From: an uncultured Bacteroidales bacterium
GTDB lineage: Bacteria; Bacteroidota; Bacteroidia; Bacteroidales; JAGOPY01
Assembly: GCA_964447005.1 (NCBI GenBank)
Contig: CAYUQP010000006.1
Span: 13,640-77,639 of the forward strand
Length of the DNA stretch: 64,000 nt
Direction: 5' to 3'
Shown: positions 1 to 64,000 of the stretch, piece after piece
How the letters are laid out: the number at the start of each line of letters is the position of its first letter
Position numbering within the stretch: the stretch's first letter is position 1
Made by a program: the position numbers and the translations under genes
The notes under the pieces: model-generated
The model's database searches: none
What the model was told of the DNA's origin: nothing
The model's input: only the letters and a program-made list of their open reading frames with translations

Positions 1-602
1 ATCGTCGTATTGGAGATTTTTTAAAAGAATTGCATCTTATAGAAGGGCGCAGTTCGGGATTTCCATTAATTCATCGTGCCCTTGAACAAAACGGCTCTCC
101 ACCTCCTGAATTAACTACAGATGCTGATAAAACTTTTTTTCTTGCTGTTATTAAATCACATCCTGCTCTTATAGGAGTTGGAATTAATAGTCTAGACATA
201 GAAACTGTCGATATTCCTGAAGGATTACTGGATGTCAATCATTTAGATGATGTTAAGACTCTCATAAGGTATTATGTGACTGCTGATGTTGACAGGGTCA
301 GTGATAGAGTTAGCGATAGAGTTAGCGATAGAGTTAACGATAGAGTTAGCGATAGAGTTAACGATGTAGCTGGAGATAAAGTAAGGAAGGTTATTGGAAC
401 AAGTATTGTCCCTCAATCAAGGGAAAAACTATTGGAAATATTAGGCTTAAAAAATCATCCTGATAATTATAATCGCTACATCAAACCACTAATTGAAGAA
501 GGATGGCTCGAAATGACCGAATCAGATCTAACAAGCAGGAACCAGAAATATCGGACTACAAAATCTGGGAAAATACTGTTTCAGCTAATTTCTAAAACTT
601 AA
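1..602 (+). CDS. C-terminal part (5' end outside window) of an AlbA_2/HATPase_c_4-type ATP-binding putative transcriptional regulator with a winged-helix-like tail
   Basis: Frame is open from position 3 (RRIGDFLKELHLIEGRSSGFPLIHRAL...), which is typical of RecG-like C-terminal HATPase_c_4 proteins. The listed M at position 30 is a TTG inside this frame. The tail reads REKLLEILGLKNHPDNYNRYIKPLIEEGWLEMT. Confidence 0.6.
   Translation, partial: RRIGDFLKELHLIEGRSSGFPLIHRALEQNGSPPPELTTDADKTFFLAVIKSHPALIGVGINSLDIETVDIPEGLLDVNHLDDVKTLIRYYVTADVDRVSDRVSDRVSDRVNDRVSDRVNDVAGDKVRKVIGTSIVPQSREKLLEILGLKNHPDNYNRYIKPLIEEGWLEMTESDLTSRNQKYRTTKSGKILFQLISKT
291..362 (+). repeat. In-frame 12-bp tandem repeat x6 (gatagagttagc/aac) encoding (DRVS/N)6
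   Basis: Read directly: gacagggtcagt, then five gatagagtta(g/a)c units. Confidence 0.95.
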
Positions 603-605
603 CTG

Positions 606-800
606 TTGCAAAAGCTATTAAAAAAATATTCTGTGTTTCGCTTAATAATTACGTTTCTCTTAAGTTTAATCTCGCATTCTGAGAAAGTAGCGTTCGACGA
701 TAGTGAACCTGACAGCGTCATCAATGAGCTTGTTTACCAGTTATATGGACTGACGGAGGATGAGATCAGGATTGTGGAAGGCCATCTTGAGCCTAAATAA
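606..800 (+). pseudogene. Probable C-terminal remnant of an N6-adenine DNA methylase / type IIG or type I R-M enzyme
   Basis: TTG-started 64-aa ORF. Only the tail (VINELVYQLYGLTEDEIRIVEG) resembles the conserved C-terminus of such methylases, and there is no catalytic domain upstream. Confidence 0.35.
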
Positions 801-860
801 AACTGTTTCAATATTAGTTTGTTATATAAAGATGTCGCCTAAAACAATAACTTCTTAACC

Positions 861-1274
861 ATGAACGAAGAACTTGACGATATTCTCCATTCCCGGAACA
901 TCAAACCAACCGCTATGCGGGAACTGGTTTTGAAAATCTTCTCGAAACAAACAGTTGCAATTAGCCTGGCCGATCTGGAACATCAATTTGAGAAAGCCGA
1001 CAGGATTACTTTGTACCGGACCCTTAAAACATTCGAAGCCAATAAGCTGATCCACCGTATCGAGGACGGCACCGGGTCTGTAAAATACGCCATGTGTAAT
1101 AATTCCTGCCTTTGTAATCCTGAAGATCTTCATGTGCACTTTCATTGCACTATATGTGGCAACACGTATTGCCTCGATGATAATATTATCCCTTCTGTGA
1201 TCCTTCCGGCTGATTTTGAGCTTCAGAGCATCAACATGGTTGTCAAAGGAGTATGTGCATCATGCCATAAATAA
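861..1274 (+). CDS. Fur-family metal-responsive transcriptional regulator (Fur/Zur-like)
   Basis: Winged-helix N-terminus (KPTAMRELVLKIF...ITLYRTLKTFEANKLIHRIE), HVHFHCTICGNTYCL and a C-terminal CASCH metal site. Confidence 0.85.
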   Translation: MNEELDDILHSRNIKPTAMRELVLKIFSKQTVAISLADLEHQFEKADRITLYRTLKTFEANKLIHRIEDGTGSVKYAMCNNSCLCNPEDLHVHFHCTICGNTYCLDDNIIPSVILPADFELQSINMVVKGVCASCHK

Positions 1275-1277
1275 CTT

Positions 1278-1292
1278 TGCAACACAGTTGCA
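1278..1292. promoter_or_regulatory. Perfect 6-3-6 palindrome TGCAAC-ACA-GTTGCA, candidate operator between the Fur-like gene and the czc-type genes
   Basis: Palindrome read directly, 4 nt after the Fur-family stop codon. Binding is inferred. Confidence 0.3.
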
Positions 1293-1369
1293 TGGATTTA
1301 ATATTTACTTTTGTGCTTTCGTTTTGATTAATAAAATTATAGGTGGACCAACTTCGTAAATATTTAAGA

Positions 1370-1738
1370 ATGCTTCCCGTCTGGATGGCTGCCTTGGTCA
1401 TTATCCTCCACCTTATTGAACCCCATGATCACCATAAGAACGAATTTAGTCATCAGGAACAGGATCATTGTTCAAATCCGACAGAACAATCCGGGAAATC
1501 TTCAGGTATGCCTGTTCATTGTGTGGTTCTGAATGATATTACGATTGAAAAGATCACATCGTCCTTCATCGCTGACCATCAACTGCCAACGATCGATCTG
1601 TTTTTTGATAGTCAGCCCGACTTTTACGCTAAAGATAATGTCCGTATAACATCATTATATATAAACTCTTCAGAGGGATTAACGGATAATGATTTTCACC
1701 TAATTCCCAACCTGCGGGCCCCTCCTTTTATCGCTTGA
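1370..1738 (+). CDS. Hypothetical His-rich membrane/secreted protein (an alternative GTG start lies at 1343)
   Basis: Hydrophobic N-terminus MLPVWMAALVIILHL followed by HDHHKNEFSHQEQDH, within a metal-resistance context. Confidence 0.5.
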   Translation: MLPVWMAALVIILHLIEPHDHHKNEFSHQEQDHCSNPTEQSGKSSGMPVHCVVLNDITIEKITSSFIADHQLPTIDLFFDSQPDFYAKDNVRITSLYINSSEGLTDNDFHLIPNLRAPPFIA

Positions 1739-1806
1739 CCTCCCAGTGATTTATTTTCGGGAATCAACATTCCCGGTTTTATTAACTATATGCAATGCAA
1801 TAGTTT

Positions 1807-2283
1807 ATGAAAAAAATAAAGCTGTCTGCAAAACAATTGCAGGAAGCGCAGATTCGAGAAGAAAAAAAATTCAACAGATCACTTATTATTTGGTTCAGCA
1901 TTCTTCTTTCAGTAGTGGTAATATCAAGCATTACGGCAATGAATTGGTGTGAGCTGAAATTTTATTACAGGAAAGTGTTTCTATACGGAAAAGAGGTATC
2001 TCCTGCGAATGTATGCATGTGCGGAAATAATCTGAAAATTCACAACAGTAAAAAATTCAGGTTTCATGAAAAAGAATTCTTTACATGCGACAGGCTATGC
2101 GCAGAGGATATTAAAATGAACTATGATTCATTAGCATTTATCCAGGATGCACTGACCGGTAAAACCATCTGCAAAGCCGATGCAATCATTGGTCTCAAGT
2201 CAAAAAGAGCTGTTGAAGTGATCTATTTTGAAAATGAAGAAAACTTAAGACATTACTATGATTCCTTAAAAACATTAAAATAA
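1807..2283 (+). CDS. Membrane-anchored protein with a YHS/TRASH-like Cys motif
   Basis: One TM helix (LIIWFSILLSVVVISSITAM), then CMCGNNL...FFTCDRLCAEDI, which resembles the C-x-C...FC-x3-C pattern of TRASH/YHS domains. Confidence 0.45.
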   Translation: MKKIKLSAKQLQEAQIREEKKFNRSLIIWFSILLSVVVISSITAMNWCELKFYYRKVFLYGKEVSPANVCMCGNNLKIHNSKKFRFHEKEFFTCDRLCAEDIKMNYDSLAFIQDALTGKTICKADAIIGLKSKRAVEVIYFENEENLRHYYDSLKTLK

Positions 2284-2292
2284 CTATCTCTT

Positions 2293-5200
2293 ATGATTGA
2301 AAAAATAATCAGATTTTCTATACGAAACAAGTTTATCATCGGTCTTTTCATTTTTGGACTGATTGCCTGGGGGACTTATTCACTGGTGCACCTGCCGATC
2401 GATGCAGTGCCGGATATCACCAATAACCAGGTGCAGGTTATTTCACTTGCTCCTTCACTGGCAGTGCAGGAAGTGGAGAGCTTCATTACGGCTCCGATTG
2501 AAGTATCTGTAGCCAATATCCCGGATGTTCTGGAACTGCGGTCCATTTCGAGGCTGGGATTATCAGTGGTTACGGTTGTATTTAAAGACAATGTTGATAT
2601 TTACTGGGCACGCCAGCAAATAGGTGAACGGTTACGTGAAGCGGAGGACCAGATCCCGCAAGGCTTAGCCAAAATTGAAATGGCGCCAATTTCTACGGGA
2701 CTTGGAGAAATTTTCCAGTACACGCTTGAATTAGAAGAAGGTTACAAAGACAAATACTCCATAAGGGATTTGCGGACTTACCAGGACTGGATCGTGCGCC
2801 GGCAAATGCTCGGAACGCCTGGTGTTGCTGATGTTAACAGCTATGGTGGATTTGTCAAACAATATGAGATTGCGGTAAATCCTTCAAGACTCAGGGCTAT
2901 GGGGCTTACCCTTACCGATATTTTTGAAGCACTTGAAAAAAACAATGAAAATACCGGAAGCGCTTATATTGACAAGAAACCTGTAGCCTATTTCATCAGG
3001 GGCATCGGTCTGGTCAAAACGCTTGAGGATATAGAAAATATCGTCGTGAAAAGCATCAATGGCATCCCGGTACTTGTTCGCGATGTGGCCACGGTCCAAT
3101 ATGGCAATGCAACACGGTATGGTGCTCTTGTTTCTGACACCAGTGAAGCGGTAGGTGGAGTGATCATGATGCTTAAGGGGGCGAATGCAAATGAAGTGAT
3201 CAAGGATGTCAAAGACAAGATTGCATCCATTCAAAAATCACTTCCGAAAGGTATCGAAATAGTCCCTTACCTGGATCGCACGCATCTGGTCAACCGGGCC
3301 ATTGGAACAGTTTCCCGGAACCTTATTGAGGGTGCCCTTATCGTGATCTTTATCCTGGTTTTATTGCTGGGCAATTTAAGGGCAGGATTGATCGTCGCCT
3401 CAGTGATTCCTCTTGCCATGTTGTTTGCAATAGGTATGATGAGGTTATTCGGCGTTTCAGGTAACCTGATGAGCCTTGGAGCCATTGATTTCGGACTGAT
3501 CGTTGACGGGGCAGTTATCATCGTGGAAAGTGTGGTTCACCGGATTTCCTTCAGCAAATCGAAATATTTAGGACTGAAAAGGTTGAACCAACAGCAAATG
3601 GATGAAGAAGTGTTCCAGGCTTCAAGTAAGATCAGGACTGCCGCAGCCTTTGGCGAAATAATCATCCTTATTGTTTATCTCCCCATCCTGGCTCTGGTCG
3701 GAATTGAAGGTAAAATGTTCCGCCCTATGGGCCAGGTTGTCAGTTTTGCCATCCTGGGCGCTTTCATTCTTTCACTAACCTGGATTCCAATGATATCTTC
3801 TATTTTCCTCAGCAAGAATACGGAACATAAGCGCAACATTTCAGACCGGATTATGGATTTCTTTCAGAAAGCTTTTCATCCGGTTATTATGTTTGCCCTC
3901 AGGCACAAATTGGCAGTAGTAATTACCTCAGTATTATTATTTATCGGTAGCCTGTTTATGTTCAACCGGCTTGGCGGTGAATTTATTCCCCAGTTGGAAG
4001 AAGGTGACCTGGCTGCTCTTGTGATCACTTTGCAGGGCGGATCTCCATCGAATACGGTTGAAGTGGTAAAAAAAGCAAATACCATATTACGCGACAATTT
4101 TCCGGAGGTCAAACATATTGTGTGTAAGATCGGACCAGGGGAAATACCTACCGATCCTACTCCGATGGAAACCGGTGACTATATCATCACCTTGAAAGAC
4201 AAGAGTGAATGGACCACCGCAAAAACCCGGGAAGAACTTGTTGAAAAAATGGAAGAAAAGCTTGCGGTTCTGGCTGGCGTGAAATTCGAATTTCAGCAAC
4301 CGATCCAACTTCGGTTCAATGAACTGATGACCGGATCCAGACAGGATGTGGCGATAAAGCTGTTCGGCGACAACCTGGATACCCTGGCACTAAAAGCGGC
4401 AGAAATAGAGGAAATGATCCGTAATACGCCCGGAGTGGAAGATATTAATGTGGAAAAAGTTACCGGACTTTCACAAATTCAGGTAGATTATAACCGGCAA
4501 AGGATGGCGCAATATGGCATATCTGTCGATGATATCAATAAAATCCTGAAAGCGGCATTTGCGGGAAGCTCTGCCGGAGTAGTATTTGATGAAGAAAAAA
4601 GATTTGATCTTGTGGTGCGGTTGGACAAAGAACATCGTCAGGATATTTCCGATGTCAAAAACCTGAGCATTGCATTACCTGATGGACGGCTCATCCCTCT
4701 CGACCAGGTTGCAGAAGTTGCCATCAAATCAGGCCCTGCTCAGGTATCCAGGGAAAATACAAAACGGCGCCTAACCATAGGTTTTAACGTTCGCGGCAGG
4801 GATGTAGAAAGCGTTGTAAATGAAGTTCAGGGAATCCTGGATTCAAGACTGAAACTGCCGGTTGGATATTATACGACCTATGGAGGACAGTTTGAAAACC
4901 TTGTTGCGGCGCGGGAGCGGCTTGCCATCGCAGTACCTGTTGCCTTGATTCTTATATTCGTATTACTATTCTTTACTTTCCATTCCGTAAAACAATCCAT
5001 ACTGATCTTTACAGCTGTGCCAATGGCTGCAATCGGTGGCGTGGTGGCACTTTGGCTGAGAGATATGAACTTTTCCATTTCGGCAGGCGTTGGCTTTATT
5101 GCACTGTTCGGCGTGGCAGTGTTGAATGGTATCGTTCTGATCGCTGAATTCAATCGCCTGGAGAAAGATGGAGTCTCGGATATCACTGAAAGGGTATTGA

Positions 5201-6681
5201 AAGGATTAAAAACCCGACTGAGGCCTGTAATAATGACAGCCGCGGTGGCATCATTTGGATTTTTGCCGATGGCTTTGTCAACCTCAGCGGGAGCAGAAGT
5301 TCAAAAGCCCCTCGCAACCGTTGTTATTGGAGGACTTATCACTTCTACCCTTTTGACGCTGGTCGTGTTACCGGTTTTATATATCCTTTTTTCCAAAGGA
5401 AATTTCAAGCTCCGGATCAAACGGAAAAAAATAGGGACTGCTTCTTTACTGGTATTATTAACAATAGGATTGCTATACAATGGTAAATTAACAGGCCAGG
5501 ACTCAAAACCGATTACGCTTCAGAATGCCATCAGGATGTCCATGGACAGTAATCTTGCCATAAAGTCCTCCGCCTTTTCGGTTGAAGCCCAAAAGACTCT
5601 GAAGAAGGCGGCATGGGATCTTCCTAAAACCAGCATTGATGCCCAGTACGGTCAGATTAACTCCTATATCAAAGACAACAGCTTTGCAGTTAACCAGTCA
5701 TTTGCATTTCCTACAGTCTACGTAAACCAGCAAAATCTGGCAGGTGCAAATGTAAACATTACTGAATGGCAACTGAAAGCGACTCAACTTGAAATTGCAG
5801 GGCAAATAAAGCAATTATACTGGCAGCTGGCCTACCTGTATTCTAAACGCGATTTATTATCTTACCAGGATAGCCTTTTCAGTGGTTTCTTAAGGGCAGC
5901 TGAACTCCGGGCAAAGACCGGTGAAACAAACCGGTTGGAAATGATCACAGCCCGCTCTCAAAGTCTGGAAGTTAAAAACCAATTGCAACAAACCAATGCG
6001 GATATCAGCATTCTTAGCCGAAACTTTAACACTATTTTAGGTGTCGAATCCGGGTATTATCCCGCTGATTCGGTACTGCGACGTGCTGACTTTACTCCGT
6101 CGTTTGATACTGCCTCACTTAGTTTTAATCCGACGCTTGGTTATTTGCAACAGCAGGTAGAAGTAGCCCGGATGGAAAAGAAACTGGAAAGCAGCAGGAT
6201 GCTGCCTGATCTAAATATTGGATTTTTTAGTCAGACTATGATCGGAATCCAGGAAGTTGACGGATCTCTGCAAACCTTCAGCAATGGAGACCGTTTTAAC
6301 GGCCTGCAGGCAGGCATTACCGTTCCGCTTGTGTTTGGTCCCTATTCTTCAAAAATCAAGGCTGCAAAAATTCAGGAACAGGTAGCACAAACGAATTCAG
6401 AATATTATGCCAGGTCTTTAACCGGGAGTTACAATTCCCTGCTGGATGAATACCGCAAATTTCTGAGCAGCCTGGAATATTATGAGCAGCAAGCTGTACC
6501 GGAGGCTGACCTGATCATCGAACAGGCAACAAAGGGCTATCAGGCCGGTGCGATGGATTATCTGGATTATATCCTTACCCTCAGCAGGGCATTGGATATC
6601 AAGCAAAATTATCTTGAAGCACTTAATAATTACAATCAGACCACCATTTCAATAGAATCAATTACAGGTAAAATATTTTAA
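2293..6681 (+). CDS. CzcA/CusA-family heavy-metal efflux RND permease fused at its C-terminus to a TolC/CzcC-like outer-membrane factor
   Basis: 1462 aa. The N-terminal ~1040 aa are a typical HME-RND protein (MIEKIIRFSIRNKF..., two large periplasmic loops). A hydrophobic linker (GTASLLVLLTIGLL) follows, then ~400 aa with OEP-type repeats (ITLQNAIRMSMDSNLAIKSS...YLDYILTLSRALDIKQNYLEALNNYNQT). Confidence 0.9.
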   Translation: MIEKIIRFSIRNKFIIGLFIFGLIAWGTYSLVHLPIDAVPDITNNQVQVISLAPSLAVQEVESFITAPIEVSVANIPDVLELRSISRLGLSVVTVVFKDNVDIYWARQQIGERLREAEDQIPQGLAKIEMAPISTGLGEIFQYTLELEEGYKDKYSIRDLRTYQDWIVRRQMLGTPGVADVNSYGGFVKQYEIAVNPSRLRAMGLTLTDIFEALEKNNENTGSAYIDKKPVAYFIRGIGLVKTLEDIENIVVKSINGIPVLVRDVATVQYGNATRYGALVSDTSEAVGGVIMMLKGANANEVIKDVKDKIASIQKSLPKGIEIVPYLDRTHLVNRAIGTVSRNLIEGALIVIFILVLLLGNLRAGLIVASVIPLAMLFAIGMMRLFGVSGNLMSLGAIDFGLIVDGAVIIVESVVHRISFSKSKYLGLKRLNQQQMDEEVFQASSKIRTAAAFGEIIILIVYLPILALVGIEGKMFRPMGQVVSFAILGAFILSLTWIPMISSIFLSKNTEHKRNISDRIMDFFQKAFHPVIMFALRHKLAVVITSVLLFIGSLFMFNRLGGEFIPQLEEGDLAALVITLQGGSPSNTVEVVKKANTILRDNFPEVKHIVCKIGPGEIPTDPTPMETGDYIITLKDKSEWTTAKTREELVEKMEEKLAVLAGVKFEFQQPIQLRFNELMTGSRQDVAIKLFGDNLDTLALKAAEIEEMIRNTPGVEDINVEKVTGLSQIQVDYNRQRMAQYGISVDDINKILKAAFAGSSAGVVFDEEKRFDLVVRLDKEHRQDISDVKNLSIALPDGRLIPLDQVAEVAIKSGPAQVSRENTKRRLTIGFNVRGRDVESVVNEVQGILDSRLKLPVGYYTTYGGQFENLVAARERLAIAVPVALILIFVLLFFTFHSVKQSILIFTAVPMAAIGGVVALWLRDMNFSISAGVGFIALFGVAVLNGIVLIAEFNRLEKDGVSDITERVLKGLKTRLRPVIMTAAVASFGFLPMALSTSAGAEVQKPLATVVIGGLITSTLLTLVVLPVLYILFSKGNFKLRIKRKKIGTASLLVLLTIGLLYNGKLTGQDSKPITLQNAIRMSMDSNLAIKSSAFSVEAQKTLKKAAWDLPKTSIDAQYGQINSYIKDNSFAVNQSFAFPTVYVNQQNLAGANVNITEWQLKATQLEIAGQIKQLYWQLAYLYSKRDLLSYQDSLFSGFLRAAELRAKTGETNRLEMITARSQSLEVKNQLQQTNADISILSRNFNTILGVESGYYPADSVLRRADFTPSFDTASLSFNPTLGYLQQQVEVARMEKKLESSRMLPDLNIGFFSQTMIGIQEVDGSLQTFSNGDRFNGLQAGITVPLVFGPYSSKIKAAKIQEQVAQTNSEYYARSLTGSYNSLLDEYRKFLSSLEYYEQQAVPEADLIIEQATKGYQAGAMDYLDYILTLSRALDIKQNYLEALNNYNQTTISIESITGKIF

Positions 6682-6683
6682 AT

Positions 6684-7952
6684 ATGAAAGCAATAAAATT
6701 TAGTTTCATCATTTTGATAATGATCAGTGTAGCGATACTTACAGGCTGCAAGAGTAATAAAACAGACGAACATGGCCATGCAGCAGACGCCCATGCTGAG
6801 ATTGCGGAAACTGAAAGCCATGAAGGCCACAATCATGAAGTAGGCGAAGAAGAAGGCGAAGGCGAACATGAAGAGTTGCCTGAAGATATCGTCGAAATGG
6901 ATGCCGACCAGATCAAAGTTGCCGGCATCAAATTAGGAAAAGTTGAGATGCGATTTGTCAGCGGTGTGATTAAAGCCAACGGATTGGTGACGACCGCACC
7001 ACAAAACTCGGCTTCTGTCAGTGTTCCGCTCGGCGGGTTTATTAAATCCACCAATCTTCTACCAGGCAGTTTTGTCAGCAAAGGCCAGGAACTTGCAGTC
7101 ATCGAAAATACTGATTTCGTGGATTTGCAGCAGGACTATTTTGATACAAAAAGTAAATTCGATTATGCGGAAGCAGAGTACAAACGTCACAATGAGTTAT
7201 ATAAAGATGATGTCTATTCGCAGAAGAATTTGCAGCAGGTCACCTCGGAATATCGTAGCCTGATGGCGCAACTCAAGGGGATGGAGCAAAAATTGATCAT
7301 GCTGGGTTTAAATCCTGCCACCCTGACAGAAAATGATATATCAGCATCCATTTCACTTCGATCCCCAATAAGCGGTTATATCAAATCCACGAGTGTAAGT
7401 ATCGGCAGGTATGCCGCTCCTGCCGATGTGCTGTTCGAGATCGTCAATCCTGACAATTTATTACTTGAATTGACATTGTTTGAAAAAGACGCCAACAGCA
7501 TATCTGTCGGACAGTTTGTGCACTTCTCCATCAATAATGAAACGCATGAGCATACGGCTAAGATCTACCAGGCAGGTAAGTCAATCAATACGGATAAGAC
7601 TTATAAGGTTTTTGCCAGCGTTCAGCAACCTTGTCCTAATGTGTTACCGGGCATGTATGTCCTGGCACATATTGAAGAAACCGACAAGCAGGTAGTATCA
7701 GTTCCTGCAGAAGCAGTGGTCGGCTTTGGAGACAAATACTACATCTTTATCTTTGAAAAAGACAAAGAGGAAAGTGGAAAGCCTTTTACGGAATATCGTT
7801 TTATTGAAGTTATCAAAGGCGAGACCAATGATGAATACACAGAAATTCAACTTCCTGAAGGATTTGACCTGGAAAATTCAAAAGTCGTCTTTAAAGGAGC
7901 ATACAATCTGTTATCAGCAAAAAAGAATGCAGGTGAAATGACCTGCGGATAA
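6684..7952 (+). CDS. Efflux RND periplasmic adaptor (CzcB/HlyD family) with a His/Glu-rich N-terminal tract
   Basis: Lipoprotein signal (ILTGC), HGHAADAHAEIAETESHEGHNHEVGEEEGEGEHEE, then MFP barrel/lipoyl-like motifs (ISGYIKSTSVSIGRYAAPADVLFEIV). Confidence 0.9.
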   Translation: MKAIKFSFIILIMISVAILTGCKSNKTDEHGHAADAHAEIAETESHEGHNHEVGEEEGEGEHEELPEDIVEMDADQIKVAGIKLGKVEMRFVSGVIKANGLVTTAPQNSASVSVPLGGFIKSTNLLPGSFVSKGQELAVIENTDFVDLQQDYFDTKSKFDYAEAEYKRHNELYKDDVYSQKNLQQVTSEYRSLMAQLKGMEQKLIMLGLNPATLTENDISASISLRSPISGYIKSTSVSIGRYAAPADVLFEIVNPDNLLLELTLFEKDANSISVGQFVHFSINNETHEHTAKIYQAGKSINTDKTYKVFASVQQPCPNVLPGMYVLAHIEETDKQVVSVPAEAVVGFGDKYYIFIFEKDKEESGKPFTEYRFIEVIKGETNDEYTEIQLPEGFDLENSKVVFKGAYNLLSAKKNAGEMTCG

Positions 7953-7969
7953 TCTTAAAAACATTTATT

Positions 7970-8296
7970 ATGAAAGAAATAAAAGCATTTGTAAAGCCTT
8001 TTAAGGTAAACGACATTTTTAATGAACTGCTGCAGGCTGGATATCCGAATTTGACTGTCTCCTTAACAGAAGGTACAGGACAACTCAAAGGAGATGATCC
8101 AACCATATCAACTAATTTTTCAATCACAAACAGTGTGGTTGCAAAACTTGAAATAATATGCAGTGATGTGGAAAGTATGAAAATTATCGAGATTATCCGG
8201 AATAAAGCCAGAACAGGAAATCCTGGAGATGGGATTATTTATATCACTGATGTTGAAAAAGTTGTTCACATAAGAACCAGCGATGAATTTCAATAA
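7970..8296 (+). CDS. PII (GlnB)-like signal-transduction-fold protein with a shortened T-loop, linked to the efflux operon
   Basis: MKEIKAFVKPFKVNDIFNELLQAG...ARTGNPGDGIIYITDVEKVVHIRT aligns by eye with GlnB (MKKIEAIIKPFKLDDV...TGKIGDGKIFV..V..IRT). Confidence 0.75.
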   Translation: MKEIKAFVKPFKVNDIFNELLQAGYPNLTVSLTEGTGQLKGDDPTISTNFSITNSVVAKLEIICSDVESMKIIEIIRNKARTGNPGDGIIYITDVEKVVHIRTSDEFQ

Positions 8297-8380
8297 TCAA
8301 TGATCAACTGTTGATAGAAGTTGGTTTAATTACAGGTCCTTCCGGTATTAAATCCGGAAGGACCTGTTAATCCTAAAAAT

Positions 8381-8803
8381 ATGAAAACAAATGAAATTAA
8401 AATTAAAACAGGTTATGAAAATCGAAATAGAATTATGCTAAAGCGGTTAGAAGAAATTGCAGAACAACATAATGGAAAATGTTTGACTTCTCATTACGAA
8501 AATATTCGTCAAAAGCTGGTTTGGGAGTGTCAGTTTGGCCACAGATGGTACTCTTCGGTCAATAGTGTTCTGTATTCTGGTTCCTGGTGTCCTAGATGTG
8601 CCGGAAACCAGAAATTGTCTTTAAAGGAGTTGCAACAACTTGCCGGAGAAAGAGGTGGCAAATGTCTGTCAACAGAATATTCAAATTCTAAGGATAAATT
8701 ACTTTGGCAATGTAAAAACGGACACCAGTGGTATGCCACTGCTTTCAGCATAAAAACAAGGGAAAGTTGGTGCCCGGTTTGTTACAAACTTAATATTTGT
8801 TAA
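8381..8803 (+). CDS. Protein with two tandem treble-clef/zinc-ribbon modules (DUF4379-like)
   Basis: Two repeats of C-x...L-W-x-C-x2-GH-x-W...SWCP-x-C (CLTSHY..WECQFGHRWY..SWCPRCAG and CLSTEY..WQCKNGHQWY..SWCPVCYK). Confidence 0.6.
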   Translation: MKTNEIKIKTGYENRNRIMLKRLEEIAEQHNGKCLTSHYENIRQKLVWECQFGHRWYSSVNSVLYSGSWCPRCAGNQKLSLKELQQLAGERGGKCLSTEYSNSKDKLLWQCKNGHQWYATAFSIKTRESWCPVCYKLNIC

Positions 8804-8848
8804 GCATGAAGAATTATTTTATTGTTTAAAATCTAAAAAATATAGAAG

Positions 8849-9397
8849 ATGAGAGCCATAGTAATTAATACAATCATATTATCTGGCATTTTTCTTTTTT
8901 TTTATGGTAAATGCTATTCCCAAAACGATTATCGTACAACAAATGGTTATGTTTTAGCAACTGGTTTTTACATTGACTCAACCTTTATAGCAGAAAGCCA
9001 TGAACTCGCAATCAAATATAATCCAAGTGATAAGACCATTTATGGTAATATTAACCTTCAATCCTTTACAAGCGGATTATACTTAATTGATAGCCTTCTT
9101 ACAAGCAAAGCCATGTCATTGACTATGAAGGGATACATCCCGGTTGATTTTCTAACATGGAATCATAGTGAATACAATTTTGACATACCATTAGAAATAG
9201 AATTCAATCAAAGAAAGATCATTACGGTGGCAAAAATGAAATTTAGTCATATTGATAAATTATTGAATTATACCTGTGTAATGGAGGCATCGTTTAAACT
9301 CAAATTATCAGATTTTGATATTAATATTCCAGAACAGGTTGGTCAGGATATCAACGTTCAGTTCTTTCAATTAATTCTAAGGCGTGCGGGTAAATAA
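8849..9397 (+). CDS. Hypothetical secreted protein
   Basis: Signal-like N-terminus. No motif recognised. Confidence 0.4.
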   Translation: MRAIVINTIILSGIFLFFYGKCYSQNDYRTTNGYVLATGFYIDSTFIAESHELAIKYNPSDKTIYGNINLQSFTSGLYLIDSLLTSKAMSLTMKGYIPVDFLTWNHSEYNFDIPLEIEFNQRKIITVAKMKFSHIDKLLNYTCVMEASFKLKLSDFDINIPEQVGQDINVQFFQLILRRAGK

Positions 9398-9444
9398 AGA
9401 TGAAAACTATTAAGTCTTTAAAATTATACTAAATAGATGTGCTC

Positions 9445-11532
9445 ATGAAAAAATATCTTTTAAAAAACATGGACTGTGCATCATGTGCTTCAAAAATTGA
9501 AGACCACCTGACAAAGCTGGATAAGGTAAAATTTGTAAATGTAAATTTTGCTCATTCAAGCCTTACTATTGATACTGATGATTTCGAAATGGTAAAAGCC
9601 CGAATAAAAGAGATAGAACCGGAAGTGGAAGTAGAAGAAAACAATAAAGAGAAAATATTGGTTTCAACAAACGAGCTTAAAGAAAATAAATGGACCATTA
9701 TTAAAGCAGTTTCCGGGTTTCTGTTTTTACTTGCAGGTATAATATTCAGAGAAGAAATACACAATACACCCTATCATATTGCTGAATATTTAATATTTGG
9801 AACTGCTTACCTTATCGTAGGCTGGAAGGTTATTTCATCTGCCGTAAAAAATATAATCAGGGGGCAGTTGTTTAACGAACAGTTTTTAATGACCATAGCT
9901 ACTCTTGGAGCATTTGCAATAGATGAAATGCCCGAAGCTGTTGCTGTAATGCTGTTTTATGTTGTCGGGGAGCTCTTCCAGGATATTGCGCTTAACCGTT
10001 CCCGAAAGTCAATTAAATCGCTGCTTGAAATAAAACCTGATTTTGCCAATTTATTGTTGGATGGAGAATTGACAAGGGTTTCACCTGAGAGTATTGAAAT
10101 AGGTGATATAATTATGGTTAAGGCAGGAGAAAAAATTCCAGTCGATGGCGAAGTTATGGATGGTATTTCATTTGTCGATACTTCGGCTTTGACCGGTGAA
10201 AGTGTGCCACGAAAATTGGAAAAAAATGATATGGCTTTGTCCGGAACTATTAATCAAACCGGGGTGCTTACAATAAAGGTGACCAAATTATTCAGCGAAT
10301 CGTCTGTGACAAAAATTTTGGAACTGGTTGAAAACGCCTCCTCTAAAAAAGCGGAAACCGAAAAGTTCATCACAACGTTTGCCAAATACTATACCCCGGT
10401 TGTGGTTGTTGGAGCTTTGCTGCTTGCAATATTGCCTCCCCTTTTGTTTAGCGGGCAAACTTTCAGTGATTGGATTTACCGTGCGCTGGTTGTATTGGTT
10501 ATTTCCTGTCCCTGCGCATTGGTCATTAGTATTCCGCTGGGATATTTCGGCGGCATAGGCAGTGCTTCAAGAAAAGGAATCCTGGCGAAAGGCTCCAACT
10601 TTCTGGATGCTTTAACGAAGGTTAGGGCTGTGGTATTTGATAAAACAGGCACACTCACTAAGGGTGAATTTAAGGTTTCAGAGGTTGTTACCTCCAACGG
10701 TTTTTCTAAAGAAGAAATATTAGAATATGCTGCTTATGCTGAAACCAATTCAAACCACCCGGTGGCTAAGTCAATTACTGAGGCTTTCGGAAAAAATAAA
10801 GATATCACCCGAATTAATCAAGTTGAAGAAATTTCCGGGCATGGCATTAAGGCTGTAATTGATATGAAAACCGTGCTTGCCGGGAATGATAAATTCCTTC
10901 ATAAGGAAAATATTACCCACCCGGTTTGTAACGTGGAAGGAACAGTGGTACATGTAGCTATTGATAGCACCTATGCCGGGTACATTATTATTTCGGACAC
11001 ATTGAAAGATGATGCCATTGAAGCAATAGAAAAGTTAAAAGCAAAGAATATTCAAACAATAATGCTTACCGGCGACAACAAATTTGCTGCAGCAACCTTT
11101 GCCAAAAAATTAAAGATAGACAGATACTTTTATGAACTGTTGCCCGATGATAAGGTCAAACATATAGAGGATTTAATTACAGAATTTAAGGGTGGAAAGG
11201 TGGCTTTTGTCGGAGATGGAATAAATGATGCACCGGTAATCGCTCGAGCCGATATTGGAATAGCCATGGGCGCTCTTGGATCAGATGCAGCTATTGAAAC
11301 TGCTGATGTGGTGCTGATGACCGATTCACCTTCGAAAGTCGCCATAGCTATTGATGTTGCAAAAAGAACAAGAAACATTGTCTGGCAGAATATCTTTTTT
11401 GCATTGGGCGTAAAACTTGTTTTTATAATTCTTGGCGTTTTAGGAATTGCCACCATGTGGGAAGCAGTATTCGGCGATATAGGAGTAGCGTTAATCGCTG
11501 TATTTAATGCAATCAGGATACTAAGAGGTTAA
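9445..11532 (+). CDS. Heavy-metal translocating P1B-type ATPase (Zn/Cd/Co/Pb type)
   Basis: HMA domain MDCASCASKIEDHL, TM CPC motif (SCPCALVIS), DKTGTLT, HP, GDGINDAP. ATG at 9445 is preferred over the GTG at 9439. Confidence 0.95.
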   Translation: MKKYLLKNMDCASCASKIEDHLTKLDKVKFVNVNFAHSSLTIDTDDFEMVKARIKEIEPEVEVEENNKEKILVSTNELKENKWTIIKAVSGFLFLLAGIIFREEIHNTPYHIAEYLIFGTAYLIVGWKVISSAVKNIIRGQLFNEQFLMTIATLGAFAIDEMPEAVAVMLFYVVGELFQDIALNRSRKSIKSLLEIKPDFANLLLDGELTRVSPESIEIGDIIMVKAGEKIPVDGEVMDGISFVDTSALTGESVPRKLEKNDMALSGTINQTGVLTIKVTKLFSESSVTKILELVENASSKKAETEKFITTFAKYYTPVVVVGALLLAILPPLLFSGQTFSDWIYRALVVLVISCPCALVISIPLGYFGGIGSASRKGILAKGSNFLDALTKVRAVVFDKTGTLTKGEFKVSEVVTSNGFSKEEILEYAAYAETNSNHPVAKSITEAFGKNKDITRINQVEEISGHGIKAVIDMKTVLAGNDKFLHKENITHPVCNVEGTVVHVAIDSTYAGYIIISDTLKDDAIEAIEKLKAKNIQTIMLTGDNKFAAATFAKKLKIDRYFYELLPDDKVKHIEDLITEFKGGKVAFVGDGINDAPVIARADIGIAMGALGSDAAIETADVVLMTDSPSKVAIAIDVAKRTRNIVWQNIFFALGVKLVFIILGVLGIATMWEAVFGDIGVALIAVFNAIRILRG

Positions 11533-11597
11533 TTACAAAGTTATATACTTATATATATTGGAAATATTATCAAATTTTAACAACAAAATTTTACAAC

Positions 11598-12113
11598 ATG
11601 AAAACAAGAAAAATTTTAGTAATTTCTGTAATGATCATTTCAACCATGGTCGTTGTTTCCTGTAAAAAGGATAAAAATGAATCTGATCTTACAAACCAGG
11701 TTACAGGTACTTATAATGGTACGCTTACCCAGGGGGCATTAAAATCCGGTGCTGGTTCAGCAAAATGCGATGTCTCCAGATTCAATGACTATACTGTTGA
11801 AATACATTGTTATGGCATAGAGCTTGACACAACCTTCATGCTTGAACTGTATCAAAATGCAAATTATATGATGGCATGCTTTACAAGCGATGATTTTTAT
11901 AATGAATATGGACATTATGAATCAGAAGATCATCATATGATGGGAAATAATGGGGATTGGACAAATTGGGATCAACACATGAGCAACGACCATGAATCAG
12001 GTGATCAACATTACGGAAGTTTCAATACTGATGATCACACCTTTGATTATACTCTGAAAATGCACAATAACCAGGGGGACTACACATTGCGGTTTATTGG
12101 AAGCAAGGAATAA
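11598..12113 (+). CDS. Hypothetical lipoprotein with a His/Asp-rich C-terminal half
   Basis: Lipobox VVSC; HYESEDHHMMGNNGDW..HMSNDHESGDQHY. Confidence 0.5.
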   Translation: MKTRKILVISVMIISTMVVVSCKKDKNESDLTNQVTGTYNGTLTQGALKSGAGSAKCDVSRFNDYTVEIHCYGIELDTTFMLELYQNANYMMACFTSDDFYNEYGHYESEDHHMMGNNGDWTNWDQHMSNDHESGDQHYGSFNTDDHTFDYTLKMHNNQGDYTLRFIGSKE

Positions 12114-12208
12114 GGAGTTAAAGTCGGCGTAATGCCAGGCTTGCAATCTGACGGGTAAATCCATCGGTACTGGATTTCGATCTCAGTCCGGTGGGTAAAT
12201 CCGTCGGT

Positions 12209-12430
12209 TCATCCACAATATCTGCAATTATGGCTTTCCTGGATTGGCGGACATTTTTCACTGCCGTAAGAACAGAAAACACAACAGTCGCCGGTTTTCG
12301 GTTTTAGAATCAGTCCACAGTTTGTACATTTATAGAAGTATTGACAGGCATCGGTCGGCATTATCTCATCTTTCCTGAATCCGCACTGAGGGCAGGTTAT
12401 TGTTGAGTTTAATATTATTTCCTGAATCAT
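12209..12430 (-). CDS. GDCCVxC-domain small metal-associated Cys-rich protein
   Basis: CPQCG...CQYFYKCTNCG...TGDCCVFCSYGSEKCPP matches the GDCCVxC family signature recalled from NCBI family naming. Confidence 0.75.
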   Translation of the reverse strand: MIQEIILNSTITCPQCGFRKDEIMPTDACQYFYKCTNCGLILKPKTGDCCVFCSYGSEKCPPIQESHNCRYCG

Positions 12431-12632
12431 TTAATAATTCCTATTCTTAAGTAGAAATGCATGAAACTATAAAAGTACCTCTAAAAACCGAATTGTGATA
12501 ATAAATAACAAATCATCTTATCTGTTAATATTCAGACTGTTTCAAAGTCATGGTGCCTAAATTAAAAAAATATTATCTTTTATAAAACAATTTACTGAAA
12601 CATGCGTTTATTTAAATATATTGATTTAAAAA

Positions 12633-13007
12633 ATGAAAAAGGCCGGAATGAGCATAATGGTTTTCCTCCTGTTGATCGCAACAGGTGGTTTATCTGTTAC
12701 CAGGCATTATTGCGGCCGAACATTTGCATCCTTTGCTTTATTTTCAACCCCTGAACCTTGCTGTGGTCATGAATGTGAAAAATGCCACAACGTATTCAGT
12801 TTTAATAAAGTCACGGATAATTTTACGGTATCCTCGTCTGAGGAGGTTAATTCACCATTATCTGAAAATTTATTCTTCTTTAATGTATTTTTCGAATTGC
12901 CGGAAACTATTACAATAGCTTCATCCGGTGATCACATATTCCACAGAAAATTTCTTCCCCCAAAAACCGGTGATATTCCGGTTTCTTTTGGCAATTTCCG
13001 TTGCTGA
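12633..13007 (+). CDS. HYC_CC_PP-family small secreted protein
   Basis: Signal peptide, then RHYCG, EPCCGHECEKCH and a C-terminal FLPPKTGD (HYC, CC and PP landmarks). Confidence 0.65.
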   Translation: MKKAGMSIMVFLLLIATGGLSVTRHYCGRTFASFALFSTPEPCCGHECEKCHNVFSFNKVTDNFTVSSSEEVNSPLSENLFFFNVFFELPETITIASSGDHIFHRKFLPPKTGDIPVSFGNFRC

Positions 13008-13203
13008 AATCCTGCTTTCCGGGAACGAGTTCCGTGTGATGGCGGTGATTATATTATTCACCCATTATTGAGTTTGCTTTCTACGTGACTCGCAGCATTT
13101 AATGCAGGGTTCCCTCTATTCCCATTAATTTTTAAATAAATAGCCATCTGGTTTTTGCGGGTGGTATTTGAGTCAATCCATTCTTATTAATAATTACTTA
13201 AAA

Positions 13204-13695
13204 ATGAAAAAAATGAAAAAGATCGCATTGTTTATGGCTATGATCATTACTTTATCAGCCATCACATTCAGTTGTTCAAAGGATGATAGTCAAGATAAAC
13301 TCAAAGCCGAGTTGGACAGTACGGAAAGTTTGGTACTTAATACCTTCCGGGAAGCTAAGTCGAAAGATGATTCGCTTGCAAAATATGTTGATCCTTACGG
13401 CCAATCCTTAAATCCAACAGTTTTTATGATGGACAGCCTTTATCACATGAACGATTCTCTATGTATTGTATATTATCTGACCTATTGCGAAGAAATGCTG
13501 GATGGTGATAACATGATGGGCGGAAATATGATGGGCGGTGGAATGATGCATGGTAGCGACATGATGGAAACACATACCTTCATGGGTGATACCTCCTTGG
13601 TAAATCAATATTACCGTGAATTGAACATGATCAGGCAGGCACATCCGGCACATCACCCGGTAGAGCCATCAGAACATGAATTACATCATCGTTAA
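13204..13695 (+). CDS. Lipoprotein with a Met/His-rich tract (candidate Cu(I)/Ag(I)-binding)
   Basis: Lipobox TFSC; DNMMGGNMMGGGMMHGSDMMETH and a C-terminal HPAHHPVEPSEHELHH. The TTG at 13168 was rejected in favour of the ATG at 13204. Confidence 0.6.
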   Translation: MKKMKKIALFMAMIITLSAITFSCSKDDSQDKLKAELDSTESLVLNTFREAKSKDDSLAKYVDPYGQSLNPTVFMMDSLYHMNDSLCIVYYLTYCEEMLDGDNMMGGNMMGGGMMHGSDMMETHTFMGDTSLVNQYYRELNMIRQAHPAHHPVEPSEHELHHR

Positions 13696-13760
13696 ATAAT
13701 CGTCTTAGCTTTTTAACTGTATAGTATTCAGTTAATTTATTAAATTTTAATTCTAATCTT

Positions 13761-14018
13761 ATGAAAAATTCAATTATTATCATGTTGCTTGGGCTATCAT
13801 TGGCCGCAACACTGCCCTCCTGCAGCAATCCGACCACAAAGAGTCCTGCTGTTGAATCAAAAGCAAAGGAACAAATAGTTTATACCTGCCCTATGCATCC
13901 TGAAATACAAAGCGATAAACCTGGCGATTGCCCAAAATGCGGCATGGAGCTTGTCAAAATGGAACCAGGCACCAACACCAGTATGCCACATGATACAGGC
14001 AAAATGCACAGGCATTAA
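13761..14018 (+). CDS. Small lipoprotein with a heavy-metal-binding domain (HMBD, C-x-MHP...C-P-x-CGM type)
   Basis: Lipobox LPSC; YTCPMHPEIQSDKPGDCPKCGMELV. Confidence 0.75.
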   Translation: MKNSIIIMLLGLSLAATLPSCSNPTTKSPAVESKAKEQIVYTCPMHPEIQSDKPGDCPKCGMELVKMEPGTNTSMPHDTGKMHRH

Positions 14019-14034
14019 CATAATATGATTTCCT

Positions 14035-17000
14035 ATGAATAATCCATTTAACCGGCTGGTTAAATATTTTCTCGAAAACCGGCTGATCACGTTCATATTT
14101 CTGATCTCTTTCGTGGTGCTGGGAATTGTTTATATGCCATTCAACCTGAAAACGGGTTTCTTTCCCCGTGATCCGGTACCGGTTGATGCAATCCCTGATA
14201 TTGGCGAAAATCAGCAAATCGTGGCAACAGAGTGGATGGGACGGTCACCCAAAGACATCCAGGACCAGGTGACTTACCCTTTGACCACTGCATTACTGGG
14301 TATTCCCGGCGTACAGAATGTGCGTAGCACATCCATGTTCGGTATGTCGTTTATCTACATTATTTTCAAAGATAATATTGATTATTACTGGAGTCGTTCA
14401 CGCATTCTTGAAAAACTCAATTCCTTGTCGCCTGGCATACTACCTGATGGAGTGCAACCAACTCTGGGCCCGGATGCGACAGCACTCGGACAAATATATT
14501 GGTACACTCTTGAAGGCCGGGACCCAAAGACCGGCCAACCCAACGGCGGATGGGATCCCGAGGAACTCAGAACCATCCAGAATTTTTATGTCAAATACGG
14601 ATTAACCACTGCAGAAGGTGTTTCTGAGGTAGCTTCTGTCGGCGGCTTTATTAAGGAATACCAGATCGACTTAAATCCCGAAGCGCTTAAGGCATTTAAT
14701 GTATCGGTTATGGATGTGATGAATGCTGTGCGAAAAAGCAACCTGGACATAGGTGCAGAAACCATGGAATTGAATAATGTTGAATATATTATCCGTGGTC
14801 TGGGTTATGTAAAGAATCTGGAAGATATCGAACTCTCTGTAGTTGCAGTCCGGAATAATGTTCCGGTGCGCATCAAAGATGTCGCCCGTGTTGGATTTGG
14901 CCCGGCTACCCGGCGTGGCGGCCTTGATAAGGCGGGTTCCGAAGCGGTAGGCGCTGTCGTTGTCGCGCGCTATGGGTCAAATCCTATGGAAGTCATCAAC
15001 AACGTTAAAGATAAAATAAAAGAGATAGAAGCTGGATTACCGCAGAAAATCTTGCCTGACGGCTCAGTTTCCAAGGTAACGATTGTTCCTTTTTACGACC
15101 GTACCGGGCTCATAAAAGAAACAATCGGCACCCTCGAATATGCACTTTCGCATGAAATCCTGATCAGTATTATCGTGATTATCATCCTGGTAATGAACCT
15201 TAGAGCATCTCTTATCGTAGCGGGATTACTGCCCATCGGTGTATTGATGACTTTTATCCTTATGCGGTTGTTCGGCATAGATGCTAATATTGTTGCCTTG
15301 TCCGGCATAGCAATTGCCATCGGTGTGATGGTCGATATCGGAATTGTGGACGTGGAAAATATTCTCCGGCACCTGGAGATGCCGGAGAATCATGGTATTC
15401 GGGGGAGGAAACTGCTTGATGTTATTTACCAGGCAACGACCGAAGTTCGGGCAGCGGTTGTGACATCGATTGCTACTACAATCGTAAGTTTCCTGCCGGT
15501 TTTTGCCATGCAGGCTGCCGAAGGCAAATTATTTCATCCTTTGGCTTTCACCAAAACCTTTGCTCTGATCGCTGCATTTATCCTCGGAATTGTCGTTCTT
15601 CCAACTCTGGTGCATATATTTTTTAATATCCGCTTTGATACAAAGAAAATACGTAAGGTTTGGAATGGAGGCCTGATCCTTGCAGGACTGGCATTTATTA
15701 TTATCTGGCAAACATGGCCTGCATTAGCTTTAATTGCTGTCGGTATAAATAATTTACTCGATTACCGTTGGCCTGAGCATCGTAAAGAATATCCCAACTA
15801 TATTAATATTGCCATCACCGTGCTTATTGCAGCCTGGTTTCTTTCGGTTGAATGGTTGCCGCTCGGTGCTCATAATAGTAATTTTATCAATTTTCTCTTT
15901 GTGGCTGCAATTATAGCCGTAATTCTTGCTGCCCTGATGTCAATGGTACATTATTATGAAGAAATTATCCGTTGGGCGCTTGCGCACAAAACTAAGTTTC
16001 TGCTCATACCGGCCGTCACTTTATTTTTTGGTTTGCTGGCATGGCAGGGCTTTGATAAAATCTTCGGTTTTGTGGCATCTGGAGCTGAGGGCATTGGCTG
16101 GAAAAATTTCAGGCAAACAGTAGTCTGGCAAGGACCGGTAAAGGCATTTCCCGGAACAGGCAAGGAGTTCATGCCTTCTTTAAACGAAGGTTCTTTCCTG
16201 CTTATGCCTACCAGTATGCCACATTCCAGTATAGAAAAAAACCTGCAATATATCGAAACACTTGACAAACGGTTGTCCGCTATTCCTGAAGTCGAAATTG
16301 CCGTTGGAAAATGGGGCCGTGTTAATTCCGCTCTCGATCCTGCCCCGGTCCAGATGTTTGAAAATACAATCAACTATCGTTCTGAATATATTTTGGACGA
16401 AGATGGACATCGGATGCAGTTTAAAGTTGACCGTGATGGTAACTATGTTTTAAGAAACGGATCAACATATAATCCTGATAAGGACGAATTCAAAGTTATT
16501 CCTGCCGACAGTCTTGTTTCTGATAAAAAAGGAGAATATTTCCGCCAGTGGCGTCCTCAGATAAAAAAACCGCTTGATATCTGGAACGAAATTGTCAAAG
16601 TTACGGATATACCCGGGCTGACTTCTGCTCCAAAGTTACAACCCATTGAAACAAGGCTGGTGATGCTTTCCACGGGTATGCGTGCACCGATGGGCCTTAA
16701 AGTCTTCGGCCCCGATCTTAGTTCTATCGAACAAGCCGGGCTTGCTCTTGAGATGGCTCTGAAAGAGGTGCCTTCAATCAAAGCATCATCAGTGTTTTAT
16801 GACAGAGCTGTAGGGGCACCATACCTCGAAATCAAGCTTAATCGTGAAGCGATGGCCAGATACGGGATGAGCATAAATGATGTGCAGGAGGTACTACAGG
16901 TAGCTGTCGGGGGTATGACACTGACCACATCTGTCGAGGGCCGGGAAAGGTTCCCGATCAGGGTCCGATATGCACGGGAATTACGAGATAATCCTGAAGC

Positions 17001-17916
17001 TCTCAAACGCATCTTGATACCTTCAATGAATGGTGTCCAGGTACCCCTGGGTGAAATCGCAAATATTGATTACACCCGTGGCGCACAAATGATACGAAGC
17101 GAAAACACTTTTCTTAACGGGTATGTTATTTTCGATAAAACAGAAGGCAAAGCAGAAGTGGATGTTGTGGAAGAAGCAGCAAAAATATTAAAACAGCAAA
17201 TAGCATCAGGATCACTAATCCTGCCTGCCGGAGTATCTTATAAATTTGCAGGCAATTACGAACACCAGCTCAGGGCAACAAAAAGACTAGCAATCGTAAT
17301 ACCTATAAGCCTGCTCCTGATACTGTTGCTGCTATATTTTCAATTTCGTACGGTGACAGCGTCTTTTATTCATTTTTCCGGAGTTTTCGTAGCCTTTGCC
17401 GGCGGGTTTATTATGCTTTGGTTATATGGCCAGGGTTGGTTTTTGAATTTTTCTGTTGCAGGGATAAACCTTCGGGACATGTTCCAGATGCACACTATAA
17501 ATCTGAGTGTGGCAGTCTGGGTTGGTTTTATTGCGCTGTTCGGTATAGCCACAAATGATGGAGTGATAATGGGGACTTATATTCACCAGGTATTTGAGGC
17601 GAAACATCCGGCAACAGTTCACGATGTGCGTGAGGCAGTCGTAGCGGCTGGAATGAAACGTGTACGGCCTGCGATGATGACAACGGCTGTGGCAGTCATA
17701 GCCCTGTTACCCGTTTTATCCTCCACCGGAAAAGGCTCTGACATCATGATCCCAATGGCAATACCCATGTTTGGGGGCATGGTCATCCAGGTTATGACTG
17801 TCTTCGTGGTGCCTTTGTTTCAAGCGATTTGGAGGGAAAGATCGGTAATCCATCAAAATAAAATAGCAGTCCAATCAATTAATAATGAATTTAATGATGA
17901 AAATTCGGGTATTTAG
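14035..17916 (+). CDS. CusA/CzcA-family RND permease, unusually long (1293 aa) with extra hydrophobic segments and a periplasmic insertion
   Basis: HME-RND N-terminus (FNRLVKYFLENRLITFIF...) and C-terminus. Additional hydrophobic stretches lie between canonical TM6 and TM7 (GGLILAGLAFIIIWQTWPALALIAVGI, INIAITVLIAAWFLSV, FINFLFVAAIIAVILAALMSMV). Confidence 0.9.
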   Translation: MNNPFNRLVKYFLENRLITFIFLISFVVLGIVYMPFNLKTGFFPRDPVPVDAIPDIGENQQIVATEWMGRSPKDIQDQVTYPLTTALLGIPGVQNVRSTSMFGMSFIYIIFKDNIDYYWSRSRILEKLNSLSPGILPDGVQPTLGPDATALGQIYWYTLEGRDPKTGQPNGGWDPEELRTIQNFYVKYGLTTAEGVSEVASVGGFIKEYQIDLNPEALKAFNVSVMDVMNAVRKSNLDIGAETMELNNVEYIIRGLGYVKNLEDIELSVVAVRNNVPVRIKDVARVGFGPATRRGGLDKAGSEAVGAVVVARYGSNPMEVINNVKDKIKEIEAGLPQKILPDGSVSKVTIVPFYDRTGLIKETIGTLEYALSHEILISIIVIIILVMNLRASLIVAGLLPIGVLMTFILMRLFGIDANIVALSGIAIAIGVMVDIGIVDVENILRHLEMPENHGIRGRKLLDVIYQATTEVRAAVVTSIATTIVSFLPVFAMQAAEGKLFHPLAFTKTFALIAAFILGIVVLPTLVHIFFNIRFDTKKIRKVWNGGLILAGLAFIIIWQTWPALALIAVGINNLLDYRWPEHRKEYPNYINIAITVLIAAWFLSVEWLPLGAHNSNFINFLFVAAIIAVILAALMSMVHYYEEIIRWALAHKTKFLLIPAVTLFFGLLAWQGFDKIFGFVASGAEGIGWKNFRQTVVWQGPVKAFPGTGKEFMPSLNEGSFLLMPTSMPHSSIEKNLQYIETLDKRLSAIPEVEIAVGKWGRVNSALDPAPVQMFENTINYRSEYILDEDGHRMQFKVDRDGNYVLRNGSTYNPDKDEFKVIPADSLVSDKKGEYFRQWRPQIKKPLDIWNEIVKVTDIPGLTSAPKLQPIETRLVMLSTGMRAPMGLKVFGPDLSSIEQAGLALEMALKEVPSIKASSVFYDRAVGAPYLEIKLNREAMARYGMSINDVQEVLQVAVGGMTLTTSVEGRERFPIRVRYARELRDNPEALKRILIPSMNGVQVPLGEIANIDYTRGAQMIRSENTFLNGYVIFDKTEGKAEVDVVEEAAKILKQQIASGSLILPAGVSYKFAGNYEHQLRATKRLAIVIPISLLLILLLLYFQFRTVTASFIHFSGVFVAFAGGFIMLWLYGQGWFLNFSVAGINLRDMFQMHTINLSVAVWVGFIALFGIATNDGVIMGTYIHQVFEAKHPATVHDVREAVVAAGMKRVRPAMMTTAVAVIALLPVLSSTGKGSDIMIPMAIPMFGGMVIQVMTVFVVPLFQAIWRERSVIHQNKIAVQSINNEFNDENSGI

Positions 17917-19177
17917 AAAATTACTGATGGTATCGTTTGTCCTTTGTTGCGGGTTAATTGGCAGTGGTCAGCAACAACCTGATTCTCTGTTCAATTACCT
18001 TGAGATTGCAGCGAAAAACAATCCGACCGTCCTTCAGCGCTATTATGAATATGAAGCTGCCCTGCAAAAGGTACCACAGGTTGGCAGTTTACCAGATCCG
18101 AGTTTGAGTATCGGCGTATTTCTAAGTCCTATGGAACTTATTTCCGGGAACCAGGTGGCGGATCTGAGGTTGATGCAGATGTTTCCCTGGTTTGGTGTCA
18201 TTAAATATGCCAAAGATGAAATGAGCCTGATGGCAAAAGCAAAATACGAATCGTTCAGAGATGCCAAATTGCAGGTGTTTTATGATGTGCAGAAGAGCTG
18301 GTATGAATTGCATAAGCTCAAACAGAATATCCGGATCTCAGAGAAAAATATTGAGATCCTTAAGACTATTGAAAGTCTGGCCATTGTCAGGTTCAAAGCG
18401 GCTCCGACAGGGAATTCAGGTCTGGCAGATATCTATCGGATTCAGATTGAAATCGGCGATCTTCAGAATAATATTGCCCTGTTAAAAACTCAATGGAACA
18501 CAGTATCCGCATTCTTTAACAGCTATTTGAACAGGCTCCCTGATTCACCGGTTTCACTTCCTGATACGTTAATAGCTACTGACTTTTCACTGTCTCTGAC
18601 AGCTATATCAGATAGTACGCTGGTCAACAATCCGATGCTGGGGATGCTTCAATATGAGCAGCAGTCATTGGAAGCCCGTAAACAAATGGTAACACGAATG
18701 GGCTATCCTATGATCGGAGTGGGTTTAAATTATTCTATTATCGGTAAAAGCGAAATGTCAACATCATCAATGAACGGTCAAGATATGATCATGCCAATGG
18801 TCACTGCCACACTGCCTATCTACCGTAAAAAATATAAAGCATTGCAAGATGAAGCTGACTTATTAAAATCAGCTGCTTTGCAAAATTACAAAGCTACTTC
18901 AAATGAGCTTAAAACCGACTATTATCAAGCCATGCAGTTATACCTGGATGCTCAACGCAGGATAAAACTTTATGCTGAACAATTCGAATTGGCATCAAAA
19001 ACGTTCGACATCATGCTTAAAAGTTTTGCTTCGTCCACTGTTGATCTCACTGATATATTGCGCGTTCGTCAACAAACACTTGATTATGAATACAAACAGA
19101 TAGAGGCCATAGCAGATTTTAACAAATCTATCGCCTGGCTCAAACGATTAATGGCATCCTCAAACACAGAAAACTAG
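17885..19177 (+). CDS. TolC-family outer-membrane efflux protein
   Basis: Signal peptide plus two OEP repeats (YLEIAAKNNPTVLQ..., LTDILRVRQQTLDYEYKQIEAIADFNKSIAWLKRL). The start overlaps the upstream gene by 32 nt, and in-frame ATGs at 17894 and 17897 are alternatives. Confidence 0.85.
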   Translation: MNLMMKIRVFRKLLMVSFVLCCGLIGSGQQQPDSLFNYLEIAAKNNPTVLQRYYEYEAALQKVPQVGSLPDPSLSIGVFLSPMELISGNQVADLRLMQMFPWFGVIKYAKDEMSLMAKAKYESFRDAKLQVFYDVQKSWYELHKLKQNIRISEKNIEILKTIESLAIVRFKAAPTGNSGLADIYRIQIEIGDLQNNIALLKTQWNTVSAFFNSYLNRLPDSPVSLPDTLIATDFSLSLTAISDSTLVNNPMLGMLQYEQQSLEARKQMVTRMGYPMIGVGLNYSIIGKSEMSTSSMNGQDMIMPMVTATLPIYRKKYKALQDEADLLKSAALQNYKATSNELKTDYYQAMQLYLDAQRRIKLYAEQFELASKTFDIMLKSFASSTVDLTDILRVRQQTLDYEYKQIEAIADFNKSIAWLKRLMASSNTEN

Positions 19178-19190
19178 AAAGATTGAACAT

Positions 19191-21002
19191 ATGAAAAAGG
19201 TGTTTTTAAATAAATATATACGCTTTGGCCTCATTCTGATTGGAGGTATATTTCTTGGGTGGTTATTTTTCCATTCGCCGCATAAAAGTGAAGAAAAACT
19301 CGAATCTGTTGCCGAAGCAGGTAAAGAAGTTATATGGACTTGTGCTATGCACCCGCAAATTAGAATGCATGAACCGGGTAAATGCCCTATTTGCGGTATG
19401 GATTTAATTCCACTAAATCAAAACAATACATCTTTTGACGCGGCAACAATACACCTGACCAAAGAAGCTGCCCAGTTGGCTAATGTCCTAACATCGATAG
19501 TATCAACACAGAAACCTGTAAAAGAAATACGTCTTTATGGTAAAGTACAAGCTGATGAAAGGTTGTTACAAAGTCAGGTTTCGTATCTGCCCGGCCGTAT
19601 TGAAATGCTTTCTGTGAATTTTACAGGCGAAACAGTCAAAAAAGGGCAAATATTAGCTCTTATTTATTCACCGGATCTGGTCACGGCTCAGCAGGAACTG
19701 CTTGAAACGGCTAAAACGAAATCCTCGCAGCCGGTTCTTTATGAAGCAGCAAAAGAAAAACTTCGGCAGTGGAAACTAACCGATAAACAGATATCCGATA
19801 TTGAAAGTTCGGGTGTTGCCAAATCTGATTTTGAAGTATATGCCAACACAACAGGTATTGTTACGGCAAGACGGGTCAATAATGGCGACTTTATTTCCCC
19901 CGGTACAGTATTATTTGATGTGGCGGACCTTTCAAATGTATGGTTATTATTCGATGCTTATGAAAGCGATCTTCCATTTCTAACAAAAGGCAATCCTATT
20001 AAGTTCTCTGTTCAGGCCCTGCCTGGCGCCAGTTTTTCCGGAAATGTTTCATTCATTGATCCGGTGCTGGATCCTGTCACCCGTGTCGCAAAAGTCCGTG
20101 TTGAGGTGAGCAATCAGGAAGGAAAATTAAAACCTGAGATGTTTGCAACCGGTATTATATCTGCAAACCTTGACGGATATAATGATAAATTGGTTATTCC
20201 TGGCACTGCAGTCCTCTGGACCGGTAAACGCTCAGTGGTATATGTGAAGCAAACCGGAACTGATGAACCGGAATTTAAGATGCGGGAAATAGAAATCGGC
20301 CCCATGCTGGGAGACAGCTATGTGGTGATGAGCGGATTAAACGAAGGAGAGGAAATTGTCACCCAAGGCGCATTCAGCGTCGATGCTGCTGCACAGCTTG
20401 AAGGTAAACCGAGCATGATGAATCCTGCAGGAGGATCTCAAGTATCATCCATGCCAGGAATGGAAATGCCCGGTGATGCTAAATCAGGCATTATTGCAAA
20501 GAAAGAAATCACCGAACAAAATATTCCTGAAAAGTCTGCGAAAATTGATAATACAATGGAAATTACTATGCAATTCAATACACTTTTCGATCAGTATATT
20601 ATATTAAAGAATGCTTTGGTTAGAAGCGATCCTGATAAAGTAAAACTTGCCGCTCAAACAGTTCTTCATTCCATTGAAAAAGTCGATATAAAACTGTTTA
20701 CAGATGATGCCCACAAGCAATGGATGGATATATCTGGAACCCTTCTCAATAATATAAAACTAATTGAATCATCCGTTACTTTAGAAGAGCAACGCCAAGC
20801 ATTTGCTGGTTTTAGCGATCAGTTTTACATAGCAATAAAAACTTTCGCTTTAATGGGAAAAACAGTTTATTACCAGTTCTGTCCAATGGCTAACAATAAT
20901 AAAGGTGCCTACTGGCTGAGCGAATCAAAAACAATCCAGAATCCATATTTCGGAGAAAAAATGATGACCTGCGGTGAAACGAAAGAAACGTTAAATTATT
21001 AA
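19191..21002 (+). CDS. RND periplasmic adaptor (CusB-like) with an N-terminal HMBD and a C-terminal DUF3347-like helical domain
   Basis: WTCAMHPQIRMHEPGKCPICGMDL; MFP core (PGRIEMLSVNFTGETVKKGQILALIYSPDL). The C-terminal ~150 aa are helical with a CPM...C tail. Confidence 0.85.
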   Translation: MKKVFLNKYIRFGLILIGGIFLGWLFFHSPHKSEEKLESVAEAGKEVIWTCAMHPQIRMHEPGKCPICGMDLIPLNQNNTSFDAATIHLTKEAAQLANVLTSIVSTQKPVKEIRLYGKVQADERLLQSQVSYLPGRIEMLSVNFTGETVKKGQILALIYSPDLVTAQQELLETAKTKSSQPVLYEAAKEKLRQWKLTDKQISDIESSGVAKSDFEVYANTTGIVTARRVNNGDFISPGTVLFDVADLSNVWLLFDAYESDLPFLTKGNPIKFSVQALPGASFSGNVSFIDPVLDPVTRVAKVRVEVSNQEGKLKPEMFATGIISANLDGYNDKLVIPGTAVLWTGKRSVVYVKQTGTDEPEFKMREIEIGPMLGDSYVVMSGLNEGEEIVTQGAFSVDAAAQLEGKPSMMNPAGGSQVSSMPGMEMPGDAKSGIIAKKEITEQNIPEKSAKIDNTMEITMQFNTLFDQYIILKNALVRSDPDKVKLAAQTVLHSIEKVDIKLFTDDAHKQWMDISGTLLNNIKLIESSVTLEEQRQAFAGFSDQFYIAIKTFALMGKTVYYQFCPMANNNKGAYWLSESKTIQNPYFGEKMMTCGETKETLNY

Positions 21003-21098
21003 AAAACAAACGGAAATGCTGGATCATACTTCATCGGAAGGATACGTCGCATTTATGTTAAACTGGATGGAATTGCTAAAAGTGTAAGGGATGATATT

Positions 21099-21212
21099 AT
21101 GCCCTTGTGTTCCTATAAATTGATGCACAAAAAGGCACAATTGAGCGTAACAGAAAAGGCAATATTATTTGATTGGGCAAGGCAATCAAAAGATAACCTT
21201 TCGGCAAAATAA
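21099..21212 (+). pseudogene. Possible C-terminal remnant of a haem-binding-domain (Haem_bd-like) protein
   Basis: 37-aa ORF MPLCSYKLMHKKAQLSVTEKAILFDWARQSKDNLSAK resembles the ...MP...Y.LMH..A.LT..EK..L..W tail of that family. The upstream part is out of frame or absent. Confidence 0.25.
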
Positions 21213-21326
21213 TAGCAGCCATCTAATAAACAAAGATTGATTTAGTTTGTTTATACAAATATTTAATTTGTATGAATAAAAAGACATTGAACTTCAAAAT
21301 CAAAATAATTACTATAAAATAATAAA

Positions 21327-22172
21327 ATGAAAGCACTTATATTTTCCCTGATGGCTTGTGTAATTCCATCAATTCTTTTAGCACAGATCCCAAACAACGG
21401 ATTTGAAGATTGGATTGATAAAGGAAATTATAATAATCCTGATTTATGGTCTTCCTTAAATGATTTTACTGAACCGGCAGGTGTCTTCACCTGTACTAAA
21501 GGTTCACCGGGTAATCCAGGTACCAGTTATATTAAATTAACTTCAAAGAATGTGACGGAAATGGGACTTATGCCTGGAATTACTGTTAGTGGGGAACTTA
21601 ATACCATTGATATGCAGGCTTTGTCAGGATTTTCCTTTACCGGACGACCAGAATCAATCAGCGGGAACTGGAAATATATGGCATATGGCAGTGACCAGGG
21701 GTATATAAGTGTTTTGCTTACATTGTGGAATCCTTCATCACAAAGCCGCGATACTATTGGCTATACATACCACCCTTTAGCGGGAATGGAAATGAGTTGG
21801 GCGGAATTTACGATAGCACTTGATTATCAAAGTAGTTTGTTTCCCGATTCTTGTATTGTTTTTCTTTCTTCCAGCAATGCAAACGGGGCTCCTACCGCGA
21901 TTAACAGCTTTTTATACATTGATAACCTTAATTTCAACAACATAATAACTTCAATAAATGATCAAAAGATTGAATCAGGATTTCAATTGTATCCGAATCC
22001 GGCAAAATCTGAAATATTTATAGAATTTCCAGCTACAAATAAAACAGTGAGTATCAGAATTTTTGATATGAAAGGGCAAATGTTATTGCAGAAGGAGAAT
22101 CAAAATATAATAGATAAATCCACAATGGATATTCGCAATTTACCTTATGGTATTTTTCTATTGCAGGTTTAA
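21327..22172 (+). CDS. Secreted protein with a T9SS type-A C-terminal sorting domain (PCMD-like N-terminal domain)
   Basis: Signal peptide, IPNNGFEDW start, C-terminal LYPNPAKSEIFIEF...IRIFDMKGQMLL...LPYGIFLLQV. Confidence 0.75.
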   Translation: MKALIFSLMACVIPSILLAQIPNNGFEDWIDKGNYNNPDLWSSLNDFTEPAGVFTCTKGSPGNPGTSYIKLTSKNVTEMGLMPGITVSGELNTIDMQALSGFSFTGRPESISGNWKYMAYGSDQGYISVLLTLWNPSSQSRDTIGYTYHPLAGMEMSWAEFTIALDYQSSLFPDSCIVFLSSSNANGAPTAINSFLYIDNLNFNNIITSINDQKIESGFQLYPNPAKSEIFIEFPATNKTVSIRIFDMKGQMLLQKENQNIIDKSTMDIRNLPYGIFLLQV

Positions 22173-22232
22173 TCAGAGAAAAGTGTTCAGTCAGAATTGT
22201 TCATCAGGAATTAGGTTGATTTTTATTGAATC

Positions 22233-23948
22233 ATGGTTCCATTAATAAAGAAAAAAATGAAAATCATTAGTATAATAATTCTGCTATGCCTAAGCTTAGC
22301 AGGCAATGCACAAAATCAGATTTCTTTTCCTGAAGTGTTGACTGGTACAGATTTTTCTCTTACAATTCATTATGATAGTGTACAATTCTTGCCGGGAATA
22401 AAAACATTAACCAATGCTTTTAATAATAACACCTACCTGGGGCCAATCTTAATTCTGAACAAAGGGGATCTTGTTACAATGAATGTTGAAAATCAGTTAA
22501 ATGATACTTCCACAGTTCATTGGCACGGATTGCATGTTCCAGCTGCCGATGATGGCGGCCCACATACTCCCATTATGGCGGGCGCCACCTGGTCACCTGA
22601 TTTCGTCGTTATGAATAACGCTTCCATGTACTGGTATCACCCGCATTTGCATATGAAAACCGGGATGCAGGCTATGCGCGGAGCTGCCGGCTTAATAATT
22701 GTTCGTGATCCTGAGGAAGCTGAACTAAATCTGCCCAGGCATTATGGCGAAGATGATTTTCCGCTGGTAGTACAGACACAGGAGTTCAATACCAACAACC
22801 AGATTCTGTGGCGTGGTATGCACGACAGCATTATCATGGTAAATGGCATCATAAATCCTGCTCTCGATGTCCCGGCACAAGTTATACGGTTGCGCTTGCT
22901 TAATGCAGCACAGGAAAGGAATTTCAATTTCGGCTTATCGGGAAACCGGGACTTTTATGTAATAGGGAATGATGGAGGCTTGATACCACAACCCGTAAAT
23001 GTAAACCGTATCAGGCTTTCACCGGGTGAAAGGGCAGAAATACTCGTTGATCTGGCAGGCATGAATGGCCAGGTTATTTATTTAATGAGTTACGCCTCTG
23101 AATTGCCTCCCGGAGTTCAGGGCGGGCCGCCAATGATGGGAATGGATACTTCGATGTACAGCCCTCTTAATGGGATTGATTTTAATATGCTACAACTTCA
23201 GGTAGTGAATCCCCTTGATAATCCTGTTACAACTATTCCTGCTTCACTCGTCGAAGTAAATCCATGGCTCCCAGAGATAGCGGATACTACACGATTAATC
23301 AATATCACGGCTGAAAATATGATGTCGATGGACGGCCCGTTTTTTTTCAATGATCAGTTGTTTGAAATGGAGCGGATTGATTAGCAAATCCCCCTTAATA
23401 ACCTTGAAATATGGTCAATTTCAAATGAAACAATGGTGGCTCATCCCTTTCACATTCATGATGTCCAGTTTTTTGTTCTCGACAGGGATGGAATTACAGT
23501 CAATGCGGAGGAGGCCGGTTATAAAGACGTTGTGATGGTAGGCCCAAATGAAACGGTAAATCTGATTACAAAATTTGAGGATTTTGCCGATACAACCGTA
23601 CCATATATGTATCATTGCCACATTCTCATGCATGAAGATGATGGAATGATGGGACAGTTTATTGTCGTACCGGGGACTTCGACTGGATTAGAGGATAGGG
23701 AAAAAGGCAAGAATGAATTAAAAGTTTTCCCCAATCCTGTTGATGATCAACTTCTGATTGAATTTCCAGATGGTTCTGCTCCGAAATTATTCAGCTATAG
23801 GATAGTGAACAATTTGGGAATGGCCTTTGAATACTCAACCAATTATAATCAAAAGATAATCAATGTATCCAAGCTTACACCCGGACTTTACCTACTACTG
23901 ATTGAGTTTGAAAATAAGATCTATACAGGAAAATTGATCAAAAATTGA
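22233..23948 (+). pseudogene. Multicopper oxidase (CotA/CueO-like) with a T9SS C-terminal sorting domain, interrupted by a single in-frame TAG at 23382-23384
   Basis: HWHGLHVP (Cu site) in the 5' ORF; HPFHIHD and MYHCHILMHEDDGMMGQF in the 3' ORF. Both ORFs are in the same frame and read through as ...FEMERID*QIPLNNLEIWSISNETMVAHPFHIH. The likely true start is the ATG at 22257 (MKIISIIILL). Confidence 0.85.
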
Positions 23949-24044
23949 CAAATCATTAGTTAGATTACCCTTGTTAACTTCCTTTAATTCAAAAAAAAAA
24001 TTCGACTTTTTATATCTGGTAAAAGATTAATATGCACCGGATAA

Positions 24045-24072
24045 ACAAAAAACCGGCTGACTGCTCAGCCGG
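24045..24072 (-). terminator. Rho-independent terminator of the ArdC-N-like gene
   Basis: ccggctga-ctgc-tcagccgg hairpin, followed on the minus strand by a T-run (a-run at 24046-24052 on plus). Confidence 0.75.
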
Positions 24073-24096
24073 TCCTTGCTTGTGGGATGACCTTCG

Positions 24097-24543
24097 TCAG
24101 AAAGGCAGGTCTTCACCAACGGTTTCAGGGACAAGAGCCTGGTTGGTTTCTGTTTTATCCGTTGCAGGTTCTTTGAAGTTGCGAACTGTTCTTTCGACCT
24201 GGGTATTATTGAAAACAAACAAGATCTGGAAGTAAGAATAGGTCTCGCCTGTTTCCTTATTCGTTGATTCCTGTTTCTTTCCCCATATCATCTGAGCAGT
24301 TTCGCCCTTGCGTACTGAGTAACCGGCAGCTTGCCAAAGTTCCAAAGTGAGCCACACCTGGTTCTTCTTTTTACCGTTGTAAGAATCCAGGAGGGCATCG
24401 TTCAAGTTTGTAGCTTTGATTTTACCGGCTTCCATAAGTTCTTTCACTGCTTTGGAGGTCTTCTTTAAGTTTTCTCTCCGTTCGGTCATTTTGTTTGTAT
24501 TTTCCATCTTTTTTGCCCCTGCCCCGGGGTCTTGTGTTGGCAT
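24097..24543 (-). CDS. ArdC-N-terminal-domain-like ssDNA-binding protein with an SSB-type acidic C-terminal tip
   Basis: YNGKKKNQVWLTLELWQAAGYSVRKGETAQMIWGKK resembles the ArdC/DUF1738 motif (W.T..Q....G..VRKGEK). The C-terminus ...GEDLPF is like the SSB D-D-D-I/L-P-F tip. An alternative start is the ATG at 24507. Confidence 0.45.
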   Translation of the reverse strand: MPTQDPGAGAKKMENTNKMTERRENLKKTSKAVKELMEAGKIKATNLNDALLDSYNGKKKNQVWLTLELWQAAGYSVRKGETAQMIWGKKQESTNKETGETYSYFQILFVFNNTQVERTVRNFKEPATDKTETNQALVPETVGEDLPF

Positions 24544-24562
24544 CTGGCTCGCCTGTTAATGA

Positions 24563-24689
24563 ATTATGCACGAAAAAAAAGGTAGTGAGATGACCCGGCA
24601 AGGTTTCATGTCTCTTTTGTCTGCAAAAGTGAACGAACATAGCCTGACCTTGCAAGGTGAAATAGAACGAATATACCTTTGTGCATAAT
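24563..24689 (-). other. 127-nt extended multi-stem hairpin 20 nt upstream of the ArdC-N-like gene start (structured leader or ssDNA-promoter-like element)
   Basis: Pairings read directly: attatgcac/gtgcataat, aaaggta/taccttt, gcaaggt/accttgc, cttttg-tctg-caaaag. Confidence 0.5.
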
Positions 24690-25168
24690 ATTCATGACTG
24701 GAAAGAGCCAGAAATGCAAAAAACCACCCAGCAGGAAAGCCGGGAAATACGAAAATGAACGATGGAGTTAGAAAACTGAAGATCTTCAATCAATGAATGA
24801 ACAGAAGCCTGGGTAAAAGGCTACAAACCAATGCCCGGAGGCCACAAGCAAAAAAGTCAGGTCGCTCATTCAGGAGCTTAAGCTGGACCGGACCAGCAAG
24901 GGCTAACAAGATACCTATGGGGAAGAAGGAATCGCAAGGAGGCAGGTCAGATACCATTATCCGGAGTCAAGTGTTTTCATCCAGGTCGTAGTTCTGGATT
25001 GAGCAGGAAACCAAATATGTGCATACCAGTTGCTTGTATGGCCAGTGGTGAGGCTGACAAGGTTCCTATCCGCTGACACAAACGCTAATAATGGGCAGAG
25101 TGCTTCAAATTCGCACAGACCCTGCCACTGGATATTCACGAAATTACGCGTACAGTATAACTAGTTTT

Positions 25169-26152
25169 TTAAGTAAAATCATCAAAGGTATCTCCGCCTG
25201 ACCATTCCAAGCCTTGTGCAAGTTTAAAGTGTTTTTCCGCACCGTCTTGCTTGAAAAAACTTCCAAGACTATTATGAACAAAGAAATCATTTATATAAGT
25301 CACCTCTGCTAAAGAATAAGGTTTTACTGCATCCTCATCACTATTTCTGCCCATAATCCATAAAGTATTTTCGTCTTTGGAAATTGCAAAACCTTCAATA
25401 ATAGTGTTTGAATACTGATTTCGTGAAAATATTTTTTCTGCTTTCAAGTTTGCAAAATAAGCAGTAATTGGATTATTACTCATGGATTGCGGACAACATG
25501 GAAATTCAGTTGGTGTTTTCCAATTCTTTTGTTTAACATTTGGCGTTAAGGAGAGGGTAAATTCTTGAATGTAAGCAACATTTGTTTTTGGTAAACTCCT
25601 ATTGTATATCCATTCTCCTAAAGAACCCCCAGCCGGAAGTTTTTCACTTTCTGCCCAAGCCAATAGTCTTTTTTTACTTGCTTGTGCTTCTTGAATACTC
25701 ACTGTACACATCCAGTCATAATTCGGCTCCTGAAACTTGCTACGGAATTTTGAAGGGTTGGAAAGAAATTCCTCAACGCTACAGCCACAAGCTATTTCAA
25801 TTCGCTTTACTGTAATTGGATTAAGCAAGACATTTTCTAACCTCGTTACCCATCGAAGATTATCAGGTCTATTATTCTGTTTGTTGGTATCAATATGGTC
25901 AACAACATGTTCTTTGGTAGGTGGTTCTCCGTGAAATGCAGTAGCAACTATTCTGTGAATACGAACTGAAGCAATTTCTAAATAACCTGTCTTGCTGTTT
26001 GGTTTGCCAAAAGTCCATTTATTGTCTGTCGGTCGAGTTCGTTTATTGTTAGGAGCGTGTCTTAATACAGCACCATTATCCCGAACAGAGTAATGCTCAT
26101 TTTTATAATGGCATTCTTGAATGCCATTATACGTTTCAAGTAAATTTTCCAT
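25169..26152 (-). CDS. HNH endonuclease (NUMOD4-like N-terminus plus HNH_3 motif) with a ~200-aa uncharacterised C-terminal domain
   Basis: HYSVRDNGAVLRH; HRIVATAFHGEPPTKEHVVDHIDTNKQNNRPDNLRWVTRLENV. Confidence 0.8.
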   Translation of the reverse strand: MENLLETYNGIQECHYKNEHYSVRDNGAVLRHAPNNKRTRPTDNKWTFGKPNSKTGYLEIASVRIHRIVATAFHGEPPTKEHVVDHIDTNKQNNRPDNLRWVTRLENVLLNPITVKRIEIACGCSVEEFLSNPSKFRSKFQEPNYDWMCTVSIQEAQASKKRLLAWAESEKLPAGGSLGEWIYNRSLPKTNVAYIQEFTLSLTPNVKQKNWKTPTEFPCCPQSMSNNPITAYFANLKAEKIFSRNQYSNTIIEGFAISKDENTLWIMGRNSDEDAVKPYSLAEVTYINDFFVHNSLGSFFKQDGAEKHFKLAQGLEWSGGDTFDDFT

Positions 26153-26157
26153 AATGA

Positions 26158-26652
26158 TTACATTTGATTGGGTACAATATCAATATGGTATCCTAAAACA
26201 AATGCTAACTTTGAAAGAATATCAAGTCCAACGGAATATTTACCTTGTTCAATTCTACTGAGATTTGCAGCGTCTATATTTGCTAACTTTGCTAAATCTT
26301 TTGCTTCTATTCCCTTTTCTTCTCGAATTTGGCGAATTTTTTTTCCTATTCGAGTTCTTTCTCCTTGTCTGTCTCCAGAACTCATTCCCATAAATGACAC
26401 ACCATTTAGCAATAAATCACGCCAAATATTGTGGGTCATTATTTCCTTGTCATCAGAGAAATTTTTGTCAAAAACATACTCTATCAAATGTAGTTGATAA
26501 TGACGAGTTTCTTCATTGGTGTAAATCCCAATTTGAGCCAATATGGAAAAAACTTCTCCATCTTGAGCAATAACCTCGACCATTTTGTCATCAATAATTG
26601 CCGCTTTTGACTTAAATTCAGTCGCCAAAAATTTTTTAAGTTCTTTATTCAT
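26158..26652 (-). CDS. XRE-family helix-turn-helix protein with an unknown ~100-aa N-terminal domain
   Basis: C-terminal IGKKIRQIREEKGIEAKDLAKLANIDAANLSRIEQGKYSVGLDILSKLAFVLG. Lies 5 nt upstream of the HNH gene. Confidence 0.8.
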   Translation of the reverse strand: MNKELKKFLATEFKSKAAIIDDKMVEVIAQDGEVFSILAQIGIYTNEETRHYQLHLIEYVFDKNFSDDKEIMTHNIWRDLLLNGVSFMGMSSGDRQGERTRIGKKIRQIREEKGIEAKDLAKLANIDAANLSRIEQGKYSVGLDILSKLAFVLGYHIDIVPNQM

Positions 26653-26726
26653 ATCATTTTATACCGCATTTAAAGTGTTGTCGCCACTTTTAAAATTATG
26701 AAGCAAAGATAAAGAAAAATAATTTA

Positions 26727-26744
26727 ATTGGCAAATATGCCAAT
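26727..26744. promoter_or_regulatory. Inverted repeat ATTGGCA-aata-TGCCAAT upstream of the XRE gene (candidate operator)
   Basis: Read directly, ~75-90 nt upstream of the XRE start. Confidence 0.3.
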
Positions 26745-27078
26745 TTAGAAATTTTACATATTCAAATTGTATGGTTAAGTGTTTTGTTCAGCGCAGGGAG
26801 GGGCGTTATATGCTGACCGTTAGGGATGAATCTTACAAAGAAAATAGAAATATAGATTTCCTCGCACCCACGCAAATAAAATTACGAAGTAAAAATTATC
26901 AGATGTGTAGTACATAACATTATAATTGCCATTCCGCGGATATAAAATTGCCTTTTTGTAAGGTTTCTCTTTCCTTCTTTATCTATGCTATTGGTAATCA
27001 AAGAGAAAGAAGTTTTTTAGGGCAATTACGCCCTATTTTTAATGAAAAAAAGGTCAACGACCTATAAAACACGAACAT

Positions 27079-27187
27079 ACGAACAAAAAAAGCATAGTTT
27101 TTTTTGTTCGTAAGTATCTGGCCGGCGTTCCACCCTGTCGGGTTTTGGCAATTGCCTGTTGCCAAAATGACCGATATATGAAATGAG
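27079..27187. repeat. Copy A of a ~110-bp structured module (A7/T8 hairpin ... ccctgtcgg ... ttttggcaa/ttgccaaaa hairpin ... accgatatatgaaatgag)
   Basis: Hairpin acgaacaaaaaaa-gcatag-ttttttttgttcgt; the tail motif is shared with copy B. Confidence 0.6.
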
Positions 27188-27287
27188 ATGTCCACAAAAC
27201 GAGACGTTCCCCTGCCAATCTTGTAGTGAGGCAATTGCTCCCCTTTATAATTGATTGCCCATTTTAAACGGGCAATTGCCAAATTGC

Positions 27288-27352
27288 AAGGTTATCAATA
27301 GTCGAGTCAACTGAACCCGGTTCAAAGTTGATGACAAGCTGTTGATAACCTT
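27288..27352. other. 65-nt long imperfect hairpin (outer arms aaggttatcaa/ttgataacctt, inner arms tcaactgaacc/ggttcaaagttga)
   Basis: Inverted repeats read directly. Confidence 0.6.
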
Positions 27353-27513
27353 ATACATTGCTCACCTTCAACTTGATAATGAAAGGTTTATAAACTGCAA
27401 TTTCTTTTGGTTCTTTAATTTATTGCAGATAGTCAAAAAAAAAAAAACCGGGCCACGTATGCAGAGTTTCTGATTGTAATGGTTAAAAAGTCAAAGGCTT
27501 ACAAATCACGCAA

Positions 27514-27623
27514 ATACCAGTTCAAAAAACATCTTTTTTTGAACTGGTATTTCGCTGCGCTGCGCTCCGCCCTATCGGAAATTACAATTGCAGGTGGGGC
27601 AATTTACCGATATATGAAATAAG
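27514..27623. repeat. Copy B of the ~110-bp structured module (ataccagttcaaaaaa-catc-tttttttgaactggtat ... ccctatcgg ... accgatatatgaaataag)
   Basis: Near-perfect 16/17-nt-arm hairpin. The order of shared motifs matches copy A. Confidence 0.6.
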
Positions 27624-27674
27624 GGTGTTGGTTTGCTGGCTGCTCCCCTTGCTCTATTGTTCGACTGTTCAATT

Positions 27675-27723
27675 GTTCCGGGTTCCATTCTCTATGCGCT
27701 TAGCTCTAAGCCCTATGCCTCCC
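27675..27723. repeat. Composite heptamer array (gttccgg gttccat tctctatgc gcttagc tctaagc cctatgc ctccc) just 3' of the AAA_21 ATPase stop
   Basis: Read directly. The motif order matches 29071-29167. Confidence 0.8.
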
Positions 27724-27738
27724 GGTGCAGAGCGTTTT

Positions 27739-28995
27739 CTATTCATTTAACAGGGCTTTAAGTTGTTCAAATGAATCGCTGATATAGGGCACAGCATCAA
27801 AACGACCCTGTAAATAAGCCTTTTCAAGGTCCATGGTGTCTCGAAAGTCGCTGTAATCGTATAACGAATACACATCAGTCGAAGCGTCCTCTTTTTTATT
27901 GGCGAAGAATATCTGGTCTTTCCGGAACTTTTTCAAATCCAGGAACCGGGTGTTATGTGTTGTGCAGATCAACTGGGCCTTATCGCCTGCGCGGAAAATA
28001 TTAAAAATGTATTCGATGATCTTCGGATGTAAGCTATCTTCAATTTCATCGATCAGGAGTACTTTATTATTTTTCACGACGTCAAGAAGAGTCAGCATGA
28101 TGAAAAATAATTTAATCGTCCCCTGGGATTCTTCTGTCAGAAAATCAAATGCAACATCGGGCGAAGCCCTGTGATAGGTTTTAATCTGCAGGTGATCCTG
28201 CACCACATCCTCAACGGTAATTGTCAACTGATTAAGGTCTGCATTGAAGTTTTTGCCCTGTTGCTTTAGCACCTTAATTTTAACATCCACAATATCACTG
28301 TCTGCAATCTTAAGTGCCTCCATCAAATGGGCTTTATTCTCCTTCGTAAGGGTTTCGATTGCTTTTAATCCATAACTGGCATATTGCAAGATGAATGTTT
28401 GAAAGAAATAATTGAAAATCTCTTTTGCAACATCCCGATCCATCTGGCTTGCCCTCGAAATGTACAAAGCTTTGTCAGAAGTATTTTCAGCCACATCAAA
28501 GGGACGTTTGATCAAATCGCCAAAGGAATACTTGTCTTTTTTTGTCTTGCCCAGGCGTTCGTCCCTGGTAAATATTTTTGTAATCCTACCTTTAGGATAA
28601 TAAAAAAGGCTTTCGGTCAGGATCTTCTGCCTGGTCAGAGAAAAGGAGTATTCGTATTCAATCCCCGATGTTACGAAACGAATGAAATAGGTGCTGGGTT
28701 TTTGCTCGTACCCGGAGAACTTAAAAGGCTGGAAATTGAAGATGACATTTTCATTATGAACATGTGAATTAATGACCATGGCATGACAAAACCGGATAGC
28801 GTTGATAATATTGCTTTTACCGGATGCATTGGCGCCATAAATGGCCATAGTCTTGATCACTTCCAGGTCATCAAACTTAAATACGTTATCGGAGAGCGCA
28901 CGGGCATTTGCTGACTTTATACTGGCTGCCCTGAAATCCAGCGTAATTTCGTCTTTAATGGAGAAAAAATTACTTAATCGAATTTCTAATACCAT
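27739..28995 (-). CDS. AAA_21/AAA_15-type ABC-like ATPase (abortive-infection/AriA/RloA-like), without a recognisable partner gene
   Basis: Walker A YGANASGKSNIINAI, Walker B/D-loop LLIDEIEDSLHP, LICTTHN, C-terminal LQGRFDAVPYIS. Confidence 0.8.
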   Translation of the reverse strand: MVLEIRLSNFFSIKDEITLDFRAASIKSANARALSDNVFKFDDLEVIKTMAIYGANASGKSNIINAIRFCHAMVINSHVHNENVIFNFQPFKFSGYEQKPSTYFIRFVTSGIEYEYSFSLTRQKILTESLFYYPKGRITKIFTRDERLGKTKKDKYSFGDLIKRPFDVAENTSDKALYISRASQMDRDVAKEIFNYFFQTFILQYASYGLKAIETLTKENKAHLMEALKIADSDIVDVKIKVLKQQGKNFNADLNQLTITVEDVVQDHLQIKTYHRASPDVAFDFLTEESQGTIKLFFIMLTLLDVVKNNKVLLIDEIEDSLHPKIIEYIFNIFRAGDKAQLICTTHNTRFLDLKKFRKDQIFFANKKEDASTDVYSLYDYSDFRDTMDLEKAYLQGRFDAVPYISDSFEQLKALLNE

Positions 28996-29070
28996 TTTAA
29001 TAAGCTTATTTGTAATTATATTACAAATATAAGCAATAAATGTGAAGATAATAAGGAGATAGTAAAAATT

Positions 29071-29167
29071 GTTCCAAGGTTCCAGGTTCCAGGTTCCAGC
29101 CCATCGCCATACGCTCTATGCCTTAAGCTTCATGCCTCCCTGCCTCCCTGCCTCCATGCCTCCATGC
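29071..29167. repeat. Composite heptamer/octamer array: (gttccag)x4 ... ctctatg ccttaag cttcatg (cctccctg)x2 (cctccatg)x2
   Basis: Read directly. Lies 3' of the AbiEii stop and 5' of the ATPase gene. Confidence 0.85.
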
Positions 29168-29273
29168 TTTCCTACTACCAGAGAAATCCGAACACGATCA
29201 GGGTGCGCTATTTGTTGAATCCTGCTATGGCGATTTCGATGAGTTTTTTGGGTTAGAGCATTGGTTTTTAAAC

Positions 29274-30074
29274 CTAAATAGCTGCAATAAGATTTTCAAT
29301 AACGTACTGACCTGCGGTCTGGGGATCATAGGCTTCACCCGGAAGCAACAGTGCCTTTGTATCACCGATAAACTCGGGATCATTTAGTTTTTCCAACAAA
29401 TTTTTCTCAAATTCAATCCTGAAAGGGCCATGTTTCCCACTGTCCCTTAAAGAAAAATCAATATAGGTTCTATAACATGTCAAAATCTCTTCCAGATTTG
29501 GGCTGAATTCTCTTATAAACTTGAATAAATCATACAGGTCTCTTCCTTTACTTCGTTGGTAAAGTGCCCTCAATTTAGTGCCGAGCAACTCCTCCAACTT
29601 GTATGTTGTGATATCTGTCTTCCCCTTAAATAAAGGTGAATCCATAAGAAAGGGGATTGAATTCCATCCTAAAACAGCAAAGTGTTCTCTCGAATTAACT
29701 TCAACCTTAATCCGCATTTTTTGGACAGGTTCAATTTCCGAATCATAGTGATAAATCAATTTAAAACTACTCTCAGCCCTTTTTACAGTAGCCTTTCCAA
29801 ATCCCTCAAATACAGTTTGTAATCTCCGGATTATTTCTTTGACAGGACCCGATTCTATTTGTACCAGGTCAATATCTTCTGAATATCTTGACGCCTGGCC
29901 CATGAATAGTTTGGATAAAGCTGTACCGCCTCTGAAAGCCAATCGAGAAGCGAGAAATTCATCCTGATAAATTTTTACCAGGGCCCGACTGATGATCAGG
30001 TCCTGCTCCACCTGTTCGGAGAATTGCCAGGGAGCGTGTTGTTGCCATTCGGTGATATAAGCCCTTGGTATCAT
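29274..30074 (-). CDS. AbiEii/AbiGii-family nucleotidyltransferase toxin
   Basis: FRGGTALSKL...SEDIDL motif (NTase), size, and a 4-nt overlap with the upstream AbiEi gene. Confidence 0.85.
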   Translation of the reverse strand: MIPRAYITEWQQHAPWQFSEQVEQDLIISRALVKIYQDEFLASRLAFRGGTALSKLFMGQASRYSEDIDLVQIESGPVKEIIRRLQTVFEGFGKATVKRAESSFKLIYHYDSEIEPVQKMRIKVEVNSREHFAVLGWNSIPFLMDSPLFKGKTDITTYKLEELLGTKLRALYQRSKGRDLYDLFKFIREFSPNLEEILTCYRTYIDFSLRDSGKHGPFRIEFEKNLLEKLNDPEFIGDTKALLLPGEAYDPQTAGQYVIENLIAAI

Positions 30075-30883
30075 AGATCACTCTCCGGAATGGTGTTTTC
30101 AAGAATCTTCCACTTATTGTTAATAGTATATCCTGCCGACGGTTTACCAGTTTTTAAGGGTGTGTTACGGAAGCTGGATTCTTTAAGGGCATCAAATATT
30201 ACTGCTGATAATTTTCCATCCGGATGAATAAGGTCTAACAGATATCCCAACCTTTGCAGGACAGGGATTGGTACATTTTCAGCAATTACCTTCTTTAGCA
30301 CAGAAGGTTTCATGGCTTCATGCAATTCATTCAGGATAGTAAAACAGCGGTTAATCCCACCAATCCTTTTTTCATAAAGAAGCAGATCAATTGCAGTCAG
30401 TTCCGGGCCAGATACTTTTATATAACCAGCTTCAGTCTTTCTGCTTTCCAAAAATTCTTCAGCAATATTTGTCTTTATTATAAAATTGACCGTAAGGTTT
30501 CCTTTCTTAATTGGCCGGAGCGGAGGTTTTTCCGTAATAACAAAAAATTCCTGCGGAGCCTGATGGGAAGCGCCAAAAAATGAAGCCGCGTTCAATAATC
30601 CAACATAATATTTCTTTTCAAGATAACGCATCATCTGGTCCATAAACATAATAGGAGGTAATGTTTTTTGAACAGAATATTCAGGAGGTACAATTAAGTA
30701 AAATCCCTTTCTTAAAGGAGTTATTTTTCCTTTGTTGGTCATCCTGTTTAAAGCCTTCTTAATGGCTTCTTCAGTAGTCTTGAATTCAGTCCTGATTTCT
30801 TCAAGAGAAAAAGTATACCTTCCTTTTATCCTGAGCTTATCAGTAAAATCCTCTAAATAGTTATATGACATAGTAGTAATCAT
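30071..30883 (-). CDS. AbiEi-family type IV toxin-antitoxin antitoxin (winged-helix N-terminus)
   Basis: Size, position and ATGA overlap with AbiEii. N-terminal wHTH-like FSLEEIRTEF...AIKKALNRMTNKGKITPLRKGFY. Confidence 0.8.
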   Translation of the reverse strand: MITTMSYNYLEDFTDKLRIKGRYTFSLEEIRTEFKTTEEAIKKALNRMTNKGKITPLRKGFYLIVPPEYSVQKTLPPIMFMDQMMRYLEKKYYVGLLNAASFFGASHQAPQEFFVITEKPPLRPIKKGNLTVNFIIKTNIAEEFLESRKTEAGYIKVSGPELTAIDLLLYEKRIGGINRCFTILNELHEAMKPSVLKKVIAENVPIPVLQRLGYLLDLIHPDGKLSAVIFDALKESSFRNTPLKTGKPSAGYTINNKWKILENTIPESDL

Positions 30884-30902
30884 AGATCATGATGTATTTT
30901 CA

Positions 30903-30939
30903 TTTGCGAAAGGTACTACAATCTGTCCACATTCGCAAA
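30903..30939. promoter_or_regulatory. Inverted repeat tttgcgaa-N21-ttcgcaaa upstream of abiEi (candidate autoregulatory operator)
   Basis: Read directly, 20-56 nt upstream of the AbiEi start. AbiEi antitoxins are known to bind inverted repeats in their own promoters. Confidence 0.4.
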
Positions 30940-31018
30940 CAATATGTCAGAAAAAATCAAATGGACTGGCGATCGTCTCATCCTCCCCGTCTCTCCCGAT
31001 CCGCTTTGCTTCCCCTTA

Positions 31019-32398
31019 CTACCAGTCTGTCAATTTCTTTGCAATCTCTTTCTTCTGTTCGTCTTCAAAGCTGTCCAGGTAGTTTTCAGTGGTCTTGATA
31101 TCGGTATGACCTAATGCATCGCTGATAAAGGTTACATTGACGCCTGACCGTTTCAGGACGGTTGCAAAGGAATGCCTGGCGGTGTATGTGGTAACCCTGT
31201 GTTCGATGCCGACTTTAGCTGCAACTTTGTTAATGTATACATTGATCATCTGGACCGCCTGTGCTACTATGGCATGTTTCTTTTCAGGAGACTGCTCATT
31301 GGTCAGGAAAGGAAAGATGAAGCTATCGGGATGAACTGGTTTATTCCCCCAGCGATCAATGATTTGCTGCACTTTATCGGTCAGGATGATATCAATAGGC
31401 CTTGAATTGCGGTTTGTATTGATCGTTTTTGCCCTTCTGAAATAAATATGATCACCTTGTATATTAGAATACTTTAACCAGCAAACGTCCTTTATATTCA
31501 TGCCATTGCAGAGGTAGGAGAAAATCCAGAGATCCCGGTAAAAATACTCCGGATCGTCACTCTCCGGCTGGTATTTAAAGATCTTCTCAATCTCAGCAAT
31601 TTTCAGAGCTTTCTTAATGTTCTGTGGTTGTGGGATCTCATATCTGCCCTTACCGAAGGGATAGTCTTCCTGTTTGACAATTCCCTCTTTAATGGCCTCG
31701 TTAAAAAGATAACGCAGACTACGGAGATAGATTGAGACCGTGGTTTGTGAGGTGCCTTTTAAGATCATATGAGATTCATATTTTTTTAAGAATTGCGGGG
31801 TAATGCTTTTAAAGGACAATCTTTTTTCTCCAGCAAATGCTTTTATTGAATTCCTGGAATAGGTGTAATTATTTGCACTGCCGAACTGTTGATTTCCTTT
31901 TAATACTTTAATGTAATCATCATAGGCACCATATACATCATCCTTGATCCTATCCGGATCGAGGAAGCGTTTTTCAAATTTTTCAAAAGAAAAGGATTCC
32001 ATGTCATAGATTATTTCCAATGCCCTCCGGAGATTTTCGTGGAAAATGATCTTCTTTTCTTTAAGGTCCCCTCTGGTCTTCGGTCCAATTGTCTTTAACC
32101 AATCCTCAGGCAGCATCTGAACTTTTGTAGAATAGAATTTCGAGAATCGTTTGTGTATGATCTGTAATCTGACTGTCGAGGTCCCATCTTTCCTGAGTCT
32201 GACAGTATCTAAGATTACAGAAACTGATACCCTCTTTTGCTTTAGAAGGGCAAAATTCTGTTCCGGATGCGTTATTGTCGGTAATTTTTCCTTTTTCTTC
32301 CGCGTCTTTTTTTCCTCCGGATTGACATTTTTGACATTTTTTTCAAATTGGGCATCTTTCTTTGCCTCAATTTTATTAGCTTTACCAGATGGTGCCAT
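31019..32398 (-). CDS. Tyrosine site-specific integrase (Bacteroidetes type with an N-terminal arm-binding/SAM-like domain)
   Basis: ARHSFATVLKRSGVNVTFISDALGHTDIKTTENYL (R...H-x-x-R...Y catalytic region); Lys-rich N-terminus. Confidence 0.92.
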   Translation of the reverse strand: MAPSGKANKIEAKKDAQFEKNVKNVNPEEKKTRKKKEKLPTITHPEQNFALLKQKRVSVSVILDTVRLRKDGTSTVRLQIIHKRFSKFYSTKVQMLPEDWLKTIGPKTRGDLKEKKIIFHENLRRALEIIYDMESFSFEKFEKRFLDPDRIKDDVYGAYDDYIKVLKGNQQFGSANNYTYSRNSIKAFAGEKRLSFKSITPQFLKKYESHMILKGTSQTTVSIYLRSLRYLFNEAIKEGIVKQEDYPFGKGRYEIPQPQNIKKALKIAEIEKIFKYQPESDDPEYFYRDLWIFSYLCNGMNIKDVCWLKYSNIQGDHIYFRRAKTINTNRNSRPIDIILTDKVQQIIDRWGNKPVHPDSFIFPFLTNEQSPEKKHAIVAQAVQMINVYINKVAAKVGIEHRVTTYTARHSFATVLKRSGVNVTFISDALGHTDIKTTENYLDSFEDEQKKEIAKKLTDW

Positions 32399-32570
32399 CG
32401 TGTATCTATTTATTGATAAATGTTTCAGAATAATTCACAAACAAATTCACAAACAAATGTAATTAAATTACCGATAACTACACGGCATAAATTGTAAACA
32501 AATATTTTATATAACTGATTATCAGCTACATTAAAATAGAAAGAAGAGATAACAATTAAGGGAAAAAACA

Positions 32571-32614
32571 GACTGGGGGTCAAGAGGTCGTGAGTTCAAA
32601 TCTCACCACTCCGA
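32571..32614 (+). other. 3' fragment of tRNA-Pro(GGG), tRNA positions ~30-73: putative att half-site and island boundary
   Basis: gaCTGGGGGtc (U33, GGG anticodon, G37), variable aggtc, T-arm GTGAG-TTCAAAT-CTCAC, acceptor 3' strand CACTCCG plus A73. No D-arm or 5' acceptor strand (cggagtg) lies upstream. Confidence 0.55.
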
Positions 32615-32661
32615 CAGGTCAGTTGGACAATAAGCAGTTGGACAGTCCCGCCAAGGCGGGA

Positions 32662-33285
32662 TCACCGCTTCCAGTCCTTTAAACCGGCCATTTCGGCAAG
32701 GCTGCCGATCAGTTCGTTCTGTTCCTCGAGCGACAGCTCATCCAGGACGGGTATGCTGGTGAAATAATTGAGTATCTTGTTGCTGACCTGCACCATTTTC
32801 CTGCGCTGCCAGGCTTTCTGCCCTTTGGTCCGCCTGCGGCTCTGGTCGTGCATGAAATCCTCCCGGAAGATCGACCGGATGCCGTCACACAGGCGGTCAA
32901 TATTGATCTCTTCTTTGATCTTCAGGGTCTTGCCCGGTTTGTTCCGCTCATATTCGCCGTGAAAGCTCACCGAAGTGATCCGGTGATGCATCAGGTATTG
33001 TTTCAGGTTGTCAAGTTCCAGCCACATGTGATACAGCTTGCCCGACGGATTGTCCACATGGTCGTCAGCCTGGATCTGATCTTCAATCCACAGCAGGATG
33101 AAGCAAAAATCCCTGACGATCCGCTCGTCCGACTGACCATAATCTTCCAGCAGCCTTTCAATCCCATCATAGCTCTGCCTGTCCATGTAAAAATCATGCC
33201 TGATCCCTGTCCCGGTATCGAAAGGAAAATATCGCTCCAGCCGGTGAAGGTCGACGGCAAGCTTTACTTTGGCGGTAGATGGCAT
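32662..33285 (-). CDS. Hypothetical protein
   Basis: 207-aa ORF with protein-like composition, chosen over the antisense 175-aa ORF. No motif recognised. Confidence 0.5.
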   Translation of the reverse strand: MPSTAKVKLAVDLHRLERYFPFDTGTGIRHDFYMDRQSYDGIERLLEDYGQSDERIVRDFCFILLWIEDQIQADDHVDNPSGKLYHMWLELDNLKQYLMHHRITSVSFHGEYERNKPGKTLKIKEEINIDRLCDGIRSIFREDFMHDQSRRRTKGQKAWQRRKMVQVSNKILNYFTSIPVLDELSLEEQNELIGSLAEMAGLKDWKR

Positions 33286-33297
33286 TTTTTTAGCTGT

Positions 33298-33377
33298 TAC
33301 GCAAAGTTAAACAAAGGAAACGCAAAGGTACTCAAAGGTTTCTTAAACGGGACAGGCACAAAGGAATTCCTTTGAGG
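33298..33377. repeat. Cluster of caaagg words (acgcaaag, aacaaagg, acgcaaagg, ctcaaagg, cacaaagg, inverted cctttgagg)
   Basis: Read directly in the divergent intergenic region. Confidence 0.6.
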
Positions 33378-33453
33378 AAATGTGTTACTTTTGCCCAGAA
33401 TTCTTAAATCCGATAATAAAAGCAATTATATTAACCACGTAATTATAAAAACT

Positions 33454-33888
33454 ATGAAACGTAAAGCAACAGCCATTTGGCAGGGAAACGGGATGGAAGG
33501 CAAAGGATCGCTCAATTCCACCAGCGGGGTATTCAAAGGCACACCCTATTCATTTGTAACCAGGTTTAAGAACGAAGACGGCGTCGAAGGCACCAACCCC
33601 GAGGAGCTGATCGCGGCCGCGCATGCCGGGTGCTATGCCATGGCCTTGAGCTTCAGTCTGACCGGGGCCGGTTTCGTGCCCTCCGAACTAAAAGTCGACG
33701 CAGCAGTTTCACTGGAACATATTACCGATCATTTTGAGATCACCGGCATTCACCTGGAGCTTACCGGAAAAGTACCGGGAATTACATCTGAAAAATTCCA
33801 GGAACTGGCCGAAGGAGCCAAAGTCAACTGCCCGGTTTCCAGGGCGTTGAAAGCAGTACCGATCACGCTCGCAGCAAAACTTTCCTGA
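33454..33888 (+). CDS. osmC: OsmC-family peroxiredoxin
   Basis: MKRKATAIWQGNGMEGKG...TNPEELIAAAHAGCYAMALS...KVNCPVSRAL with both conserved Cys. ATG at 33454 preferred. Confidence 0.88.
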   Translation: MKRKATAIWQGNGMEGKGSLNSTSGVFKGTPYSFVTRFKNEDGVEGTNPEELIAAAHAGCYAMALSFSLTGAGFVPSELKVDAAVSLEHITDHFEITGIHLELTGKVPGITSEKFQELAEGAKVNCPVSRALKAVPITLAAKLS

Positions 33889-33939
33889 CAAAAAACCTGT
33901 CAGCGTCCGCCGGATGGCGGACCTGACAGCGTTTGTGAT

Positions 33940-34467
33940 TTATATGAAACCCTCCCTGCAAGCCTGGCATAAATGCGCTTCCTTCAGGTCGATGTCTTCC
34001 ACGTAAGTGCTTGATCGCATAACACAGTCCTGGGTTTGGCAATGGATCAGGCCAAATGTATGGCCCAGTTCGTGGATCACTTCTTTTTGAAAACGAAGAA
34101 TCAGAAGGTCCTTGTCCGGAGGCATGCCATACCGCTCATTATGAAGCCTGTAAAGCGAGGCAATACCGGTGTTGCCGCCCAGAACTGCCTGGCCATAAAT
34201 AAAGGTCAGGATGGGTATGTACAGGTCGACGTTGAATAAACCAATCGTTTTGTAAGAATCCGGCAAGATTCTGGAATCCATTTCATTTAACAGCTTGTTC
34301 GCGTTATACTGCCTCCGGCCGGCATCGTAATATTCACTCAGGTCAATATGACCTTCCCTCACCCTGACCGAAAAACGAAATTCCTGGCGCACCGCTTCGG
34401 CAACTTTTTCAAGAATATCCTTCTCGAAATAACCAAAAGATATCAGTGTAATGTGCCGTTGATCCAT
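33940..34467 (-). CDS. amzA: Archaemetzincin-family zinc metalloprotease
   Basis: HELGHTFGLIHCQTQDCVMRSS...CQAC matches the HExxHxxGx3Cx4CxM...CxxC signature. Confidence 0.85.
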   Translation of the reverse strand: MDQRHITLISFGYFEKDILEKVAEAVRQEFRFSVRVREGHIDLSEYYDAGRRQYNANKLLNEMDSRILPDSYKTIGLFNVDLYIPILTFIYGQAVLGGNTGIASLYRLHNERYGMPPDKDLLILRFQKEVIHELGHTFGLIHCQTQDCVMRSSTYVEDIDLKEAHLCQACREGFI

Positions 34468-34532
34468 TGGAGTTGATTCCTGCGGTTATTCGGTTTTATT
34501 CACAGTGGATTGTTCCGTTACCCCTGCCTGGT

Positions 34533-35873
34533 TTATTCAGGGGACTTCAGGTTGAATTTTTTGATCTTGTTGTACAGGGTTACCCGGTCAACTTTCAGCG
34601 CTTTGGCCGTCCGGGATATATTCCAGTCGTATTTGTTCAGGATCTGAAGGATGAATGCTTTCTCGAATTCATCCAGGCTTTCGACGGATGAACTGACCTC
34701 ATGAGCGGCAATCGGCAGGTCTTTAAGCTGGATCCGTTTTCCGTTGCCAATGACCAGCGCCCGCTCGATCATATTCTCCAGCTCCCTTATATTGCCGGGA
34801 AACGGGTATTCTTCCAGCCTCTTCAAAGCCTGTGTATCAATGGCTACCGACGGCTTGTTCATCGAAGTGCAATACTTGCGGATGAAATAATCGACCAGCA
34901 GCGGAGTATCCTCCGTCCTTTCCCTCAACGGCGGAATGTGAATGTTCACCACGTTCAGCCGGTAATAAAGATCTTCCCGGAACTCGCCTTTCTCAACCAT
35001 GGTTTTCAGGTCCCTGTTGGTTGCGCAGATGAGCCTGAAATCCGAAGTGATCTCCTTGTTCCCTCCCACCCGGGTAAATGTCTTGGTTTCAAGCACCCGC
35101 AACAGCTCCACCTGCATTTTCGGCGAGATGGTACCAATTTCGTCGAGAAAGATCGTACCGCTGTCGGCCATTTCAAAACGTCCCTTCCGGTTGTAAAGAG
35201 CCCCGGTGAAGGCACCTTTTTCATGGCCAAACAACTCGCTTTCGAGCAGGCTTTCTGTCAGGGCGCCGCAGTGCACACTGACCAGCGGGTAGAACTTCCG
35301 GGGCGAGTTAAAATGGATCGCCCTGGCTATCAGCTCCTTGCCTGTACCACTCTCTCCCGTGATGATCACTGACGAACTGGACTGCGCCACGCTTTCCACC
35401 TCCTCCAGCACTTTTTTCATGGCCTCGCTGTTCCCGATGATGTCGCCCACATGCTCCAGGGAAACGACTTTTCTTTTGAGATTCTCATTCTCCTCTGCCA
35501 GGACGATCTGTTTGGAAGCATTCCGGATCAGGTGCGAAAGGTCGTCCGGATCGAAAGGCTTGGTGACATAATCATACGCGCCGTCTTTCAGAGCCTTCAC
35601 CGCGGTGTCAACCGTCGCAAAAGCCGTCATGACAATGACGATGGCATCTTTTCTCAGGGTTTTGATCCGCCGCAGCATTTCCAGCCCGTCCATCCCCGGC
35701 ATCTTCAGATCCGCGAGAATAATATCATAATCCTCCGATTCAAGGATCTGCAATGCCCGTTTCGCATGTTCGGCACATTTAACATGATATCCGTCATCGG
35801 TGAACCAGTCACGCAACGAATCTCTGACGGATTGCTCATCATCGACAATTAAAATGGAGATTTTCCTGGCCAT
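34533..35873 (-). CDS. Sigma-54-dependent response regulator (NtrC/AtoC/ZraR family: REC + AAA+ + Fis HTH)
   Basis: ILIVDDE...DLKMPGMDG; GESGTGKE Walker A; GAFTGA loop; C-terminal NISRTAKALKVDRVTLYNKIKKF. Confidence 0.95.
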   Translation of the reverse strand: MARKISILIVDDEQSVRDSLRDWFTDDGYHVKCAEHAKRALQILESEDYDIILADLKMPGMDGLEMLRRIKTLRKDAIVIVMTAFATVDTAVKALKDGAYDYVTKPFDPDDLSHLIRNASKQIVLAEENENLKRKVVSLEHVGDIIGNSEAMKKVLEEVESVAQSSSSVIITGESGTGKELIARAIHFNSPRKFYPLVSVHCGALTESLLESELFGHEKGAFTGALYNRKGRFEMADSGTIFLDEIGTISPKMQVELLRVLETKTFTRVGGNKEITSDFRLICATNRDLKTMVEKGEFREDLYYRLNVVNIHIPPLRERTEDTPLLVDYFIRKYCTSMNKPSVAIDTQALKRLEEYPFPGNIRELENMIERALVIGNGKRIQLKDLPIAAHEVSSSVESLDEFEKAFILQILNKYDWNISRTAKALKVDRVTLYNKIKKFNLKSPE

Positions 35874-35884
35874 GTTTTATCTGC

Positions 35885-37555
35885 TTATGTGTTGATCAAA
35901 GGCAGAACGATTGAAATAGTCGTCCCTTGCCCCAGTTCTGATTTAACCTGTATTCTTCCTTTATGATTCTGGACAATGCCATGAACAATGGAAAGGCCCA
36001 GGCCAATGCCGCTCACGTCCCGCTTGGTGGTAAAGAAGGGTTCAAAAATGTGTGGGATATCCTCTTCCGATATCCCGGTCCCGTTGTCAATAATGTCGAT
36101 TCTAATCGTGTCCTCATCAGGATTGGAAGTCCGCATCCGGATCTCCCCGTTTTCCCTGATAGCTTCCGTTGCATTGACAATCATTGCCATACATGCCTGT
36201 TTGATCTGGTTAGGGCTGCAATAGGTCAAATCAGCTTTTGCCGTGAAATCGGACAGGAAACTGATGTTCGCCATTTTAACCGCGTGGGTCATCAGGTCGT
36301 AAGTATCCTGCATCACTTCATGAATATGAAACGGTTCAAAATCCCCCTGCTCCTTTTTCGAAAAATCAAGCAGCCCCTTGACAATATCACCGCATCGTTT
36401 GGTTTCACTCTCAATCATTTTCAAATGCTGCAGCATGGATTCCTTCTTTGCGTCACTTAATTCAGGATTGCTTAATTGCTTATGGATCAGTTTTGTATAA
36501 ACAAGAATACCGGAGAGGGGATTATTGATCTCATGGGCTACTGAAGAAGACAGCTTTCCGAGCGAAGCCAGTCGTTCCACATGGATGATCTCATTCTGGA
36601 CGGCGCCCAATTCCTCCGACTTTTTCTGGACCTTATATTCCAGTTGCTGCGACCAGTTTTTCAGCTCCTCATTGGCGGCCTGCAATTTATCCAGCATGTC
36701 GTTGAATGCCTGGGAAACCAGCCTCATATCTTCCGGCTGTTTGTAATCCGTGGCAACGCGCGAATTCACATCGCCATCGATAACGGCTTTACTCACTTCC
36801 ACCAGCGAATTCAGAGGTTGTTTCACGGCTTTTCCTGTAAATAAGATCAAAATGCTAATGATCAGTACCGTAGCAATTATTCCGAAAAGAAAGAAATTAA
36901 GTGAAGTCTTTTCCACTGCCTTATCAATGTTTTCAAGAGGTATAGTGATCAGCAGGGAACCCAGCACCCTTTCATCCTGGCTATGGGCATGGCAGGCGCT
37001 TTCATAACAGGAACGTTCATTGAAAATCGGCGACCTGATGATAAGATGCCGCTGGTCCCTGACATTTTCACTCATCTGGCACTCACTGCCCACGTCAACA
37101 ATGCGATAGGATTTCTCTGACAATGGGAACATGGCATGAAAATCGTCGTGGCATGCCCTGCAGTTGGGGTTGAAATGCCCTTCGGCATCATGAGAAAAAG
37201 AAGAGTAGACCAGGCTGTCGTTCTGATCGTAAAGATTTACATCTTCAATATCCGGAAGCACGTTGATGATATCCAGCGTATTCCGGAGCGTTGTTTTGTC
37301 ATTTTCCATCATCGACTGGTACAGTGCCCCTTTGATCAGCGATCCGACATTATTTCCGTTTTGTCGGATGATGTTGTTCATGTTCTGCTCATGAACTGAT
37401 TTGAAGATGATCCCGTAGGCAGCATAAAGGATCAGCGAAAGGGTGGCTATGATCAGCACGACCTGACCATAGATCGATGAGTGAAATTTTACTCTTTTCT
37501 CACTGCTGTTATTGCCAGGGTCTTTTTTCCTGAATATCTTAAAAATAGGCCACAT
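35885..37555 (-). CDS. Sensor histidine kinase (2 TM, periplasmic domain with CxxCH and Cx4CH haem-c motifs, HAMP, HisKA, HATPase_c)
   Basis: TM1 aa ~31-52, TM2 aa ~219-240. CRACH at aa 132-136 (nt 37148-37162) and CYESACH at aa 183-189 (nt 36989-37009). H-box SSVAHEINNPL; N/G boxes. Confidence 0.9.
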   Translation of the reverse strand: MWPIFKIFRKKDPGNNSSEKRVKFHSSIYGQVVLIIATLSLILYAAYGIIFKSVHEQNMNNIIRQNGNNVGSLIKGALYQSMMENDKTTLRNTLDIINVLPDIEDVNLYDQNDSLVYSSFSHDAEGHFNPNCRACHDDFHAMFPLSEKSYRIVDVGSECQMSENVRDQRHLIIRSPIFNERSCYESACHAHSQDERVLGSLLITIPLENIDKAVEKTSLNFFLFGIIATVLIISILILFTGKAVKQPLNSLVEVSKAVIDGDVNSRVATDYKQPEDMRLVSQAFNDMLDKLQAANEELKNWSQQLEYKVQKKSEELGAVQNEIIHVERLASLGKLSSSVAHEINNPLSGILVYTKLIHKQLSNPELSDAKKESMLQHLKMIESETKRCGDIVKGLLDFSKKEQGDFEPFHIHEVMQDTYDLMTHAVKMANISFLSDFTAKADLTYCSPNQIKQACMAMIVNATEAIRENGEIRMRTSNPDEDTIRIDIIDNGTGISEEDIPHIFEPFFTTKRDVSGIGLGLSIVHGIVQNHKGRIQVKSELGQGTTISIVLPLINT

Positions 37556-37657
37556 AGCTCAATTATTATAATTTACGCAAGATACGAAAAATTAATCATT
37601 AAAAAACCGGTGGAAGAACCCACCGGCCTTGAATTCACAATATTTAAAGAACCGCTG

Positions 37658-38374
37658 TTACCTTGGTTCCAGGAATTCTTTCTGGAAATCCAGCCACATT
37701 TCCTCAGGCATTTCTGCCAGCAGGCTCTCGCTCAGCTCACCACCGTCCTGCAACACCACGTGTGACTGTTCCGGGGCATATTTTGCCAGTTTTACCGCCA
37801 GGAAATCCCTCAGGCGCTCCATTTCTTTCGAAAGCCAGCTCCTGGCCTCATCGGCCATAAAATAATCCTGCGTCTCCGATTTCCAGTCGGAGGGTTTGAT
37901 GGCATATAACCAGCCTCTTTCATAAGGGTCCTGCTGCACTATACCGGGATCCTCGGTCAGCAGGTCATTAGCCTTCAATATTTTGCCTGAGATCGGCGAA
38001 AATATACCAAGGCGTTTACCCTGGTGGTCAACTTCCGCGACCAGTTCCCCTTTTCTAATTTCATCTTCAGGCTGTCTTAGGTAGTTCACCCTGACTTCCC
38101 CGGTGACATGTACCAGGAGATTATCGACACCCATTGTCGCAGCCCCGGAGCGTTCCATGAACGTCCAGGTATGCTGGCCGGTATAGTATAATCCCTGCGG
38201 GCTGCTTTTTATTTTTGCAGACAGGAAAACAAGCGCTTTGCGCAATTCCGTAGCAATTTCCTTCTTCTTGTTCAGGATGATCCAGAAAGGGATCAGGAGC
38301 AACAGAAAGATGATGATCACAATATACTCGATACCCTTGGTGTCGAATATGTTCACGTATGAGAAACCGTCCAT
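37658..38374 (-). CDS. Membrane-anchored GcvH-fold (glycine-cleavage H-like) protein with a conserved C-terminal extension
   Basis: N-terminal TM (YIVIIIFLLLLIPFWIIL) followed by NKKKE, then HTWTFMERSGAATMGVDNLLVHVTG...FSPISGKI...DPYERGWLYAIKP. Confidence 0.75.
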   Translation of the reverse strand: MDGFSYVNIFDTKGIEYIVIIIFLLLLIPFWIILNKKKEIATELRKALVFLSAKIKSSPQGLYYTGQHTWTFMERSGAATMGVDNLLVHVTGEVRVNYLRQPEDEIRKGELVAEVDHQGKRLGIFSPISGKILKANDLLTEDPGIVQQDPYERGWLYAIKPSDWKSETQDYFMADEARSWLSKEMERLRDFLAVKLAKYAPEQSHVVLQDGGELSESLLAEMPEEMWLDFQKEFLEPR

Positions 38375-38455
38375 AACTATAAGAGTTTTAAGTTTTTATT
38401 TTTTAGTTTTGAGTTTGAGTTATTTAGTTGTTGAGTTAATTTGAATTTTATATTT

Positions 38456-39739
38456 TTAATTTGAATTTTGTTTGGGATTTGGAATTTGGAATTTGGAATT
38501 TTCTTTCGCCCAGGAAGGTGCATCTCTGAGTACAGGCATCCGGTTGATCACCCATCTGAAGATCCATATCTCCACAAAAATTACGGTCAGGGTGACGACC
38601 AGTTCCATCCATGTGGGTATATATCTCACCGGCATGTCCCATTTGAAACCGATAACAGTTACGTTCAGCCTGTTAAGGATAATTCCGAGCATGGTCAGAA
38701 TGGAGGCGACCCTGATCATTAATATATTATTGTTACGATAACTCTGGTAAAAGATCACCATCGGCACCAGAACGAAGCCGATCATTTCAAGCAGGTACCA
38801 GTATCCCATTCCCGTATTGAGGTATTGCCAGTTCTTCTGGTGGATAAATACCAGGATATTAAGGAAAAAGTAAGCAAACATGGCACCCGCGCAAATTCTG
38901 GACAATCCGATGACTATGTTTTTCTGCGCGTGATGGTTTTTTTCACTGATCTGGTTAAAAAACACCTTATGGCTGATTGATCCCTCGAAGATCACCATGG
39001 AAAGTCCGGCGAAGATGCTGGAAACAAAGAACATGACCGGGATGAATTCAGAATACCAAAGTGGGTGGATCTTTTCTTTCGCCATCAGGTAAAGTGCGCC
39101 CAGTCCTGACTGATGCAACATCGAAAGCGTGATCCCGAAGATGACTGCGCCAATGGTCATTCCTGCCAGAATTTTCCTGGCACGGCGCGCTCCGAGCCAT
39201 TCAGCGATGGCAGGCGAAAATTCGATCAACTGGGCGATCATATAAAGCAGGAAATGCCATGCCACCAGGAAGAGGACCGAGTTGGTCCCGAAATTGTTCC
39301 CAATGATCGGGTTCACCACGTTCCATGGCCTTCCCAGGTCTAAAAGCAAAGCCCCGGCATAAAATACATAAGCCAGGAACCCGTTAAGCACAGTGACCCT
39401 AACTATGGATTTGTATTTCTTCATGTTCAGGATGTACACCATGAACGTGATGACGTAGGCTCCCCCTGCAAATGCCACGCCGGTTACCACGTCAAATCCG
39501 ATCCATAATCCCCAGGGGACATCCTGTGTCAGGTTGGTAACTGAGCCAAGCCCTTTCCAAAAGCGGATCACAATGATGATCAGCCCGGCAATGATCACCG
39601 GAACGGAAATGATGTTAAACGGAGTGAATATCTTTCCTTTTGGTTTGAGTTCACTCAATAAAAATTTCCAGGTAGTCTGATTCTCCTGTTTAATTGCTAT
39701 TGGAGTATTATTTTTCATTTTCTTCTTCGTTTGAGTCAT
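38456..39739 (-). CDS. NrfD/HybB/PsrC-family polytopic membrane (quinone-interacting) subunit
   Basis: ~10 hydrophobic segments; the size and position after the HybA-like FeS protein fit this family. The start overlaps the upstream gene (alternative ATG at 39718). The 3' end runs into the ggaattt repeat. Confidence 0.8.
   Translation of the reverse strand: MTQTKKKMKNNTPIAIKQENQTTWKFLLSELKPKGKIFTPFNIISVPVIIAGLIIIVIRFWKGLGSVTNLTQDVPWGLWIGFDVVTGVAFAGGAYVITFMVYILNMKKYKSIVRVTVLNGFLAYVFYAGALLLDLGRPWNVVNPIIGNNFGTNSVLFLVAWHFLLYMIAQLIEFSPAIAEWLGARRARKILAGMTIGAVIFGITLSMLHQSGLGALYLMAKEKIHPLWYSEFIPVMFFVSSIFAGLSMVIFEGSISHKVFFNQISEKNHHAQKNIVIGLSRICAGAMFAYFFLNILVFIHQKNWQYLNTGMGYWYLLEMIGFVLVPMVIFYQSYRNNNILMIRVASILTMLGIILNRLNVTVIGFKWDMPVRYIPTWMELVVTLTVIFVEIWIFRWVINRMPVLRDAPSWAKENSKFQIPNPKQNSN
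38474..38500. repeat. Heptamer array gggattt (ggaattt)x3 inside the 3' end of the NrfD-like ORF, within an AT-rich periodic tract 38401-38500
   Basis: Read directly. Confidence 0.85.
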
Positions 39740-40571
39740 CTTTTTTAGTTCCCTGGTAAACCCCTGCCAGCAATGCCGGGACTAACACAAATATAGCCGG
39801 CACGCTGTAGAGGAATGTTTTGGTCATCGCCGGGTATGATTCCCTGCTGATGTTCGTTCTCATTCCCAATTCTTCAAAAGGAACCGGGGAAAGATGCAGC
39901 CAGGAGGTTCCTCCGGCCTCATGTTCACCAAAAATATGATCGTTGTATACGTCCGGCAGTTCCGCGATCCTGCGGCGCGCTTCCCGGATCAGTTCCCGCC
40001 GGGTGCCGTACATCAATGCTTCGGCAGGACAACCTGCCACACAAGCGGGGATTTCGCCCTGGGATATTTTATTTTCATAGCACATTGTGCATTTCTCAAT
40101 CTTGGGATTCGGGCTGAAATACTCGAATTTCGGAACATCAAACGGGCAGGAGACCATACAATAACGGCATCCCATGCATTTGTCCGCCCGCCAGATCACC
40201 GCCCCGTCTTTGGTTTTATACATCGCCTGGGTCAGGCAGGCCGCCACACAGGCCGGCTCATTGCAATGCATGCACTGGACCTTGGAATAAAAAACCCCTT
40301 TTGACGTGTTGTACTCATTGACCACCGTTCGGTGTTTGTCATCTGTTTTGCGATCCGGCAGGATGTCATCAGGAGGTTCCGGAAGGCCGTTTGCCGCTGC
40401 GCACTCGTATTCGCAGTTACGGCAGCCGACACAACGGTAGGAGTCGTACAGGACCCCGTAGAACTCCTTCTCCGTTTTGGTTTTCGGACTGGCGTTCAGT
40501 TGCGACCCTGTTGCCAGGGCTGCTCCTGTTACGCCCAGTACTTTAAAGAATCCTCTTCTGTTGATACTCAT
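39708..40571 (-). CDS. Tat-exported four-cluster 4Fe-4S ferredoxin subunit with a C-terminal TM anchor (HybA/NrfC/DsrO-like)
   Basis: Twin-arginine signal MSINRRGFFKVLG; CVGCRNCEYEC, CMHCNEPACVAAC, CMGCRYCMVSCP, CTMC...CVAGCP; C-terminal hydrophobic FLYSVPAIFVLVPALLAGVY. Confidence 0.88.
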   Translation of the reverse strand: MSINRRGFFKVLGVTGAALATGSQLNASPKTKTEKEFYGVLYDSYRCVGCRNCEYECAAANGLPEPPDDILPDRKTDDKHRTVVNEYNTSKGVFYSKVQCMHCNEPACVAACLTQAMYKTKDGAVIWRADKCMGCRYCMVSCPFDVPKFEYFSPNPKIEKCTMCYENKISQGEIPACVAGCPAEALMYGTRRELIREARRRIAELPDVYNDHIFGEHEAGGTSWLHLSPVPFEELGMRTNISRESYPAMTKTFLYSVPAIFVLVPALLAGVYQGTKKDDSNEEENEK

Positions 40572-40617
40572 CGCTTATTCGTTTAAAGTTATTGATCACT
40601 GGTTTTTTTCAGCATGT

Positions 40618-42297
40618 CTATTTATTGGCATCAATGAACTTGCTCTGAAAGTCTTCCCATACTTCCGGGCCGAAATCCTCGAGCAGGTTGTTTTTCATTT
40701 CGCCTCCGTCCTGGAGCACAACCTGGGCATAGTCCAGTTTATGCGACTGCAGTGATGAGGCCAGGAAATCCTTAAGGCGGGTAAATTCACCGTTGAGCCA
40801 CCTGGTATATTTGCCTGCCATGCTCAGCAGCGGGATCTCCTGCAGCCAGGATGCCGGTTCCAGGCGGTAGATCCAACCTTCGCCGTAAGGCGACTCATTC
40901 AGCAATGTCGTATTCCCACCCGTCAGAGACTTGTTCGTTTCAAGGATTGTACCCGACACCGGTGCATACAGCACGAGCTTCTTCCCTTTCTGGATCAGGG
41001 TAAGGAAGGCCTCGCCCTTTTTCACCGTGTCACCCGGTTTTCTCATTTCTACCCGGGTGATCGGACCGGTGATATGCTGCAGGAAATCATCTATCCCGAC
41101 CTTCACATAACCGTCTTTTTCCATGAATGCCCAGGTATGGCTCATATCGTAGAATAATCCCGCGGGAGCAGCAACTGTGCGTTCTCCAAATGTTTCGTCG
41201 GCCAATTCGGGCCCTTCGGCCATCGTGATGCCTTTCCTTCTGCCAAATCCAAAGAGGGCGGTAGCGAGGACGACGAGCATCAGTACCACAGCGCCGATGA
41301 ACAGGATAAGCCTGGGTATCGAAACCGCCTGGCTGGCAGCCGGGGCTGTTTCTTCAATGCCGGAAAACTGTTCAAGCTTGCTCTGAACCTCACTGTATAC
41401 CAAGGTATTGAATCCGTTATTTACCAGTGAGCCCTGGCCTGATGTCAGAATCCAGGTGATGAACCCTATTTGTGAGCGGTCAACAGGCCTTGTTGGTGAA
41501 ACAGCATATATGTCACTGGTCAGTTCCCCCGGGTATTTGCCAATCCAGACGCCCCTTTCAAATGACTGGAGATCGCTGTAGATATTTTCCATATGATCCA
41601 GTGTGCCGTTGTTATTACGGTCGATCGGCAGGATCATGGCCGGGGAAACGAATGTTTTTGCTCCCGGTTCCATAATACCGCTCAAGCTACAGATGGCTAT
41701 AGCATAGCGATCATTTTCAATTAAACCCATAAGGTGATCATAACCTTCAACCAGGGTTATTGACGCGGGCAGGTCGCCGGTCTGCAGGAATTCTTTTACT
41801 ATTCCGATAACCGCCGGATCATTGATCAGGTAAACCGGCACGGGCTTGATGTTGCTGGTGCCCAGGATCGCGCCCCAGGATGTTCCGGGCTTTCCTGCCA
41901 GGATCATTTTCAGGTTATCCTGGGTGATGCCGCGGGTTTTCATTTCACCGGCAAACGGGTTAGCGGCGTTGGTCACCGGCACCACCACTTCCCGTCCGAC
42001 AGCCATTTTCCAGGTCGGCACACCTTTTATGTCCTTCTCTGGCATAAAAGCAAGGTAATTTTCAGACCCACTCAAAGCCGAAGGCTCTTCGATAAGGTTC
42101 ACCCCAATTTTCGCATCCGGATACTGGTTCATATACCCATTGGCCCATTCATTGGTCAGTTCAAGAAGGTCGGCGGTGCATCCGATCCCGATCGCCTGTG
42201 GGGCATTTTCATTCTTAATTTCTCTATTATTCCCGCTCAGGGCTATGTTGCAGGAGAGAAGCGCAACACTGATCATCAAAAAAATCCTGGTTTTCAT
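40618..42297 (-). CDS. Fusion protein: periplasmic PstS/PBP_like_2-type binding domain, one TM helix, and a cytoplasmic GcvH-fold domain with the same C-terminal extension as 37658-38374
   Basis: Signal peptide; ...VVVPVTNAANPF... PBP-like region; TM IPRLILFIGAVVLMLVVLATALFGF then RRKG; HTWAFMEKDGYVKVGIDDFLQHITG...YAPVSGTI...SPYGEGWIYRLEP. Confidence 0.7.
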   Translation of the reverse strand: MKTRIFLMISVALLSCNIALSGNNREIKNENAPQAIGIGCTADLLELTNEWANGYMNQYPDAKIGVNLIEEPSALSGSENYLAFMPEKDIKGVPTWKMAVGREVVVPVTNAANPFAGEMKTRGITQDNLKMILAGKPGTSWGAILGTSNIKPVPVYLINDPAVIGIVKEFLQTGDLPASITLVEGYDHLMGLIENDRYAIAICSLSGIMEPGAKTFVSPAMILPIDRNNNGTLDHMENIYSDLQSFERGVWIGKYPGELTSDIYAVSPTRPVDRSQIGFITWILTSGQGSLVNNGFNTLVYSEVQSKLEQFSGIEETAPAASQAVSIPRLILFIGAVVLMLVVLATALFGFGRRKGITMAEGPELADETFGERTVAAPAGLFYDMSHTWAFMEKDGYVKVGIDDFLQHITGPITRVEMRKPGDTVKKGEAFLTLIQKGKKLVLYAPVSGTILETNKSLTGGNTTLLNESPYGEGWIYRLEPASWLQEIPLLSMAGKYTRWLNGEFTRLKDFLASSLQSHKLDYAQVVLQDGGEMKNNLLEDFGPEVWEDFQSKFIDANK

Positions 42298-42330
42298 ATC
42301 TGTTAAATTTTAATGTCTGTTTCTGTTAAG

Positions 42331-42346
42331 ACAATTTGAGTGCCAG
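42331..42346 (-). promoter_or_regulatory. Sigma-54 (-24/-12) promoter CTGGCAC-tcaaa-TTGT, 34 nt upstream of the 40618-42297 start codon
   Basis: The minus-strand sequence ctggcactcaaattgt matches TGGCAC-N5-TTGC with exact spacing and one mismatch (final C to T). Confidence 0.65.
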
Positions 42347-42397
42347 GAATTTTTCACGCTCTTATCTCACTGATTTACTTTGTATTATAATTTGTTT

Positions 42398-42439
42398 TGT
42401 GTATTTATTAAACACATGCTTTGTTGATTTATTCAACAC
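42398..42439. promoter_or_regulatory. Two tandem 18-mers TGTgtATTTATTaAACAC / TGTtgATTTATTcAACAC (candidate enhancer sites for the sigma-54 activator)
   Basis: Read directly, 24 bp start-to-start and ~55-105 bp upstream of the -24 element. Each has dyad arms (TGTGT/ACACA, GTTGA/TCAAC). Confidence 0.4.
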
Positions 42440-42657
42440 TTATTATACAAACAACAAGCAAAGCGCTGACTCGCAGCATCTTCATCCAACTGATGAATTA
42501 TTATACAGGTGTTGAATATTTAAGCATTATTGATTAAACAGCTTATTTCTCTGATGGTCTTCATGCTCCTTTTTATTCTTCCGGTTCACAATTTTTAAAA
42601 TATCAGAGAATTTTCATGCAATATTCTTATCTTTATATCCACTCAAAAACTAACATT

Positions 42658-43500
42658 ATGCGTTGGCAAGGAAGAAGAACAAGCGGAAACGTGGAAGACC
42701 GCCGCGGGATGAGCGGTGGTAAGATTGCCGTCGGGGGCGGAATCGGAACTATTGTGATTGCTTTGCTGATCTATCTGCTCGGTGGAAATCCGGGCGAGAT
42801 CATCAACCAGTTGCAGGTGGGCGGTCAGGAGCAGACCACGATGACGACCGCCGAAGAAGATCAACTGGCGGAATTCGTATCGGTGGTATTAGCTGATTGT
42901 GAGGATGTCTGGACCAAAATCTTCAGCGAATCCGGGCAATCGTACAGGAAACCAAAACTGGTGATCTATACAGCACAGGTAAGTTCTGCCTGTGGTATGG
43001 CAGGATCGGCATCCGGGCCATTTTATTGCCCGCTGGACGAAAAAATTTACATCGACCTGAGTTTCATGGAAGAAATGGAACAGCGGCTCAATGCTCCGGG
43101 CGATTTCGCCATGGCTTACGTGGTCGCCCATGAAGTGGGGCACCATGTCCAGAAATTACTGGGAATCCTTGGACAGGTCCAGGAACTCAGGGAACAGGTC
43201 AGCGAGCAGGAATACAACGAATATTCCATCAGGCTGGAACTGCAGGCTGATTTCCTGGCCGGTGTATGGGCTTACCACGCGGAGGAGATGTTTGGTATCC
43301 TCGAAGCAGGAGACATCCAGGAAGCATTAGGTGCTGCCAACGCTGTAGGCGATGACCGGATCCAGATGCAGTCGCAGGGTTATGTGGTGCCTGATTCTTT
43401 TACTCATGGAACTTCAGCCCAGCGTATGAACTGGTTCAACCGGGGATTTAAAACCGGGGATCTCAGCCAGGGCGACACCTTCGCTGTCGAGAACATATAA
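42658..43500 (+). CDS. YpfJ-family neutral zinc metallopeptidase
   Basis: MRWQGRRTSGNVEDRRG start, TM, YVVAHEVGHHVQ (HExxH), C-terminal SFTHGTSAQRMNWF. ATG at 42658 preferred. Confidence 0.88.
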   Translation: MRWQGRRTSGNVEDRRGMSGGKIAVGGGIGTIVIALLIYLLGGNPGEIINQLQVGGQEQTTMTTAEEDQLAEFVSVVLADCEDVWTKIFSESGQSYRKPKLVIYTAQVSSACGMAGSASGPFYCPLDEKIYIDLSFMEEMEQRLNAPGDFAMAYVVAHEVGHHVQKLLGILGQVQELREQVSEQEYNEYSIRLELQADFLAGVWAYHAEEMFGILEAGDIQEALGAANAVGDDRIQMQSQGYVVPDSFTHGTSAQRMNWFNRGFKTGDLSQGDTFAVENI

Positions 43501-43510
43501 AAAAATGATG

Positions 43511-43846
43511 TTATTCCGCCACCTCCACGATATCAGCGGCAGGTGCGTTTTTCTTAACGGATTCAATCCCGTTGTCGCAACCGCTTTCCGATTTATAGAT
43601 CTGGCTGGTCCCTATAACTTGTTTATTGGCAGCTTTCAGTACAAATCTGAAATCTCCGCCTGGTGTGGTGGATTTTTCAAATCTCGATGCATCCGTTGCA
43701 TTCTTTCTCACTGATTCGATGCCGTTCATACAGCCGGCCTTTGCACTGTAGCCTTCGCTGCTGAGGATGATCTGGCCGTTGTCGGCCTTTAACCGGAAAC
43801 GAAATTCTTCCTTTTTTCCGCTTTGATAAACTTCAAACTTTGCCAT
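43511..43846 (-). CDS. YegP-family (DUF1508 x2) protein
   Basis: MAKFEVYQSGKKEEFRFRLKADNGQIILSSEGY and a second repeat FRFVLKAANKQVIGTSQIY. Start trimmed to the ATG at 43846. Confidence 0.85.
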   Translation of the reverse strand: MAKFEVYQSGKKEEFRFRLKADNGQIILSSEGYSAKAGCMNGIESVRKNATDASRFEKSTTPGGDFRFVLKAANKQVIGTSQIYKSESGCDNGIESVKKNAPAADIVEVAE

Positions 43847-43877
43847 AACGAGTAGTTTTAGATTAGTAATGAGTGGT

Positions 43878-44318
43878 TTAAAAAAATTTGCCAAGGATTT
43901 TCCCGACCTTTCCTCCAAGACCACCTCCACCACCGAAGATTTCATTCAGCGGCGAGGGATCGTTATCGGGGGTCTGGCTGTTCTTTTTAGTGATCAGGTT
44001 CATCAGGGCAGGGATCACGATCCCGGCAATGGTGTTGGCAACACCCTGCGACAAGCCTAACTTGCTGACGATCCCTGACACAACGCTATTCGTTATAGAC
44101 GACTGCAACTGGTTGGCAGCGCCTGAATTGGCCTGGTTGGAGAACAGGTTCAGTACCGTGGATAATCCACCCCCGCTCATCTCACCCATTACCTTTTCAC
44201 CGGCGACTTTTCCAACTATTGAAAACACGTCGTCTAATTTGTCAGAAGGGAGATTGGTTTTGGAAAGAATTTCTCCGCCAACCTCGGATTTCAACGAATT
44301 AATAATTTGATCCAACAT
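43878..44318 (-). CDS. DUF937-domain protein
   Basis: MLDQIINSLKSEVGGEILSKTNLPSDKLDDVFSIVG..., Gly-rich C-terminus. Confidence 0.65.
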   Translation of the reverse strand: MLDQIINSLKSEVGGEILSKTNLPSDKLDDVFSIVGKVAGEKVMGEMSGGGLSTVLNLFSNQANSGAANQLQSSITNSVVSGIVSKLGLSQGVANTIAGIVIPALMNLITKKNSQTPDNDPSPLNEIFGGGGGLGGKVGKILGKFF

Positions 44319-44373
44319 AGTTTTAATCTTTTAAGGTTAATAAATATCAACAGCTCAAAATCCCTCACGCATC

Positions 44374-44412
44374 ATTCATAATTCAACATTCAACATCCAA
44401 CATTCAACATTA
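44374..44412. repeat. Heptamer array attcata (attcaac)x2 atccaac attcaac (GTTGAAT units in the sense of the minus-strand gene) abutting the stop of 44410-44832
   Basis: Read directly. Reverse complement of the array at 48422-48449. Confidence 0.85.
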
Positions 44413-44832
44413 TTCTACAAACGGTCTTTCCCCTTCCCTTTCGACCCCTGTAATAAAATATTTGGTCTCCCCTCTCCATGGAAATCGCACATACCTTTTT
44501 ACATAATGAAGGTTAACCCGTTCGCCGGACAGAGCAACAGCCTCAAGCTCCTTTATAATTTCAGGATTACTCTTTTCCACCGAAAAATCAAAGGTTTCCA
44601 CAAAAGGAGAATTGTTTTTCAACGCCCCGAAGGACTGCAGGTTGAGTTGCCCCTCGTATGTTTTAAACATAACTCCTTTTTTACTGATCCTCACAACGTT
44701 ACCTGCCCTGACCCCATCATCGTAGATGCCGAAATAAGCAAATACGAAAAAACCGATCACCAGGATCAGGACCAGAATAAAAAGATTTCTCAGGATATGA
44801 CGCCTTTTTCTTACAGGGACCTGCTCTTCCAT
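44410..44832 (-). CDS. Hypothetical membrane-anchored protein
   Basis: N-terminal RKRRH plus TM LFILVLILVIGFFVFAYF. No motif recognised. Confidence 0.5.
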   Translation of the reverse strand: MEEQVPVRKRRHILRNLFILVLILVIGFFVFAYFGIYDDGVRAGNVVRISKKGVMFKTYEGQLNLQSFGALKNNSPFVETFDFSVEKSNPEIIKELEAVALSGERVNLHYVKRYVRFPWRGETKYFITGVEREGERPFVE

Positions 44833-44966
44833 AACTTTTATTATTTGTACCTAACAAAGATAAGCTATTTAACATAAAAGATCAATTAGATTTTCTCTTC
44901 AATGAACAGGCATTTTTTACCACCAAATGAATTGCCTATTTTTGCCGCGTATTTTATACCATAATT

Positions 44967-46259
44967 ATGACCCAGCAATTGGAACCAACAAAATATCATC
45001 TTCATTCACTGGTCAGCGGTAAGGATTTTCCGGATTCGGGATGGATCCTGGAAGTTCCGGAGGATGAAAAGCCGTCGCTTCTTCAGAGTGTTTACGATAA
45101 ACAGCAACTTGAATTAAAAGATGATTCATTCGGGCTATATAAGTTCGCCGACTGGCTTCCCGTGAAACGGATGCTGATCGGTTCCTCAGCGCCGGTTACC
45201 TATAAAAGCAGAAAACTGGCTTCAAAGCTGGGCCTGAGCAATTTATACATCACTTTCAGCGGCTGGTGGCCTGAAAGAGGCGCTGAAATGCAGACCTGCA
45301 GCTTTAAAGAGACGGAAGCTTATTCAGTATGCGCCAGGCTTGACCATAACAATAAAAAGATACTTGTGGTTGCTTCCGCGGGCAACACCGCCCGCTCCTT
45401 CGCGCGGGTCTGCTCCGATAATGATATTCCATTATTGTTGTGCATCCCGGAAGACAACCTGGATGCGCTCTGGTTTGACGTAGAGATCAAGCCCTGTGTT
45501 AAGGTGGTGGCAACCCGCAGGGGCAGCGATTACTTTGACGCCATCCACCTTTCGAACCTGGCCTGCAAGCTGGAACAGTTCATGCCGGAAGGCGGCGCTA
45601 AAAATGTGGCGCGCAGGGATGGAATGGCAACGACAGTATTGTCCGCAGTGACGACTATCGGTCGCATCCCGGATTATTATTTCCAGGCCGTAGGCAGCGG
45701 GACAGGGGCGATTGCGGCATGGGAAGCCAATAAACGCTTCATCGGCGACGGCAGGTACGGGCGCCATAAAATGAAGCTCATGGTTTCCCAGAATGCTCCG
45801 TTCCTGCCCATGCATGACGCATGGAAGAGCGGGTCGAGGGAAATGCTGCCGCTGGATGACAACCTGGCCCGCAAACAGGTCGAAGAAATAGACGCCAAGG
45901 TGCTTTCCAACCGGAAACCGCCCTATCCCATAACAGGTGGGCTTTTTGACGCATTGAAAGACACTTGCGGGGATGTTCTGCCTGTCACCAACGAGCAGGC
46001 TGCCAAGGCTGGTAAGCTGTTCCTAGAAATTGAAGGCATAGACCTTCACCCGGCCGCCGCTGTGGCAACTGCTTCGCTGATCAACTATTGCAATGAAAAT
46101 CAGATGGATAAAGATGCGCTAATCATGCTGAATATTACCGGTGGCGGGGAAGATTTATATAAGAAGGGAAGAAAATTGTACTATTTAAAACCTTCTGTCA
46201 TCTTTGACATAAATCCCACCCTGGACGAGGTTGCAGCTAAGCTCACGAAACTGTTTTAG
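44967..46259 (+). CDS. PLP-dependent threonine-synthase-like enzyme, possibly cysteate synthase
   Basis: Tryptophan-synthase-beta-fold landmarks: CSFKETEAY (PLP Lys region), VVASAGNTARSFA, GSGTGAIAAWEA. The ~430-aa size matches proteins annotated as cysteate synthase in Bacteroidota (from memory). Confidence 0.6.
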   Translation: MTQQLEPTKYHLHSLVSGKDFPDSGWILEVPEDEKPSLLQSVYDKQQLELKDDSFGLYKFADWLPVKRMLIGSSAPVTYKSRKLASKLGLSNLYITFSGWWPERGAEMQTCSFKETEAYSVCARLDHNNKKILVVASAGNTARSFARVCSDNDIPLLLCIPEDNLDALWFDVEIKPCVKVVATRRGSDYFDAIHLSNLACKLEQFMPEGGAKNVARRDGMATTVLSAVTTIGRIPDYYFQAVGSGTGAIAAWEANKRFIGDGRYGRHKMKLMVSQNAPFLPMHDAWKSGSREMLPLDDNLARKQVEEIDAKVLSNRKPPYPITGGLFDALKDTCGDVLPVTNEQAAKAGKLFLEIEGIDLHPAAAVATASLINYCNENQMDKDALIMLNITGGGEDLYKKGRKLYYLKPSVIFDINPTLDEVAAKLTKLF

Positions 46260-46357
46260 CCGCAAGCCGCAAGCTGCAAGCCGCAAGCCGCAAGCCGCAA
46301 GCTGCAAGCTCTATGCCCTTAGCTCTATGCTCTAAGCCCTTAGCTCTAAGCCCTTAG
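46260..46357. repeat. 14 phased heptamers filling the whole gap between two convergent stop codons: (ccgcaag/ctgcaag)x7 then (ctctatg/cccttag/ctctaag)x7
   Basis: Counted directly, 98 nt from one stop (46257-46259) to the other (46359-46361). Confidence 0.95.
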
Positions 46358-46358
46358 C

Positions 46359-46979
46359 TTAATACTCCTCCTCCGACTTCAGCTTAAACCTGAACCCAAT
46401 GTTTGCGTAAAGTGACTGCATTTTGGCCTCAATCGGGTCGTCGATATATTGCGGCGTGAGTCCCCAGCCGTAGCTAACATCGAGAAACAGGAACCAGATA
46501 TTCAGTCCGGCACCGGCAAAAATATCGAATTGTGGACTCGTAACATTATCTTTTTCAACAGGATAATCATTTTCTTTTATACTCAGCGGAAACATTAAAG
46601 AAGGGCCGAGGAAAATTCGGAGACCTGCGAGGCTGTTAGGAGAACCGATAAACTGGAAACCGAAATTGACTGGAATTCTCATATAACCAGCGCTGTATGT
46701 AAAATCTTCCTTATCAGCGATCGTTGGTTGCATATCCTGGGCCAGGCGGGTATAAAAAATCCCCGGCTCTGCAAATAATTTTCTCCCGATAGCAAGACTG
46801 GCGCCAAACTGGTACCCGACTTTTCCATTGGTCACCAGGCTGTCGTTGTTCAGTTCAAAAACCGGGTCGCTGTCGAATTTGGCAACCGTCATACCGATTG
46901 CCGGTTTGAGCTCTAGCTGTGCCGTTGCGATATGAGCAAGAAGTATGAGTGCAGTAGTGAAGAAGAAGTTCTTTTTCAT
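46359..46979 (-). CDS. Outer-membrane beta-barrel protein (OMP_b-brl_2/porin-like)
   Basis: Signal peptide MKKNFFFTTALILLAHIATAQ, alternating beta-strand pattern, C-terminal ...YANIGFRFKL. Confidence 0.75.
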   Translation of the reverse strand: MKKNFFFTTALILLAHIATAQLELKPAIGMTVAKFDSDPVFELNNDSLVTNGKVGYQFGASLAIGRKLFAEPGIFYTRLAQDMQPTIADKEDFTYSAGYMRIPVNFGFQFIGSPNSLAGLRIFLGPSLMFPLSIKENDYPVEKDNVTSPQFDIFAGAGLNIWFLFLDVSYGWGLTPQYIDDPIEAKMQSLYANIGFRFKLKSEEEY

Positions 46980-47193
46980 TGTTGAGGGATTGATTTTTTT
47001 TTGCAAAGATGAAAATAATTTCCTCCGTGATGGTTTCTTTTTTTAACCGCAGAGAAAACAGAGTATACGCAGAGGATTCTCGGTGGTTAACTCAGAATGG
47101 CCTGAAATTTGATATATTTACCAGGCAACTATTTTATTTTCATGTGTTTTACACATATTATATGAAAATTAAAAAATGAAAATTGAAGAAATC

Positions 47194-48414
47194 ATGAAAA
47201 CCTCCCTTCTCCTCCTCGCCTTGTCTCCCTTTCTCCTTTTCTCTTCCTGCAGAAAGGATAATACACCTACCGGTAAAGAACCGGTGACCATCGATCTGAC
47301 TGAAAAAGGCCATGAGGTGATCGCAGCCACCAACGATTTCGGAGTCGATCTTTTCCGCGTAACCGCCCTGGAAGAAACCGGCAACCTGATGCTTTCCCCG
47401 CTGAGTGCCTCCACTGCCCTGACCATGCTGCTCAATGGTTGCAATACTGAAACGTATAACCAGATCAGGAACATGCTGGGCTTTGAAGGCCTGACTATGG
47501 AAGAAATCAATGCAGTCTATCAAAGTCTTGTCAGCCAGCTTCTTGAAGCGGATCCGGAAGTTAAATTTTCTTTAGCCAACGCGGTTTTCTACCGGAACGA
47601 ATTCGAGGTGAAACCACCTTACCTGGAAGCCATGAATCAATCGTTTGACGCAGAGATCGCAGCACTGGATTTCAGCGCCCCGTCTGCGCTTGAGACAATC
47701 AACGGCTGGGCATCGAATCATACGAACGGGAAAATCCCGAAGGTACTGGAAGAGATTGACCCGATGGCCGTGATGTTCCTCATGAACGCGCTCTATTTCA
47801 AAGGGGCCTGGACCGTGCAATTCAACCCGGAAAACACGCATGCCGGATCATTTACAATGGAGGACGGATCCGTGATCGACGCGGATATGATGAGTGAACA
47901 CCTTCCGGTCAGAATATTTTCTGATGCAACAATGTCGGCGGTGGAGTTATCTTACGGCCAGGGAAATTTCACAATGATCATTCTTGTTCCCCAGGGCAGC
48001 CTCACGGATTTTCTGCTGAATTTCAGCCCGGAGCAATGGACTTCCATCACCTCGGGGATAGATGCAATCAGCGAAACAGTGGAAATGGATATTTACCTTC
48101 CAAAGTTTAAATTCGAATACGAAAAATACCTGAACGACCAGCTGATCGCCCTGGGGATGACGGATGCCTTTAATCCGGCCCTGGCCGATCTTTCGGGAAT
48201 TTCAGATGCGTCTATTTATGTTGACTTTGTAAAACAGAACACTTTTATAGAAGTGAATGAAGAAGGCACCGAGGCAGCGGCGGTGACGACCATTGGCATC
48301 AATTACACCAGCTTCGAAGGATTTATAGCAGACAAGCCCTTCCTGTTTGCCATCCGGGAAAAAACGACCAACACGCTGTTGTTTATCGGCAAGGTGGAAG
48401 AACCGACTTTTTGA
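47194..48414 (+). CDS. Serpin-family lipoprotein (copy 1)
   Basis: Lipobox LFSSC; NLMLSPLSASTALTMLLNG; hinge NEEGTEAAAVT; PFLFAIRE. An alternative start lies at 47176. Confidence 0.92.
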   Translation: MKTSLLLLALSPFLLFSSCRKDNTPTGKEPVTIDLTEKGHEVIAATNDFGVDLFRVTALEETGNLMLSPLSASTALTMLLNGCNTETYNQIRNMLGFEGLTMEEINAVYQSLVSQLLEADPEVKFSLANAVFYRNEFEVKPPYLEAMNQSFDAEIAALDFSAPSALETINGWASNHTNGKIPKVLEEIDPMAVMFLMNALYFKGAWTVQFNPENTHAGSFTMEDGSVIDADMMSEHLPVRIFSDATMSAVELSYGQGNFTMIILVPQGSLTDFLLNFSPEQWTSITSGIDAISETVEMDIYLPKFKFEYEKYLNDQLIALGMTDAFNPALADLSGISDASIYVDFVKQNTFIEVNEEGTEAAAVTTIGINYTSFEGFIADKPFLFAIREKTTNTLLFIGKVEEPTF

Positions 48415-48421
48415 AAATAAT

Positions 48422-48449
48422 GTTGAATTTTGAATGTTGAAGGTTGAAT
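48422..48449. repeat. Heptamer array gttgaat tttgaat gttgaag gttgaat, 8 nt after the serpin-1 stop
   Basis: Read directly. Confidence 0.85.
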
Positions 48450-48468
48450 TATAAAAAGGTAAAAAGTT

Positions 48469-49692
48469 ATGATAAGGATGTTAAAAATTATCGTATTGGT
48501 TGGGTTTGTTTCTTTGGCAGCAGCCTGCAGCAAGGATCCCGACGGACCGAAGCAGCCCAAACCGATCACGCTGACCACCAAAGGCCATGAGGTGATCGCT
48601 GCCAGCAACGGCTTCGGGATTGACCTTTTCCGTGAGACCGGGATCAGTGAACCCGGTAACCTGATGCTTTCCCCGCTGAGTGCCTCCACTGCCCTGACCA
48701 TGCTTCTCAACGGCTGTAATTCGGCAACTTATGAACAGATCCGGGAAATGCTGGGATATGAAGGACTTACGACCGGTGAGATCAACGAAGCGTATAACAG
48801 CCTGATCGGCCAGTTACTTACCATCGATCCTGAGATACAGTTATCGCTGGCGAATTCCGTCTGGTACCGGGAGGGCTTCATGGTGAAGGACGGGTTTCTG
48901 AACACGATGAACAGCTCGTTCGATGCTGAGATCGGCGCACTGGATTTCAGCCTGCCTTCTTCCATGGAAACGATCAATAACTGGGCAAAAGATAATACCA
49001 ACGGCAAAATTCCGAAAGTCCTCGATGAAATTGAGCCCGATATGGTGATGTTCCTTATGAACGCACTGTATTTCAAGGGCAACTGGACTTATCAGTTTGA
49101 AGAAAACCAGACGTCAGACCAGCCATTCTATTTAAAAGATGGCAACACGGTCAATGTCAAGATGATGAGAAACACCATCCCGGTAAAAACCTATACCGGG
49201 AATGGAGCAACATCCGTCGAACTGCCCTACGGCCGGCAAAATTTTGCGATGGTAGTGGTACTTCCTGATAACACACTGGATGAATTCCTTGTTGATTTTA
49301 ATGCAATAGGGTGGGCAAGCATCACAGCCGGCCTTGATTCTTTCGCTGATCCGGACGAAATGGAGATCATTCTTCCAAAATTCAAATTTGAATACGAAAA
49401 GTATCTCAATGACCAGCTACAGGCCCTGGGAATGGTTGATGCCTTTGACCCTTTCCTGGCCGACCTTTCAGGTATTTCCGATGCGGATATTTATGTCGAC
49501 TTTGTAAAGCAAAACACGTTTGTCGATGTCAATGAGGAAGGCACTGAAGCGGCCGCAGTCACCACGATCGGGATCAAGGAAGTCAGCATGCCCCCGTCAC
49601 TGATCATCGACCGCCCGTTCATTTTCGTGATCAGGGAAAGGCTTACGAATACCCTCCTTTTCATCGGGAAAGTTGAACAACCAGCCTACTGA
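48469..49692 (+). CDS. Serpin-family lipoprotein (copy 2)
   Basis: Lipobox LAAAC; same serpin landmarks; hinge NEEGTEAAAVT; PFIFVIRE. Confidence 0.92.
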   Translation: MIRMLKIIVLVGFVSLAAACSKDPDGPKQPKPITLTTKGHEVIAASNGFGIDLFRETGISEPGNLMLSPLSASTALTMLLNGCNSATYEQIREMLGYEGLTTGEINEAYNSLIGQLLTIDPEIQLSLANSVWYREGFMVKDGFLNTMNSSFDAEIGALDFSLPSSMETINNWAKDNTNGKIPKVLDEIEPDMVMFLMNALYFKGNWTYQFEENQTSDQPFYLKDGNTVNVKMMRNTIPVKTYTGNGATSVELPYGRQNFAMVVVLPDNTLDEFLVDFNAIGWASITAGLDSFADPDEMEIILPKFKFEYEKYLNDQLQALGMVDAFDPFLADLSGISDADIYVDFVKQNTFVDVNEEGTEAAAVTTIGIKEVSMPPSLIIDRPFIFVIRERLTNTLLFIGKVEQPAY

Positions 49693-49802
49693 GCCCCCTA
49701 ATTTATATTGAATATAAAGAATATTTTATATTATCTTTGGTACGGAATTTGAATTTTAATTTAACAAACTAAACGCTAACAAAAATAAGAAAGGAAAAGT
49801 CT

Positions 49803-50330
49803 ATGAAAATCACAAAAATTTTGACGGTTGCCACACTGGTCGTCTTCATGGCCGGAATGCTCTCCGCCCAGGATTTCAACTATATCGGGGCCGGAAAATG
49901 CAAGATGTGCCACAACTCTGAAAAAGCCGGATACGCTTACAATATCTGGAAAGAGTCGCTGCACGCAAAAGCGCTGGTATCACTCGGGAACGAAAAATCG
50001 CTTGCCTATGCAAAAGCCAACGGCATTGCCGATCCGACGAAGGACCCAAAATGCCTGAACTGCCATTCCACGTATCACATGGTGCCCAAGGACAATATCG
50101 AGACCCTTCTGCCGACGGAAGGCGTGTCGTGCGAGAGCTGCCATGGCCCGGGAAGCGCTTACAAGACCAACACGATCATGAAAAGTCGCGAACTCTCAAT
50201 GAAGAATGGTCTGATCCTTCCGACCAAGGAAGTTTGTGAAACCTGCCACAACAAGCAGAACCCGTTCTACAAACCCTTCAATTACGAGGAAGCGGTGAAG
50301 AAGATCGCGCATCCGACACCGAAAGTGTAA
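49803..50330 (+). CDS. Periplasmic tetrahaem cytochrome c
   Basis: Signal peptide; four CxxCH motifs (CKMCH, CLNCH, CESCH, CETCH). Confidence 0.85.
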   Translation: MKITKILTVATLVVFMAGMLSAQDFNYIGAGKCKMCHNSEKAGYAYNIWKESLHAKALVSLGNEKSLAYAKANGIADPTKDPKCLNCHSTYHMVPKDNIETLLPTEGVSCESCHGPGSAYKTNTIMKSRELSMKNGLILPTKEVCETCHNKQNPFYKPFNYEEAVKKIAHPTPKV

Positions 50331-50338
50331 TACGGTTT

Positions 50339-50408
50339 ACCTCACCCCCTTTACCCCCCGCCCCCTGTTCCCCCTCTCCAAATTGGAGAGGGGGCCAGGG
50401 GGTGAGGT
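50339..50408. terminator. Nested palindromic element / bidirectional terminator between convergent genes
   Basis: Outer arms acctcaccccc/gggggtgaggt; inner 12-bp arms ccccctctccaa/ttggagaggggg. Confidence 0.7.
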
Positions 50409-50410
50409 TT

Positions 50411-50959
50411 TCAGGTGAGCTTGTGGATGATATCCCAAAGCACAATCCCGGCGCTGATCGCAACATTGAAAGAGTGCTTGGTGCCAAATTGCGGGATCTC
50501 GATACATCCATCGCAAATTTCGAGGAGTTCGTTTTTCACGCCAAAAACTTCATGCCCGAAAACCAGGGCGATCTTTGCATTTACATCTGGTATAAAATCT
50601 TTCAGGTTGATGCTTTCATCCGCCTGCTCCACAGCGTACAATTTGCAGCCTGCGTCTTTCACTTCCTTAGCCGCCTGCATGACATCAGGAAAGTATTGCC
50701 AGTCGACCGATTCTGTGGCCCCCAGGGCAGTTTTTGATATGTCTTTGTGAGGTGGCCTTGCAGAAATGCCGCAAAGATATATTCCTTCAATCCTGAAGGC
50801 ATCGGCCGTCCTGAAGATGGACCCGACATTGTACGCGCTGCGGACATCATCCAGGATAATCACCAACGGCTTCTTTTCCGAATTCTTAAACTCTTTAGCA
50901 GATATCCTCTGCAGTTCATCCATCGATCTCTTTTTCATTTTCTGCCTCACGCTCAGCAT
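50411..50959 (-). CDS. SpoU/TrmH-family RNA 2'-O-methyltransferase
   Basis: LVIILDDVRSAYNVGSIFRTADAF..., ALVFGHEVFGV, IPQFGTKHSFNVAISAGIVLWD. Confidence 0.85.
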   Translation of the reverse strand: MLSVRQKMKKRSMDELQRISAKEFKNSEKKPLVIILDDVRSAYNVGSIFRTADAFRIEGIYLCGISARPPHKDISKTALGATESVDWQYFPDVMQAAKEVKDAGCKLYAVEQADESINLKDFIPDVNAKIALVFGHEVFGVKNELLEICDGCIEIPQFGTKHSFNVAISAGIVLWDIIHKLT

Positions 50960-50993
50960 CCATTGGGGTGAGGTAGCGCTAAATTAACTATTT

Positions 50994-53639
50994 TTGTCCA
51001 TAATCAATATTCATTCTTTGAGCAAAGAGCCGGACATTATCGACACCCCCCTGATGCGTCAGTATGCTTCCATTAAAGCAAAGTATCCTGATGCCTTATT
51101 ATTGTTCAGGGTCGGGGACTTTTACGAGACCTTCGGGGAAGACGCGGTCAAAACCTCGAAGATCCTCGGGATCGTACTGACCCGACGGGCCAATGGGTCC
51201 GCGTCGTACGTCGAGCTGGCGGGCTTCCCTTACCACGCGCTCGACACCTACCTGCCGAAACTGGTCAGGGCAGGGCAACGGGTAGCCATATGTGATCAGC
51301 TCGAAGATCCCAAGCTGGCTAAAAAGATTGTGAAACGGGGTGTGACCGAACTGGTGACGCCCGGTGTATCGTATAATGATAAAGTCCTGGACCACAAGGA
51401 GAACAATTTCCTTTGCAGCTTACATCTCGGGGAAAAGACTTCCGGCATTGCGTTCCTTGACATCTCCACCGGCGAATTCTACGCCGCCGAGGGTTTGAAT
51501 GAATATATCGACAAGCTGCTCCAGGGATTCAAGCCCAGCGAGGTCGTAGTGCAAAAATCAAAACGGGAACTTTTTCAGCAGCTCTTCGGAAGCAAGTTTT
51601 ACACTTACACTTTTGATGACTGGGTATTCACACGTGAATTTGCCAGCGATATCCTGACAGCGCATTTCGGTACCACTTCACTGAAAGGGTTCGGCGTCGA
51701 TGAAATGCACCATGCCATTATCGCGGCCGGCGGCGCTTTCCATTACCTGGCGGAGACCCACCACGACAAGATCGGGCATATCGTCAAGATTTCCAGGATC
51801 GAAGAGGAGAAGTACGTATGGTTGGACCGCTTTACGATCCGTAACCTGGAACTGGTCAATTCGATCAACGAAAGAGGGAAAACCCTGCTGGATGTTCTCG
51901 ACCGCACCCTGACCCCGATGGGATCGCGCATGATGCGACGTTGGATCGTACTCCCGCTAAAAGAGCGAAAACCCATCGGGGAGCGGCTTGACATCGTGGA
52001 ATACCTGATGCGGCAAGGTGAGCAGGCCGAACAGCTCTCAAAGCAGTTCAAGCTTACCGGTGACCTGGAACGGCTCATTTCCAAGGTGTCCGTTGGACGC
52101 ATCACACCCCGCGAAGTGGTCCAGTTCAAGAGGGCCCTGCATGCCACAGAGGCCATTAAAGATATTTGTGAAAAAACCGGCCATGACGCCCTGAAGAAGA
52201 TCAGCGAGCAGCTTAATCCCTGCAGGATCATCCGCGACCGGATCGGGCAGGAAGTCCAGGACGAGCCTCCGAATGCTGTAAGCAAGGGCGGGGTGATCAA
52301 AAAAGGAGTTTCCCCGGAACTGGACGAACTAAGGGAACTCTTATATTCCGGAAAGGATTACCTGCAAAAGTTGCAGCAGCGTGAAATTGCCCGCACCGGA
52401 ATCAGCTCGCTGAAAGTAGGCTATAACAATATCTTCGGATACTACCTTGAGGTAACCAACGCCCATAAAGATAAAGTACCTGAAGATTGGAACCGCAAGC
52501 AGACCCTGGTCGGTTCCGAGCGGTATATTACGGAAGAGCTGAAAGAGTATGAACAGAAGATACTCGGGGCCGAAGAAAAGATACTGGACCTGGAGAGCCG
52601 CCTGTTCGACGAACTGGTGCAGGGCCTGAGCGACTACATCCGCCCGGTCCAGCTCAATGCCAACTGGATAGCCCATCTCGACTGCCTTAACTCCTTCGCG
52701 GTCATCGCAAGAGAGCATAACTACAAGCGCCCGGAGATCAATGAAGGATTTGAGATCATGATCAGGGAGGGCAGGCACCCGGTGATCGAACTGGAACTGC
52801 CGCTGGGGGAGAAATATATCACCAACGATGTAGAACTGGATCATGAAAAGCAGCAGATCATCATCATCACCGGGCCGAACATGTCAGGGAAATCGGCGCT
52901 GCTGAGGCAGGTCGCCCTGATCGTGCTTATGGCCCAGATGGGGTCGTTTGTACCGGCCGAAGAGGCGAAGATCGGGATGGTCGACAAGATATTCACCCGG
53001 GTTGGCGCCTCTGATAATATATCTTCCGGTGAATCGACGTTCATGGTGGAAATGAACGAAACGGCAAGCATCCTGAACAACATCAGCACCAGAAGCCTGA
53101 TCCTGCTCGATGAGATCGGCCGCGGCACGAGCACTTACGACGGGATATCGATTGCCTGGGCGATTACAGAGTTCCTTCACGAGCACCCGGCCTATCGTCC
53201 TAAAGTGCTGTTTGCCACTCATTATCATGAGCTGAATGAAATGGCCGCCACCCATAAGCGGATCAAAAATTTTCACATTTCAGTAAAAGAGATCGGTAAC
53301 CAGGTGATCTTCCTGCGCAAGCTGAGAAAAGGCGGAAGTGAGCACAGTTTCGGTATCCATGTGGCAAAAATGGCAGGTATGCCGCCAAAAGTCATTGAAA
53401 GGGCCCAGGAGTTGCTAAAACTGTTGGAAAGATCTCACAGTAACGACGAACTGGCCAAGGTGGCCAAAGAGATTGCCAATCCCGGGAAAGACCAGTTCCA
53501 GCTTTCTTTTATTCAACTTGATGATCCTCTTCTTGAACAGATAAAGCAGGATATCCTTCATACGGATATCGACAACCTGACCCCCGTTGAAGCGCTGATG
53601 AAGCTGCATACGATCAGGAAGAGGCTCAGCGGGCAATAA
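50994..53639 (+). CDS. mutS: DNA mismatch repair protein MutS
   Basis: TPLMRQY...[15 protein letters not shown]; GPNMSGKS Walker A; [15 protein letters not shown] start as listed, exact start uncertain. Confidence 0.95.
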
Positions 53640-53697
53640 AAATAAGAAGGTTCAGAACTCCAACGATTAAAGCCGTTGGTTCCAGGTGAGTAACAAT

Positions 53698-53730
53698 AGA
53701 AAACCGACGGCTTTAGTCGTCGGTTTTCTA
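53698..53730. terminator. Bidirectional hairpin terminator aaccgacg-gctttagt-cgtcggtt flanked by an A-run and a T-run
   Basis: 8-bp stem read directly, between the convergent mutS and 53779-56349. Confidence 0.7.
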
Positions 53731-53778
53731 TCTTATGAGACAGCCTCCTGAATTATCAGTTGATATCAAATAATCTGC

Positions 53779-56349
53779 TTATTCCATTACAGGCTGTTCC
53801 TCCTGTGGTGACGAAGGAGGAGATATTGGGGCCGTACCGGAGCAAGGGCCAAGAATGGCCTTGAATTTGTTGCCCTGCCTTGCGTGAAACCCTTCGATCA
53901 GCCTGACCCTGTTACCAGCTTTGTAAGTCACATCTGTTCCGATACCACCGGTAATGATCCTGTCAGCCCGGATACTGTCACTGGCTTCATAATGCTGAAA
54001 TCCAGTGTAATTCGGATTGCTTGGATCATTGTACTGATAGTTAAAATATGCCACCGGGCAATCGGAGTAAAGCGCCGAACGCCAGAATCCCCTGCCGTAA
54101 GTACCGGCTGTTATTACATTGGCTGCTTCATTAATTTCCAGGTCAAATACCATCACGCTGGGCAAGCCGTTCATAAACGGCACCCAGTCGCCAATGTCAT
54201 TATCCCTGTAATAGATACCGACATCCGTACCGATATACAAAGCATCATCGGGAGCACCATTATTATCTTCATAGGCGATACAGTTCACCGGGAGATTGGG
54301 AAGGCTGCCGGAAATGTTTGTCCATGTATCGCCTCCGTTACTCGACCTGTAAACTTTCTGACCTGAAGAATAACCTCCGAATGTAATGAAAACATCCAGT
54401 GAATTATCCGGGTTCACCGCGATAAAGGTAATGGATCCGCCAGGCAGGCCGGAAGAAACGGTAGTAAATGTCGACCCGCCATCATCAGACCTGTATATGG
54501 TATTGGTCCCTCCGATAGAAGCATAAACCCTGTTGGTATTACTAGTACCGATGGCCATTGCGCCGGTTCCGCTGTAGCCTATATTTGTCCATGAACTGCC
54601 GCCATTCGTACTTTTATAAATATCAGAATACCCTGCATAAATGATGGATGAATTGGATGGGTTCATGATGAGGGGTGTCACCCATGGGCCGGAATCGACA
54701 AGCGGGGCAATAAAAGAATAAGAAGCACCGCCATTGGTCGACTTGTAAATATTACCGAACTGGATACAGTTGTACAGTACGTTGGAATTACCGTGATCAA
54801 TCATGCAATCCATACCGTCGGCGCCCAGCACGTGCAGCATGGTCGTGCCCCCGGTCCACTTATTGGAGCCATTGTCCTGAGTGCCATTGGTTATAAGGTC
54901 CACATTGGGCTCATAGCCTGCGATCCGGTACGACTGGGTGATGGCCAGGCCATTGGAAAGGTCTGTCCAGTCGGCACCAAAGTTAGTGGACCGGAAAAAA
55001 CCACCGTCGCTTCCACAATAGACATAGTTATTGAGCGGATTGATTTCCAGTGCATGGATGTCTGCATGGGTATAATCCGAACCAGGAGGATTATTCCACA
55101 TTGAACTCAGCGACCAGTTTGCCCCCCAATTGGAGGAACTCCAGCAATTGATCCCCCCGGTAATAACATCAGCCACATCAGTTCTGGATACAACCAGTGC
55201 GTGGTCATAGGTAGTCTGATCATCGTCATCAGCCCCGGTGGAACTGTATCCGAGAATATTCGGTGTGGTCGACCTGGTGGAAAATGTCGAGCCGCTGCTG
55301 GTGGAAAGGTACATCCCAACAAAAGTCCCGTCACTGTATGATGGACCAGCGAACAGATACACATAGGCGGAATTATTCGGAGATACACCAATTGCCATCC
55401 GGGTGGCACTGGTTGGCACACCAGATGTGATTTCCGTCCAGTTATCCCCGGAATCCGTAGATCTGAAGAACTCTGTGCCCGCGCATGCATACATGATTGT
55501 CGGATCACCGGGTTTGAACTCAATATCGTGGTAATTTCCACCGGCACTGTGAACAATCGTCCAGGAAGAACCTGAATTGGTCGTTTTATGAATTCCATCT
55601 ACGGAAACGACAAACAGCGTCGAAGACACGGTCGGGTGCATAATGATCTTGTAGGCCCTTTTGTTCTGGGTTGCATCCCAGGTAAGACCGGTTGGATACC
55701 AAGTCACCCCGCCATCCGTCGTTTTCATGACACCGATCGAAGGGACATCACCCCCATCTCCATCGCCTGTGAGCAAGTACATGATATTGGTATTGTTATA
55801 GTTCACGGCCAGGCCGGATACACCAATCCGGGGCATACCGTCAGTGAGTGGAGTCCATGACGTACCTCCGCTGGTGGTTTTCCATAAGCCACCAGCAGGT
55901 GTTCCAACCCAGATTATACTTGCATTGCTAGGATGGAAAGTAATGCAGTTAACTCTGCCAATACCACCATTCCATCCGTTACCATCCACAAAGTACTCAG
56001 GCCCTTCCGACTGCCAGTATCCGTAAGTTGTCATAATGTCACGGGATCCATAGTTGCCCATATAAGCGGAGTGCTCTTCAAAATTCTTTGCAGCATAGTT
56101 TATGATCTTTCCATCAGGAGACAAACGGTTCATTTGCAGGTATTCCCATCGTTTATATTGTTTGTATCCTGACCCGCGCTTGAATTTGTCGATCGTGGAA
56201 AAATAGTCTTCAGCATTTTGCTGGATTGTGGCAAAGTCATCGGTTTCCGGATTCATCCAGATATCCCATGGATTTTGTTCCTGTCCAATGAGAGATCCAC
56301 AAATAAGAATGCCGAAAACGAACGCTATGATGAATTTTAACTTTTTCAT
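53779..56349 (-). CDS. Secreted BNR/Asp-box (sortilin/Ycf48-like) beta-propeller protein with a C-terminal coathanger-stack-like domain (cassette copy A)
   Basis: Signal peptide; repeated S/T-x-D-x-G-x-T/S-W motifs (TTSGGTSWT, TTDGGVTWY, STDSGDNWT, STNGGSSWT, SDDGGSTFT, SSNGGDTWT); tail ...VTYKAGNRVRLIEGFHARQGNKFKAILGPC. Confidence 0.85.
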   Translation of the reverse strand: MKKLKFIIAFVFGILICGSLIGQEQNPWDIWMNPETDDFATIQQNAEDYFSTIDKFKRGSGYKQYKRWEYLQMNRLSPDGKIINYAAKNFEEHSAYMGNYGSRDIMTTYGYWQSEGPEYFVDGNGWNGGIGRVNCITFHPSNASIIWVGTPAGGLWKTTSGGTSWTPLTDGMPRIGVSGLAVNYNNTNIMYLLTGDGDGGDVPSIGVMKTTDGGVTWYPTGLTWDATQNKRAYKIIMHPTVSSTLFVVSVDGIHKTTNSGSSWTIVHSAGGNYHDIEFKPGDPTIMYACAGTEFFRSTDSGDNWTEITSGVPTSATRMAIGVSPNNSAYVYLFAGPSYSDGTFVGMYLSTSSGSTFSTRSTTPNILGYSSTGADDDDQTTYDHALVVSRTDVADVITGGINCWSSSNWGANWSLSSMWNNPPGSDYTHADIHALEINPLNNYVYCGSDGGFFRSTNFGADWTDLSNGLAITQSYRIAGYEPNVDLITNGTQDNGSNKWTGGTTMLHVLGADGMDCMIDHGNSNVLYNCIQFGNIYKSTNGGASYSFIAPLVDSGPWVTPLIMNPSNSSIIYAGYSDIYKSTNGGSSWTNIGYSGTGAMAIGTSNTNRVYASIGGTNTIYRSDDGGSTFTTVSSGLPGGSITFIAVNPDNSLDVFITFGGYSSGQKVYRSSNGGDTWTNISGSLPNLPVNCIAYEDNNGAPDDALYIGTDVGIYYRDNDIGDWVPFMNGLPSVMVFDLEINEAANVITAGTYGRGFWRSALYSDCPVAYFNYQYNDPSNPNYTGFQHYEASDSIRADRIITGGIGTDVTYKAGNRVRLIEGFHARQGNKFKAILGPCSGTAPISPPSSPQEEQPVME

Positions 56350-56369
56350 AATCGTAGTTTAAACATTAA

Positions 56370-56903
56370 TTACCTGTCAGGATTATCTCCGGAAGGTTGC
56401 GCACCTGAGCCTTGAATTTCCCTGTAATTCGGGATATTGCCTGCAACTTCTCCCTCGGGTTGTGCTGTTTCACCCTGCATATTCCGGTAGTCCGGAATTT
56501 TATGACCCATTTCACCGGCGGGCTGATTAAATGCTGCGTCAGAGTGAGATGCAACCTGGGGAGCGGGAGCCGATTTAGAATACACCTTTCCGGTTTCAAG
56601 CCTGGGATCATCTGCATGATCTTCAGCAGGTTTTGCATTGGAATCGCCAAAATCCTTTTCGGTTGGCAGTTCTTTTGGGTCCATCTTAGTATCAACCATT
56701 GAAGCTTCATCAATCTTTGCAGGATTATCCTCCCCGGCAGTTAAAAGGAATGCTCTTTCTTCCGGGCTGAGTTTGGGATCATCCAACGGTACGTTCTCAG
56801 CTGTCTTTTGCCCTGTTGATGATTTTGTCGCTTGTGAATAGGCGCTAAAGGATCCCACCAGCAAAAGAAGTATAATGTATATGTTAAGTCTTTTCATTTT
56901 CAT
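56370..56903 (-). CDS. Secreted Pro/Glu/Asp-rich protein with an (I/T)P(D/N)YR(N/E)(M/I)QG repeat (cassette copy A)
   Basis: Signal peptide; low-complexity acidic/Pro-rich body. The start codon overlaps the upstream stop (TAATG). Confidence 0.6.
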   Translation of the reverse strand: MKMKRLNIYIILLLLVGSFSAYSQATKSSTGQKTAENVPLDDPKLSPEERAFLLTAGEDNPAKIDEASMVDTKMDPKELPTEKDFGDSNAKPAEDHADDPRLETGKVYSKSAPAPQVASHSDAAFNQPAGEMGHKIPDYRNMQGETAQPEGEVAGNIPNYREIQGSGAQPSGDNPDR

Positions 56904-58390
56904 TAATTTTTATTCTTTTTGAGCTTAGCCGTTTCCTTTTCAAGCTTTTCAATTTTGCATACAAGTTCATCTATCAGATCACCCTGGTTATCGATGATTT
57001 TATTTTGTTCGATCGCGTAAAGGGTGAGTTCCTCAACTTTTTCCAGCAGTTTCTTTTGCATATCGCCGAGCAACAGTCCATTTTCTTCAATATGAGCGGC
57101 GGAAGGAACTCCGGGCAGGTGTTTATTCGCCTGGATGCTTTTTTCCACTTCTTCAAGGCTCATGAGTTTGTAATCATCGGCAAATACATAATCCGGCCAG
57201 TTAGTAAGGTCTTCAACGAGAACTTCTTCGCAGGCTACCTTTCCATTGACAGACAAAGAATAACCCGTTGCCTGGGTTGTGGTTCCGATTCTGAGATCAC
57301 TGCTTACATAAGCGTCACCTAAAAAATACCCGGCCCAGTTTGTCGTTCCGCCGGAAGCACTTCCATACACCCCGATGCGGGTACCGGCGCTTCCGGAAGC
57401 TATACCCTGGACACCGTAAACGGTTCCGGAATAGGCACCGCCCTGCCCGCTGCCGATCACACCTCTGTAACCACCGGTAGCCTGTAAACCGATGCCGTAA
57501 CCGTCTGCAGGAACTGAAGAGGCCAACATGGCATAAGTATCGCTATTAACTGTATGGTTGACCTGAGCCTTGAAAAGAACCGCGGTGTAATCCGGAGCTT
57601 CGGTTGAACTGGGATGGCCATTTACTTCAACACGTCCATCAAATTTTCCTGCAAAATTTTGATTGGCAAACTTTGCCACACCATATACACCATAGTTTGT
57701 GTATCCTGAAGTGGTTGCAGCGCCGTCGGCAACAAAAACCCCGCCGTAGTTAGCACTATTTCCTGCATCGGTATTCCATCCGAAAACACCAGCGCCATTA
57801 CCTCCGCTGGTAGCGGTCCTTAGCCCGATGACCCCGACATTCCAGGTATAGACCGGCAGGCCGAAATCAGGTCCGTTAAGCAAGCCCAGAAATCCGGCAG
57901 AATATAAGCTGGAGCCTAATCTGTTCATCCCCTGCACTGCTGCTTTCCCGGCAGTGTAATTGATCACATTCAACCCGTGACCGTCCGGTACATTGTGCCG
58001 CATAGCGATCTTGCCGTCTGCGTCAACATACATTATATTGGCCAGACTGTTTTTCTCAATGTAGATCACATCCAATGCGCTGGCCTGGTCGCGGATTTTG
58101 AACGCACCAGTAGTAGTTGATTTGAATTTCCAGTCGGCAGCACTAAGATCGTCAACCATCTGAAAAGTTGCCCCGCCACCAGCTCCCTGGTTATGGATTT
58201 TAATCGTGGGTTCCCCCATGAATTTCCCTACATGCAGCAATGTGTTGGGTGTCATGTTTCCAATACCCACGTAATCAGGGTTAGAGTTGTATATGTGAGT
58301 GCCGTTTGGTAACCATTGGCTCTTCACATCATTCACGCTAAAAAAAGCGAGCAAAATAAAAATGCCCAAAGTAAATTTTACTGTTTTCAT
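56903..58390 (-). CDS. Secreted Gly-rich beta-helix/tail-fibre-like protein with a C-terminal coiled-coil domain (cassette copy A)
   Basis: Signal peptide; repeats such as GVFGWN..YGGVF..GVYGVA, GIGLQATGGYRGVIGSGQGG; conserved tail VACEEVLVEDLTNWPDYVFADDYKLMSLEEVEKSIQANKHLPGVPSA...EELTLY. Confidence 0.7.
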   Translation of the reverse strand: MKTVKFTLGIFILLAFFSVNDVKSQWLPNGTHIYNSNPDYVGIGNMTPNTLLHVGKFMGEPTIKIHNQGAGGGATFQMVDDLSAADWKFKSTTTGAFKIRDQASALDVIYIEKNSLANIMYVDADGKIAMRHNVPDGHGLNVINYTAGKAAVQGMNRLGSSLYSAGFLGLLNGPDFGLPVYTWNVGVIGLRTATSGGNGAGVFGWNTDAGNSANYGGVFVADGAATTSGYTNYGVYGVAKFANQNFAGKFDGRVEVNGHPSSTEAPDYTAVLFKAQVNHTVNSDTYAMLASSVPADGYGIGLQATGGYRGVIGSGQGGAYSGTVYGVQGIASGSAGTRIGVYGSASGGTTNWAGYFLGDAYVSSDLRIGTTTQATGYSLSVNGKVACEEVLVEDLTNWPDYVFADDYKLMSLEEVEKSIQANKHLPGVPSAAHIEENGLLLGDMQKKLLEKVEELTLYAIEQNKIIDNQGDLIDELVCKIEKLEKETAKLKKNKN

Positions 58391-58713
58391 AATGATTTGT
58401 TTAGTTTATTATTTATTGATTTTTTAAGTAAAATAATTTCATAAGTTGTGAATTATCGAATTGAAATACTACCTGGCAATTGAAACAGATGATAAAATTA
58501 TACATACACATAGGTGAATGCAATTATTTAACATTTATTTAAGAATTTTCCTGAGAACATGCTAAATCTATCAGAGGGAATGTCAATCAATATAATATTG
58601 AATATCAACGGTTAACCATTGAGAATTTCAAACCTGGTTCGAGGGTGAAACCGTATAGGACTTATTAAGCCGACATATGTGAAAAAAGCTGGAAAAGCTG
58701 TGGGGGTTAAATA

Positions 58714-58879
58714 AGAAGCTGTCTCAAAAGACGGAATTCCTTTATGATAACCATTCAATAGATTCGAACTCCAACGACTAAAGCCGTTGGTTCCGAGTTA
58801 GTGGCAAAATATCAACCGACGGCTTTAGTCGTCGGCGATGTAAAAAAAAGAGGCTGCCCGGACTTTTGAGACAGCCTCT
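58714..58879. mobile_element. 166-bp MITE-like element: 17-bp terminal inverted repeats (agaAgctgtctcaaaag / cttttgagacagcCtct) enclosing the ccaacg.../ccgacg... palindromes. Its right end doubles as the terminator hairpin (58849-58879, U8 on the minus strand) of 58904-61501
   Basis: Inverted repeats read directly. A truncated version lies at 53650-53745. Confidence 0.45.
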
Positions 58880-58903
58880 TCAATATAATAAGTGCACAAC
58901 CTT

Positions 58904-61501
58904 TTATTCGGTACTCATCTTACCCATATAAATTCCGGTTACCGGTCTGAACTCGCCAAGGGCATTTTCGACCGGTGCGGCGCTAGTACATGGACCAAGG
59001 ATGGCTTTGAATTTATTGCCGGCCCTTGCATGGAAACCATCCAACAGTGTAATGCTTCCACCAGATTGATAGGTCACATCTGTTCCTAAACCACCTGTGA
59101 TGATTCGGGTGGAAGTGATGGAAGTGCTGGCTTCCCAATATTGAAATCCTGTATAATTCGGATTGCCGGGATCATTCGCCGGTGTAAGTGTCCAACCCCA
59201 GGGGCAGGCTGAATACAGCAACGAACGCCAGTATCCCCTGCCATAAGTTGCGGCGGTTATATACCCGGAGGTTTCGTTAATCTCCAGGTCGAAGACCATC
59301 ACGTTAGGCATGCCGTTCATAAAGGGCACCCAGTCACCGATTGTATTATCACGGTAATAGACACCGACATCGGTACCAATATAAAGCGCATCATCCGGTG
59401 AACCTCCTGTATCCTGGTAAGCGATACAGTTCACCGGGATATTTGGTAACGAACCGGTAATATTGGTCCATGTTGTGCCGGCAGAGGATGAGCTGAATAC
59501 TTTATTTGCAGCGTTATATCCCGAATAGGTGACAAATACCTCAAATGAATTATTCGGATTCACCGCGATAAAAGTAATCGTACCGGATGGCAGGTCACCT
59601 GTTACATTGCTGAATGTTGCGCCACCATCGTCAGACATGTAAATGGTCCGTGTTCCTTCCACAGAGGCATATAACCGGTCCGGATTGCTGCTGCCTCCAA
59701 GGGCCATGGCCCCTGAACCATCATAACCGAGATTGGTCCAGGAACTGCCCCCATTGGTGCTTTTATAAATATCGTAGCCTCCCCAGTAAAGATAGTTGGT
59801 ATTATTGACCTGCATAAGGCAGGTTGTGATCCATGGGCCGGCATCTGTAAGTGGTGCAATAAACGAGTAGGAAGCGCCTGCGTTAGTAGATTTATGCAAA
59901 TTCCCGAACTGAATATTGTTATAAAAAATATTCTGGTTATTATAGTCGATCATGCAATCCATCCCATCGGCTCCCAGTGTGTGGGTCATTGTAGATCCGC
60001 CAGCCCAGTAATTCGATCCGTTATCCTGCGTTCCGTTGATAAAACGGTTGACATTCGGCTCATAGCCGGCTGTTCGGTATATCTGGGTAATAGCCAGGCC
60101 GTCTGAATAGTCATACCAGTTTTCAGCTAAATCGGTACTTCTGAAGAAGCCCCCGTCACTGCCGCAATACAGATAGTTATTCAACGGATTGATTTCCAGG
60201 GCATGGATATCGGCGTGGGTATAATTAACACCCGGCGTATTATCCCACATGGAAGTTAAGTACCAGCTCGTCCCTCCATTAATTGACTTCCAGGTATTAA
60301 TGCCGCCGATAACAATATCTTCAGCATCTGTCCTGGAAACGGCGATAGCATGGTCATAACCGTTCTGGTCGGCTTGATCGCCTCCAACACTGCTGTATCC
60401 AAGGATATTTGGAGTGGTTGAGCGCGTGGAAAAGCTGGCACCGCTATTCGTGGAGCGATAGGTACCCACATAGGTCCCGTCGGTATAAGATGGACCAGCG
60501 AACAAATAGACATAGGATGAGTTCGCAGGTGTGACCCCGATGGCCATTCTGCCCCCGGTTGTTGGCACCCCGGAAGTGATCTCGGTCCAGGTGTCGCCGG
60601 TATTGGTAGAGCGGAAAAACTCCGTGCCGGCGCATGCGTACATTATAGTTGGATCACCCGGCTTGAATTCAATGTCATGATACAGTCCTCCTGCGGAATG
60701 CACTGTTGTCCAGTCACCGCCGGAATTGGTCGTCTTATGTATCCCGAGGTTGCTCACTACGAACAAGATAGCAGGATTAGTAGGATGCATCAGTATCTTG
60801 AAGCCTCTTTCAAAATCTGTTTCTGCCCAGCTAAGGCCTGTACTGTACCAGGTTACGCCTCCATCGGTGGTTTTAAGTACTCCAATGGACCAGACATCCG
60901 CTCCATCACCATCACCGGTAAGCAAGTACATGATATTGGTATTATTATAGTTGACAGCCAGGCCTGATACGCCTATCCGGGGCATGCCGTCGGTCAGCGG
61001 AGTCCATGATGTACCTCCGGTAGTAGTCTTCCAAAGCCCGCCGGATGGGCACCCCGCCCAGATTATATTTGAATTTGAAGGATGGAAAGTGATGCAGTTC
61101 ACCCTTCCTATTCCTCCGTTCCAGCCATTGCCGTCAACGAAATAATCCGGTCCGAGACCGGTCCAGTAACCGTTCACGGTCAGAATATCCCTGCCACCGC
61201 TCGCGGCGATGTAATCGTTATAAACCTGGAAGTTTTTTGCTGAATAGTTCTGTACCTTGCCATCAGCCGTGAGGCGGTGCCGCTGGATATATTCATAGCG
61301 TTTCCATTGTTTATAGCCGGAACCGCGGGCAAATTTATCCTTATCAGCAAAGTAGTTCTCAACATTCTGTTGTATAGCAGAAAAATCATCGGTTTCAGGA
61401 TTCATCCAAAGATCGAATGGGTTTTCCTGTCCCATGAGATACCCACAAGCAAGAATGCCGAAAACAAACGTTATTATAGACTTTATCTTTTTCATAATCA
61501 T
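58904..61501 (-). CDS. Secreted BNR/Asp-box beta-propeller protein, paralog of 53779-56349 (cassette copy B)
   Basis: Collinear with copy A along its whole length, with long identical stretches (e.g. GNGWNGGIGRVNCITFHPSN, TSWTPLTDGMPRIGVSGLAVNYNNTNIMYLLTGDGDG). Confidence 0.85.
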   Translation of the reverse strand: MIMKKIKSIITFVFGILACGYLMGQENPFDLWMNPETDDFSAIQQNVENYFADKDKFARGSGYKQWKRYEYIQRHRLTADGKVQNYSAKNFQVYNDYIAASGGRDILTVNGYWTGLGPDYFVDGNGWNGGIGRVNCITFHPSNSNIIWAGCPSGGLWKTTTGGTSWTPLTDGMPRIGVSGLAVNYNNTNIMYLLTGDGDGADVWSIGVLKTTDGGVTWYSTGLSWAETDFERGFKILMHPTNPAILFVVSNLGIHKTTNSGGDWTTVHSAGGLYHDIEFKPGDPTIMYACAGTEFFRSTNTGDTWTEITSGVPTTGGRMAIGVTPANSSYVYLFAGPSYTDGTYVGTYRSTNSGASFSTRSTTPNILGYSSVGGDQADQNGYDHAIAVSRTDAEDIVIGGINTWKSINGGTSWYLTSMWDNTPGVNYTHADIHALEINPLNNYLYCGSDGGFFRSTDLAENWYDYSDGLAITQIYRTAGYEPNVNRFINGTQDNGSNYWAGGSTMTHTLGADGMDCMIDYNNQNIFYNNIQFGNLHKSTNAGASYSFIAPLTDAGPWITTCLMQVNNTNYLYWGGYDIYKSTNGGSSWTNLGYDGSGAMALGGSSNPDRLYASVEGTRTIYMSDDGGATFSNVTGDLPSGTITFIAVNPNNSFEVFVTYSGYNAANKVFSSSSAGTTWTNITGSLPNIPVNCIAYQDTGGSPDDALYIGTDVGVYYRDNTIGDWVPFMNGMPNVMVFDLEINETSGYITAATYGRGYWRSLLYSACPWGWTLTPANDPGNPNYTGFQYWEASTSITSTRIITGGLGTDVTYQSGGSITLLDGFHARAGNKFKAILGPCTSAAPVENALGEFRPVTGIYMGKMSTE

Positions 61502-61515
61502 TGTTTTAGCATTAG

Positions 61516-62046
61516 TTACTTGTTGGGTATGTCACCAGGGGGTTGAGTGTCCGGGCCTTGTATTTCCCTGTAATTCGGAGTATTTTCCGGAATTTCTCCC
61601 GGGGGCTGTGTTCCTCCTTCGGAGGGCAGATTCCGGTAATCATGCAGTACGCCTGCCTGTTCACCGGGTGGCTGGTTATTACCTCCTGCATCACGAACGA
61701 CAGGTTCACTTGCGGGTTGAACCTTTTTCCCGGATCCCTCTTCCAGAAGTTTCGGATCAGGTTCCACCTCAACCGCTTTGGCATTGGCTTCACCATAATC
61801 ATCCTCAGTAGGTAATTTTTCAGGATCCATCCTTGGATCAACAGGGAGTTGTGCATCAATCTTAGCAGGATTATCTTCTCCTGCAGTCAGTCGCAGGGCA
61901 TTTTCCTCCGGACTGAGTTTGGGGTCTTCCGGCAGTGTGGCTTTGGGATTATCTTCAGTCTTAGCACGCTGAAGATCCTGGGAATAAGCAAAATTAAGGC
62001 CAAACAGCAAAAGAAGAACAATGTATAATATATATTTTTTCATCAT
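61516..62046 (-). CDS. Secreted Pro/Glu-rich protein, paralog of 56370-56903 (cassette copy B)
   Basis: Same architecture, with shared LTAGEDNPAKID and NYREIQG motifs. Confidence 0.6.
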   Translation of the reverse strand: MMKKYILYIVLLLLFGLNFAYSQDLQRAKTEDNPKATLPEDPKLSPEENALRLTAGEDNPAKIDAQLPVDPRMDPEKLPTEDDYGEANAKAVEVEPDPKLLEEGSGKKVQPASEPVVRDAGGNNQPPGEQAGVLHDYRNLPSEGGTQPPGEIPENTPNYREIQGPDTQPPGDIPNK

Positions 62047-62070
62047 TCAGTAATTTTCTGGTTATAACTA

Positions 62071-63576
62071 TTACCTGCTGTGTTTCCTGAGCTTTGCATT
62101 CTCTTTTTCAAGCCTCTCCATTTTATCCTGGAGTTCTTTGATCATTTTATCTTGCTTGATTGTATAAAGGGTAAGTTCTTCAACTTTTTCCATTATTCTT
62201 TTTTGCATGTCACCGAGCATCAGGCCGTTTTCTTCGACTTCTGCTGCAGAAGGCAAGCCGGGAAGATGCTTGTTTTTCTGAATGCTTTTTTCCAGTTCTT
62301 CCAGGCTCATCAGGTCATAATCTTCGGCAAAAACATAATCAGGCCAGCTGGCGAGATCTTCAACGAGCACTTCTTCACAAGCAACCTTACCATTGACCGA
62401 TAAAGCGTACCCGGTGGCCTGGGTTGTGGTGGCAATCCTCAGGTCGCTGCTCACATAGCAATCACCCGAGAAATAGCCAGCCCAGTTATTGGTGGCGCTG
62501 GAGGCCGTTCCATAAACACCGATAGCATTCGTTCCACCCGGATTGTATCCATATCCATAGACTCCGTAACGGGTACCTGCGGTTCCCTCACAATATCCAT
62601 AAACACCAATAACTGTTCCTGTATAATCCGTTCCATTCCCATAACCGTAAACACCCCTGTATCCTCCTGTTCCATAAACGCCGTATCCATAACCCGGCGT
62701 GGGTACTGAGACTCCTTCAACAGCCCTGGTATCAGTACTAGTCGAATGATTAACGGTTGATTTAAACACTGTAGCCGTGTAATCCGTAGCATCGGTTGAA
62801 GTGGCGTGGCCGTCCACTTCTACTCTTCCAATAAATTTACCTGCAAAATTGAGATTGGCAGACTTTGCCTGGCTATAAACTCCATAGTTGGTATAACCTG
62901 AGGTAGTTGCGGCACCGTCAGAAATAAACAAACCTCCGTAATTATTGAGATTATCGTCGTAATTCCATCCGTAAACACTAGCTCCGTTTGCACCTGCATT
63001 GGGTTTTAATCCCAGGACGCCGATATTGGTCACGGATAAAGGCAAACCCATAGCTCCTGCGGGCAGGACACCAAGCATACCGATGGAGTAAGTACCGCTG
63101 ATATTCTGGTTCAGTCCCTGCACAGCCGCTTTCCCTGTGGTGTAATTAAGAACATTCAGGCCATGGCCATCAGGAAAATTATGCCTCATGGCAATTTGGC
63201 CAAAGGCATCCACATACATTACGTTAGCGAGGCTGTTCTTTTCAATGTAAATAACATCCAGTGAACTTGCCTGATCTCGGATCTTAAAAGCGCCGGTAGT
63301 GGTTGACTTGAATTTCCAGTCGGCCGCGCTGAGATCATCGACCATCTGAAAAGTCGCTCCACCGCCTGCTCCCTGGTTATGAATCTTTATAGTTGGTTCA
63401 CCCATGAATTTACCAACATGGAGTAAGGTGGTAGGAGCCATGTTTCCAATTCCGACATAGTCGGGATTAGTGTTGTAAATGTGAGTGCCATTGGGTGCCC
63501 ATTGAGCCAGGGCATCATTCAGGCTGAAAAAGGCACAAAATAGCATTGTGCACATTGCAATTTTAAATGTTTTCAT
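62071..63576 (-). CDS. Secreted Gly-rich tail-fibre-like protein, paralog of 56903-58390 (cassette copy B)
   Basis: The N-terminal ~130 aa and C-terminal ~120 aa are nearly collinear with copy A. The central Gly-rich repeats diverge. Confidence 0.7.
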   Translation of the reverse strand: MKTFKIAMCTMLFCAFFSLNDALAQWAPNGTHIYNTNPDYVGIGNMAPTTLLHVGKFMGEPTIKIHNQGAGGGATFQMVDDLSAADWKFKSTTTGAFKIRDQASSLDVIYIEKNSLANVMYVDAFGQIAMRHNFPDGHGLNVLNYTTGKAAVQGLNQNISGTYSIGMLGVLPAGAMGLPLSVTNIGVLGLKPNAGANGASVYGWNYDDNLNNYGGLFISDGAATTSGYTNYGVYSQAKSANLNFAGKFIGRVEVDGHATSTDATDYTATVFKSTVNHSTSTDTRAVEGVSVPTPGYGYGVYGTGGYRGVYGYGNGTDYTGTVIGVYGYCEGTAGTRYGVYGYGYNPGGTNAIGVYGTASSATNNWAGYFSGDCYVSSDLRIATTTQATGYALSVNGKVACEEVLVEDLASWPDYVFAEDYDLMSLEELEKSIQKNKHLPGLPSAAEVEENGLMLGDMQKRIMEKVEELTLYTIKQDKMIKELQDKMERLEKENAKLRKHSR

Positions 63577-63793
63577 AATGCTTTTATTAAGTTAAGGATT
63601 AAGGTTGTTTGATTAAATATTTATGAATGATTGAGAAAAATTTCGGATATTAAGTTAATAATAGAATATGATTCCAAATTTAGCTATTTTATCCGTTAAT
63701 GTCAAGTATTTCCCAGACAATAATTGATTTTTATGAGAATTTATGAGAAAAAAGTCCCGCTCTGACCGGTAAGATTACAAGCATTGACAATAT

Positions 63794-64000
63794 TTATGAG
63801 ACTCCTGAGCCCTCATATTTCTGTAAAAATTCCTCAAGCAGCTCATTGATTGTATTTCTCCGGCTGATGTGCCCGATTTCTTTTTCCATGCCTTCAGCCC
63901 GAAGGATATCACGAACCCGTCCCAGAGCATCGACAATACGAAATACTATACCTTTTTTTTCCAGATCTTCCTCCATCTGAACCAGAAACCTGGCGCCGGA
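63794..64000 (-). CDS. C-terminal STAS domain of a SulP-family anion transporter (5' part outside window)
   Basis: Frame is open to the window edge (SGARFLVQMEEDLEKKGIVFRIVDALGRVRDILRAEG...). Confidence 0.55.
   Translation of the reverse strand, partial: SGARFLVQMEEDLEKKGIVFRIVDALGRVRDILRAEGMEKEIGHISRRNTINELLEEFLQKYEGSGVS

Follow-up and report, generated by a model that had tools for sequence, protein, structure and literature searches.

To our knowledge, the mechanism of transcription from single-strand-DNA (ssDNA) promoters has so far been described only for F-like plasmids of enterobacteria. In these plasmids, such promoters explain how anti-defence and SOS-inhibiting functions are expressed before the second strand is made, and their earlier recognition relied only on Frpo homology or on sigma-70 boxes in Proteobacteria (PMC11541004). 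The Frpo/ssi elements of F, ColIb-P9 and related enterobacterial plasmids (PMC9849209, PMC11541004) are long imperfect hairpins of the template strand in which the two promoter boxes of the host are rebuilt, and they stand, in several copies per region, just upstream of same-facing establishment genes of the ssb, psiB and ard type. Frpo is described both as a promoter and as a primer-RNA site (Masai and Arai 1997, cited in PMC11541004 and PMC9849209).

Here, we analysed a 64,000-nucleotide stretch of DNA from an uncultured Bacteroidales bacterium (the window) and, within it, the region preceding a gene for an ArdC-N-like ssDNA-binding protein. This region carries a leader module that resembles Frpo/ssi in its predicted architecture, its position, its repetition and, as for Frpo/ssi, its predicted silence in duplex DNA. 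There are clear differences between the two. The module has no sequence similarity to Frpo/ssi (no PLSDB match), its boxes are of the sigma-ABfr type (TTTG/TAnnTTTG) instead of the sigma-70 type (TTGACA/TATAAT), and at least six hairpin classes, unrelated in sequence and in some cases branched, are joined to an invariant 5'-UTR core. Furthermore, it resides in integrative islands and tailed-phage contigs of Bacteroidota with no known oriT adjacent, and its activity is a prediction.

Three other systems deserve comparison. The hairpin early promoters of coliphage N4 (PMC4496689) are also template-strand DNA hairpins, repeated before early genes and dependent on the single-stranded state, but they have a 5-7-bp stem and a 3-nt loop, are extruded from supercoiled duplex with host SSB and serve the single-subunit virion RNA polymerase of the phage, whereas the domain described here is 130-230 nt long, its boxes are those of a host sigma factor, and the module loci showed no virion polymerase. 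The ssoA/ssoU origins of rolling-circle plasmids and ICEs are strand-specific ssDNA hairpins recognized by host RNA polymerase via promoter-like sequences. They make a short primer and are not positioned relative to genes, unlike the module, every copy of which is in register with a start codon. Finally, integron attC sites are imperfect inverted repeats between small genes of the same direction, conserved in structure, not in sequence, and folding on one strand. The repeats described here lie upstream of the genes and contain a promoter, and we rejected attC as an identification: there is no complementary RYYYAAC/GTTRRRY end pair (some classes have GTTTAAC before the core, but nothing complementary to it at the far end) and no IntI integrase, the integrase of the window being of the Bacteroidota Phage_int_SAM_5/Arm-DNA-bind_5 type.

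The interval upstream of the ArdC-N gene

The coordinates of the features are collected in Table 1. The ArdC-N gene begins at 24507, with an ATG (MENTNK...) from which many of the 62 homologues have been called, and its product ends in ...EDLPF. A first-pass annotation of this DNA had placed the left edge of the non-coding interval at 24544, taking the gene to start at the ATG at 24543. That ATG sits within a conserved non-coding element, shares the frame of the gene in just 10 of 52 family copies and is not a start codon. Since the true start is at 24507, the non-coding region is 24508-25168. On the other side of the gene, a terminator-like hairpin 20 nt past the stop closes a one-gene ArdC-N unit.

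Table 1. Features of the ArdC-N locus, in window coordinates
Feature	Position	Strand	Basis or remark
Intrinsic-terminator-like hairpin, 20 nt past ArdC-N stop	24048..24077	-	13-pair stem, then T run
ArdC-N-like ssDNA-binding protein gene	24097..24507	-	Pfam ArdcN, E 6.2e-05; 62 homologues
A-rich spacer AAAAAAG, small hairpin to start codon	24508..24514	-	alignment
Small hairpin GACCCC-GGGGCA-GGGGC: 5-bp stem, one bulged nucleotide, invariant RGGGCA loop	24515..24531	-	
Near-invariant box GGCGAGCCAGATGCC	24539..24553	-	69 distinct modules, 40+ loci
Long imperfect hairpin (type-1 domain), 130-170 nt	24561..24693	.	shuffles and homologue covariation
Predicted ArdC-N mRNA 5' end	24564..24568	-	predicted start 4-7 nt past box on folded template
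TACCTTTT, pairing partner of + strand box, gene-sense 3' arm	24577..24584	-	sequence
-33-like CTTG, 21 nt upstream of -7 box	24649..24652	+	read from sequence
Exact sigma-ABfr -7 box TACCTTTG, inside stem, antisense to gene	24674..24681	+	sequence
Conserved non-coding stretch, purine-rich on + strand	24714..24987	.	type-1 (ArdC-N) family only
Non-conserved spacer after HNH gene, outside element	24988..25168	.	no homology in any related locus

The absence of a convincing open reading frame from both strands, noted in the first pass, is borne out by the homologues, which share no conserved frame: their indels are mostly not multiples of three (mostly 1, 2 or 5 nt) and stops differ in every frame. 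The interval had also been called GC-elevated and stem-rich over its 625 bp. Its GC content (0.42-0.49) is indeed above that of the HNH side (0.31-0.39), but not above that of the ArdC-N gene (0.42-0.47), and falls at about 25100-25170. As a whole, the 625 nt are no more structured than shuffled sequences (z -0.66 and -0.83), and the further helices proposed at the right (24985-25175) are at chance level (z +0.59), the 24988-25168 part being unconserved in related loci and folding no better than shuffles. Between this spacer and the hairpin, the type-1 stretch has 77-89% identity in related loci L001, L002 and L007-L012. It contains no conserved ORF on either strand, and a consensus structure for 24700-24995 is unsupported on both (-3.2 and -4.6 kcal/mol).

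A covarying hairpin and an invariant core

What is structured is the part next to the gene. The four nested pairings that the first reading had picked out by eye at 24563-24689 are all present. Folding of the 172 nt at 24544-24715 yields a single extended hairpin, with a z-score of -4.65 as RNA of the gene-sense strand and, as DNA, of -5.55 for the sense strand and -4.82 for the + strand (-27.6 kcal/mol); none of 200 dinucleotide shuffles matched it in any of the three tests. In the window, the hairpin can be extended to 24544-24713 by pairing of CTGGCTC with GAGCCAG of the core. It has been kept in about 20 related loci. Over 13 homologues, 97.8% of the cells of the type-1 alignment are paired (at most 49% in slid controls), 13 of the 38 pairs have changed on both sides, and the 58 cells changed on both sides compare with 20.8 in shuffles (0/500). 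The hairpin upstream of the ArdC-N gene is under selection for pairing. In some relatives, extra hairpins are inserted at its apex.

Between this domain and the start codon lies the core, which consists of GGCGAGCCAGATGCC followed by a covarying GGGCA-loop hairpin and ends 5-12 nt before the true ATG. In GGCGAGCCAGATGCC, the only variants found at the GGC/GCC positions are wobble-compatible ones on the sense strand. The small hairpin is paired in 97.1% of cells over 66 copies (21-59% in slid controls), with 81 cells changed on both sides against 26.6 in shuffles (0/500). The 5-12 nt that separate it from the ATG are mostly A-rich in all aligned copies, and A-enrichment upstream of the AUG has been described for Bacteroidetes mRNAs (PMC7366714). 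The core is common to all family members, including operon-internal genes without the big hairpin, and copies made of the core alone lie 12-24 nt past stop codons. It probably acts at the RNA level, in translation, stability or factor binding. The suggestion that the region is a structured leader RNA fits the last ~46 nt before the start codon, which form the core, and finds no support in the case of the large hairpin. We also considered a sigma-54 promoter (consensus TGGCAC-N5-TTGCW) as a reading of the core box and did not adopt it. The GG-N10-GC spacing is present, only about half of the consensus letters match, the part corresponding to N5 is invariant in GGCGAGCCAGATGCC, and no enhancer-binding activator was identified.

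The core, present in 69 copies, is a new motif that covaries strongly and belongs to no Rfam family. The Rfam scan proposed with the first annotation gave no match for the whole window at the gathering threshold, nothing relevant for 24000-25700 at E<=10, and nothing on the modules of five related loci at E<=1; tRNA and tmRNA scans of the DNA were likewise empty. In BLAST searches against plasmids and phages, the region and the arrays had no match, including when 24000-25300 and a 7.3-kb array of modules were compared by blastn with 72,556 plasmids (PLSDB, F-like plasmids included). The consensus core alone had a genuine match in the Bacteroidota phage-plasmid Fulvitalea pFA13. A 34-nt look-alike beside the repB iterons of enterobacterial IncFIB plasmids is regarded as chance because its hairpin and loop differ. 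Our literature search found nothing on the motif or on ssDNA promoters in Bacteroidota.

Promoter boxes and strand preference among the modules

We found the module, a variable hairpin domain plus the almost invariant core, in Bacteroidales islands and phage contigs, with 69 distinct copies in all. The genes downstream encode full-length ArdC, ArdC-N, RadC/JAB, small anti-restriction-like proteins and other anti-defence proteins. They all lie on one strand, with several modules per array (up to six, one per transcription unit). A terminator scan between the array genes of locus L053 did not separate transcription units. Several module-bearing contigs are tailed phages with unidirectional genes, and one of them encodes a portal homologue (E about 1e-30 to Polaribacter and Microcystis phage portals); comparison of the neighbouring DUF6712 protein with the PDB was uninformative. 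Neither the window nor the examined loci yielded an oriT, a relaxase or T4SS/conjugation genes; around related loci, phage portal and structural genes turned up in their place.

The sigma-ABfr consensus has TTTG at -33 and TAnnTTTG at -7 (PMC7366714). The 64-kb window holds 59 copies of TAnnTTTG where 54.5 are expected, so a single box is not significant alone. The integrase, AAA_21 and XRE genes of the window have sense-oriented boxes 17-63 nt before their ATG; upstream of ArdC-N, there is no sense-oriented box within 670 nt. The first annotation had seen such a box on the gene-sense 3' arm of the hairpin. That sequence, TACCTTTT, is present, but it is a one-mismatch box with its TTG only 14 nt upstream; the exact, conserved box is the sequence with which it pairs, on the opposite arm and strand. 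The position of TACCTTTT reads TACCTTCT in the other clade, and other hairpin classes lack TA there altogether. From its sequence, TACCTTTT could give some activity in duplex DNA. The complete promoter of the window is CTTG-N21-TACCTTTG on the + strand (24649-24681), and in duplex DNA it points away from the gene.

This arrangement recurs throughout the family. An exact antisense TAnnTTTG lies 120-260 nt upstream of the core in 35 of the 69 modules and a sense one in none, where about four are expected by chance, these module counts not being phylogenetically independent; most of the other hairpin-bearing modules have one-mismatch antisense boxes. Whole arrays contain 47 antisense and 10 sense boxes, and only three sense boxes occur within 320 nt upstream of the 69 cores, at -268 to -298. 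In the aligned arms of the 35 modules, C[C/A]TT[T/G]A precedes TAnnTTTG at a fixed spacer of about 20 nt, and the TT[T/G]A/TAnnTTTG promoter arrangement, which agrees with the published consensus, is shared by at least six hairpin classes with unrelated sequences.

In about 30 of the 35 modules, the box lies within the helix that closes the whole domain, and the nucleotides just downstream of it have their partners at -8 to -22 ahead of the core (-10 to -18 from GGCG in the family of the window, and similarly in other classes). Initiation on the folded template strand would therefore run straight into the gene. In the largest class, the sense arm opposite the box keeps TTTG and has lost the essential TA, the TAnn half being in an internal loop. 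A phage-plasmid copy without the big hairpin has a near-consensus sense box 17 nt before the core, which would give a start site in line with the one predicted from the hairpin geometry.

Our initial measure of strand preference, a count of self-complementarity with G-T (89) versus A-C (117) mismatches, was too noisy and was replaced by per-strand z-scores and alifold. With DNA parameters, the template strand folds better in 33 of the 35 modules (mean z -4.7 vs -3.8). The class A consensus reaches -26.4 kcal/mol on the template strand, with 41 pairs of which 14 are compensatory; on the sense strand, it stops at -9.4 kcal/mol with 20 pairs, 4 of them compensatory. The strand call rests on classes other than type 1, the family of the window, because the type-1 consensus folds about equally well on both strands (-21.0 vs -19.6 kcal/mol).

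Interpretation and significance

Based on these comparisons, we give an even chance to the reading that the module is a Bacteroidota analogue of Frpo-type ssDNA promoters combined with a new 5'-UTR element. In duplex DNA, the ArdC-N gene is without a sense sigma-ABfr box, the only complete promoter facing away from it. When single-stranded, the + strand, which is the template, would fold into the 24561-24693 hairpin, creating a quasi-duplex promoter in which the box arm serves as the non-template strand and the other arm (24561-24600) as the template. Host RNA polymerase would then start at about 24564-24568 and leave the base of the hairpin into the gene, giving a transcript whose conserved 5' UTR is GGCGAGCCAGAUGCC, followed by the small GGGCA-loop hairpin, the A-rich spacer and the AUG at 24507. 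Once the DNA is converted to duplex, sense expression would cease, which would confine production of the SSB-tailed ArdC-N protein to the single-stranded phase of the element. What we observe are the structure and its covariation, the promoter motifs in their orientation and spacing, the strand on which the fold is better and the genes that follow; the use of the promoter by RNA polymerase, the start site, the single-stranded state and the role of the core are what we infer. The Frpo/ssi idea, already raised as a speculation in the first pass, is favoured by the covariation, the antisense sigma-ABfr promoter, the geometry, the template-strand fold and the ard/ssb-like genes; its details have changed, the box not being TACCTTTT and many of the copies lying in tailed phages, which is the chief reservation about this reading, with neither Frpo homology nor, in the window, an oriT, relaxase or conjugation genes. 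Set against Frpo-type promoters, the module has the long stable ssDNA stem-loop, the two correctly spaced and oriented boxes and the anti-defence genes downstream, but not the sequence homology (72,556 plasmids).

The antisense box could instead be an ordinary duplex-DNA promoter for an antisense or divergent RNA, in which case the hairpin would be a DNA element in its own right, serving for instance as a signal in protein binding, recombination or replication. The RNA would extend rightwards in the window from about 24686 across 24714-24987; in the arrays, it would be directed against the gene before it. The promoter has both its -33 and -7 elements and should work in duplex DNA (under the ssDNA-promoter reading, too, the box in duplex form should fire antisense, a point against that reading), a conserved 270-nt non-coding stretch lies exactly downstream in the type-1 family, divergent small ORFs lie beyond it in L001, and no single-stranded stage is needed, which suits the phage copies. 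We nevertheless consider this explanation unlikely. It leaves unexplained why, in every class, the region downstream of the promoter is complementary to the sequence next to the core, and equally the whole-domain covariation and the one-strand fold preference; it would put 4-8 head-on promoters into otherwise unidirectional arrays, produce an RNA over 24690-24995 without supported structure or ORF, and leave the anti-defence genes without any promoter. The scarcity of sense boxes before the 69 cores, and their absence within 670 nt in the window, weigh against another view, to which we give a low probability: that the hairpin functions as RNA within an extended ArdC-N 5' leader (for translation, stability or termination) with its promoter unrecognised further upstream. 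In the window family, the sense-strand consensus (38 pairs, 13 compensatory, several G-U) is as good as that of the template, the base of the window hairpin can pair with GAGCCAG of the core like a sequestering leader, and the core next to it is certainly RNA-like in its behaviour. Across classes, the template strand is the more stable, decisively so in class A, no Rfam family matches, and the conserved, correctly spaced promoter of the opposite strand inside the stem would have no explanation.

An ssi/sso-type single-strand initiation signal, priming complementary-strand synthesis with gene expression incidental, would overlap with the ssDNA-promoter reading rather than exclude it. The element is a strand-specific, promoter-bearing ssDNA hairpin, and Frpo offers a precedent for a site that is both promoter and primer. 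As a full account it is improbable, since the modules are held by the core in fixed register with the start codon of the gene and number up to six per array, one per transcription unit, more than would be required for priming. A decayed protein-coding gene (or small ORF) in the 24544-25168 or 24714-24987 interval might be suspected from 625 bp being long for an intergenic region and from the mechanical ORFs of 55-77 aa that it contains; it is refuted by the unconserved frames and non-triplet indels. A chance inverted repeat is refuted by a hairpin that beats 200 of 200 shuffles and has been kept by compensatory changes in about 20 loci, and we give these last two readings hardly any credence.

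The ssDNA-promoter reading leads to a broader proposal, which we put forward tentatively and at somewhat less than even confidence. Mobile elements and phages of Bacteroidota would carry an undescribed, widespread anti-defence expression module, made of sequence-diverse hairpins with a sigma-ABfr promoter on the antisense arm and a universal 5'-UTR element (GGCGAGCCAGAUGCC/GGGCA-loop hairpin), whose hairpins would be active only with a single-stranded template. In tailed phages, whose DNA is expected to be duplex on entry, the reading still needs a source of single-stranded template, and the module there poses the question of when and how phage DNA turns single-stranded early in infection. Possible single-stranded occasions would be conjugative entry, replication, or 5'->3' resection of an entering linear phage end, the last of which would expose exactly the template strand.

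In conclusion, the core marks anti-defence gene arrays, and an antisense TAnnTTTG in the closing helix followed by GGCGAGCCAGATGCC would provide a search signature for early anti-defence genes in elements of gut and environmental Bacteroidota. If our reading is true, transcription specific to the ssDNA state would extend beyond proteobacterial plasmids to another phylum and to phages and, the Bacteroidota analogue being non-homologous, this strategy would have evolved independently.

The large hairpin and the start of the ArdC-N-like gene

When folded alone, 24544-24715 forms a single extended hairpin that is better than all 200 dinucleotide shuffles (z of -4.65 for RNA of the gene-sense strand, -5.55 for DNA of the sense strand and -4.82 for DNA of the + strand), and the four nested pairings read here in the first-pass annotation were all found in the sequence. 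The product of the gene behind it falls into a protein family (135-148 aa; homologue search, 62 matches) seen in Bacteroidales metagenomes and MAGs, and we fetched 27 loci encoding ArdC-N relatives. The two clades of ArdC-N leaders differ at the same places in the stem, with ATGCAC/GTGCAT versus ATGGGC/GCCCAT, CAAGGT/ACCTTG versus TTTTGCT..GGC/GCCAGCAAAA, and CTTTTG/CAAAAG versus CTTTC/GAAAG, and some loci have entire additional hairpins inserted at the apex. In a 13-sequence alignment, 97.8% of the cells are paired (at most 49% in a control with slid partners) and 13 of 38 pairs are altered on both sides; the covariation proposed as a check is present, with 58 double-change cells against 20.8 in shuffles (0/500), most of them dividing the two clades, so that there are few independent events per pair. 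From these comparisons, we conclude that the large hairpin is under selection for pairing. One related locus (L004, on a contig labelled Woesearchaeota, probably through a binning error) has two leaders: at 3684-4123, an upstream region of the window clade with a hairpin that breaks off within its 3' arm, then 1.8 kb of unrelated DNA, and at 5840-6000, the other clade's leader, complete and with its gene. We read this pair as evidence of recombination at these hairpins.

Features of the leader and its flanking genes (window coordinates)
Feature	Position	Strand	Remarks
HNH_3 endonuclease gene	25169-26152	minus	Pfam E 1.9e-18
Terminator-like hairpin	24727-24744	minus	CCCGGC...GCTGGG then TGGTTTTTTG
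-7 box TACCTTTG	24674-24681	+	exact TAnnTTTG
-33-like CTTG	24649-24652	+	21-nt spacer to -7 box
Near-invariant box GGCGAGCCAGATGCC	24553-24539	minus	directly after large hairpin
Small hairpin GACCCC-GGGGCA-GGGGC	24531-24515	minus	after invariant box
ArdC-N-like gene, small	24097-24543	minus	mechanical ORF; Pfam ArdcN E 6.2e-05

The ATG of the mechanical ORF is the one within the invariant box of the core, the short element between hairpin and gene. Because this ATG is missing in 14 of 66 core copies and in frame in just 10 of the 52 others, and because the homologues' annotated N-terminus is MENTNK, we place the gene start at the ATG at 24507 and read the first 12 'codons' of the mechanical ORF as non-coding element. 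At the C-terminus (window 24097-24114), all 22 aligned family members (alignment A1) finish in (D/E)DLPF. Bacterial SSB ends in an acidic tip, DDDIPF, through which SSB-interacting proteins are recruited; this ending resembles it, and the ArdC-N-like protein may be a mimic of the SSB tail or a competitor for SSB partners. In L001, the closest relative, a truncated second ArdC-N copy (11123-11333), in which window 24507-24438 is joined to 24195-24048, is found 4.7 kb downstream of the intact gene. Between the two copies is a cargo of RF3-like GTPase, Cpn60 fragment and methyltransferase, which suggests insertion through recombination inside the ArdC-N gene.

A core element shared by many genes

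The core consists of the near-invariant box and the small hairpin, after which come an A-rich spacer and then ATGGAA at 24507. It was also found before other genes within the same related loci (core and upstream hairpin domain together form a module), and a pattern scan of IMG/VR contigs located it in 19 of 26 matches, often in multiple copies. Across 66 core copies, the small stem is 97% paired (21-59% in slid controls); double-change cells number 81, compared with 26.6 in shuffles (0/500), and the RGGGCA loop does not vary. Encoded behind the core are ArdC-N (two types), full-length ArdC, RadC/JAB, small proteins of Zn-ribbon and SLOG-like type, a SymE-like protein and others. These genes invariably share a strand, and an array holds as many as six modules. 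Among core copies compared in L036, L039, L042, L043, L047, L049 and L053, those with T at the fifth position (GGCG-T-GCC) mostly lack an upstream hairpin and lie 12-24 nt past the previous stop codon, from which we conclude that the core acts independently of the hairpin; GGCG-A-GCC cores are usually preceded by one. The core is most simply seen as part of the mRNA.

A genuine copy is present at 6002-6052 of the Fulvitalea axinellae phage-plasmid pFA13 (L060, NZ_AP025327.1), and because this is a Cytophagales element, the core is not confined to Bacteroidales. The gene that follows it is small and lies upstream of parA, parB and dam; ahead of this core copy, two operator-like inverted repeats (TTGTTAG...CTAAC) take the place of the large hairpin. 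A 34-nt look-alike, GAAGCCTGATGCAATAAGTCCGCAGGGCTGCGGC, occurs in pKOX_NDM1 (L059, NC_021501.1; 5001-5034) and ~149 enterobacterial plasmids, among the iterons next to repB in IncFIB plasmids; since its hairpin and loop differ from those of the core, the similarity is probably due to chance. In all core copies, GG and GC of the invariant box are 10 nt apart, the same distance as in sigma-54 promoters (TGGCAC-N5-TTGC), but the intervening bases are invariant in the core box, unlike in those promoters; the host encodes a sigma-54-type activator (34533-35873). An Rfam match to the DUF805b RNA in L042 (3504-3537, minus; 38.6 bits, over the gathering score) is intergenic and follows the 128-aa gene in a module array.

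Promoter boxes on the opposite strand

The hairpin domains of other modules (130-230 nt, in some cases branched) are wholly different, and common to nearly all is CAAAGGTA or CAAAGTTA near the 5' base. On the opposite strand this reads TAnnTTTG, the -7 box of sigma-ABfr, the primary sigma factor of Bacteroidota (PMC7366714). Of 69 distinct modules, 35 have an exact antisense box between -260 and -120 relative to the core, and none has an exact sense box there (background expectation ~4), and whole arrays hold 47 antisense versus 10 sense boxes; like all our module and box counts, these include related sequences and are not independent events. In most of the remaining hairpin-bearing modules, those of the second ArdC-N clade among them, a one-mismatch box (TAnnTTCG, TAnnTTTA and similar) stands at this position. 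With the antisense arms aligned on the box, C[C/A]TT[T/G]A (TT at -24/-23) is kept in at least six unrelated hairpin classes as a -33-like element, at a spacer of ~20 nt that agrees with the published sigma-ABfr consensus (PMC7366714). The ArdC-N gene has no sense-oriented box within 670 nt. The organism clearly does use the code conventionally elsewhere: in the same island, sense boxes stand 17-63 nt ahead of the start codons of the integrase, AAA_21 and XRE genes.

The box lies within the helix closing the entire domain in ~30 of 35 modules, and the sense-strand nucleotides immediately 5' of it are paired with -8 to -22 before GGCG. If the template strand were single-stranded and folded, the box arm would serve as non-template strand in a quasi-duplex, its -33 element apex-ward and its -7 box base-ward, and the opposite arm would be the template, running on into the gene. 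Initiation 4-7 nt past the box would place the mRNA 5' end 10-17 nt upstream of GGCG, and at ~24564-24568 for ArdC-N in the window. In the largest hairpin class, the sense arm facing the box has kept TTTG and lost TA, and the TAnn half of the box lies in an internal loop, which would be the look expected of a promoter working solely in the folded single strand. In the pFA13 copy, which has no large hairpin, a sense box close to the consensus precedes the core by 17 nt, and this puts the start site in the same spot.

By DNA parameters, the template strand is the more stable in 33 of 35 modules, and its z against its own shuffles is the lower in 30 of 35 (means -4.7 vs -3.8). For hairpin class A (13 sequences), the consensus fold of the template strand reaches -26.4 kcal/mol and has 41 pairs with 14 compensatory changes; the corresponding values for the sense strand are -9.4 kcal/mol, 20 and 4. 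Because the two strands are equivalent in the window's own family (-21.0 vs -19.6 kcal/mol), the strand is assigned at this locus by the shared architecture.

The single-strand-DNA promoter suggested in the first-pass annotation is the best-supported explanation, with the box on the other arm than was proposed and in a family context much wider than could then be seen. In F and ColIb-P9, Frpo is the promoter from which ssb, psiB and ard are expressed early on the incoming strand, and second-strand synthesis silences it (PMC9849209, PMC11541004). Since no sequence match was found between window or module DNA and Frpo, the hairpin element is not a Frpo homologue; it differs in being built on the Bacteroidota promoter code, in having several structural classes and in the conserved 5'-UTR core behind it. 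In the searchable literature, we found neither an element of this kind described in Bacteroidota nor the core sequence. We give an even chance to the large hairpin being an analogue of Frpo. The same boxes could belong to a plain antisense promoter in duplex DNA, which we consider unlikely; 4-8 head-on promoters in unidirectional genomes are hard to rationalise, and for this reason we prefer the hairpin model. A sense RNA leader seems quite unlikely. DNA is the simplest carrier of the fold, because a template-strand structure cannot be the mRNA and an RNA initiated at the box in antisense direction would leave the domain behind. That the hairpin is a priming signal is, in our judgement, very unlikely, and we give almost no credence to a decayed protein-coding gene: the absence of a gene was confirmed, the interval being non-coding without a conserved frame and its indels mostly of 1, 2 or 5 nt.

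The rest of the interval and its genomic setting

The description of all 625 nt as stem-rich was not borne out (z -0.66 and -0.83 vs shuffles), the right-hand helices fold at chance level (24985-25175, z +0.59), and the GC elevation holds against the HNH side only. Rfam and tRNA scans of the interval gave no match. Upstream non-coding DNA is kept in related loci back to window ~24987: the stretch 24714-24987 (270 nt, 77-89% identity in eight related loci) has a strong purine bias on the + strand (AT skew as high as 0.43), with no ORF or conserved reading frame, indels mostly of 1, 2 or 5 nt, and a consensus structure unsupported on both strands. It would lie directly downstream of the antisense promoter, should that promoter fire in duplex DNA. 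Right of ~24987, nothing is in common with related loci, and 24988-25168 is, on this comparison, unrelated spacer. The terminator-like hairpin just upstream of the large hairpin, whose T run is not conserved in relatives, could insulate ArdC-N from HNH-operon read-through.

The left half of the window is a metal-resistance island, in which two consecutive + strand ORFs, 22233-23384 (383 aa) and 23433-23948 (171 aa; beginning MVAHPFHIHDVQFF), look like halves of one multicopper oxidase and may be a frameshifted or interrupted gene. The right half holds HNH, XRE, AAA_21, AbiEii/AbiEi and a tyrosine integrase, and GC falls from ~0.45-0.49 to 0.31-0.39 at the HNH gene (window ~25100-25170). This gene is not a conserved neighbour, L001 having an integrase and three small ORFs there. 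The block 25169-32398 (HNH, XRE-HTH, AAA_21, AbiEii and AbiEi up to the integrase at 31019-32398), in whose place L001 has other genes, looks like a variable defence cassette region between integrase and ArdC-N module.

No oriT, relaxase or conjugation genes were found in the window or in related loci. Several of the contigs that carry modules are tailed phages. Behind the array in L053 come a portal homologue (E ~1e-30, with 26-27% identity across 93% of its length to the portals of Polaribacter phage Leef_1 and Microcystis phages) and further unidirectional genes. We speculate that a single-stranded phage template might be provided by replication or by 5'-to-3' resection of the entering end, and such resection would expose exactly the template strand of inward-pointing genes.

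Follow-up and report, generated by a model that had tools for sequence, protein, structure and literature searches.

The closest described systems are the haem-c sensor domains of the Geobacter sulfurreducens chemoreceptors GSU0935 and GSU0582 (PDB 3B42 and 3B47; Pfam PF21563, Mcp40H-20_sensor). In these proteins a PAS-like/single-Cache domain is placed between two transmembrane helices, the attachment motif is located in an insertion that precedes the last beta-strand, and the N-terminal helix carries the distal methionine. Met60 of GSU0935 binds on reduction, and it is reversibly displaced by NO and CO in both GSU0582 and GSU0935 (PMC8396549, from which the numbering of Met60 and Cys140/Cys143/His144 is taken). 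It was not until 2026 that covalent-haem Cache sensors were seen to form a large family, and all of the members studied carry a single haem. The sCache_heme domains of that family (DUF3365 or Tll0287-like, PF11845) have an extracytoplasmic Cache fold with haem c on an inserted segment and in many cases carry a HAMP, kinase, MCP or GGDEF output (Deshpande et al. 2026, PMC12889525). Nearly all members (99%) share the hallmark, a canonical CXXCH; they bind one haem, and its ligation is Cys/His or labile. The signalling-fused haem-Cache domains studied to date act as NO sensors and not as redox sensors; the sCache_heme-HAMP receptor of P. azotoformans, for example, binds NO with sensor-like kinetics (PMC12889525).

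Homologues with two motifs are already on record from Geobacter and Anaeromyxobacter, namely GSU0599 and GSU0591 of G. sulfurreducens and Adeh_2011 and Adeh_3383 of Anaeromyxobacter dehalogenans, published as sequence observations in 2006 and 2013. The descriptions place them among the GSU0935-like PAS-like sensors, with an extra haem motif and a CX2-4CH signature, and some of them are two-component proteins (PMC3831638, PMC8396549). The extra motif has been interpreted as haem-binding (PMC3831638). Our literature search found no characterisation of these four proteins, and no report connects them with a GcvH/HmcBC operon.

The histidine kinase analysed here is encoded by an uncultured Bacteroidales bacterium, and it was studied within a window of 64,000 nucleotides, which is the whole stretch of DNA that was analysed. 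It is a well-supported member of this known but understudied kind of two-motif haem-c sensor; its architecture is presumed to be like that of the four proteins above from their published descriptions, and the phyla differ. The explanation that we consider probable, with some reserve, is a two-haem periplasmic single-Cache sensor kinase that would respond to a signal, for which redox state is favoured, and would drive the neighbouring operon through a sigma-54 regulator.

Architecture, topology and fold of the kinase

The preliminary description had assigned a sensor kinase to 35885-37555, and this was borne out by the open reading frame and by Pfam matches to HAMP, HisKA and HATPase_c (Table 1). 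The domain order is TM1, periplasmic haem-Cache, TM2, HAMP, HisKA and HATPase_c, and the H-box His341 together with the N, G1 and G2 boxes are all present in the kinase core. The HAMP score of 21.3 bits is under the Pfam cut-off of 25 bits, and homologues score above this cut-off. Among NCBIfam models the core comes closest to AtoS and ZraS, with all scores far under the equivalog cut-offs. The likeness to the AtoS/ZraS kinases and NtrC-type sigma-54 activators covers the kinase core, the REC-AAA+(GAFTGA)-HTH_8 order of the regulator and the -24/-12 promoter; the sensor domain, in contrast, has no relationship to the AtoS and ZraS sensors.

Kyte-Doolittle hydropathy gave two hydrophobic segments where TM1 (residues about 31-52) and TM2 (about 219-240) had been proposed. 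The first 30 residues contain seven Lys/Arg against one in the 16 residues past TM1, and HAMP follows directly after TM2; the loop between the two segments is therefore periplasmic. Hydropathy, charge bias and HAMP position thus place the sensor domain in the periplasm and not in the cytoplasm.

The Pfam scan found no match in residues 53-218. The AF2 model of this region (pLDDT 81.6, pTM 0.75; cofactors are not modelled by AlphaFold) has a single-Cache fold with the topology a1-a2-b1-b2-[ins]-b3-b4-[ins]-b5-aC. The top Foldseek matches include the WalK sCache domain (TM-score up to 0.71), 3B42 and 3B47. The family profile retrieved 3B42 (GSU0935) at E 6e-8 and 3B47 (GSU0582) at E 1.7e-5 from the PDB. 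PF21563 was the commonest Pfam match, being found in 30 of 40 family members (best E 1e-7); the sensor domain of the kinase alone scored 15.6 bits against a cut-off of 27, and the homology rests on the family profile. For PF11845 the kinase protein gave no match at E <= 0.01 or at E <= 1, and only 9 of the 40 members touched this family, with a best E of 0.014. The extracytoplasmic Cache fold and the haem c on an inserted segment, both predicted here, are shared with sCache_heme.

Haem motifs and their conservation

Translation placed both of the motifs exactly where they had been reported, CRACH at nt 37148-37162 and CYESACH (aa 183-189) at nt 36989-37009, in the periplasmic loop, and revealed a conserved His191 two residues past His189. 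Given how frequent Cys and His are in the long ORFs of the window, 4e-4 CxxCH motifs are expected in a 166-residue domain and the joint expectation for both motifs is about 2e-7; on these residue frequencies the pair is no chance occurrence. The earlier comparison with cytochrome c3 stood in one part, since Cx4CH is listed among the known haem-c attachment motifs (PMC11492766). It did not hold for the fold, which is single-Cache and not c3: no Cytochrom_CIII or c3_2 profile match was obtained with Pfam, no c3 fold with Foldseek, and there are two haem motifs only.

The conservation check of both Cys/His motifs that had been proposed gave invariance among the orthologues and near-invariance in the wider family. 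Met82, Cys132, Cys135, His136, Cys183, Cys188, His189 and His191 were each present in 80/80 species-level orthologues (52-62% identity), and the same eight residues form invariant columns in a 100-sequence alignment. Cys159 was found in 79/80 orthologues and is unconserved across the wider family. The wide set consisted of 202 full-coverage relatives at about 20-30% identity; C..CH of site 2 was kept in all of them, Met82 in 201 and His191 in 199, and the CxxCH of site 1 was intact, His included, in 192. The spacer between the two cysteines of site 2 ranges from 2 to 5 among these relatives, with a spacer of 4 in 187 and a CxxCH in one. The ancestral site of the sensor haem is Cx4CH rather than the canonical CxxCH. 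The family differs from sCache_heme in that it combines Cx4CH with the Met and a second motif, and the homologous site is CxxCH in just 1/202.

The alignment with GSU0935 matched Cx4CH residue for residue with Cys140/Cys143/His144, and Met82 with chain residue M26 of 3B42, which is Met60. The kinase differs from GSU0935 and GSU0582 in several respects: it ends in a histidine kinase output whereas the Geobacter proteins are MCPs, its motif is Cx4CH in place of CxxCH, an extra His is found two residues beyond the proximal His, and the identity is just 17-20%. It also has an insertion of about 16-18 residues, which 3B42 is without, and CRACH is found within it, on a short helix in the AF2 model. 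The position of CRACH in this extra insertion makes a second haem likely. Judged from the sequence and its conservation, the insertion most probably binds an accessory haem, and the sensor domain very probably carries two covalently bound haems. His191 was considered as a distal ligand of haem 1, and the covariation gave no support for it, as His191 is still present in 9 of the 10 relatives that are without site 1.

The window encodes a tetrahaem c554-like protein with a signal peptide, which indicates that the organism makes c-type cytochromes. No cytochrome c maturation genes were found within the 64-kb window. System II is the usual cytochrome maturation route in Bacteroidota.

Regulator, presumed target operon and promoter

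The kinase had been described as lying between an NrfCD-like/GcvH operon and a sigma-54 activator, and the neighbours agree with this by Pfam and by strand. The coordinates of all features are collected in Table 1.

Table 1. Features of the kinase and its neighbourhood, in positions of the window
Feature	Position	Strand	Basis or remark
M54 (archaemetzincin-like) peptidase gene	33940..34467	-	always last gene of block; present in 64/64 evaluable loci
NtrC-type response regulator, presumed cognate: REC (Asp55), AAA+ with GAFTGA at 220, HTH_8	34533..35873	-	
Sensor histidine kinase ORF, 556 aa, ATG start	35885..37555	-	ORF listing and Pfam
Kinase core, AtoS/ZraS-like: HisKA aa 332-404, HATPase_c aa 448-553	35897..36562	-	
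HAMP, aa 240-293	36677..36838	-	Pfam E 3.4e-4
TM2, aa ~219-241	36833..36901	-	Kyte-Doolittle hydropathy
Periplasmic single-Cache sensor domain, aa 53-218	36902..37399	-	AF2, Foldseek, family profile vs PDB
Site 2, CYESACHAH (C183, C188, H189, H191), predicted sensor-haem Cx4CH site	36983..37009	-	alignment to GSU0935
Cys159 codon, fifth periplasmic Cys, Bacteroidia-clade-specific	37079..37081	-	
Site 1, CRACH (C132, C135, H136), predicted second-haem attachment	37148..37162	-	translation; conservation
Met82 codon, predicted distal axial ligand of sensor haem (haem 2)	37310..37312	-	aligns with Met60 of GSU0935
TM1, aa ~31-52	37400..37465	-	Kyte-Doolittle hydropathy; positive-inside N-terminus
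Hairpin then U-tract between small GcvH gene and kinase, possible terminator or attenuator	37601..37630	-	
Presumed target operon, four genes	37658..42297	-	profile matches and synteny
TM-GcvH protein	37658-38374	-	
HmcC/HybB-like NrfD protein	38456-39739	-	
HmcB/HybA-like Tat Fe-S protein	39708-40571	-	
PBP_like_2-TM-GcvH fusion	40618-42297	-	
Sigma-54 type -24/-12 promoter, TGGCAC-N5-TTG	42332..42345	-	35-48 nt upstream of first operon ATG (42297)
Two CAACAC/GTGTTG + TGTATA elements, inverted orientation, candidate enhancer (UAS) for regulator	42434..42514	-	

About 60 genomes share the synteny of the kinase, the NtrC-type regulator and the GcvH-like/HmcBC-like operon. Of the 64 evaluable loci, 63 have the regulator downstream of the kinase; upstream of the kinase a GcvH-like gene was found in 60/60 loci and HmcBC in 56/60. 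The order and strand of the block are conserved across MAGs of Bacteroidales, Lentimicrobiaceae and Prolixibacteraceae; the genome search was made with a close-family alignment and returned only Bacteroidia loci. According to Pfam and NCBIfam, the operon consists of quinone- and Fe-S-type redox components and contains no NO-detoxifying genes. Aligned to the E. coli sequence, the GcvH-like domains have Gly at the lipoyl-Lys column and Lys at +1, an ambiguous sign of a lipoyl-lysine. No papers on a GcvH/NrfD operon were found in the literature search. One variant locus of 80 has a Tat-signal [FeFe]-hydrogenase beside a tetrahaem cytochrome in place of HmcBC. This is a hint of redox sensing, a lead rather than a pattern.

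Of the 64 orthologous loci, 63 carry a TGGCAC-N5-TTG element equivalent to that upstream of the operon; its background frequency is 0.0033 per 160 nt. Together with the conserved synteny, this backs the tie between kinase and adjoining operon that the preliminary description had put forward. The stricter TGGCAC-N5-TTGC was rejected, as it gave 56 matches against 56 expected in the window and occurred in only 6/64 loci; the last base is free. CAACAC was present in 95% and TGTATA in 87% of the upstream regions, against a background of 12.5%. A sigma-54-like site before the tetrahaem gene (49738-49751) was not conserved in other loci and is unproven.

The hairpin at 37601..37630 folds at -20.9 kcal/mol (z -2.87). 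It was absent from the consensus terminator scan, and the inverted-repeat scan gave no repeat whose arms reach 10 nt. The hairpin and its U-tract suggest that the kinase is possibly not co-transcribed with the operon, which would separate the structural genes from the kinase-regulator pair.

Proposed mechanism and competing explanations

In the proposed mechanism Cys183 and Cys188 would, by homology, anchor the sensor haem, His189 would be its proximal ligand, and Met82, at the end of a long N-terminal helix extending TM1, would be the switchable distal ligand. An accessory haem may be held by Cys132, Cys135 and His136 of CRACH in the family-specific insertion, as conservation indicates. A change of redox state or ligation at the sensor haem would shift the Met82 helix and TM1, and HAMP would relay this movement to the AtoS/ZraS-like core with His341. 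The kinase is then expected to pass a phosphoryl group to Asp55 of the adjacent NtrC-type regulator, whose GAFTGA loop would serve at the sigma-54 promoter, where its putative binding would switch on the GcvH-like/HmcBC-like operon. As the signal, periplasmic redox state is favoured over a diffusible gas, and it would reach the sensor by electron exchange of the accessory haem with a cytochrome or an Fe-S partner in the periplasm. This preference is the least certain step of the mechanism.

The same architecture and haems could also serve a diffusible ligand such as NO, CO or possibly sulfide, which would displace Met82 while the second haem tunes potential or stability. The NO binding of the P. 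azotoformans receptor (PMC12889525), the reversible displacement of Met60 in GSU0582 and GSU0935 (PMC8396549) and the retention of the Met82 equivalent throughout nearly all of the 202 relatives speak for this possibility. A conserved extra haem is, however, seen more typically in electron transfer than in the binding of gases, the operon is made of quinone- and Fe-S-type redox components without NO-detoxifying genes, and the variant locus has a periplasmic hydrogenase and a cytochrome. A diffusible signal is possible but less likely. A more restricted scheme has haem at Cx4CH only, with the CRACH insertion as a metal ion site, a disulfide or redox-active dithiol, or a structural element. The solved homologues carry one haem, site 1 is missing in 10/202 relatives that retain site 2 and the Met, and covariation gave no dedicated distal ligand for haem 1. 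This scheme is nevertheless unlikely when set against the invariance of Cys132, Cys135 and His136 in the orthologues, the full CxxCH in 192/202 relatives, and the placement of the motif on a short helix, which is usual for CxxCH. In addition, weak matches to NapB, cytochrome c7 and MtrC-type profiles were obtained with several members and a sub-significant one to NrfA with the part of the family profile around site 1, and the literature takes the extra motif as haem-binding (PMC3831638).

That the protein is no haemoprotein at all, its Cys and His residues forming a zinc, copper or Fe-S site or structural disulfides, is highly improbable. Five periplasmic cysteines and several histidines could form a metal site, but site 2 and the Met match a crystallographically proven haem-c site residue for residue, Cys159 is clade-specific, and a spacer of 2 to 5 with a fixed CH is the pattern of haem attachment (PMC11492766) and would be unusual in a metal cluster. 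The kinase and regulator might also merely adjoin the GcvH/HmcBC operon and have their regulon elsewhere, and the terminator-like hairpin between operon and kinase is in line with this. The regulator is the only sigma-54 activator in the block and the operon has its sigma-54 promoter in 63/64 loci, which argues against mere adjacency; the conserved order and strand of the block in the MAGs and the conserved upstream CAACAC/TGTATA elements point the same way, and such a separation is decidedly unlikely.

A bolder version of the two-haem redox sensor, which we offer as speculative and rather less than likely, is that the di-haem Cache domain swaps electrons directly with the HmcB-like Fe-S protein or the linked tetrahaem cytochrome. 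In that case the kinase would gauge electron flux or the state of the quinone/cytochrome pool. The uncharacterised membrane module under its control, which is widespread in anaerobic Bacteroidales, would couple the HmcBC-like unit to membrane-anchored, cytoplasm-facing GcvH-like proteins.

The clade of the kinase is distinct and un-annotated by Pfam. At 50% identity it comprises at least 338 clusters, and at least 553 stretches of species-representative genomes match it; its signature is sharp: Met, CxxCH and Cx4CH-x-H. The kinase-regulator pair provides a regulatory handle on a highly conserved and functionally uncharacterised GcvH-like plus HmcBC-like operon of uncultured anaerobic Bacteroidales. 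If the second haem is an electron-input wire, this would give Cache domains a new sensing mode, here coupled to a redox module of a new kind.

Putative haem motifs and topology of the kinase

The preliminary description had placed CRACH and CYESACH motifs between two membrane segments of the kinase, and translation of the reading frame agreed exactly with it. Hydropathy indicated two strongly hydrophobic segments at about residues 31-52 and 219-241, matching the proposed TM1 and TM2. The loop bearing the motifs is predicted to be periplasmic and not cytoplasmic, since the N-terminal 30 residues hold seven Lys/Arg against one in the 16 residues past TM1, and HAMP comes immediately after TM2. 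The Pfam scan identified HAMP (240-293), HisKA (332-404) and HATPase_c (448-553), and matched no domain in residues 53-218. In the kinase core, which is intact, the H-box His341 is present along with boxes N, G1 and G2.

The Cys and His frequencies of the window give about 4e-4 CxxCH motifs expected by chance in a domain of such size. The N-terminal 250 residues, used as query in a word-indexed search, gave 26 metagenomic relatives (47-64% identity), in which CxxCH was invariant and S-C-x4-C-H-x-H was present wherever the region was covered. The exhaustive HMMER search with the sensor domain alone against 1.84 billion cluster representatives (E <= 1e-3) gave 338 proteins of 22-35% identity, which comprise kinases, PAS-kinases and GGDEF proteins; almost all of them retain CxxCH, about 40 residues and then Cx4CH. 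The only invariant columns of a 100-sequence alignment were M82, Y109, C132, C135, H136, C183, C188, H189 and H191; each was found in 80/80 species-level orthologues (52-62% identity) from MAGs of Bacteroidales, Lentimicrobiaceae and Prolixibacteraceae, among which H127, H140 and H170 were variable. The C..CH of the second motif was present in 202/202 full-coverage family members, with a Cys-Cys spacer of 4 in 187, 3 in 10, 5 in 3 and 2 in 1, the first Cys being missing from one. The distal Met was kept in 201, H191 in 199 and CRACH-type site 1 in 192 of these 202. Both motifs of the preliminary description are thus conserved.

A fifth periplasmic Cys, Cys159, occurs in 79 of the 80 orthologues but not in the wider family, and may serve as an additional axial ligand or as a redox-active thiol. 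The orthologous kinase is broken into several called genes in two MAG assemblies from long reads (loci L001, 9276-10947, and L002, 10001-11654), probably by assembly frameshifts, and genes split in this way account for the unusual shortness of many homologues in the databases.

Fold and relation to known haem sensors

A profile built from 40 diverse sensor domains matched 3B42 (GSU0935, E 6e-8) and 3B47 (GSU0582, E 1.7e-5), two periplasmic sensor domains that bind haem c covalently in Geobacter chemoreceptors. The proven haem attachment site of GSU0935, Cys140/Cys143/His144 (chain C106/C109/H110, the 3B42 chain numbering being offset by 34 from the published one), aligned with C183/C188/H189, and Met82 aligned with chain M26, that is Met60, the distal ligand which binds upon reduction and gives way to NO or CO (PMC8396549). 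The attachment motif is Cx4CH in the kinase, whereas it is of CxxCH type in GSU0935. Profile positions 86-103, which include the first CxxCH, correspond to just two residues in 3B42, so the extra CRACH lies in a family-specific insertion. The AlphaFold2 model (pLDDT 81.6, pTM 0.75) was of single-Cache topology, and each motif fell on a short helix. Foldseek matched WalK sCache domains with TM-score up to 0.71, and sequence identity was highest for GSU0935 (20%) and GSU0582 (17%).

PF21563, which by its name we take to be the model for Geobacter MCP haem sensors, was the Pfam family most often matched (30/40 members). The window domain scored 15.6 bits on it against a 27-bit cut-off and PF11845 (Tll0287/sCache_heme) was barely touched by family members, therefore current annotation would miss this domain. 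Source databases label close relatives merely 'NtrC family sensor kinase'.

Earlier work has established PAS-like/Cache sensors that carry haem c (Londer et al. 2006 and Pokkuluri et al. 2008, as cited in PMC8396549 and PMC3831638; Deshpande et al. 2026, PMC12889525). The CX2-4CH signature is already described, and GSU0591, GSU0599, Adeh_2011 and Adeh_3383 were noted from sequence as homologues 'with an additional heme-binding motif' (PMC3831638; PMC8396549). Since the literature search found no characterisation of these four, the kinase is a further member of a known, uncharacterised two-motif subclass. Homology to proven haem-c sensors and the conserved motifs support the proposal of a haem-bound sensor kinase, with haem attachment as a prediction.

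Regulator, presumed target operon and surroundings

The gene downstream of the kinase encodes REC (Asp55), a sigma-54 AAA+ domain with GAFTGA loop and HTH_8. The four genes upstream on the same strand encode a PBP_like_2-TM-GcvH fusion, a Tat-signal HmcB/HybA-like Fe-S protein, an HmcC/HybB-like NrfD protein and a TM-GcvH protein. None of the operon's products is a catalytic subunit. The two GcvH-like domains, for which a cytoplasmic location is predicted, carry Gly at the lipoyl-Lys column and Lys at +1, and have a C-terminal extension (about 60 residues) in common. The literature search on such an operon found nothing.

The seven-gene order recurs in relatives, with the M54 (archaemetzincin-like) peptidase invariably last (64/64 loci). 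The regulator follows the kinase in 63/64 evaluable loci, and a GcvH-like gene precedes the kinase in 60/60 and HmcBC in 56/60. An equivalent -24/-12 element was found in 63/64 loci, the background rate being 0.0033 per 160 nt; CAACAC (95%) and TGTATA (87%) marked the upstream regions against 12.5% background. A chain from sensor through kinase, regulator and sigma-54 promoter to operon is well supported as a prediction by this comparative evidence, and the kinase-operon link of the preliminary description gains from the synteny and promoter. The folded hairpin points to possible separate transcription of the kinase and regulator genes.

Features of the window and their coordinates
Feature	Position	Strand	Detail
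Sensor histidine kinase	35885-37555	-	556 aa
CRACH	37148-37162	-	aa 132-136
CYESACH	36989-37009	-	aa 183-189
Cys159 codon	37079-37081	-	
Sigma-54 activator	34533-35873	-	
M54 metallopeptidase	33940-34467	-	
GcvH-like/HmcBC-like operon	37658-42297	-	four genes
-24/-12 element	42332-42345	-	TGGCAC-N5-TTG; 35-48 nt before first operon ATG
CAACAC/TGTATA elements	42434-42514		two copies, inverted
Hairpin with U-tract	37601-37630		
Tetrahaem Cytochrome_C554-type gene	49803-50330	+	signal peptide
Sigma-54-like site	49738-49751		TGGTAC-N5-TTG
Tandem serpin genes	47176-49692	+	412 and 407 aa
RND transporter/OEP ORF	2293-6681	+	1462 aa; ACR_tran 5-1033, OEP 1274-1459
P-type ATPase	9439-11532		
Second RND pump	14035-17916		
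Multicopper oxidase	22233-23384		
Probable mobile element	25169-32398	-	

Three loci (L036, L038, L081; ~8000-10000 each) are without HmcB, HmcC and the small GcvH gene, and the large GcvH fusion stands directly before kinase, regulator and M54 peptidase; the constant partner is therefore the fusion and not HmcBC. In one of the 80 loci (L017, 5345-9832) a Tat-signal [FeFe]-hydrogenase replaces HmcBC and the small GcvH gene, with a tetrahaem c554-like cytochrome gene immediately upstream of the fusion, a possible sign that the system is connected with H2 and cytochrome redox chemistry in the periplasm. A tetrahaem gene adjoins the cluster also in L077, L049 and L001/L003; the sigma-54-like site preceding that of the window was not conserved in these loci or L017.

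The closest relative (L001), like the window, has a serpin beside the cluster. Between M54 peptidase and OsmC, L001 has metabolic genes; the window instead has, next to OsmC, a probable integrated mobile element with genes for an HNH endonuclease, an AAA ATPase and a tyrosine integrase and a nucleotidyltransferase/antitoxin-like gene pair. Within a metal-efflux island to which the P-type ATPase, the second RND pump and the multicopper oxidase belong, a single ORF joins a full AcrB-type RND transporter to an OEP domain, an apparent pump/outer-membrane-factor fusion or else a missed stop or frameshift.

Candidate signal and significance

Sequence or homology establishes a Cache fold, a predicted haem-c site at Cx4CH with His189 and Met82, and an intact phosphorelay. 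A second haem would sit at CRACH, and the signal would pass from the Met82 helix via TM1 and HAMP. His191 is not supported as distal ligand of the putative haem 1, as it does not covary with site 1 and is kept where site 1 is lost.

The main rival for the signal is a gas ligand, because the studied signalling-fused haem-Cache domains act as NO sensors (PMC12889525). Periplasmic redox state is favoured, with uncertainty, because the predicted second haem, with its conserved site, would fit an exchange of electrons, the presumed target operon consists of redox components and one variant locus exchanges HmcBC for the hydrogenase beside a tetrahaem cytochrome. The fuller redox reading, a 'wired' di-haem sensor controlling a new GcvH-linked membrane redox module, is tentative and rather unlikely.

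Three things are new: how far the clade extends, its exact signature of Met, CxxCH and Cx4CH-x-H with Cys159 specific to Bacteroidia, and the tight coupling to a sigma-54-driven GcvH-like/HmcBC-like operon. The kinase is ordinary in kind, yet well defined and experimentally tractable.

Follow-up and report, generated by a model that had tools for sequence, protein, structure and literature searches.

A duplicated three-gene cassette for a putative exported fibre in an uncultured Bacteroidales bacterium

Described systems with similar building blocks are the mosaic adhesive trimers (MAT) of Bdellovibrio and the S74-type beta-helical phage fibres. A capping-loop motif (defined in PMC10769870) is common to both and to g1, the first protein of a three-gene cassette that we examined in a 64,000-nucleotide stretch of Bacteroidales DNA (the window). 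Our best reading, held with moderate confidence, is that the cassette encodes an exported trimeric fibre and partner proteins that would serve cell-surface adhesion.

Layout and age of the two cassettes

Six ORFs on the minus strand make up two collinear cassettes, A (58390-53779) and B (63576-58904).

56903-58390, minus strand: A1, fibre protein g1, ORF of 495 aa
56370-56903, minus strand: A2, small protein g2, ORF of 177 aa
53779-56349, minus strand: A3, propeller protein g3, ORF of 856 aa
62071-63576, minus strand: B1, fibre protein g1, ORF of 501 aa
61516-62046, minus strand: B2, small protein g2, ORF of 176 aa
58904-61501, minus strand: B3, propeller protein g3, ORF of 865 aa

The paralogs aligned end to end, in agreement with the tandem duplication described in an earlier note on this DNA. 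Identity was 69.1% for g1, 47.7% for g2, and 70.6% for g3 (BLASTP E values of 0, 8e-41, and 0), so the note's figure of about three-quarters overshoots g1 and g3 a little and g2 by a clear margin. At the DNA level, the cassettes are 69-72% identical across about 4.4 kb, and the repeats are spaced 5146-5192 nt apart. The A1 stop and A2 start overlap in TAATG, as the note had reported, and B1 and B2 are 24 nt apart. Synonymous sites between the paralogs are saturated (dS), with omega at 0.03-0.27 wherever estimable, and A3 and B3 each have a separate ortholog in the Bacteroidales metagenome-assembled genome (MAG) L026. Because of this saturation and these separate orthologs, we conclude that the duplication is ancient; the omega values indicate that purifying selection has maintained both paralogs. 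Their retention suggests that the cell would have two versions of the apparatus, differing in shafts and propeller surfaces.

The noncoding DNA next to the cassettes holds the following elements.

58760..58885, minus strand: cassette B 3' element (RNA fold -55.3 kcal/mol, z = -5.27; inverted repeats I4 and I11)
53650..53750, minus strand: cassette A 3' element, same long hairpin (-43.8 kcal/mol, z = -5.37; repeats D18 and I2)
58391..58759, minus strand: AT-rich spacer upstream of A1, sigma-70-like consensus matches only
63577..63793, minus strand: cassette B upstream region, TTGACA-17-TAAATT(TG) at 63705-63677

The cassette B 3' element starts with a hairpin with a 13-bp stem and U8, the shape of an intrinsic terminator. 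Since this hairpin follows B3, A and B appear to be separate transcription units, and each probably forms a single operon that encodes an exported fibre apparatus. The second part of the element is a long hairpin (17+4 bp) built from CGACGACTAAAGCCGTCGG and its inverted copy, a motif found within the window only after B3 and after A3. One hairpin arm, the 42-nt repeat D18, is 86% identical between copies, compared to 69-72% for the coding DNA. The cassette A element adjoins the end of a convergent MutS gene, and a related genome (L006) has the same 17-mer downstream of a g3 fragment. The Bacteroidota -7 promoter consensus is TAnnTTTG, and the second element of the putative cassette B promoter, TAAATTTG, matches it. 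The spacer at 58391..58759 had no match to TTTG..TAnnTTTG; presumably, it holds the promoter of cassette A.

The fibre protein and its C-terminal module

The domains of g1 are listed below, with the B1 borders carried over from the A1 alignment.

58319-58390, minus strand: A1 signal peptide, aa 1-24
58016-58318, minus strand: A1 N-terminal beta-rich unit, aa 25-125, with capping loop YVGIGNMTPNTLLHV
57311-58015, minus strand: A1 Gly-rich variable shaft, aa 126-360
56981-57310, minus strand: A1 degenerate capping loop LRIGTTTQATGYSLSV and C-module, aa 361-470
56906-56980, minus strand: A1 helical tail, aa 471-495
63505-63576, minus strand: B1 signal peptide, aa 1-24
63202-63504, minus strand: B1 N-terminal beta-rich unit, aa 25-125, with capping-loop motif VGIGNMAPTTL
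62479-63201, minus strand: B1 Gly/Tyr-rich variable shaft, aa 126-366
62149-62478, minus strand: B1 last capping loop and C-module, aa 367-476
62074-62148, minus strand: B1 C-terminal helix tail, aa 477-501

B1 has five G-V-Y-G motifs besides its capping-loop match. Identity between A1 and B1 is 95-97% over residues 31-120, 50-64% over residues 150-330, and 78-83% in the C-terminal part, which is the pattern of conserved ends and a divergent Gly-rich center seen earlier. The diversification that had been read into this pattern was not borne out: omega in the center is 0.08-0.23 with dS saturated. Given omega values of 0.03-0.27 wherever estimable, the center is relaxed and not demonstrably diversifying. 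The near invariance of the N-terminal unit suggests that it probably binds a cell-side partner shared by both copies.

A profile of the A1 last capping loop plus C-module matched the crystal structures of the Bdellovibrio MAT fibres Bd2133 (8OND, E = 1.8e-5), 8OML, and Bd2439 (8OL4). The match runs through the capping loop, so the similarity is that of a short motif, and to this extent g1 is indeed fibre-like. Relatives combine the same parts differently. The g1 N-terminal unit is joined to Peptidase_S74 in P0254 and to Fib_succ_major in P0260, a relative with a g1-like shaft carries collagen repeats and S74 (P0249), and P0197 has collagen repeats followed by the C-module. Thus, g1 is a mosaic fibre with domain swapping among its relatives. 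The full-length monomer model was poor (pLDDT 56), and a beta-helix or trimer is therefore not demonstrated for g1.

In A1, the C-module has the signature VACEEVLVED..WPDYVF..HLPGVPSA..EKVEELTLY followed by a predicted long helix. Modeled alone (pLDDT 90.8), it shows a pair of short strands, a pair of short helices, and a long helix of 54 residues that ends the model. Searching with g1 returned 34,663 representatives of 50%-identity clusters, the majority of them matching through the C-module region, and the module matched no Pfam, NCBIfam, or PHROG model. This C-terminal domain is therefore very common but unannotated. It is terminal in almost all proteins (median of 19 aa downstream), and its carriers include Verrucomicrobiota MAGs and a Leisingera plasmid. 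Eight proteins have three tandem C-modules per chain and one has two, which would fit a module acting as a three-fold unit. Homology to S74 finds no support: hhalign gave a probability of 6%, and Foldseek found nothing at E <= 1e-3 in PDB or BFVD.

The module had been compared to a receptor-binding tip, which these data make unlikely. Across a family of tens of thousands of clusters, the module stays constant and the N-terminal regions vary (LRR, collagen, fn3, LamG), and in relatives its position is taken by the S74 chaperone. A role in folding, trimerisation, or docking is more likely.

The resemblance to phage proteins does have a factual basis. The C-module is encoded at 27 loci in a viral collection of 2.9 million contigs (IMG/VR); uncultivated phages with it are rare, and the module lies at the end of genes in the tail-fibre position. 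In L105, a C-module protein of 878 aa that lacks a signal peptide is encoded immediately after a baseplate-wedge gene (phrog_219, E = 4.5e-26), and in L094, genes for a tail protein and an amidase are close to a C-module gene. These loci, and the capping-loop and S74-type fibre architecture of g1, would fit the remnant of a prophage or, as the earlier note had suggested, a domesticated phage module, here a tail fibre whose assembly proteins outlasted the decayed phage. However, we consider this barely plausible. The genes neighboring the window locus encode MutS, an SpoU methylase, and an SulP transporter, and none around it is a phage gene. The six window proteins had no PHROG match at E 0.01 (the weak ones were all families of unknown function), and tblastn of g1, the C-module, and g3 returned nothing from 50,697 GenBank phage genomes. 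The cassette is vertically conserved under purifying selection, and all of its proteins have signal peptides, unlike the phage C-module proteins. Moreover, the genome collection gave at least 596 C-module matches, compared to the 27 viral loci.

Partner proteins and export

Both g3 copies are double beta-propellers of the BNR/Sortilin-Vps10 type, in line with the multi-Asp-box propeller described in the earlier note. A3 has seven Asp-boxes and B3 has six, and both exceed the cutoff of 33 bits for Sortilin-Vps10 (PF15902), at 72.9 and 58.1 bits. Besides its Asp-boxes, B3 has a signal peptide, about 120 aa of N-terminal region, and the C-terminal NCBIfam GCX_COOH "3-coathanger stack" (aa 790-839; aa 787-837 in A3). 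NF045639 scored 46.8 bits for A3 and 51.2 bits for B3 (cutoff, 26).

The propeller similarities raise the possibility that the cassette is a polysaccharide-degrading unit for nutrient acquisition rather than adhesion, with g3 a putative active GH74-like or sialidase-like glycosidase that g1 and g2 would only tether or present. A3 resembles solved GH74 xyloglucanases (PDB 6P2M, E = 1.6e-14 over aa 127-331; also 6P2L, 5FKQ-5FKT, and 1SQJ for g3), g3 from all tested lineages partly matches the NCBIfam "F510_1955 family glycosylhydrolase", and the L004 cassette adjoins alpha-amylase, GH57, and GH77 genes. We find this doubtful, as the PDB matches are partial and may reflect shared BNR blades, and scores for the glycoside-hydrolase model NF045728 (123 bits for A3; 64-130 bits overall) all fall under the curated cutoff of 175. 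Neither a SusC/SusD pair nor any other PUL hallmark adjoins the cassettes in the window, L003, L007, or L012, and an enzyme unit leaves unexplained why the partner is a fibre with tail-fibre-like architecture.

As the earlier note had observed, g2 is acidic and Pro-rich, with a net charge of -13 (A2) or -16 (B2) and two C-terminal D/NYRxhxG motifs. A2 carries LSPEERA..LTAGEDNPAKID, then DYRNMQG and NYREIQG..QPSGD. B2, which is rich in Pro and Glu (16% Pro in its mature part), carries DYRNLPS and NYREIQG...QPPGD and matched no Pfam or NCBIfam family above threshold.

By eye, each of the six products has an N-terminal signal peptide followed by Gln, in keeping with the "Q-rule" for signal peptidase I in Bacteroidota. 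Searches with Pfam and NCBIfam models detected in g1, g2, or g3 neither a T9SS C-terminal domain nor an autotransporter or TAA anchor, nor any further known signal for outer-membrane translocation. No conserved lipobox was evident by eye, and orthologs do not conserve the Cys of the g3 signal peptide. By analogy with MAT fibres, we assume that g1-g3 would be displayed on the surface.

These Sec signal peptides, with no further sorting signal found, would also suit an apparatus within the envelope, either periplasmic or on the inner face of the outer membrane (e.g., a structural tether or assembly factor), and g3 of relatives weakly matches the BamI and Ycf48 assembly-factor propeller models. 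We judge this location unlikely. The BamI and Ycf48 matches are far under their cutoffs, phage versions of the C-module occupy tail-fibre positions, and elsewhere the C-module is combined with LRR, fn3, PKD, LamG, and collagen domains, which are typical of extracellular adhesins. In addition, cassettes of relatives have a T9SS-tailed fourth gene.

This fourth gene, directly after g3 in L007, L012, L013, L015, and L016, encodes a protein of about 490 aa. The L007 protein has a Por_Secre_tail domain (TIGR04183, E = 5.8e-11), and the other four are its homologs by phmmer. C-module carriers include FCB-group taxa, those known to have T9SS. The apparatus could then be a T9SS-dependent gliding or surface adhesin cargo, SprB- or RemA-like, with g1-g3 accessory to the T9SS substrate. 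We regard this as very unlikely, since the window cassettes lack the fourth gene (the B3-A1 gap is 513 nt of noncoding DNA), the six window proteins match no T9SS C-terminal-domain model, and the C-module is also found in the Verrucomicrobiota MAGs and on the Leisingera plasmid.

Conserved neighborhood and comparison with known fibres

No named homolog of the cassette members was found. Gene g3 lies downstream of g1 on the same strand within 1.5 kb for 38 of the 111 assessable C-module genes, in many species of Bacteroidales, Saprospiraceae, Chitinophagaceae, and Lewinellaceae. Because this order recurs across taxonomic orders, the three-gene neighborhood is not due to chance. Nearly all Bacteroidales cassettes with a gap of at least 150 nt have a g2-type protein (signal peptide, Pro/Glu-rich) between g1 and g3, and in P0113, g1 is fused to a g2-like tail. 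The functional link proposed in the earlier note is thus upheld. The fraction of g3-adjacent C-modules whose nearest neighbor is also g3-adjacent was 0.74, compared to 0.33 +/- 0.09 after shuffling, although phylogeny may partly confound this difference. As two-thirds of the C-module genes lack a g3 neighbor, g3 is not an obligatory partner of the module.

Returning to the exported fibre, we infer trimerisation, a surface location, physical interaction of g1, g2, and g3, and an adhesive or glycan-directed role. The propeller g3 would be a dedicated fibre partner, most likely a glycan-binding or -cleaving head or else the base where the C-module docks. The small g2 may be a disordered acidic linker or escort that binds g1 or g3 through its two NYRxIQG..QPxGE motifs.

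Taken together, g1 would be a Sec-exported modular fibre akin to Bdellovibrio MAT and S74-type beta-helical phage fibres, running from signal peptide through a capping-loop-bracketed beta-rich unit, a Gly/Tyr-rich shaft, and the last capping loop to the helical C-module. The C-module may nucleate and lock trimerisation from the C terminus, at the position held in relatives by the S74 intramolecular chaperone. Unlike S74, it does not have the Ser-Lys protease motif, which suggests that the module may remain on the fibre and provide a docking site.

Cassette layout, boundaries, and age

The earlier note had read two collinear cassettes in tandem, and we indeed recovered six minus-strand open reading frames (ORFs) whose paralogs could be aligned over their full lengths. 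Each cassette runs in the order g1 (fibre protein), g2 (small acidic Pro-rich protein), and g3 (BNR beta-propeller protein).

Cassette genes and 3' elements (window coordinates)
62071-63576, minus strand: B1 (g1, cassette B), ORF of 501 aa
61516-62046, minus strand: B2 (g2, cassette B), ORF of 176 aa
58904-61501, minus strand: B3 (g3, cassette B), ORF of 865 aa
56903-58390, minus strand: A1 (g1, cassette A), ORF of 495 aa
56370-56903, minus strand: A2 (g2, cassette A), ORF of 177 aa
53779-56349, minus strand: A3 (g3, cassette A), ORF of 856 aa
53650-53750 and 58713-58885: structured 3' element after both g3 copies, nested inverted repeats on CGACGACTAAAGCCGTCGG and an inverted copy

Protein identity between the cassettes in full-length alignments was 69% for g1, 48% for g2, and 71% for g3, with cassette DNA 69 to 72% identical and a repeat spacing of about 5.15 kb. 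The proposed TAATG coupling in copy A was borne out, the stop codon of A1 overlapping the start codon of A2; B1 and B2 are separated by 24 nt. Judged by eye, each of the six products starts with a signal peptide and has a Gln next after it, as signal peptidase I substrates of Bacteroidota do.

Genes for MutS and a SpoU methylase flank the cassettes on one side and a SulP/STAS transporter gene on the other, and the closest genome relatives of the source are uncultured Bacteroidales metagenome-assembled genomes (MAGs). The longest form of the MutS ORF (50994-53639, plus strand, TTG start) converges on the end of cassette A, where the two stop codons are about 140 nt apart and a 3' hairpin fills the gap. 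Just beyond the SpoU and MutS genes, an exported protein of 175 aa (49803-50330, plus strand) carries four CxxCH motifs (CKMCH, CLNCH, CESCH, and CETCH), pointing to a multi-haem cytochrome c of small size.

One arm of the 3' element is a 42-nt direct repeat that is 86% identical between copies, compared to 69 to 72% for the coding DNA. B3 is followed by a terminator hairpin (13 bp, then U8) and then a long hairpin, which is also present after A3; the element after B3 lies between the arms of an outer inverted repeat (GAGGCTGTCTCAAAAG / CTTTTGAGACAGC). Both 3' regions folded far better than shuffled sequence (z about -5.3). With strongly folding hairpins after both B3 and A3, the two cassettes therefore look like separate transcription units. 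The motif of the element occurs in the window only after the two g3 copies and was also found downstream of a g3 fragment in a related genome (L006). An Rfam scan of the region returned nothing above threshold, its sub-threshold matches falling on the 3' hairpins only, and the Bacteroidota promoter pattern TTTG..TAnnTTTG had zero matches in the region.

The tandem duplication itself is ordinary and unremarkable. Synonymous divergence (dS) between the paralogs is saturated: almost every 60-codon window gave a value of 1 to 3 or no estimate. On a neighbour-joining tree built from g3 sequences, A3 and B3 were each sister to a different g3 of the MAG locus L026. Thus, the duplication predates the split from the L026 organism. 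A1 and B1 were 95 to 97% identical over residues 31 to 120, 50 to 64% identical in the centre (150 to 330), and 78 to 83% identical in the C-terminal third, and the variable centre is under weaker constraint than both ends. The suggestion of the earlier note that this Gly-rich centre is diversifying gained no ground when dN/dS was run along the paralogs: omega was 0.03 to 0.27 wherever computable and at most 0.23 in the centre, so positive selection was rejected there as unsupported, in what is a weak test on a single pair with saturated dS.

The mosaic fibre protein and its C-terminal module

The g1 proteins matched no family in Pfam, NCBIfam, or PHROG. Using a profile of the C-terminal region against the PDB, we found the MAT fibres of Bdellovibrio, namely, Bd2133 (8OND, E = 1.8e-5), 8OML, and Bd2439 (8OL4), with the alignment sitting on the capping loop GNVGIGT..P..KL.V.G. 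Caulton et al. 2024 (PMC10769870) describe this loop (V-G-G/N-pi-x-x-P-x-x-x-L) as a hallmark common to MAT and S74-type phage fibres. A1 has the motif at aa 40 to 54 (YVGIGNMTPNTLLHV) and a degenerate copy at aa 366 to 381, just before the conserved C-terminal module (C-module). The first copy belongs to the N-unit, a stretch of about 100 aa right after the signal peptide that is 95 to 97% identical between A1 and B1 and has strands predicted at low confidence.

Relatives of g1 combine these parts in different ways. P0254 joins the N-unit (55 to 58% identical) to YadA-head-like repeats (by eye) and Peptidase_S74 (E = 2.4e-12), P0260 joins it to Fib_succ_major (E = 4e-39), and P0127 and P0133 carry it two or three times ahead of the C-module. 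P0249 has a g1-like shaft with collagen repeats and S74, P0197 has collagen repeats with the C-module, and other relatives have LRR, PKD, fn3, or LamG domains upstream of the C-module. Since the parts are interchangeable among relatives, g1 appears to be a mosaic fibre protein, with the C-module at the place that S74 takes in relatives. The AlphaFold2 monomer of full-length A1 (52-sequence alignment) reached a pLDDT of 56, too poor for a fold search, and was set aside. A homolog search with the N-unit by itself was uninformative, giving a single fragment.

Most Bacteroidales g1 homologs beyond the close clade of the window (P0036-P0120) have another N-terminal domain, QV.IN.DGS.PD.SAMLEVK...KG.L.PRMT, recorded as PF26696 "PTL_trimer." Because it is absent from certain fragments, we infer that PF26696 is an alternative N-terminal domain (SAMLEV..KG.LPPRMT) of the more distant g1 homologs. 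The window g1 proteins are without this domain, and no literature on PF26696 was found.

Searching g1 against 1.84 billion cluster representatives (50% identity) gave 34,663 matches at E <= 1e-3 and 30,504 at E <= 1e-10; among the matches listed, nearly all were via the C-terminal region. The C-module profile reads ..LSVNGKI.CEEV.V....WPDYVF..DY.L.SL.E.E..I..N.HLPG.PSA.EVE..G..LG.MQ..L.EK.EELTLY.I.Q.K. The module is nearly always terminal (median of 19 residues beyond it) and single in 494 of 503 proteins, with three in tandem in eight. The triple proteins include P0144, P0207, P0153, P0239, P0141, and P0215, as well as those at 6587-11212 and 11394-17321 of locus L068, and reach 1,975 aa; an Ignavibacteria MAG is one source of such proteins. 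Three tandem C-modules might imitate a trimer within one chain. Modelled alone (93-sequence alignment), the C-module gave a pLDDT of 90.8, with two short strands, two short helices, and a 54-residue terminal helix.

By eye, the motif order of the C-module resembles that of S74. We found no match of PF13884 to g1 or the 93 C-modules at E <= 1, an hhalign probability of 6% between the module and the S74 region of P0254, and nothing at E <= 1e-3 with Foldseek against the PDB and BFVD. The Ser-Lys motif SDxxxK is absent at the equivalent site, which reads SSDLRIG with no Lys at +5. A diverged S74 domain was rejected on the hhalign and PF13884 results, with the positional equivalence retained, and given the lack of any SDxxxK, PF13884, hhalign, or fold match to S74, self-cleavage of g1 is not expected. 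Its most conserved polar residues (A1 aa 398 to 430, window approximately 57101-57199) are an invariant Asp (WPD), a His (HLP), and a nearly invariant Ser (PSA); the His is invariant among full-length homologs and kept in at least 90% of the broader module set. Literature searches for the motif gave nothing relevant, nor did matching terms turn up in the supplement to the MAT paper.

A domesticated phage module had also been proposed. We found no phage genes at the cassette locus, where the neighbours are housekeeping genes, and tblastn of g1, the C-module, and g3 against 50,697 GenBank phage genomes gave no match; such a module does not fit this locus. PHROGs gave no match to the six proteins at E 0.01, the weak matches all being to families of unknown function. 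A prophage remnant is the least likely of the readings that we considered. In IMG/VR, 27 contigs carry the C-module, some in tail modules; several of these proteins carry a signal peptide and look bacterial. On contig L105 (3485-8333), an 878-aa C-module protein without a signal peptide lies directly after a baseplate-wedge gene (phrog_219), and L108, L110, and L111 encode long C-module proteins, two with collagen-like N-terminal stretches. The phage-type variant, PDYVFEPEY..HLPG.PS..DRDMKLLEKVEELTLY, is without the Trp and ends long proteins without signal peptides (L105, L111, L108, and L110). The Asp, His, and Ser are also kept in it.

Taken together, the C-module, like S74, occurs both in fibres of cells and in tail fibres of some uncultivated phages. 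A receptor-binding tip is unlikely, as the module is constant across a huge family. Since the constant part of such a family cannot carry specificity, a generic folding, trimerisation, or docking role fits the C-module better than receptor binding.

Conserved partnership with g2 and the g3 propeller

The three-gene synteny is conserved elsewhere, with the same order on contigs encoding g1 homologs.

Cassettes on related contigs
L003: cassette of 503/175/862 aa, then two shorter cassettes
L004: cassette of 508/161/856 aa with an additional gene (494 aa)
L007: two four-gene cassettes in tandem, the fourth gene with a T9SS Por_Secre_tail domain

Scanning one genome per species, we found at least 596 loci with the conserved C-terminal part of g1. 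At the loci examined, a g3 ortholog followed g1 on the same strand within 1.5 kb for 38 of the 111 assessable genes. Among the 38 are genes of Saprospiraceae, Chitinophagaceae, and Lewinellaceae, in which g3 starts 2 to 90 nt after g1, without g2. A g1-g3 pair was also seen in a MAG labelled Chitinophaga pinensis (L041). Where Bacteroidales cassettes have a gap between g1 and g3, it almost always holds a Pro/Glu/Lys-rich protein of 120 to 190 aa with a signal peptide, usually ending in two copies of x-N-Y-R-x-h-x-G-x-x-x-Q-P-x-G-E. The g2 proteins are acidic and conserved only in short motifs; no family was detected for them, and from their composition they are probably disordered. P0113, a metagenomic g1 homolog of 654 aa, has a g2-like Pro-rich tail (SPEERA.., ..RRNIQGPQEQPAGE..) at its C terminus, with no signal peptide ahead of the tail. 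This could be a natural fusion or else an artefact of assembly or a frameshift; a genuine fusion would be Rosetta-stone evidence for a link between g1 and g2.

C-module genes also form arrays without g3. Marinifilum breve has 11 in a row (L061 6167-16394), and Fulvitalea and Persicobacter plasmids (NZ_AP025321 and CP012864) have 16 to 18 C-module matches per plasmid with no g3 neighbour. Loci L075 and L074 hold further long tandem arrays of this kind, and the array genes of the Fulvitalea plasmid bear LamG-domain or hypothetical-protein annotations. Cultivable carriers of C-module genes include, besides M. breve, Flavobacterium soyae and Sphingobacterium paramultivorum. Close relatives carry short-form cassettes (L003 15120-21512, L008 7632-11495, and L026 5849-14075), in which a g1 of about 330 aa consists of N-unit and C-module with no Gly-rich shaft and the middle gene encodes a different Pro-rich protein of 120 to 130 aa. 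At L026, orthologs of both window g3 copies are paired with short-form g1 genes.

Both g3 proteins scored above the gathering score of 33 for Pfam Sortilin-Vps10 (PF15902), at 72.9 bits for A3 and 58.1 for B3, with seven and six Asp-boxes, respectively. They start with a g3-specific region of about 120 aa, and near the C terminus is a GCX_COOH "3-coathanger stack" (NF045639; 46.8 and 51.2 bits, cutoff 26), followed by a short variable tail. The architecture was alike in the nine orthologs scanned from other lineages, eight of which were above the GCX_COOH cutoff, with L054 just below it (23.8 bits). A lipoprotein nature of g3, raised by "ILAC" in B3, was rejected because, by eye, the signal-peptide Cys is not conserved in orthologs; the Gln after the signal is conserved in most. 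Literature searches on the "3-coathanger stack" and F510_1955 found nothing relevant. A glycan-degrading unit presented on a fibre is one rival reading, to which the partial similarity of g3 to GH74 structures (6P2M, E = 1.6e-14) is relevant; the "F510_1955 glycosylhydrolase" model (NF045728) scored 123 and 95 bits, below its curated cutoff of 175.

A putative fibre operon and its known counterparts

From architecture, synteny, and the analogy with MAT fibres and phage fibre-plus-downstream-partner gene pairs, we infer that each cassette would be an operon for an exported, probably trimeric fibre and its partner proteins. The near-invariant N-unit would be the end by which both paralogs attach to a shared cell structure, and the shaft would differ between them. 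Trimerisation would be nucleated by the C-module and its terminal helix, where g3 may also dock. In this scheme, g3 provides a propeller that binds or cleaves glycans, and g2 would link or escort through its repeated short motifs.

The main weakness of placing the fibre at the surface is that all three proteins lack a known signal for crossing the outer membrane. An envelope-internal structure is a rival reading here. T9SS-linked adhesin cargo is another: a T9SS sorting domain was found only in the fourth gene of related cassettes, and none of the six window proteins matched the sorting domains TIGR04183 and TIGR04131.

We favour an exported fibre of the trimeric type whose C-terminal module is very abundant but unannotated and whose propeller partner is conserved. 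A more far-reaching proposal, which we make tentatively and hold to be possible rather than probable, is that in the WPDYVF...HLPG.PSA...EELTLY module we see a so far unrecognised domain that acts autonomously at the C terminus in trimerisation or folding, a functional counterpart of the S74 chaperone, common to exported bacterial fibres and tail fibres of uncultivated Bacteroidota phages; with its dedicated propeller partner g3 and the disordered linker g2, it would make up a widespread undescribed fibre system of Bacteroidota and relatives, and its Asp, His, and Ser might even form an active site.

Exported fibres with interchangeable ends serve prey handling in Bdellovibrio and host choice in phages, and the same plan is seen here in ordinary uncultured Bacteroidales. 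To this are added two features for which we found no description: a C-terminal domain without a match in Pfam, NCBIfam, or PHROGs and a constant genetic pairing with a large BNR propeller. What makes the finding of interest is how large the unannotated family is and that fibre and propeller are conserved as a pair. If true, our reading would give an annotation to very many Bacteroidota proteins now called "hypothetical" and a testable candidate for adhesion between cells, or of cells to glycans, among the Bacteroidales of anaerobic digesters and sediments. It would also add to S74 a second fibre-end module that phages and cells have exchanged.

S74 phage fibres and tailspikes (K1F endosialidase and the T5 L-shaped tail fibre; MyRF in eukaryotes) share with g1 a capping loop just before the C-terminal domain and a C-terminal domain ending in a helix or coiled coil. 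The two domains are equivalent in position, the same N-unit or shaft occurring with S74 in P0254 and P0249, but the g1 C-module has no SDxxxK, PF13884, or significant fold match. Like Sortilin/Vps10 and GH74 BNR double propellers, g3 passes PF15902, has six to seven Asp-boxes, and is locally similar to GH74; it differs in its own N terminus of about 120 aa, its GCX_COOH domain, its sub-cutoff glycosidase score, and its fixed fibre-gene neighbour. YadA-type trimeric autotransporters are also exported fibres with Gly-rich repeats and, as predicted for g1, a long C-terminal helix, maybe a coiled coil. However, g1 has no beta-barrel anchor and no Pfam YadA/Hep_Hag match and ends in a helix about 25 residues past the C-module. 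By these comparisons, g1 belongs neither to the S74 proteins nor to T9SS cargo or the trimeric autotransporters.

As far as the available text of PMC10769870 goes, MAT fibres (Bd2133, Bd2439, Bd3182, and others) have, as g1 does, a signal peptide directly ahead of a conserved N-terminal unit (beta-rich in g1 by low-confidence prediction), mosaic ends with S74 or unrelated C-terminal domains on the same N-terminal part, and several paralogs per genome. They also share the capping-loop motif, on which the similarity is aligned. The MAT N-terminal domain is about 130 aa and homologous among members, compared to about 100 aa for the g1 unit, and the PDB entries cover C-terminal parts only. In the same text, MAT proteins are about 1,000 aa, compared to about 500 aa for g1, whose shaft is Gly/Tyr-rich and not a demonstrated beta-helix; at its C terminus g1 has a helical domain that stays conserved across a huge family, in place of a variable tip; and the coupling of g1 to a BNR propeller and a disordered protein has no mention there for MAT. 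The homotrimer is a MAT trait, and g1 was modelled as a monomer only (pLDDT 56); among relatives of g1 are collagen repeats and three tandem C-modules in one chain, which would speak indirectly for a trimer. The g1 host, an uncultured Bacteroidales bacterium, comes from an environmental metagenome (JGI sample 3300010356) and shows no sign of a predator lifestyle. Taken together, the MAT superfamily is the closest known system, sharing with g1 both the capping loop and the mosaic design.
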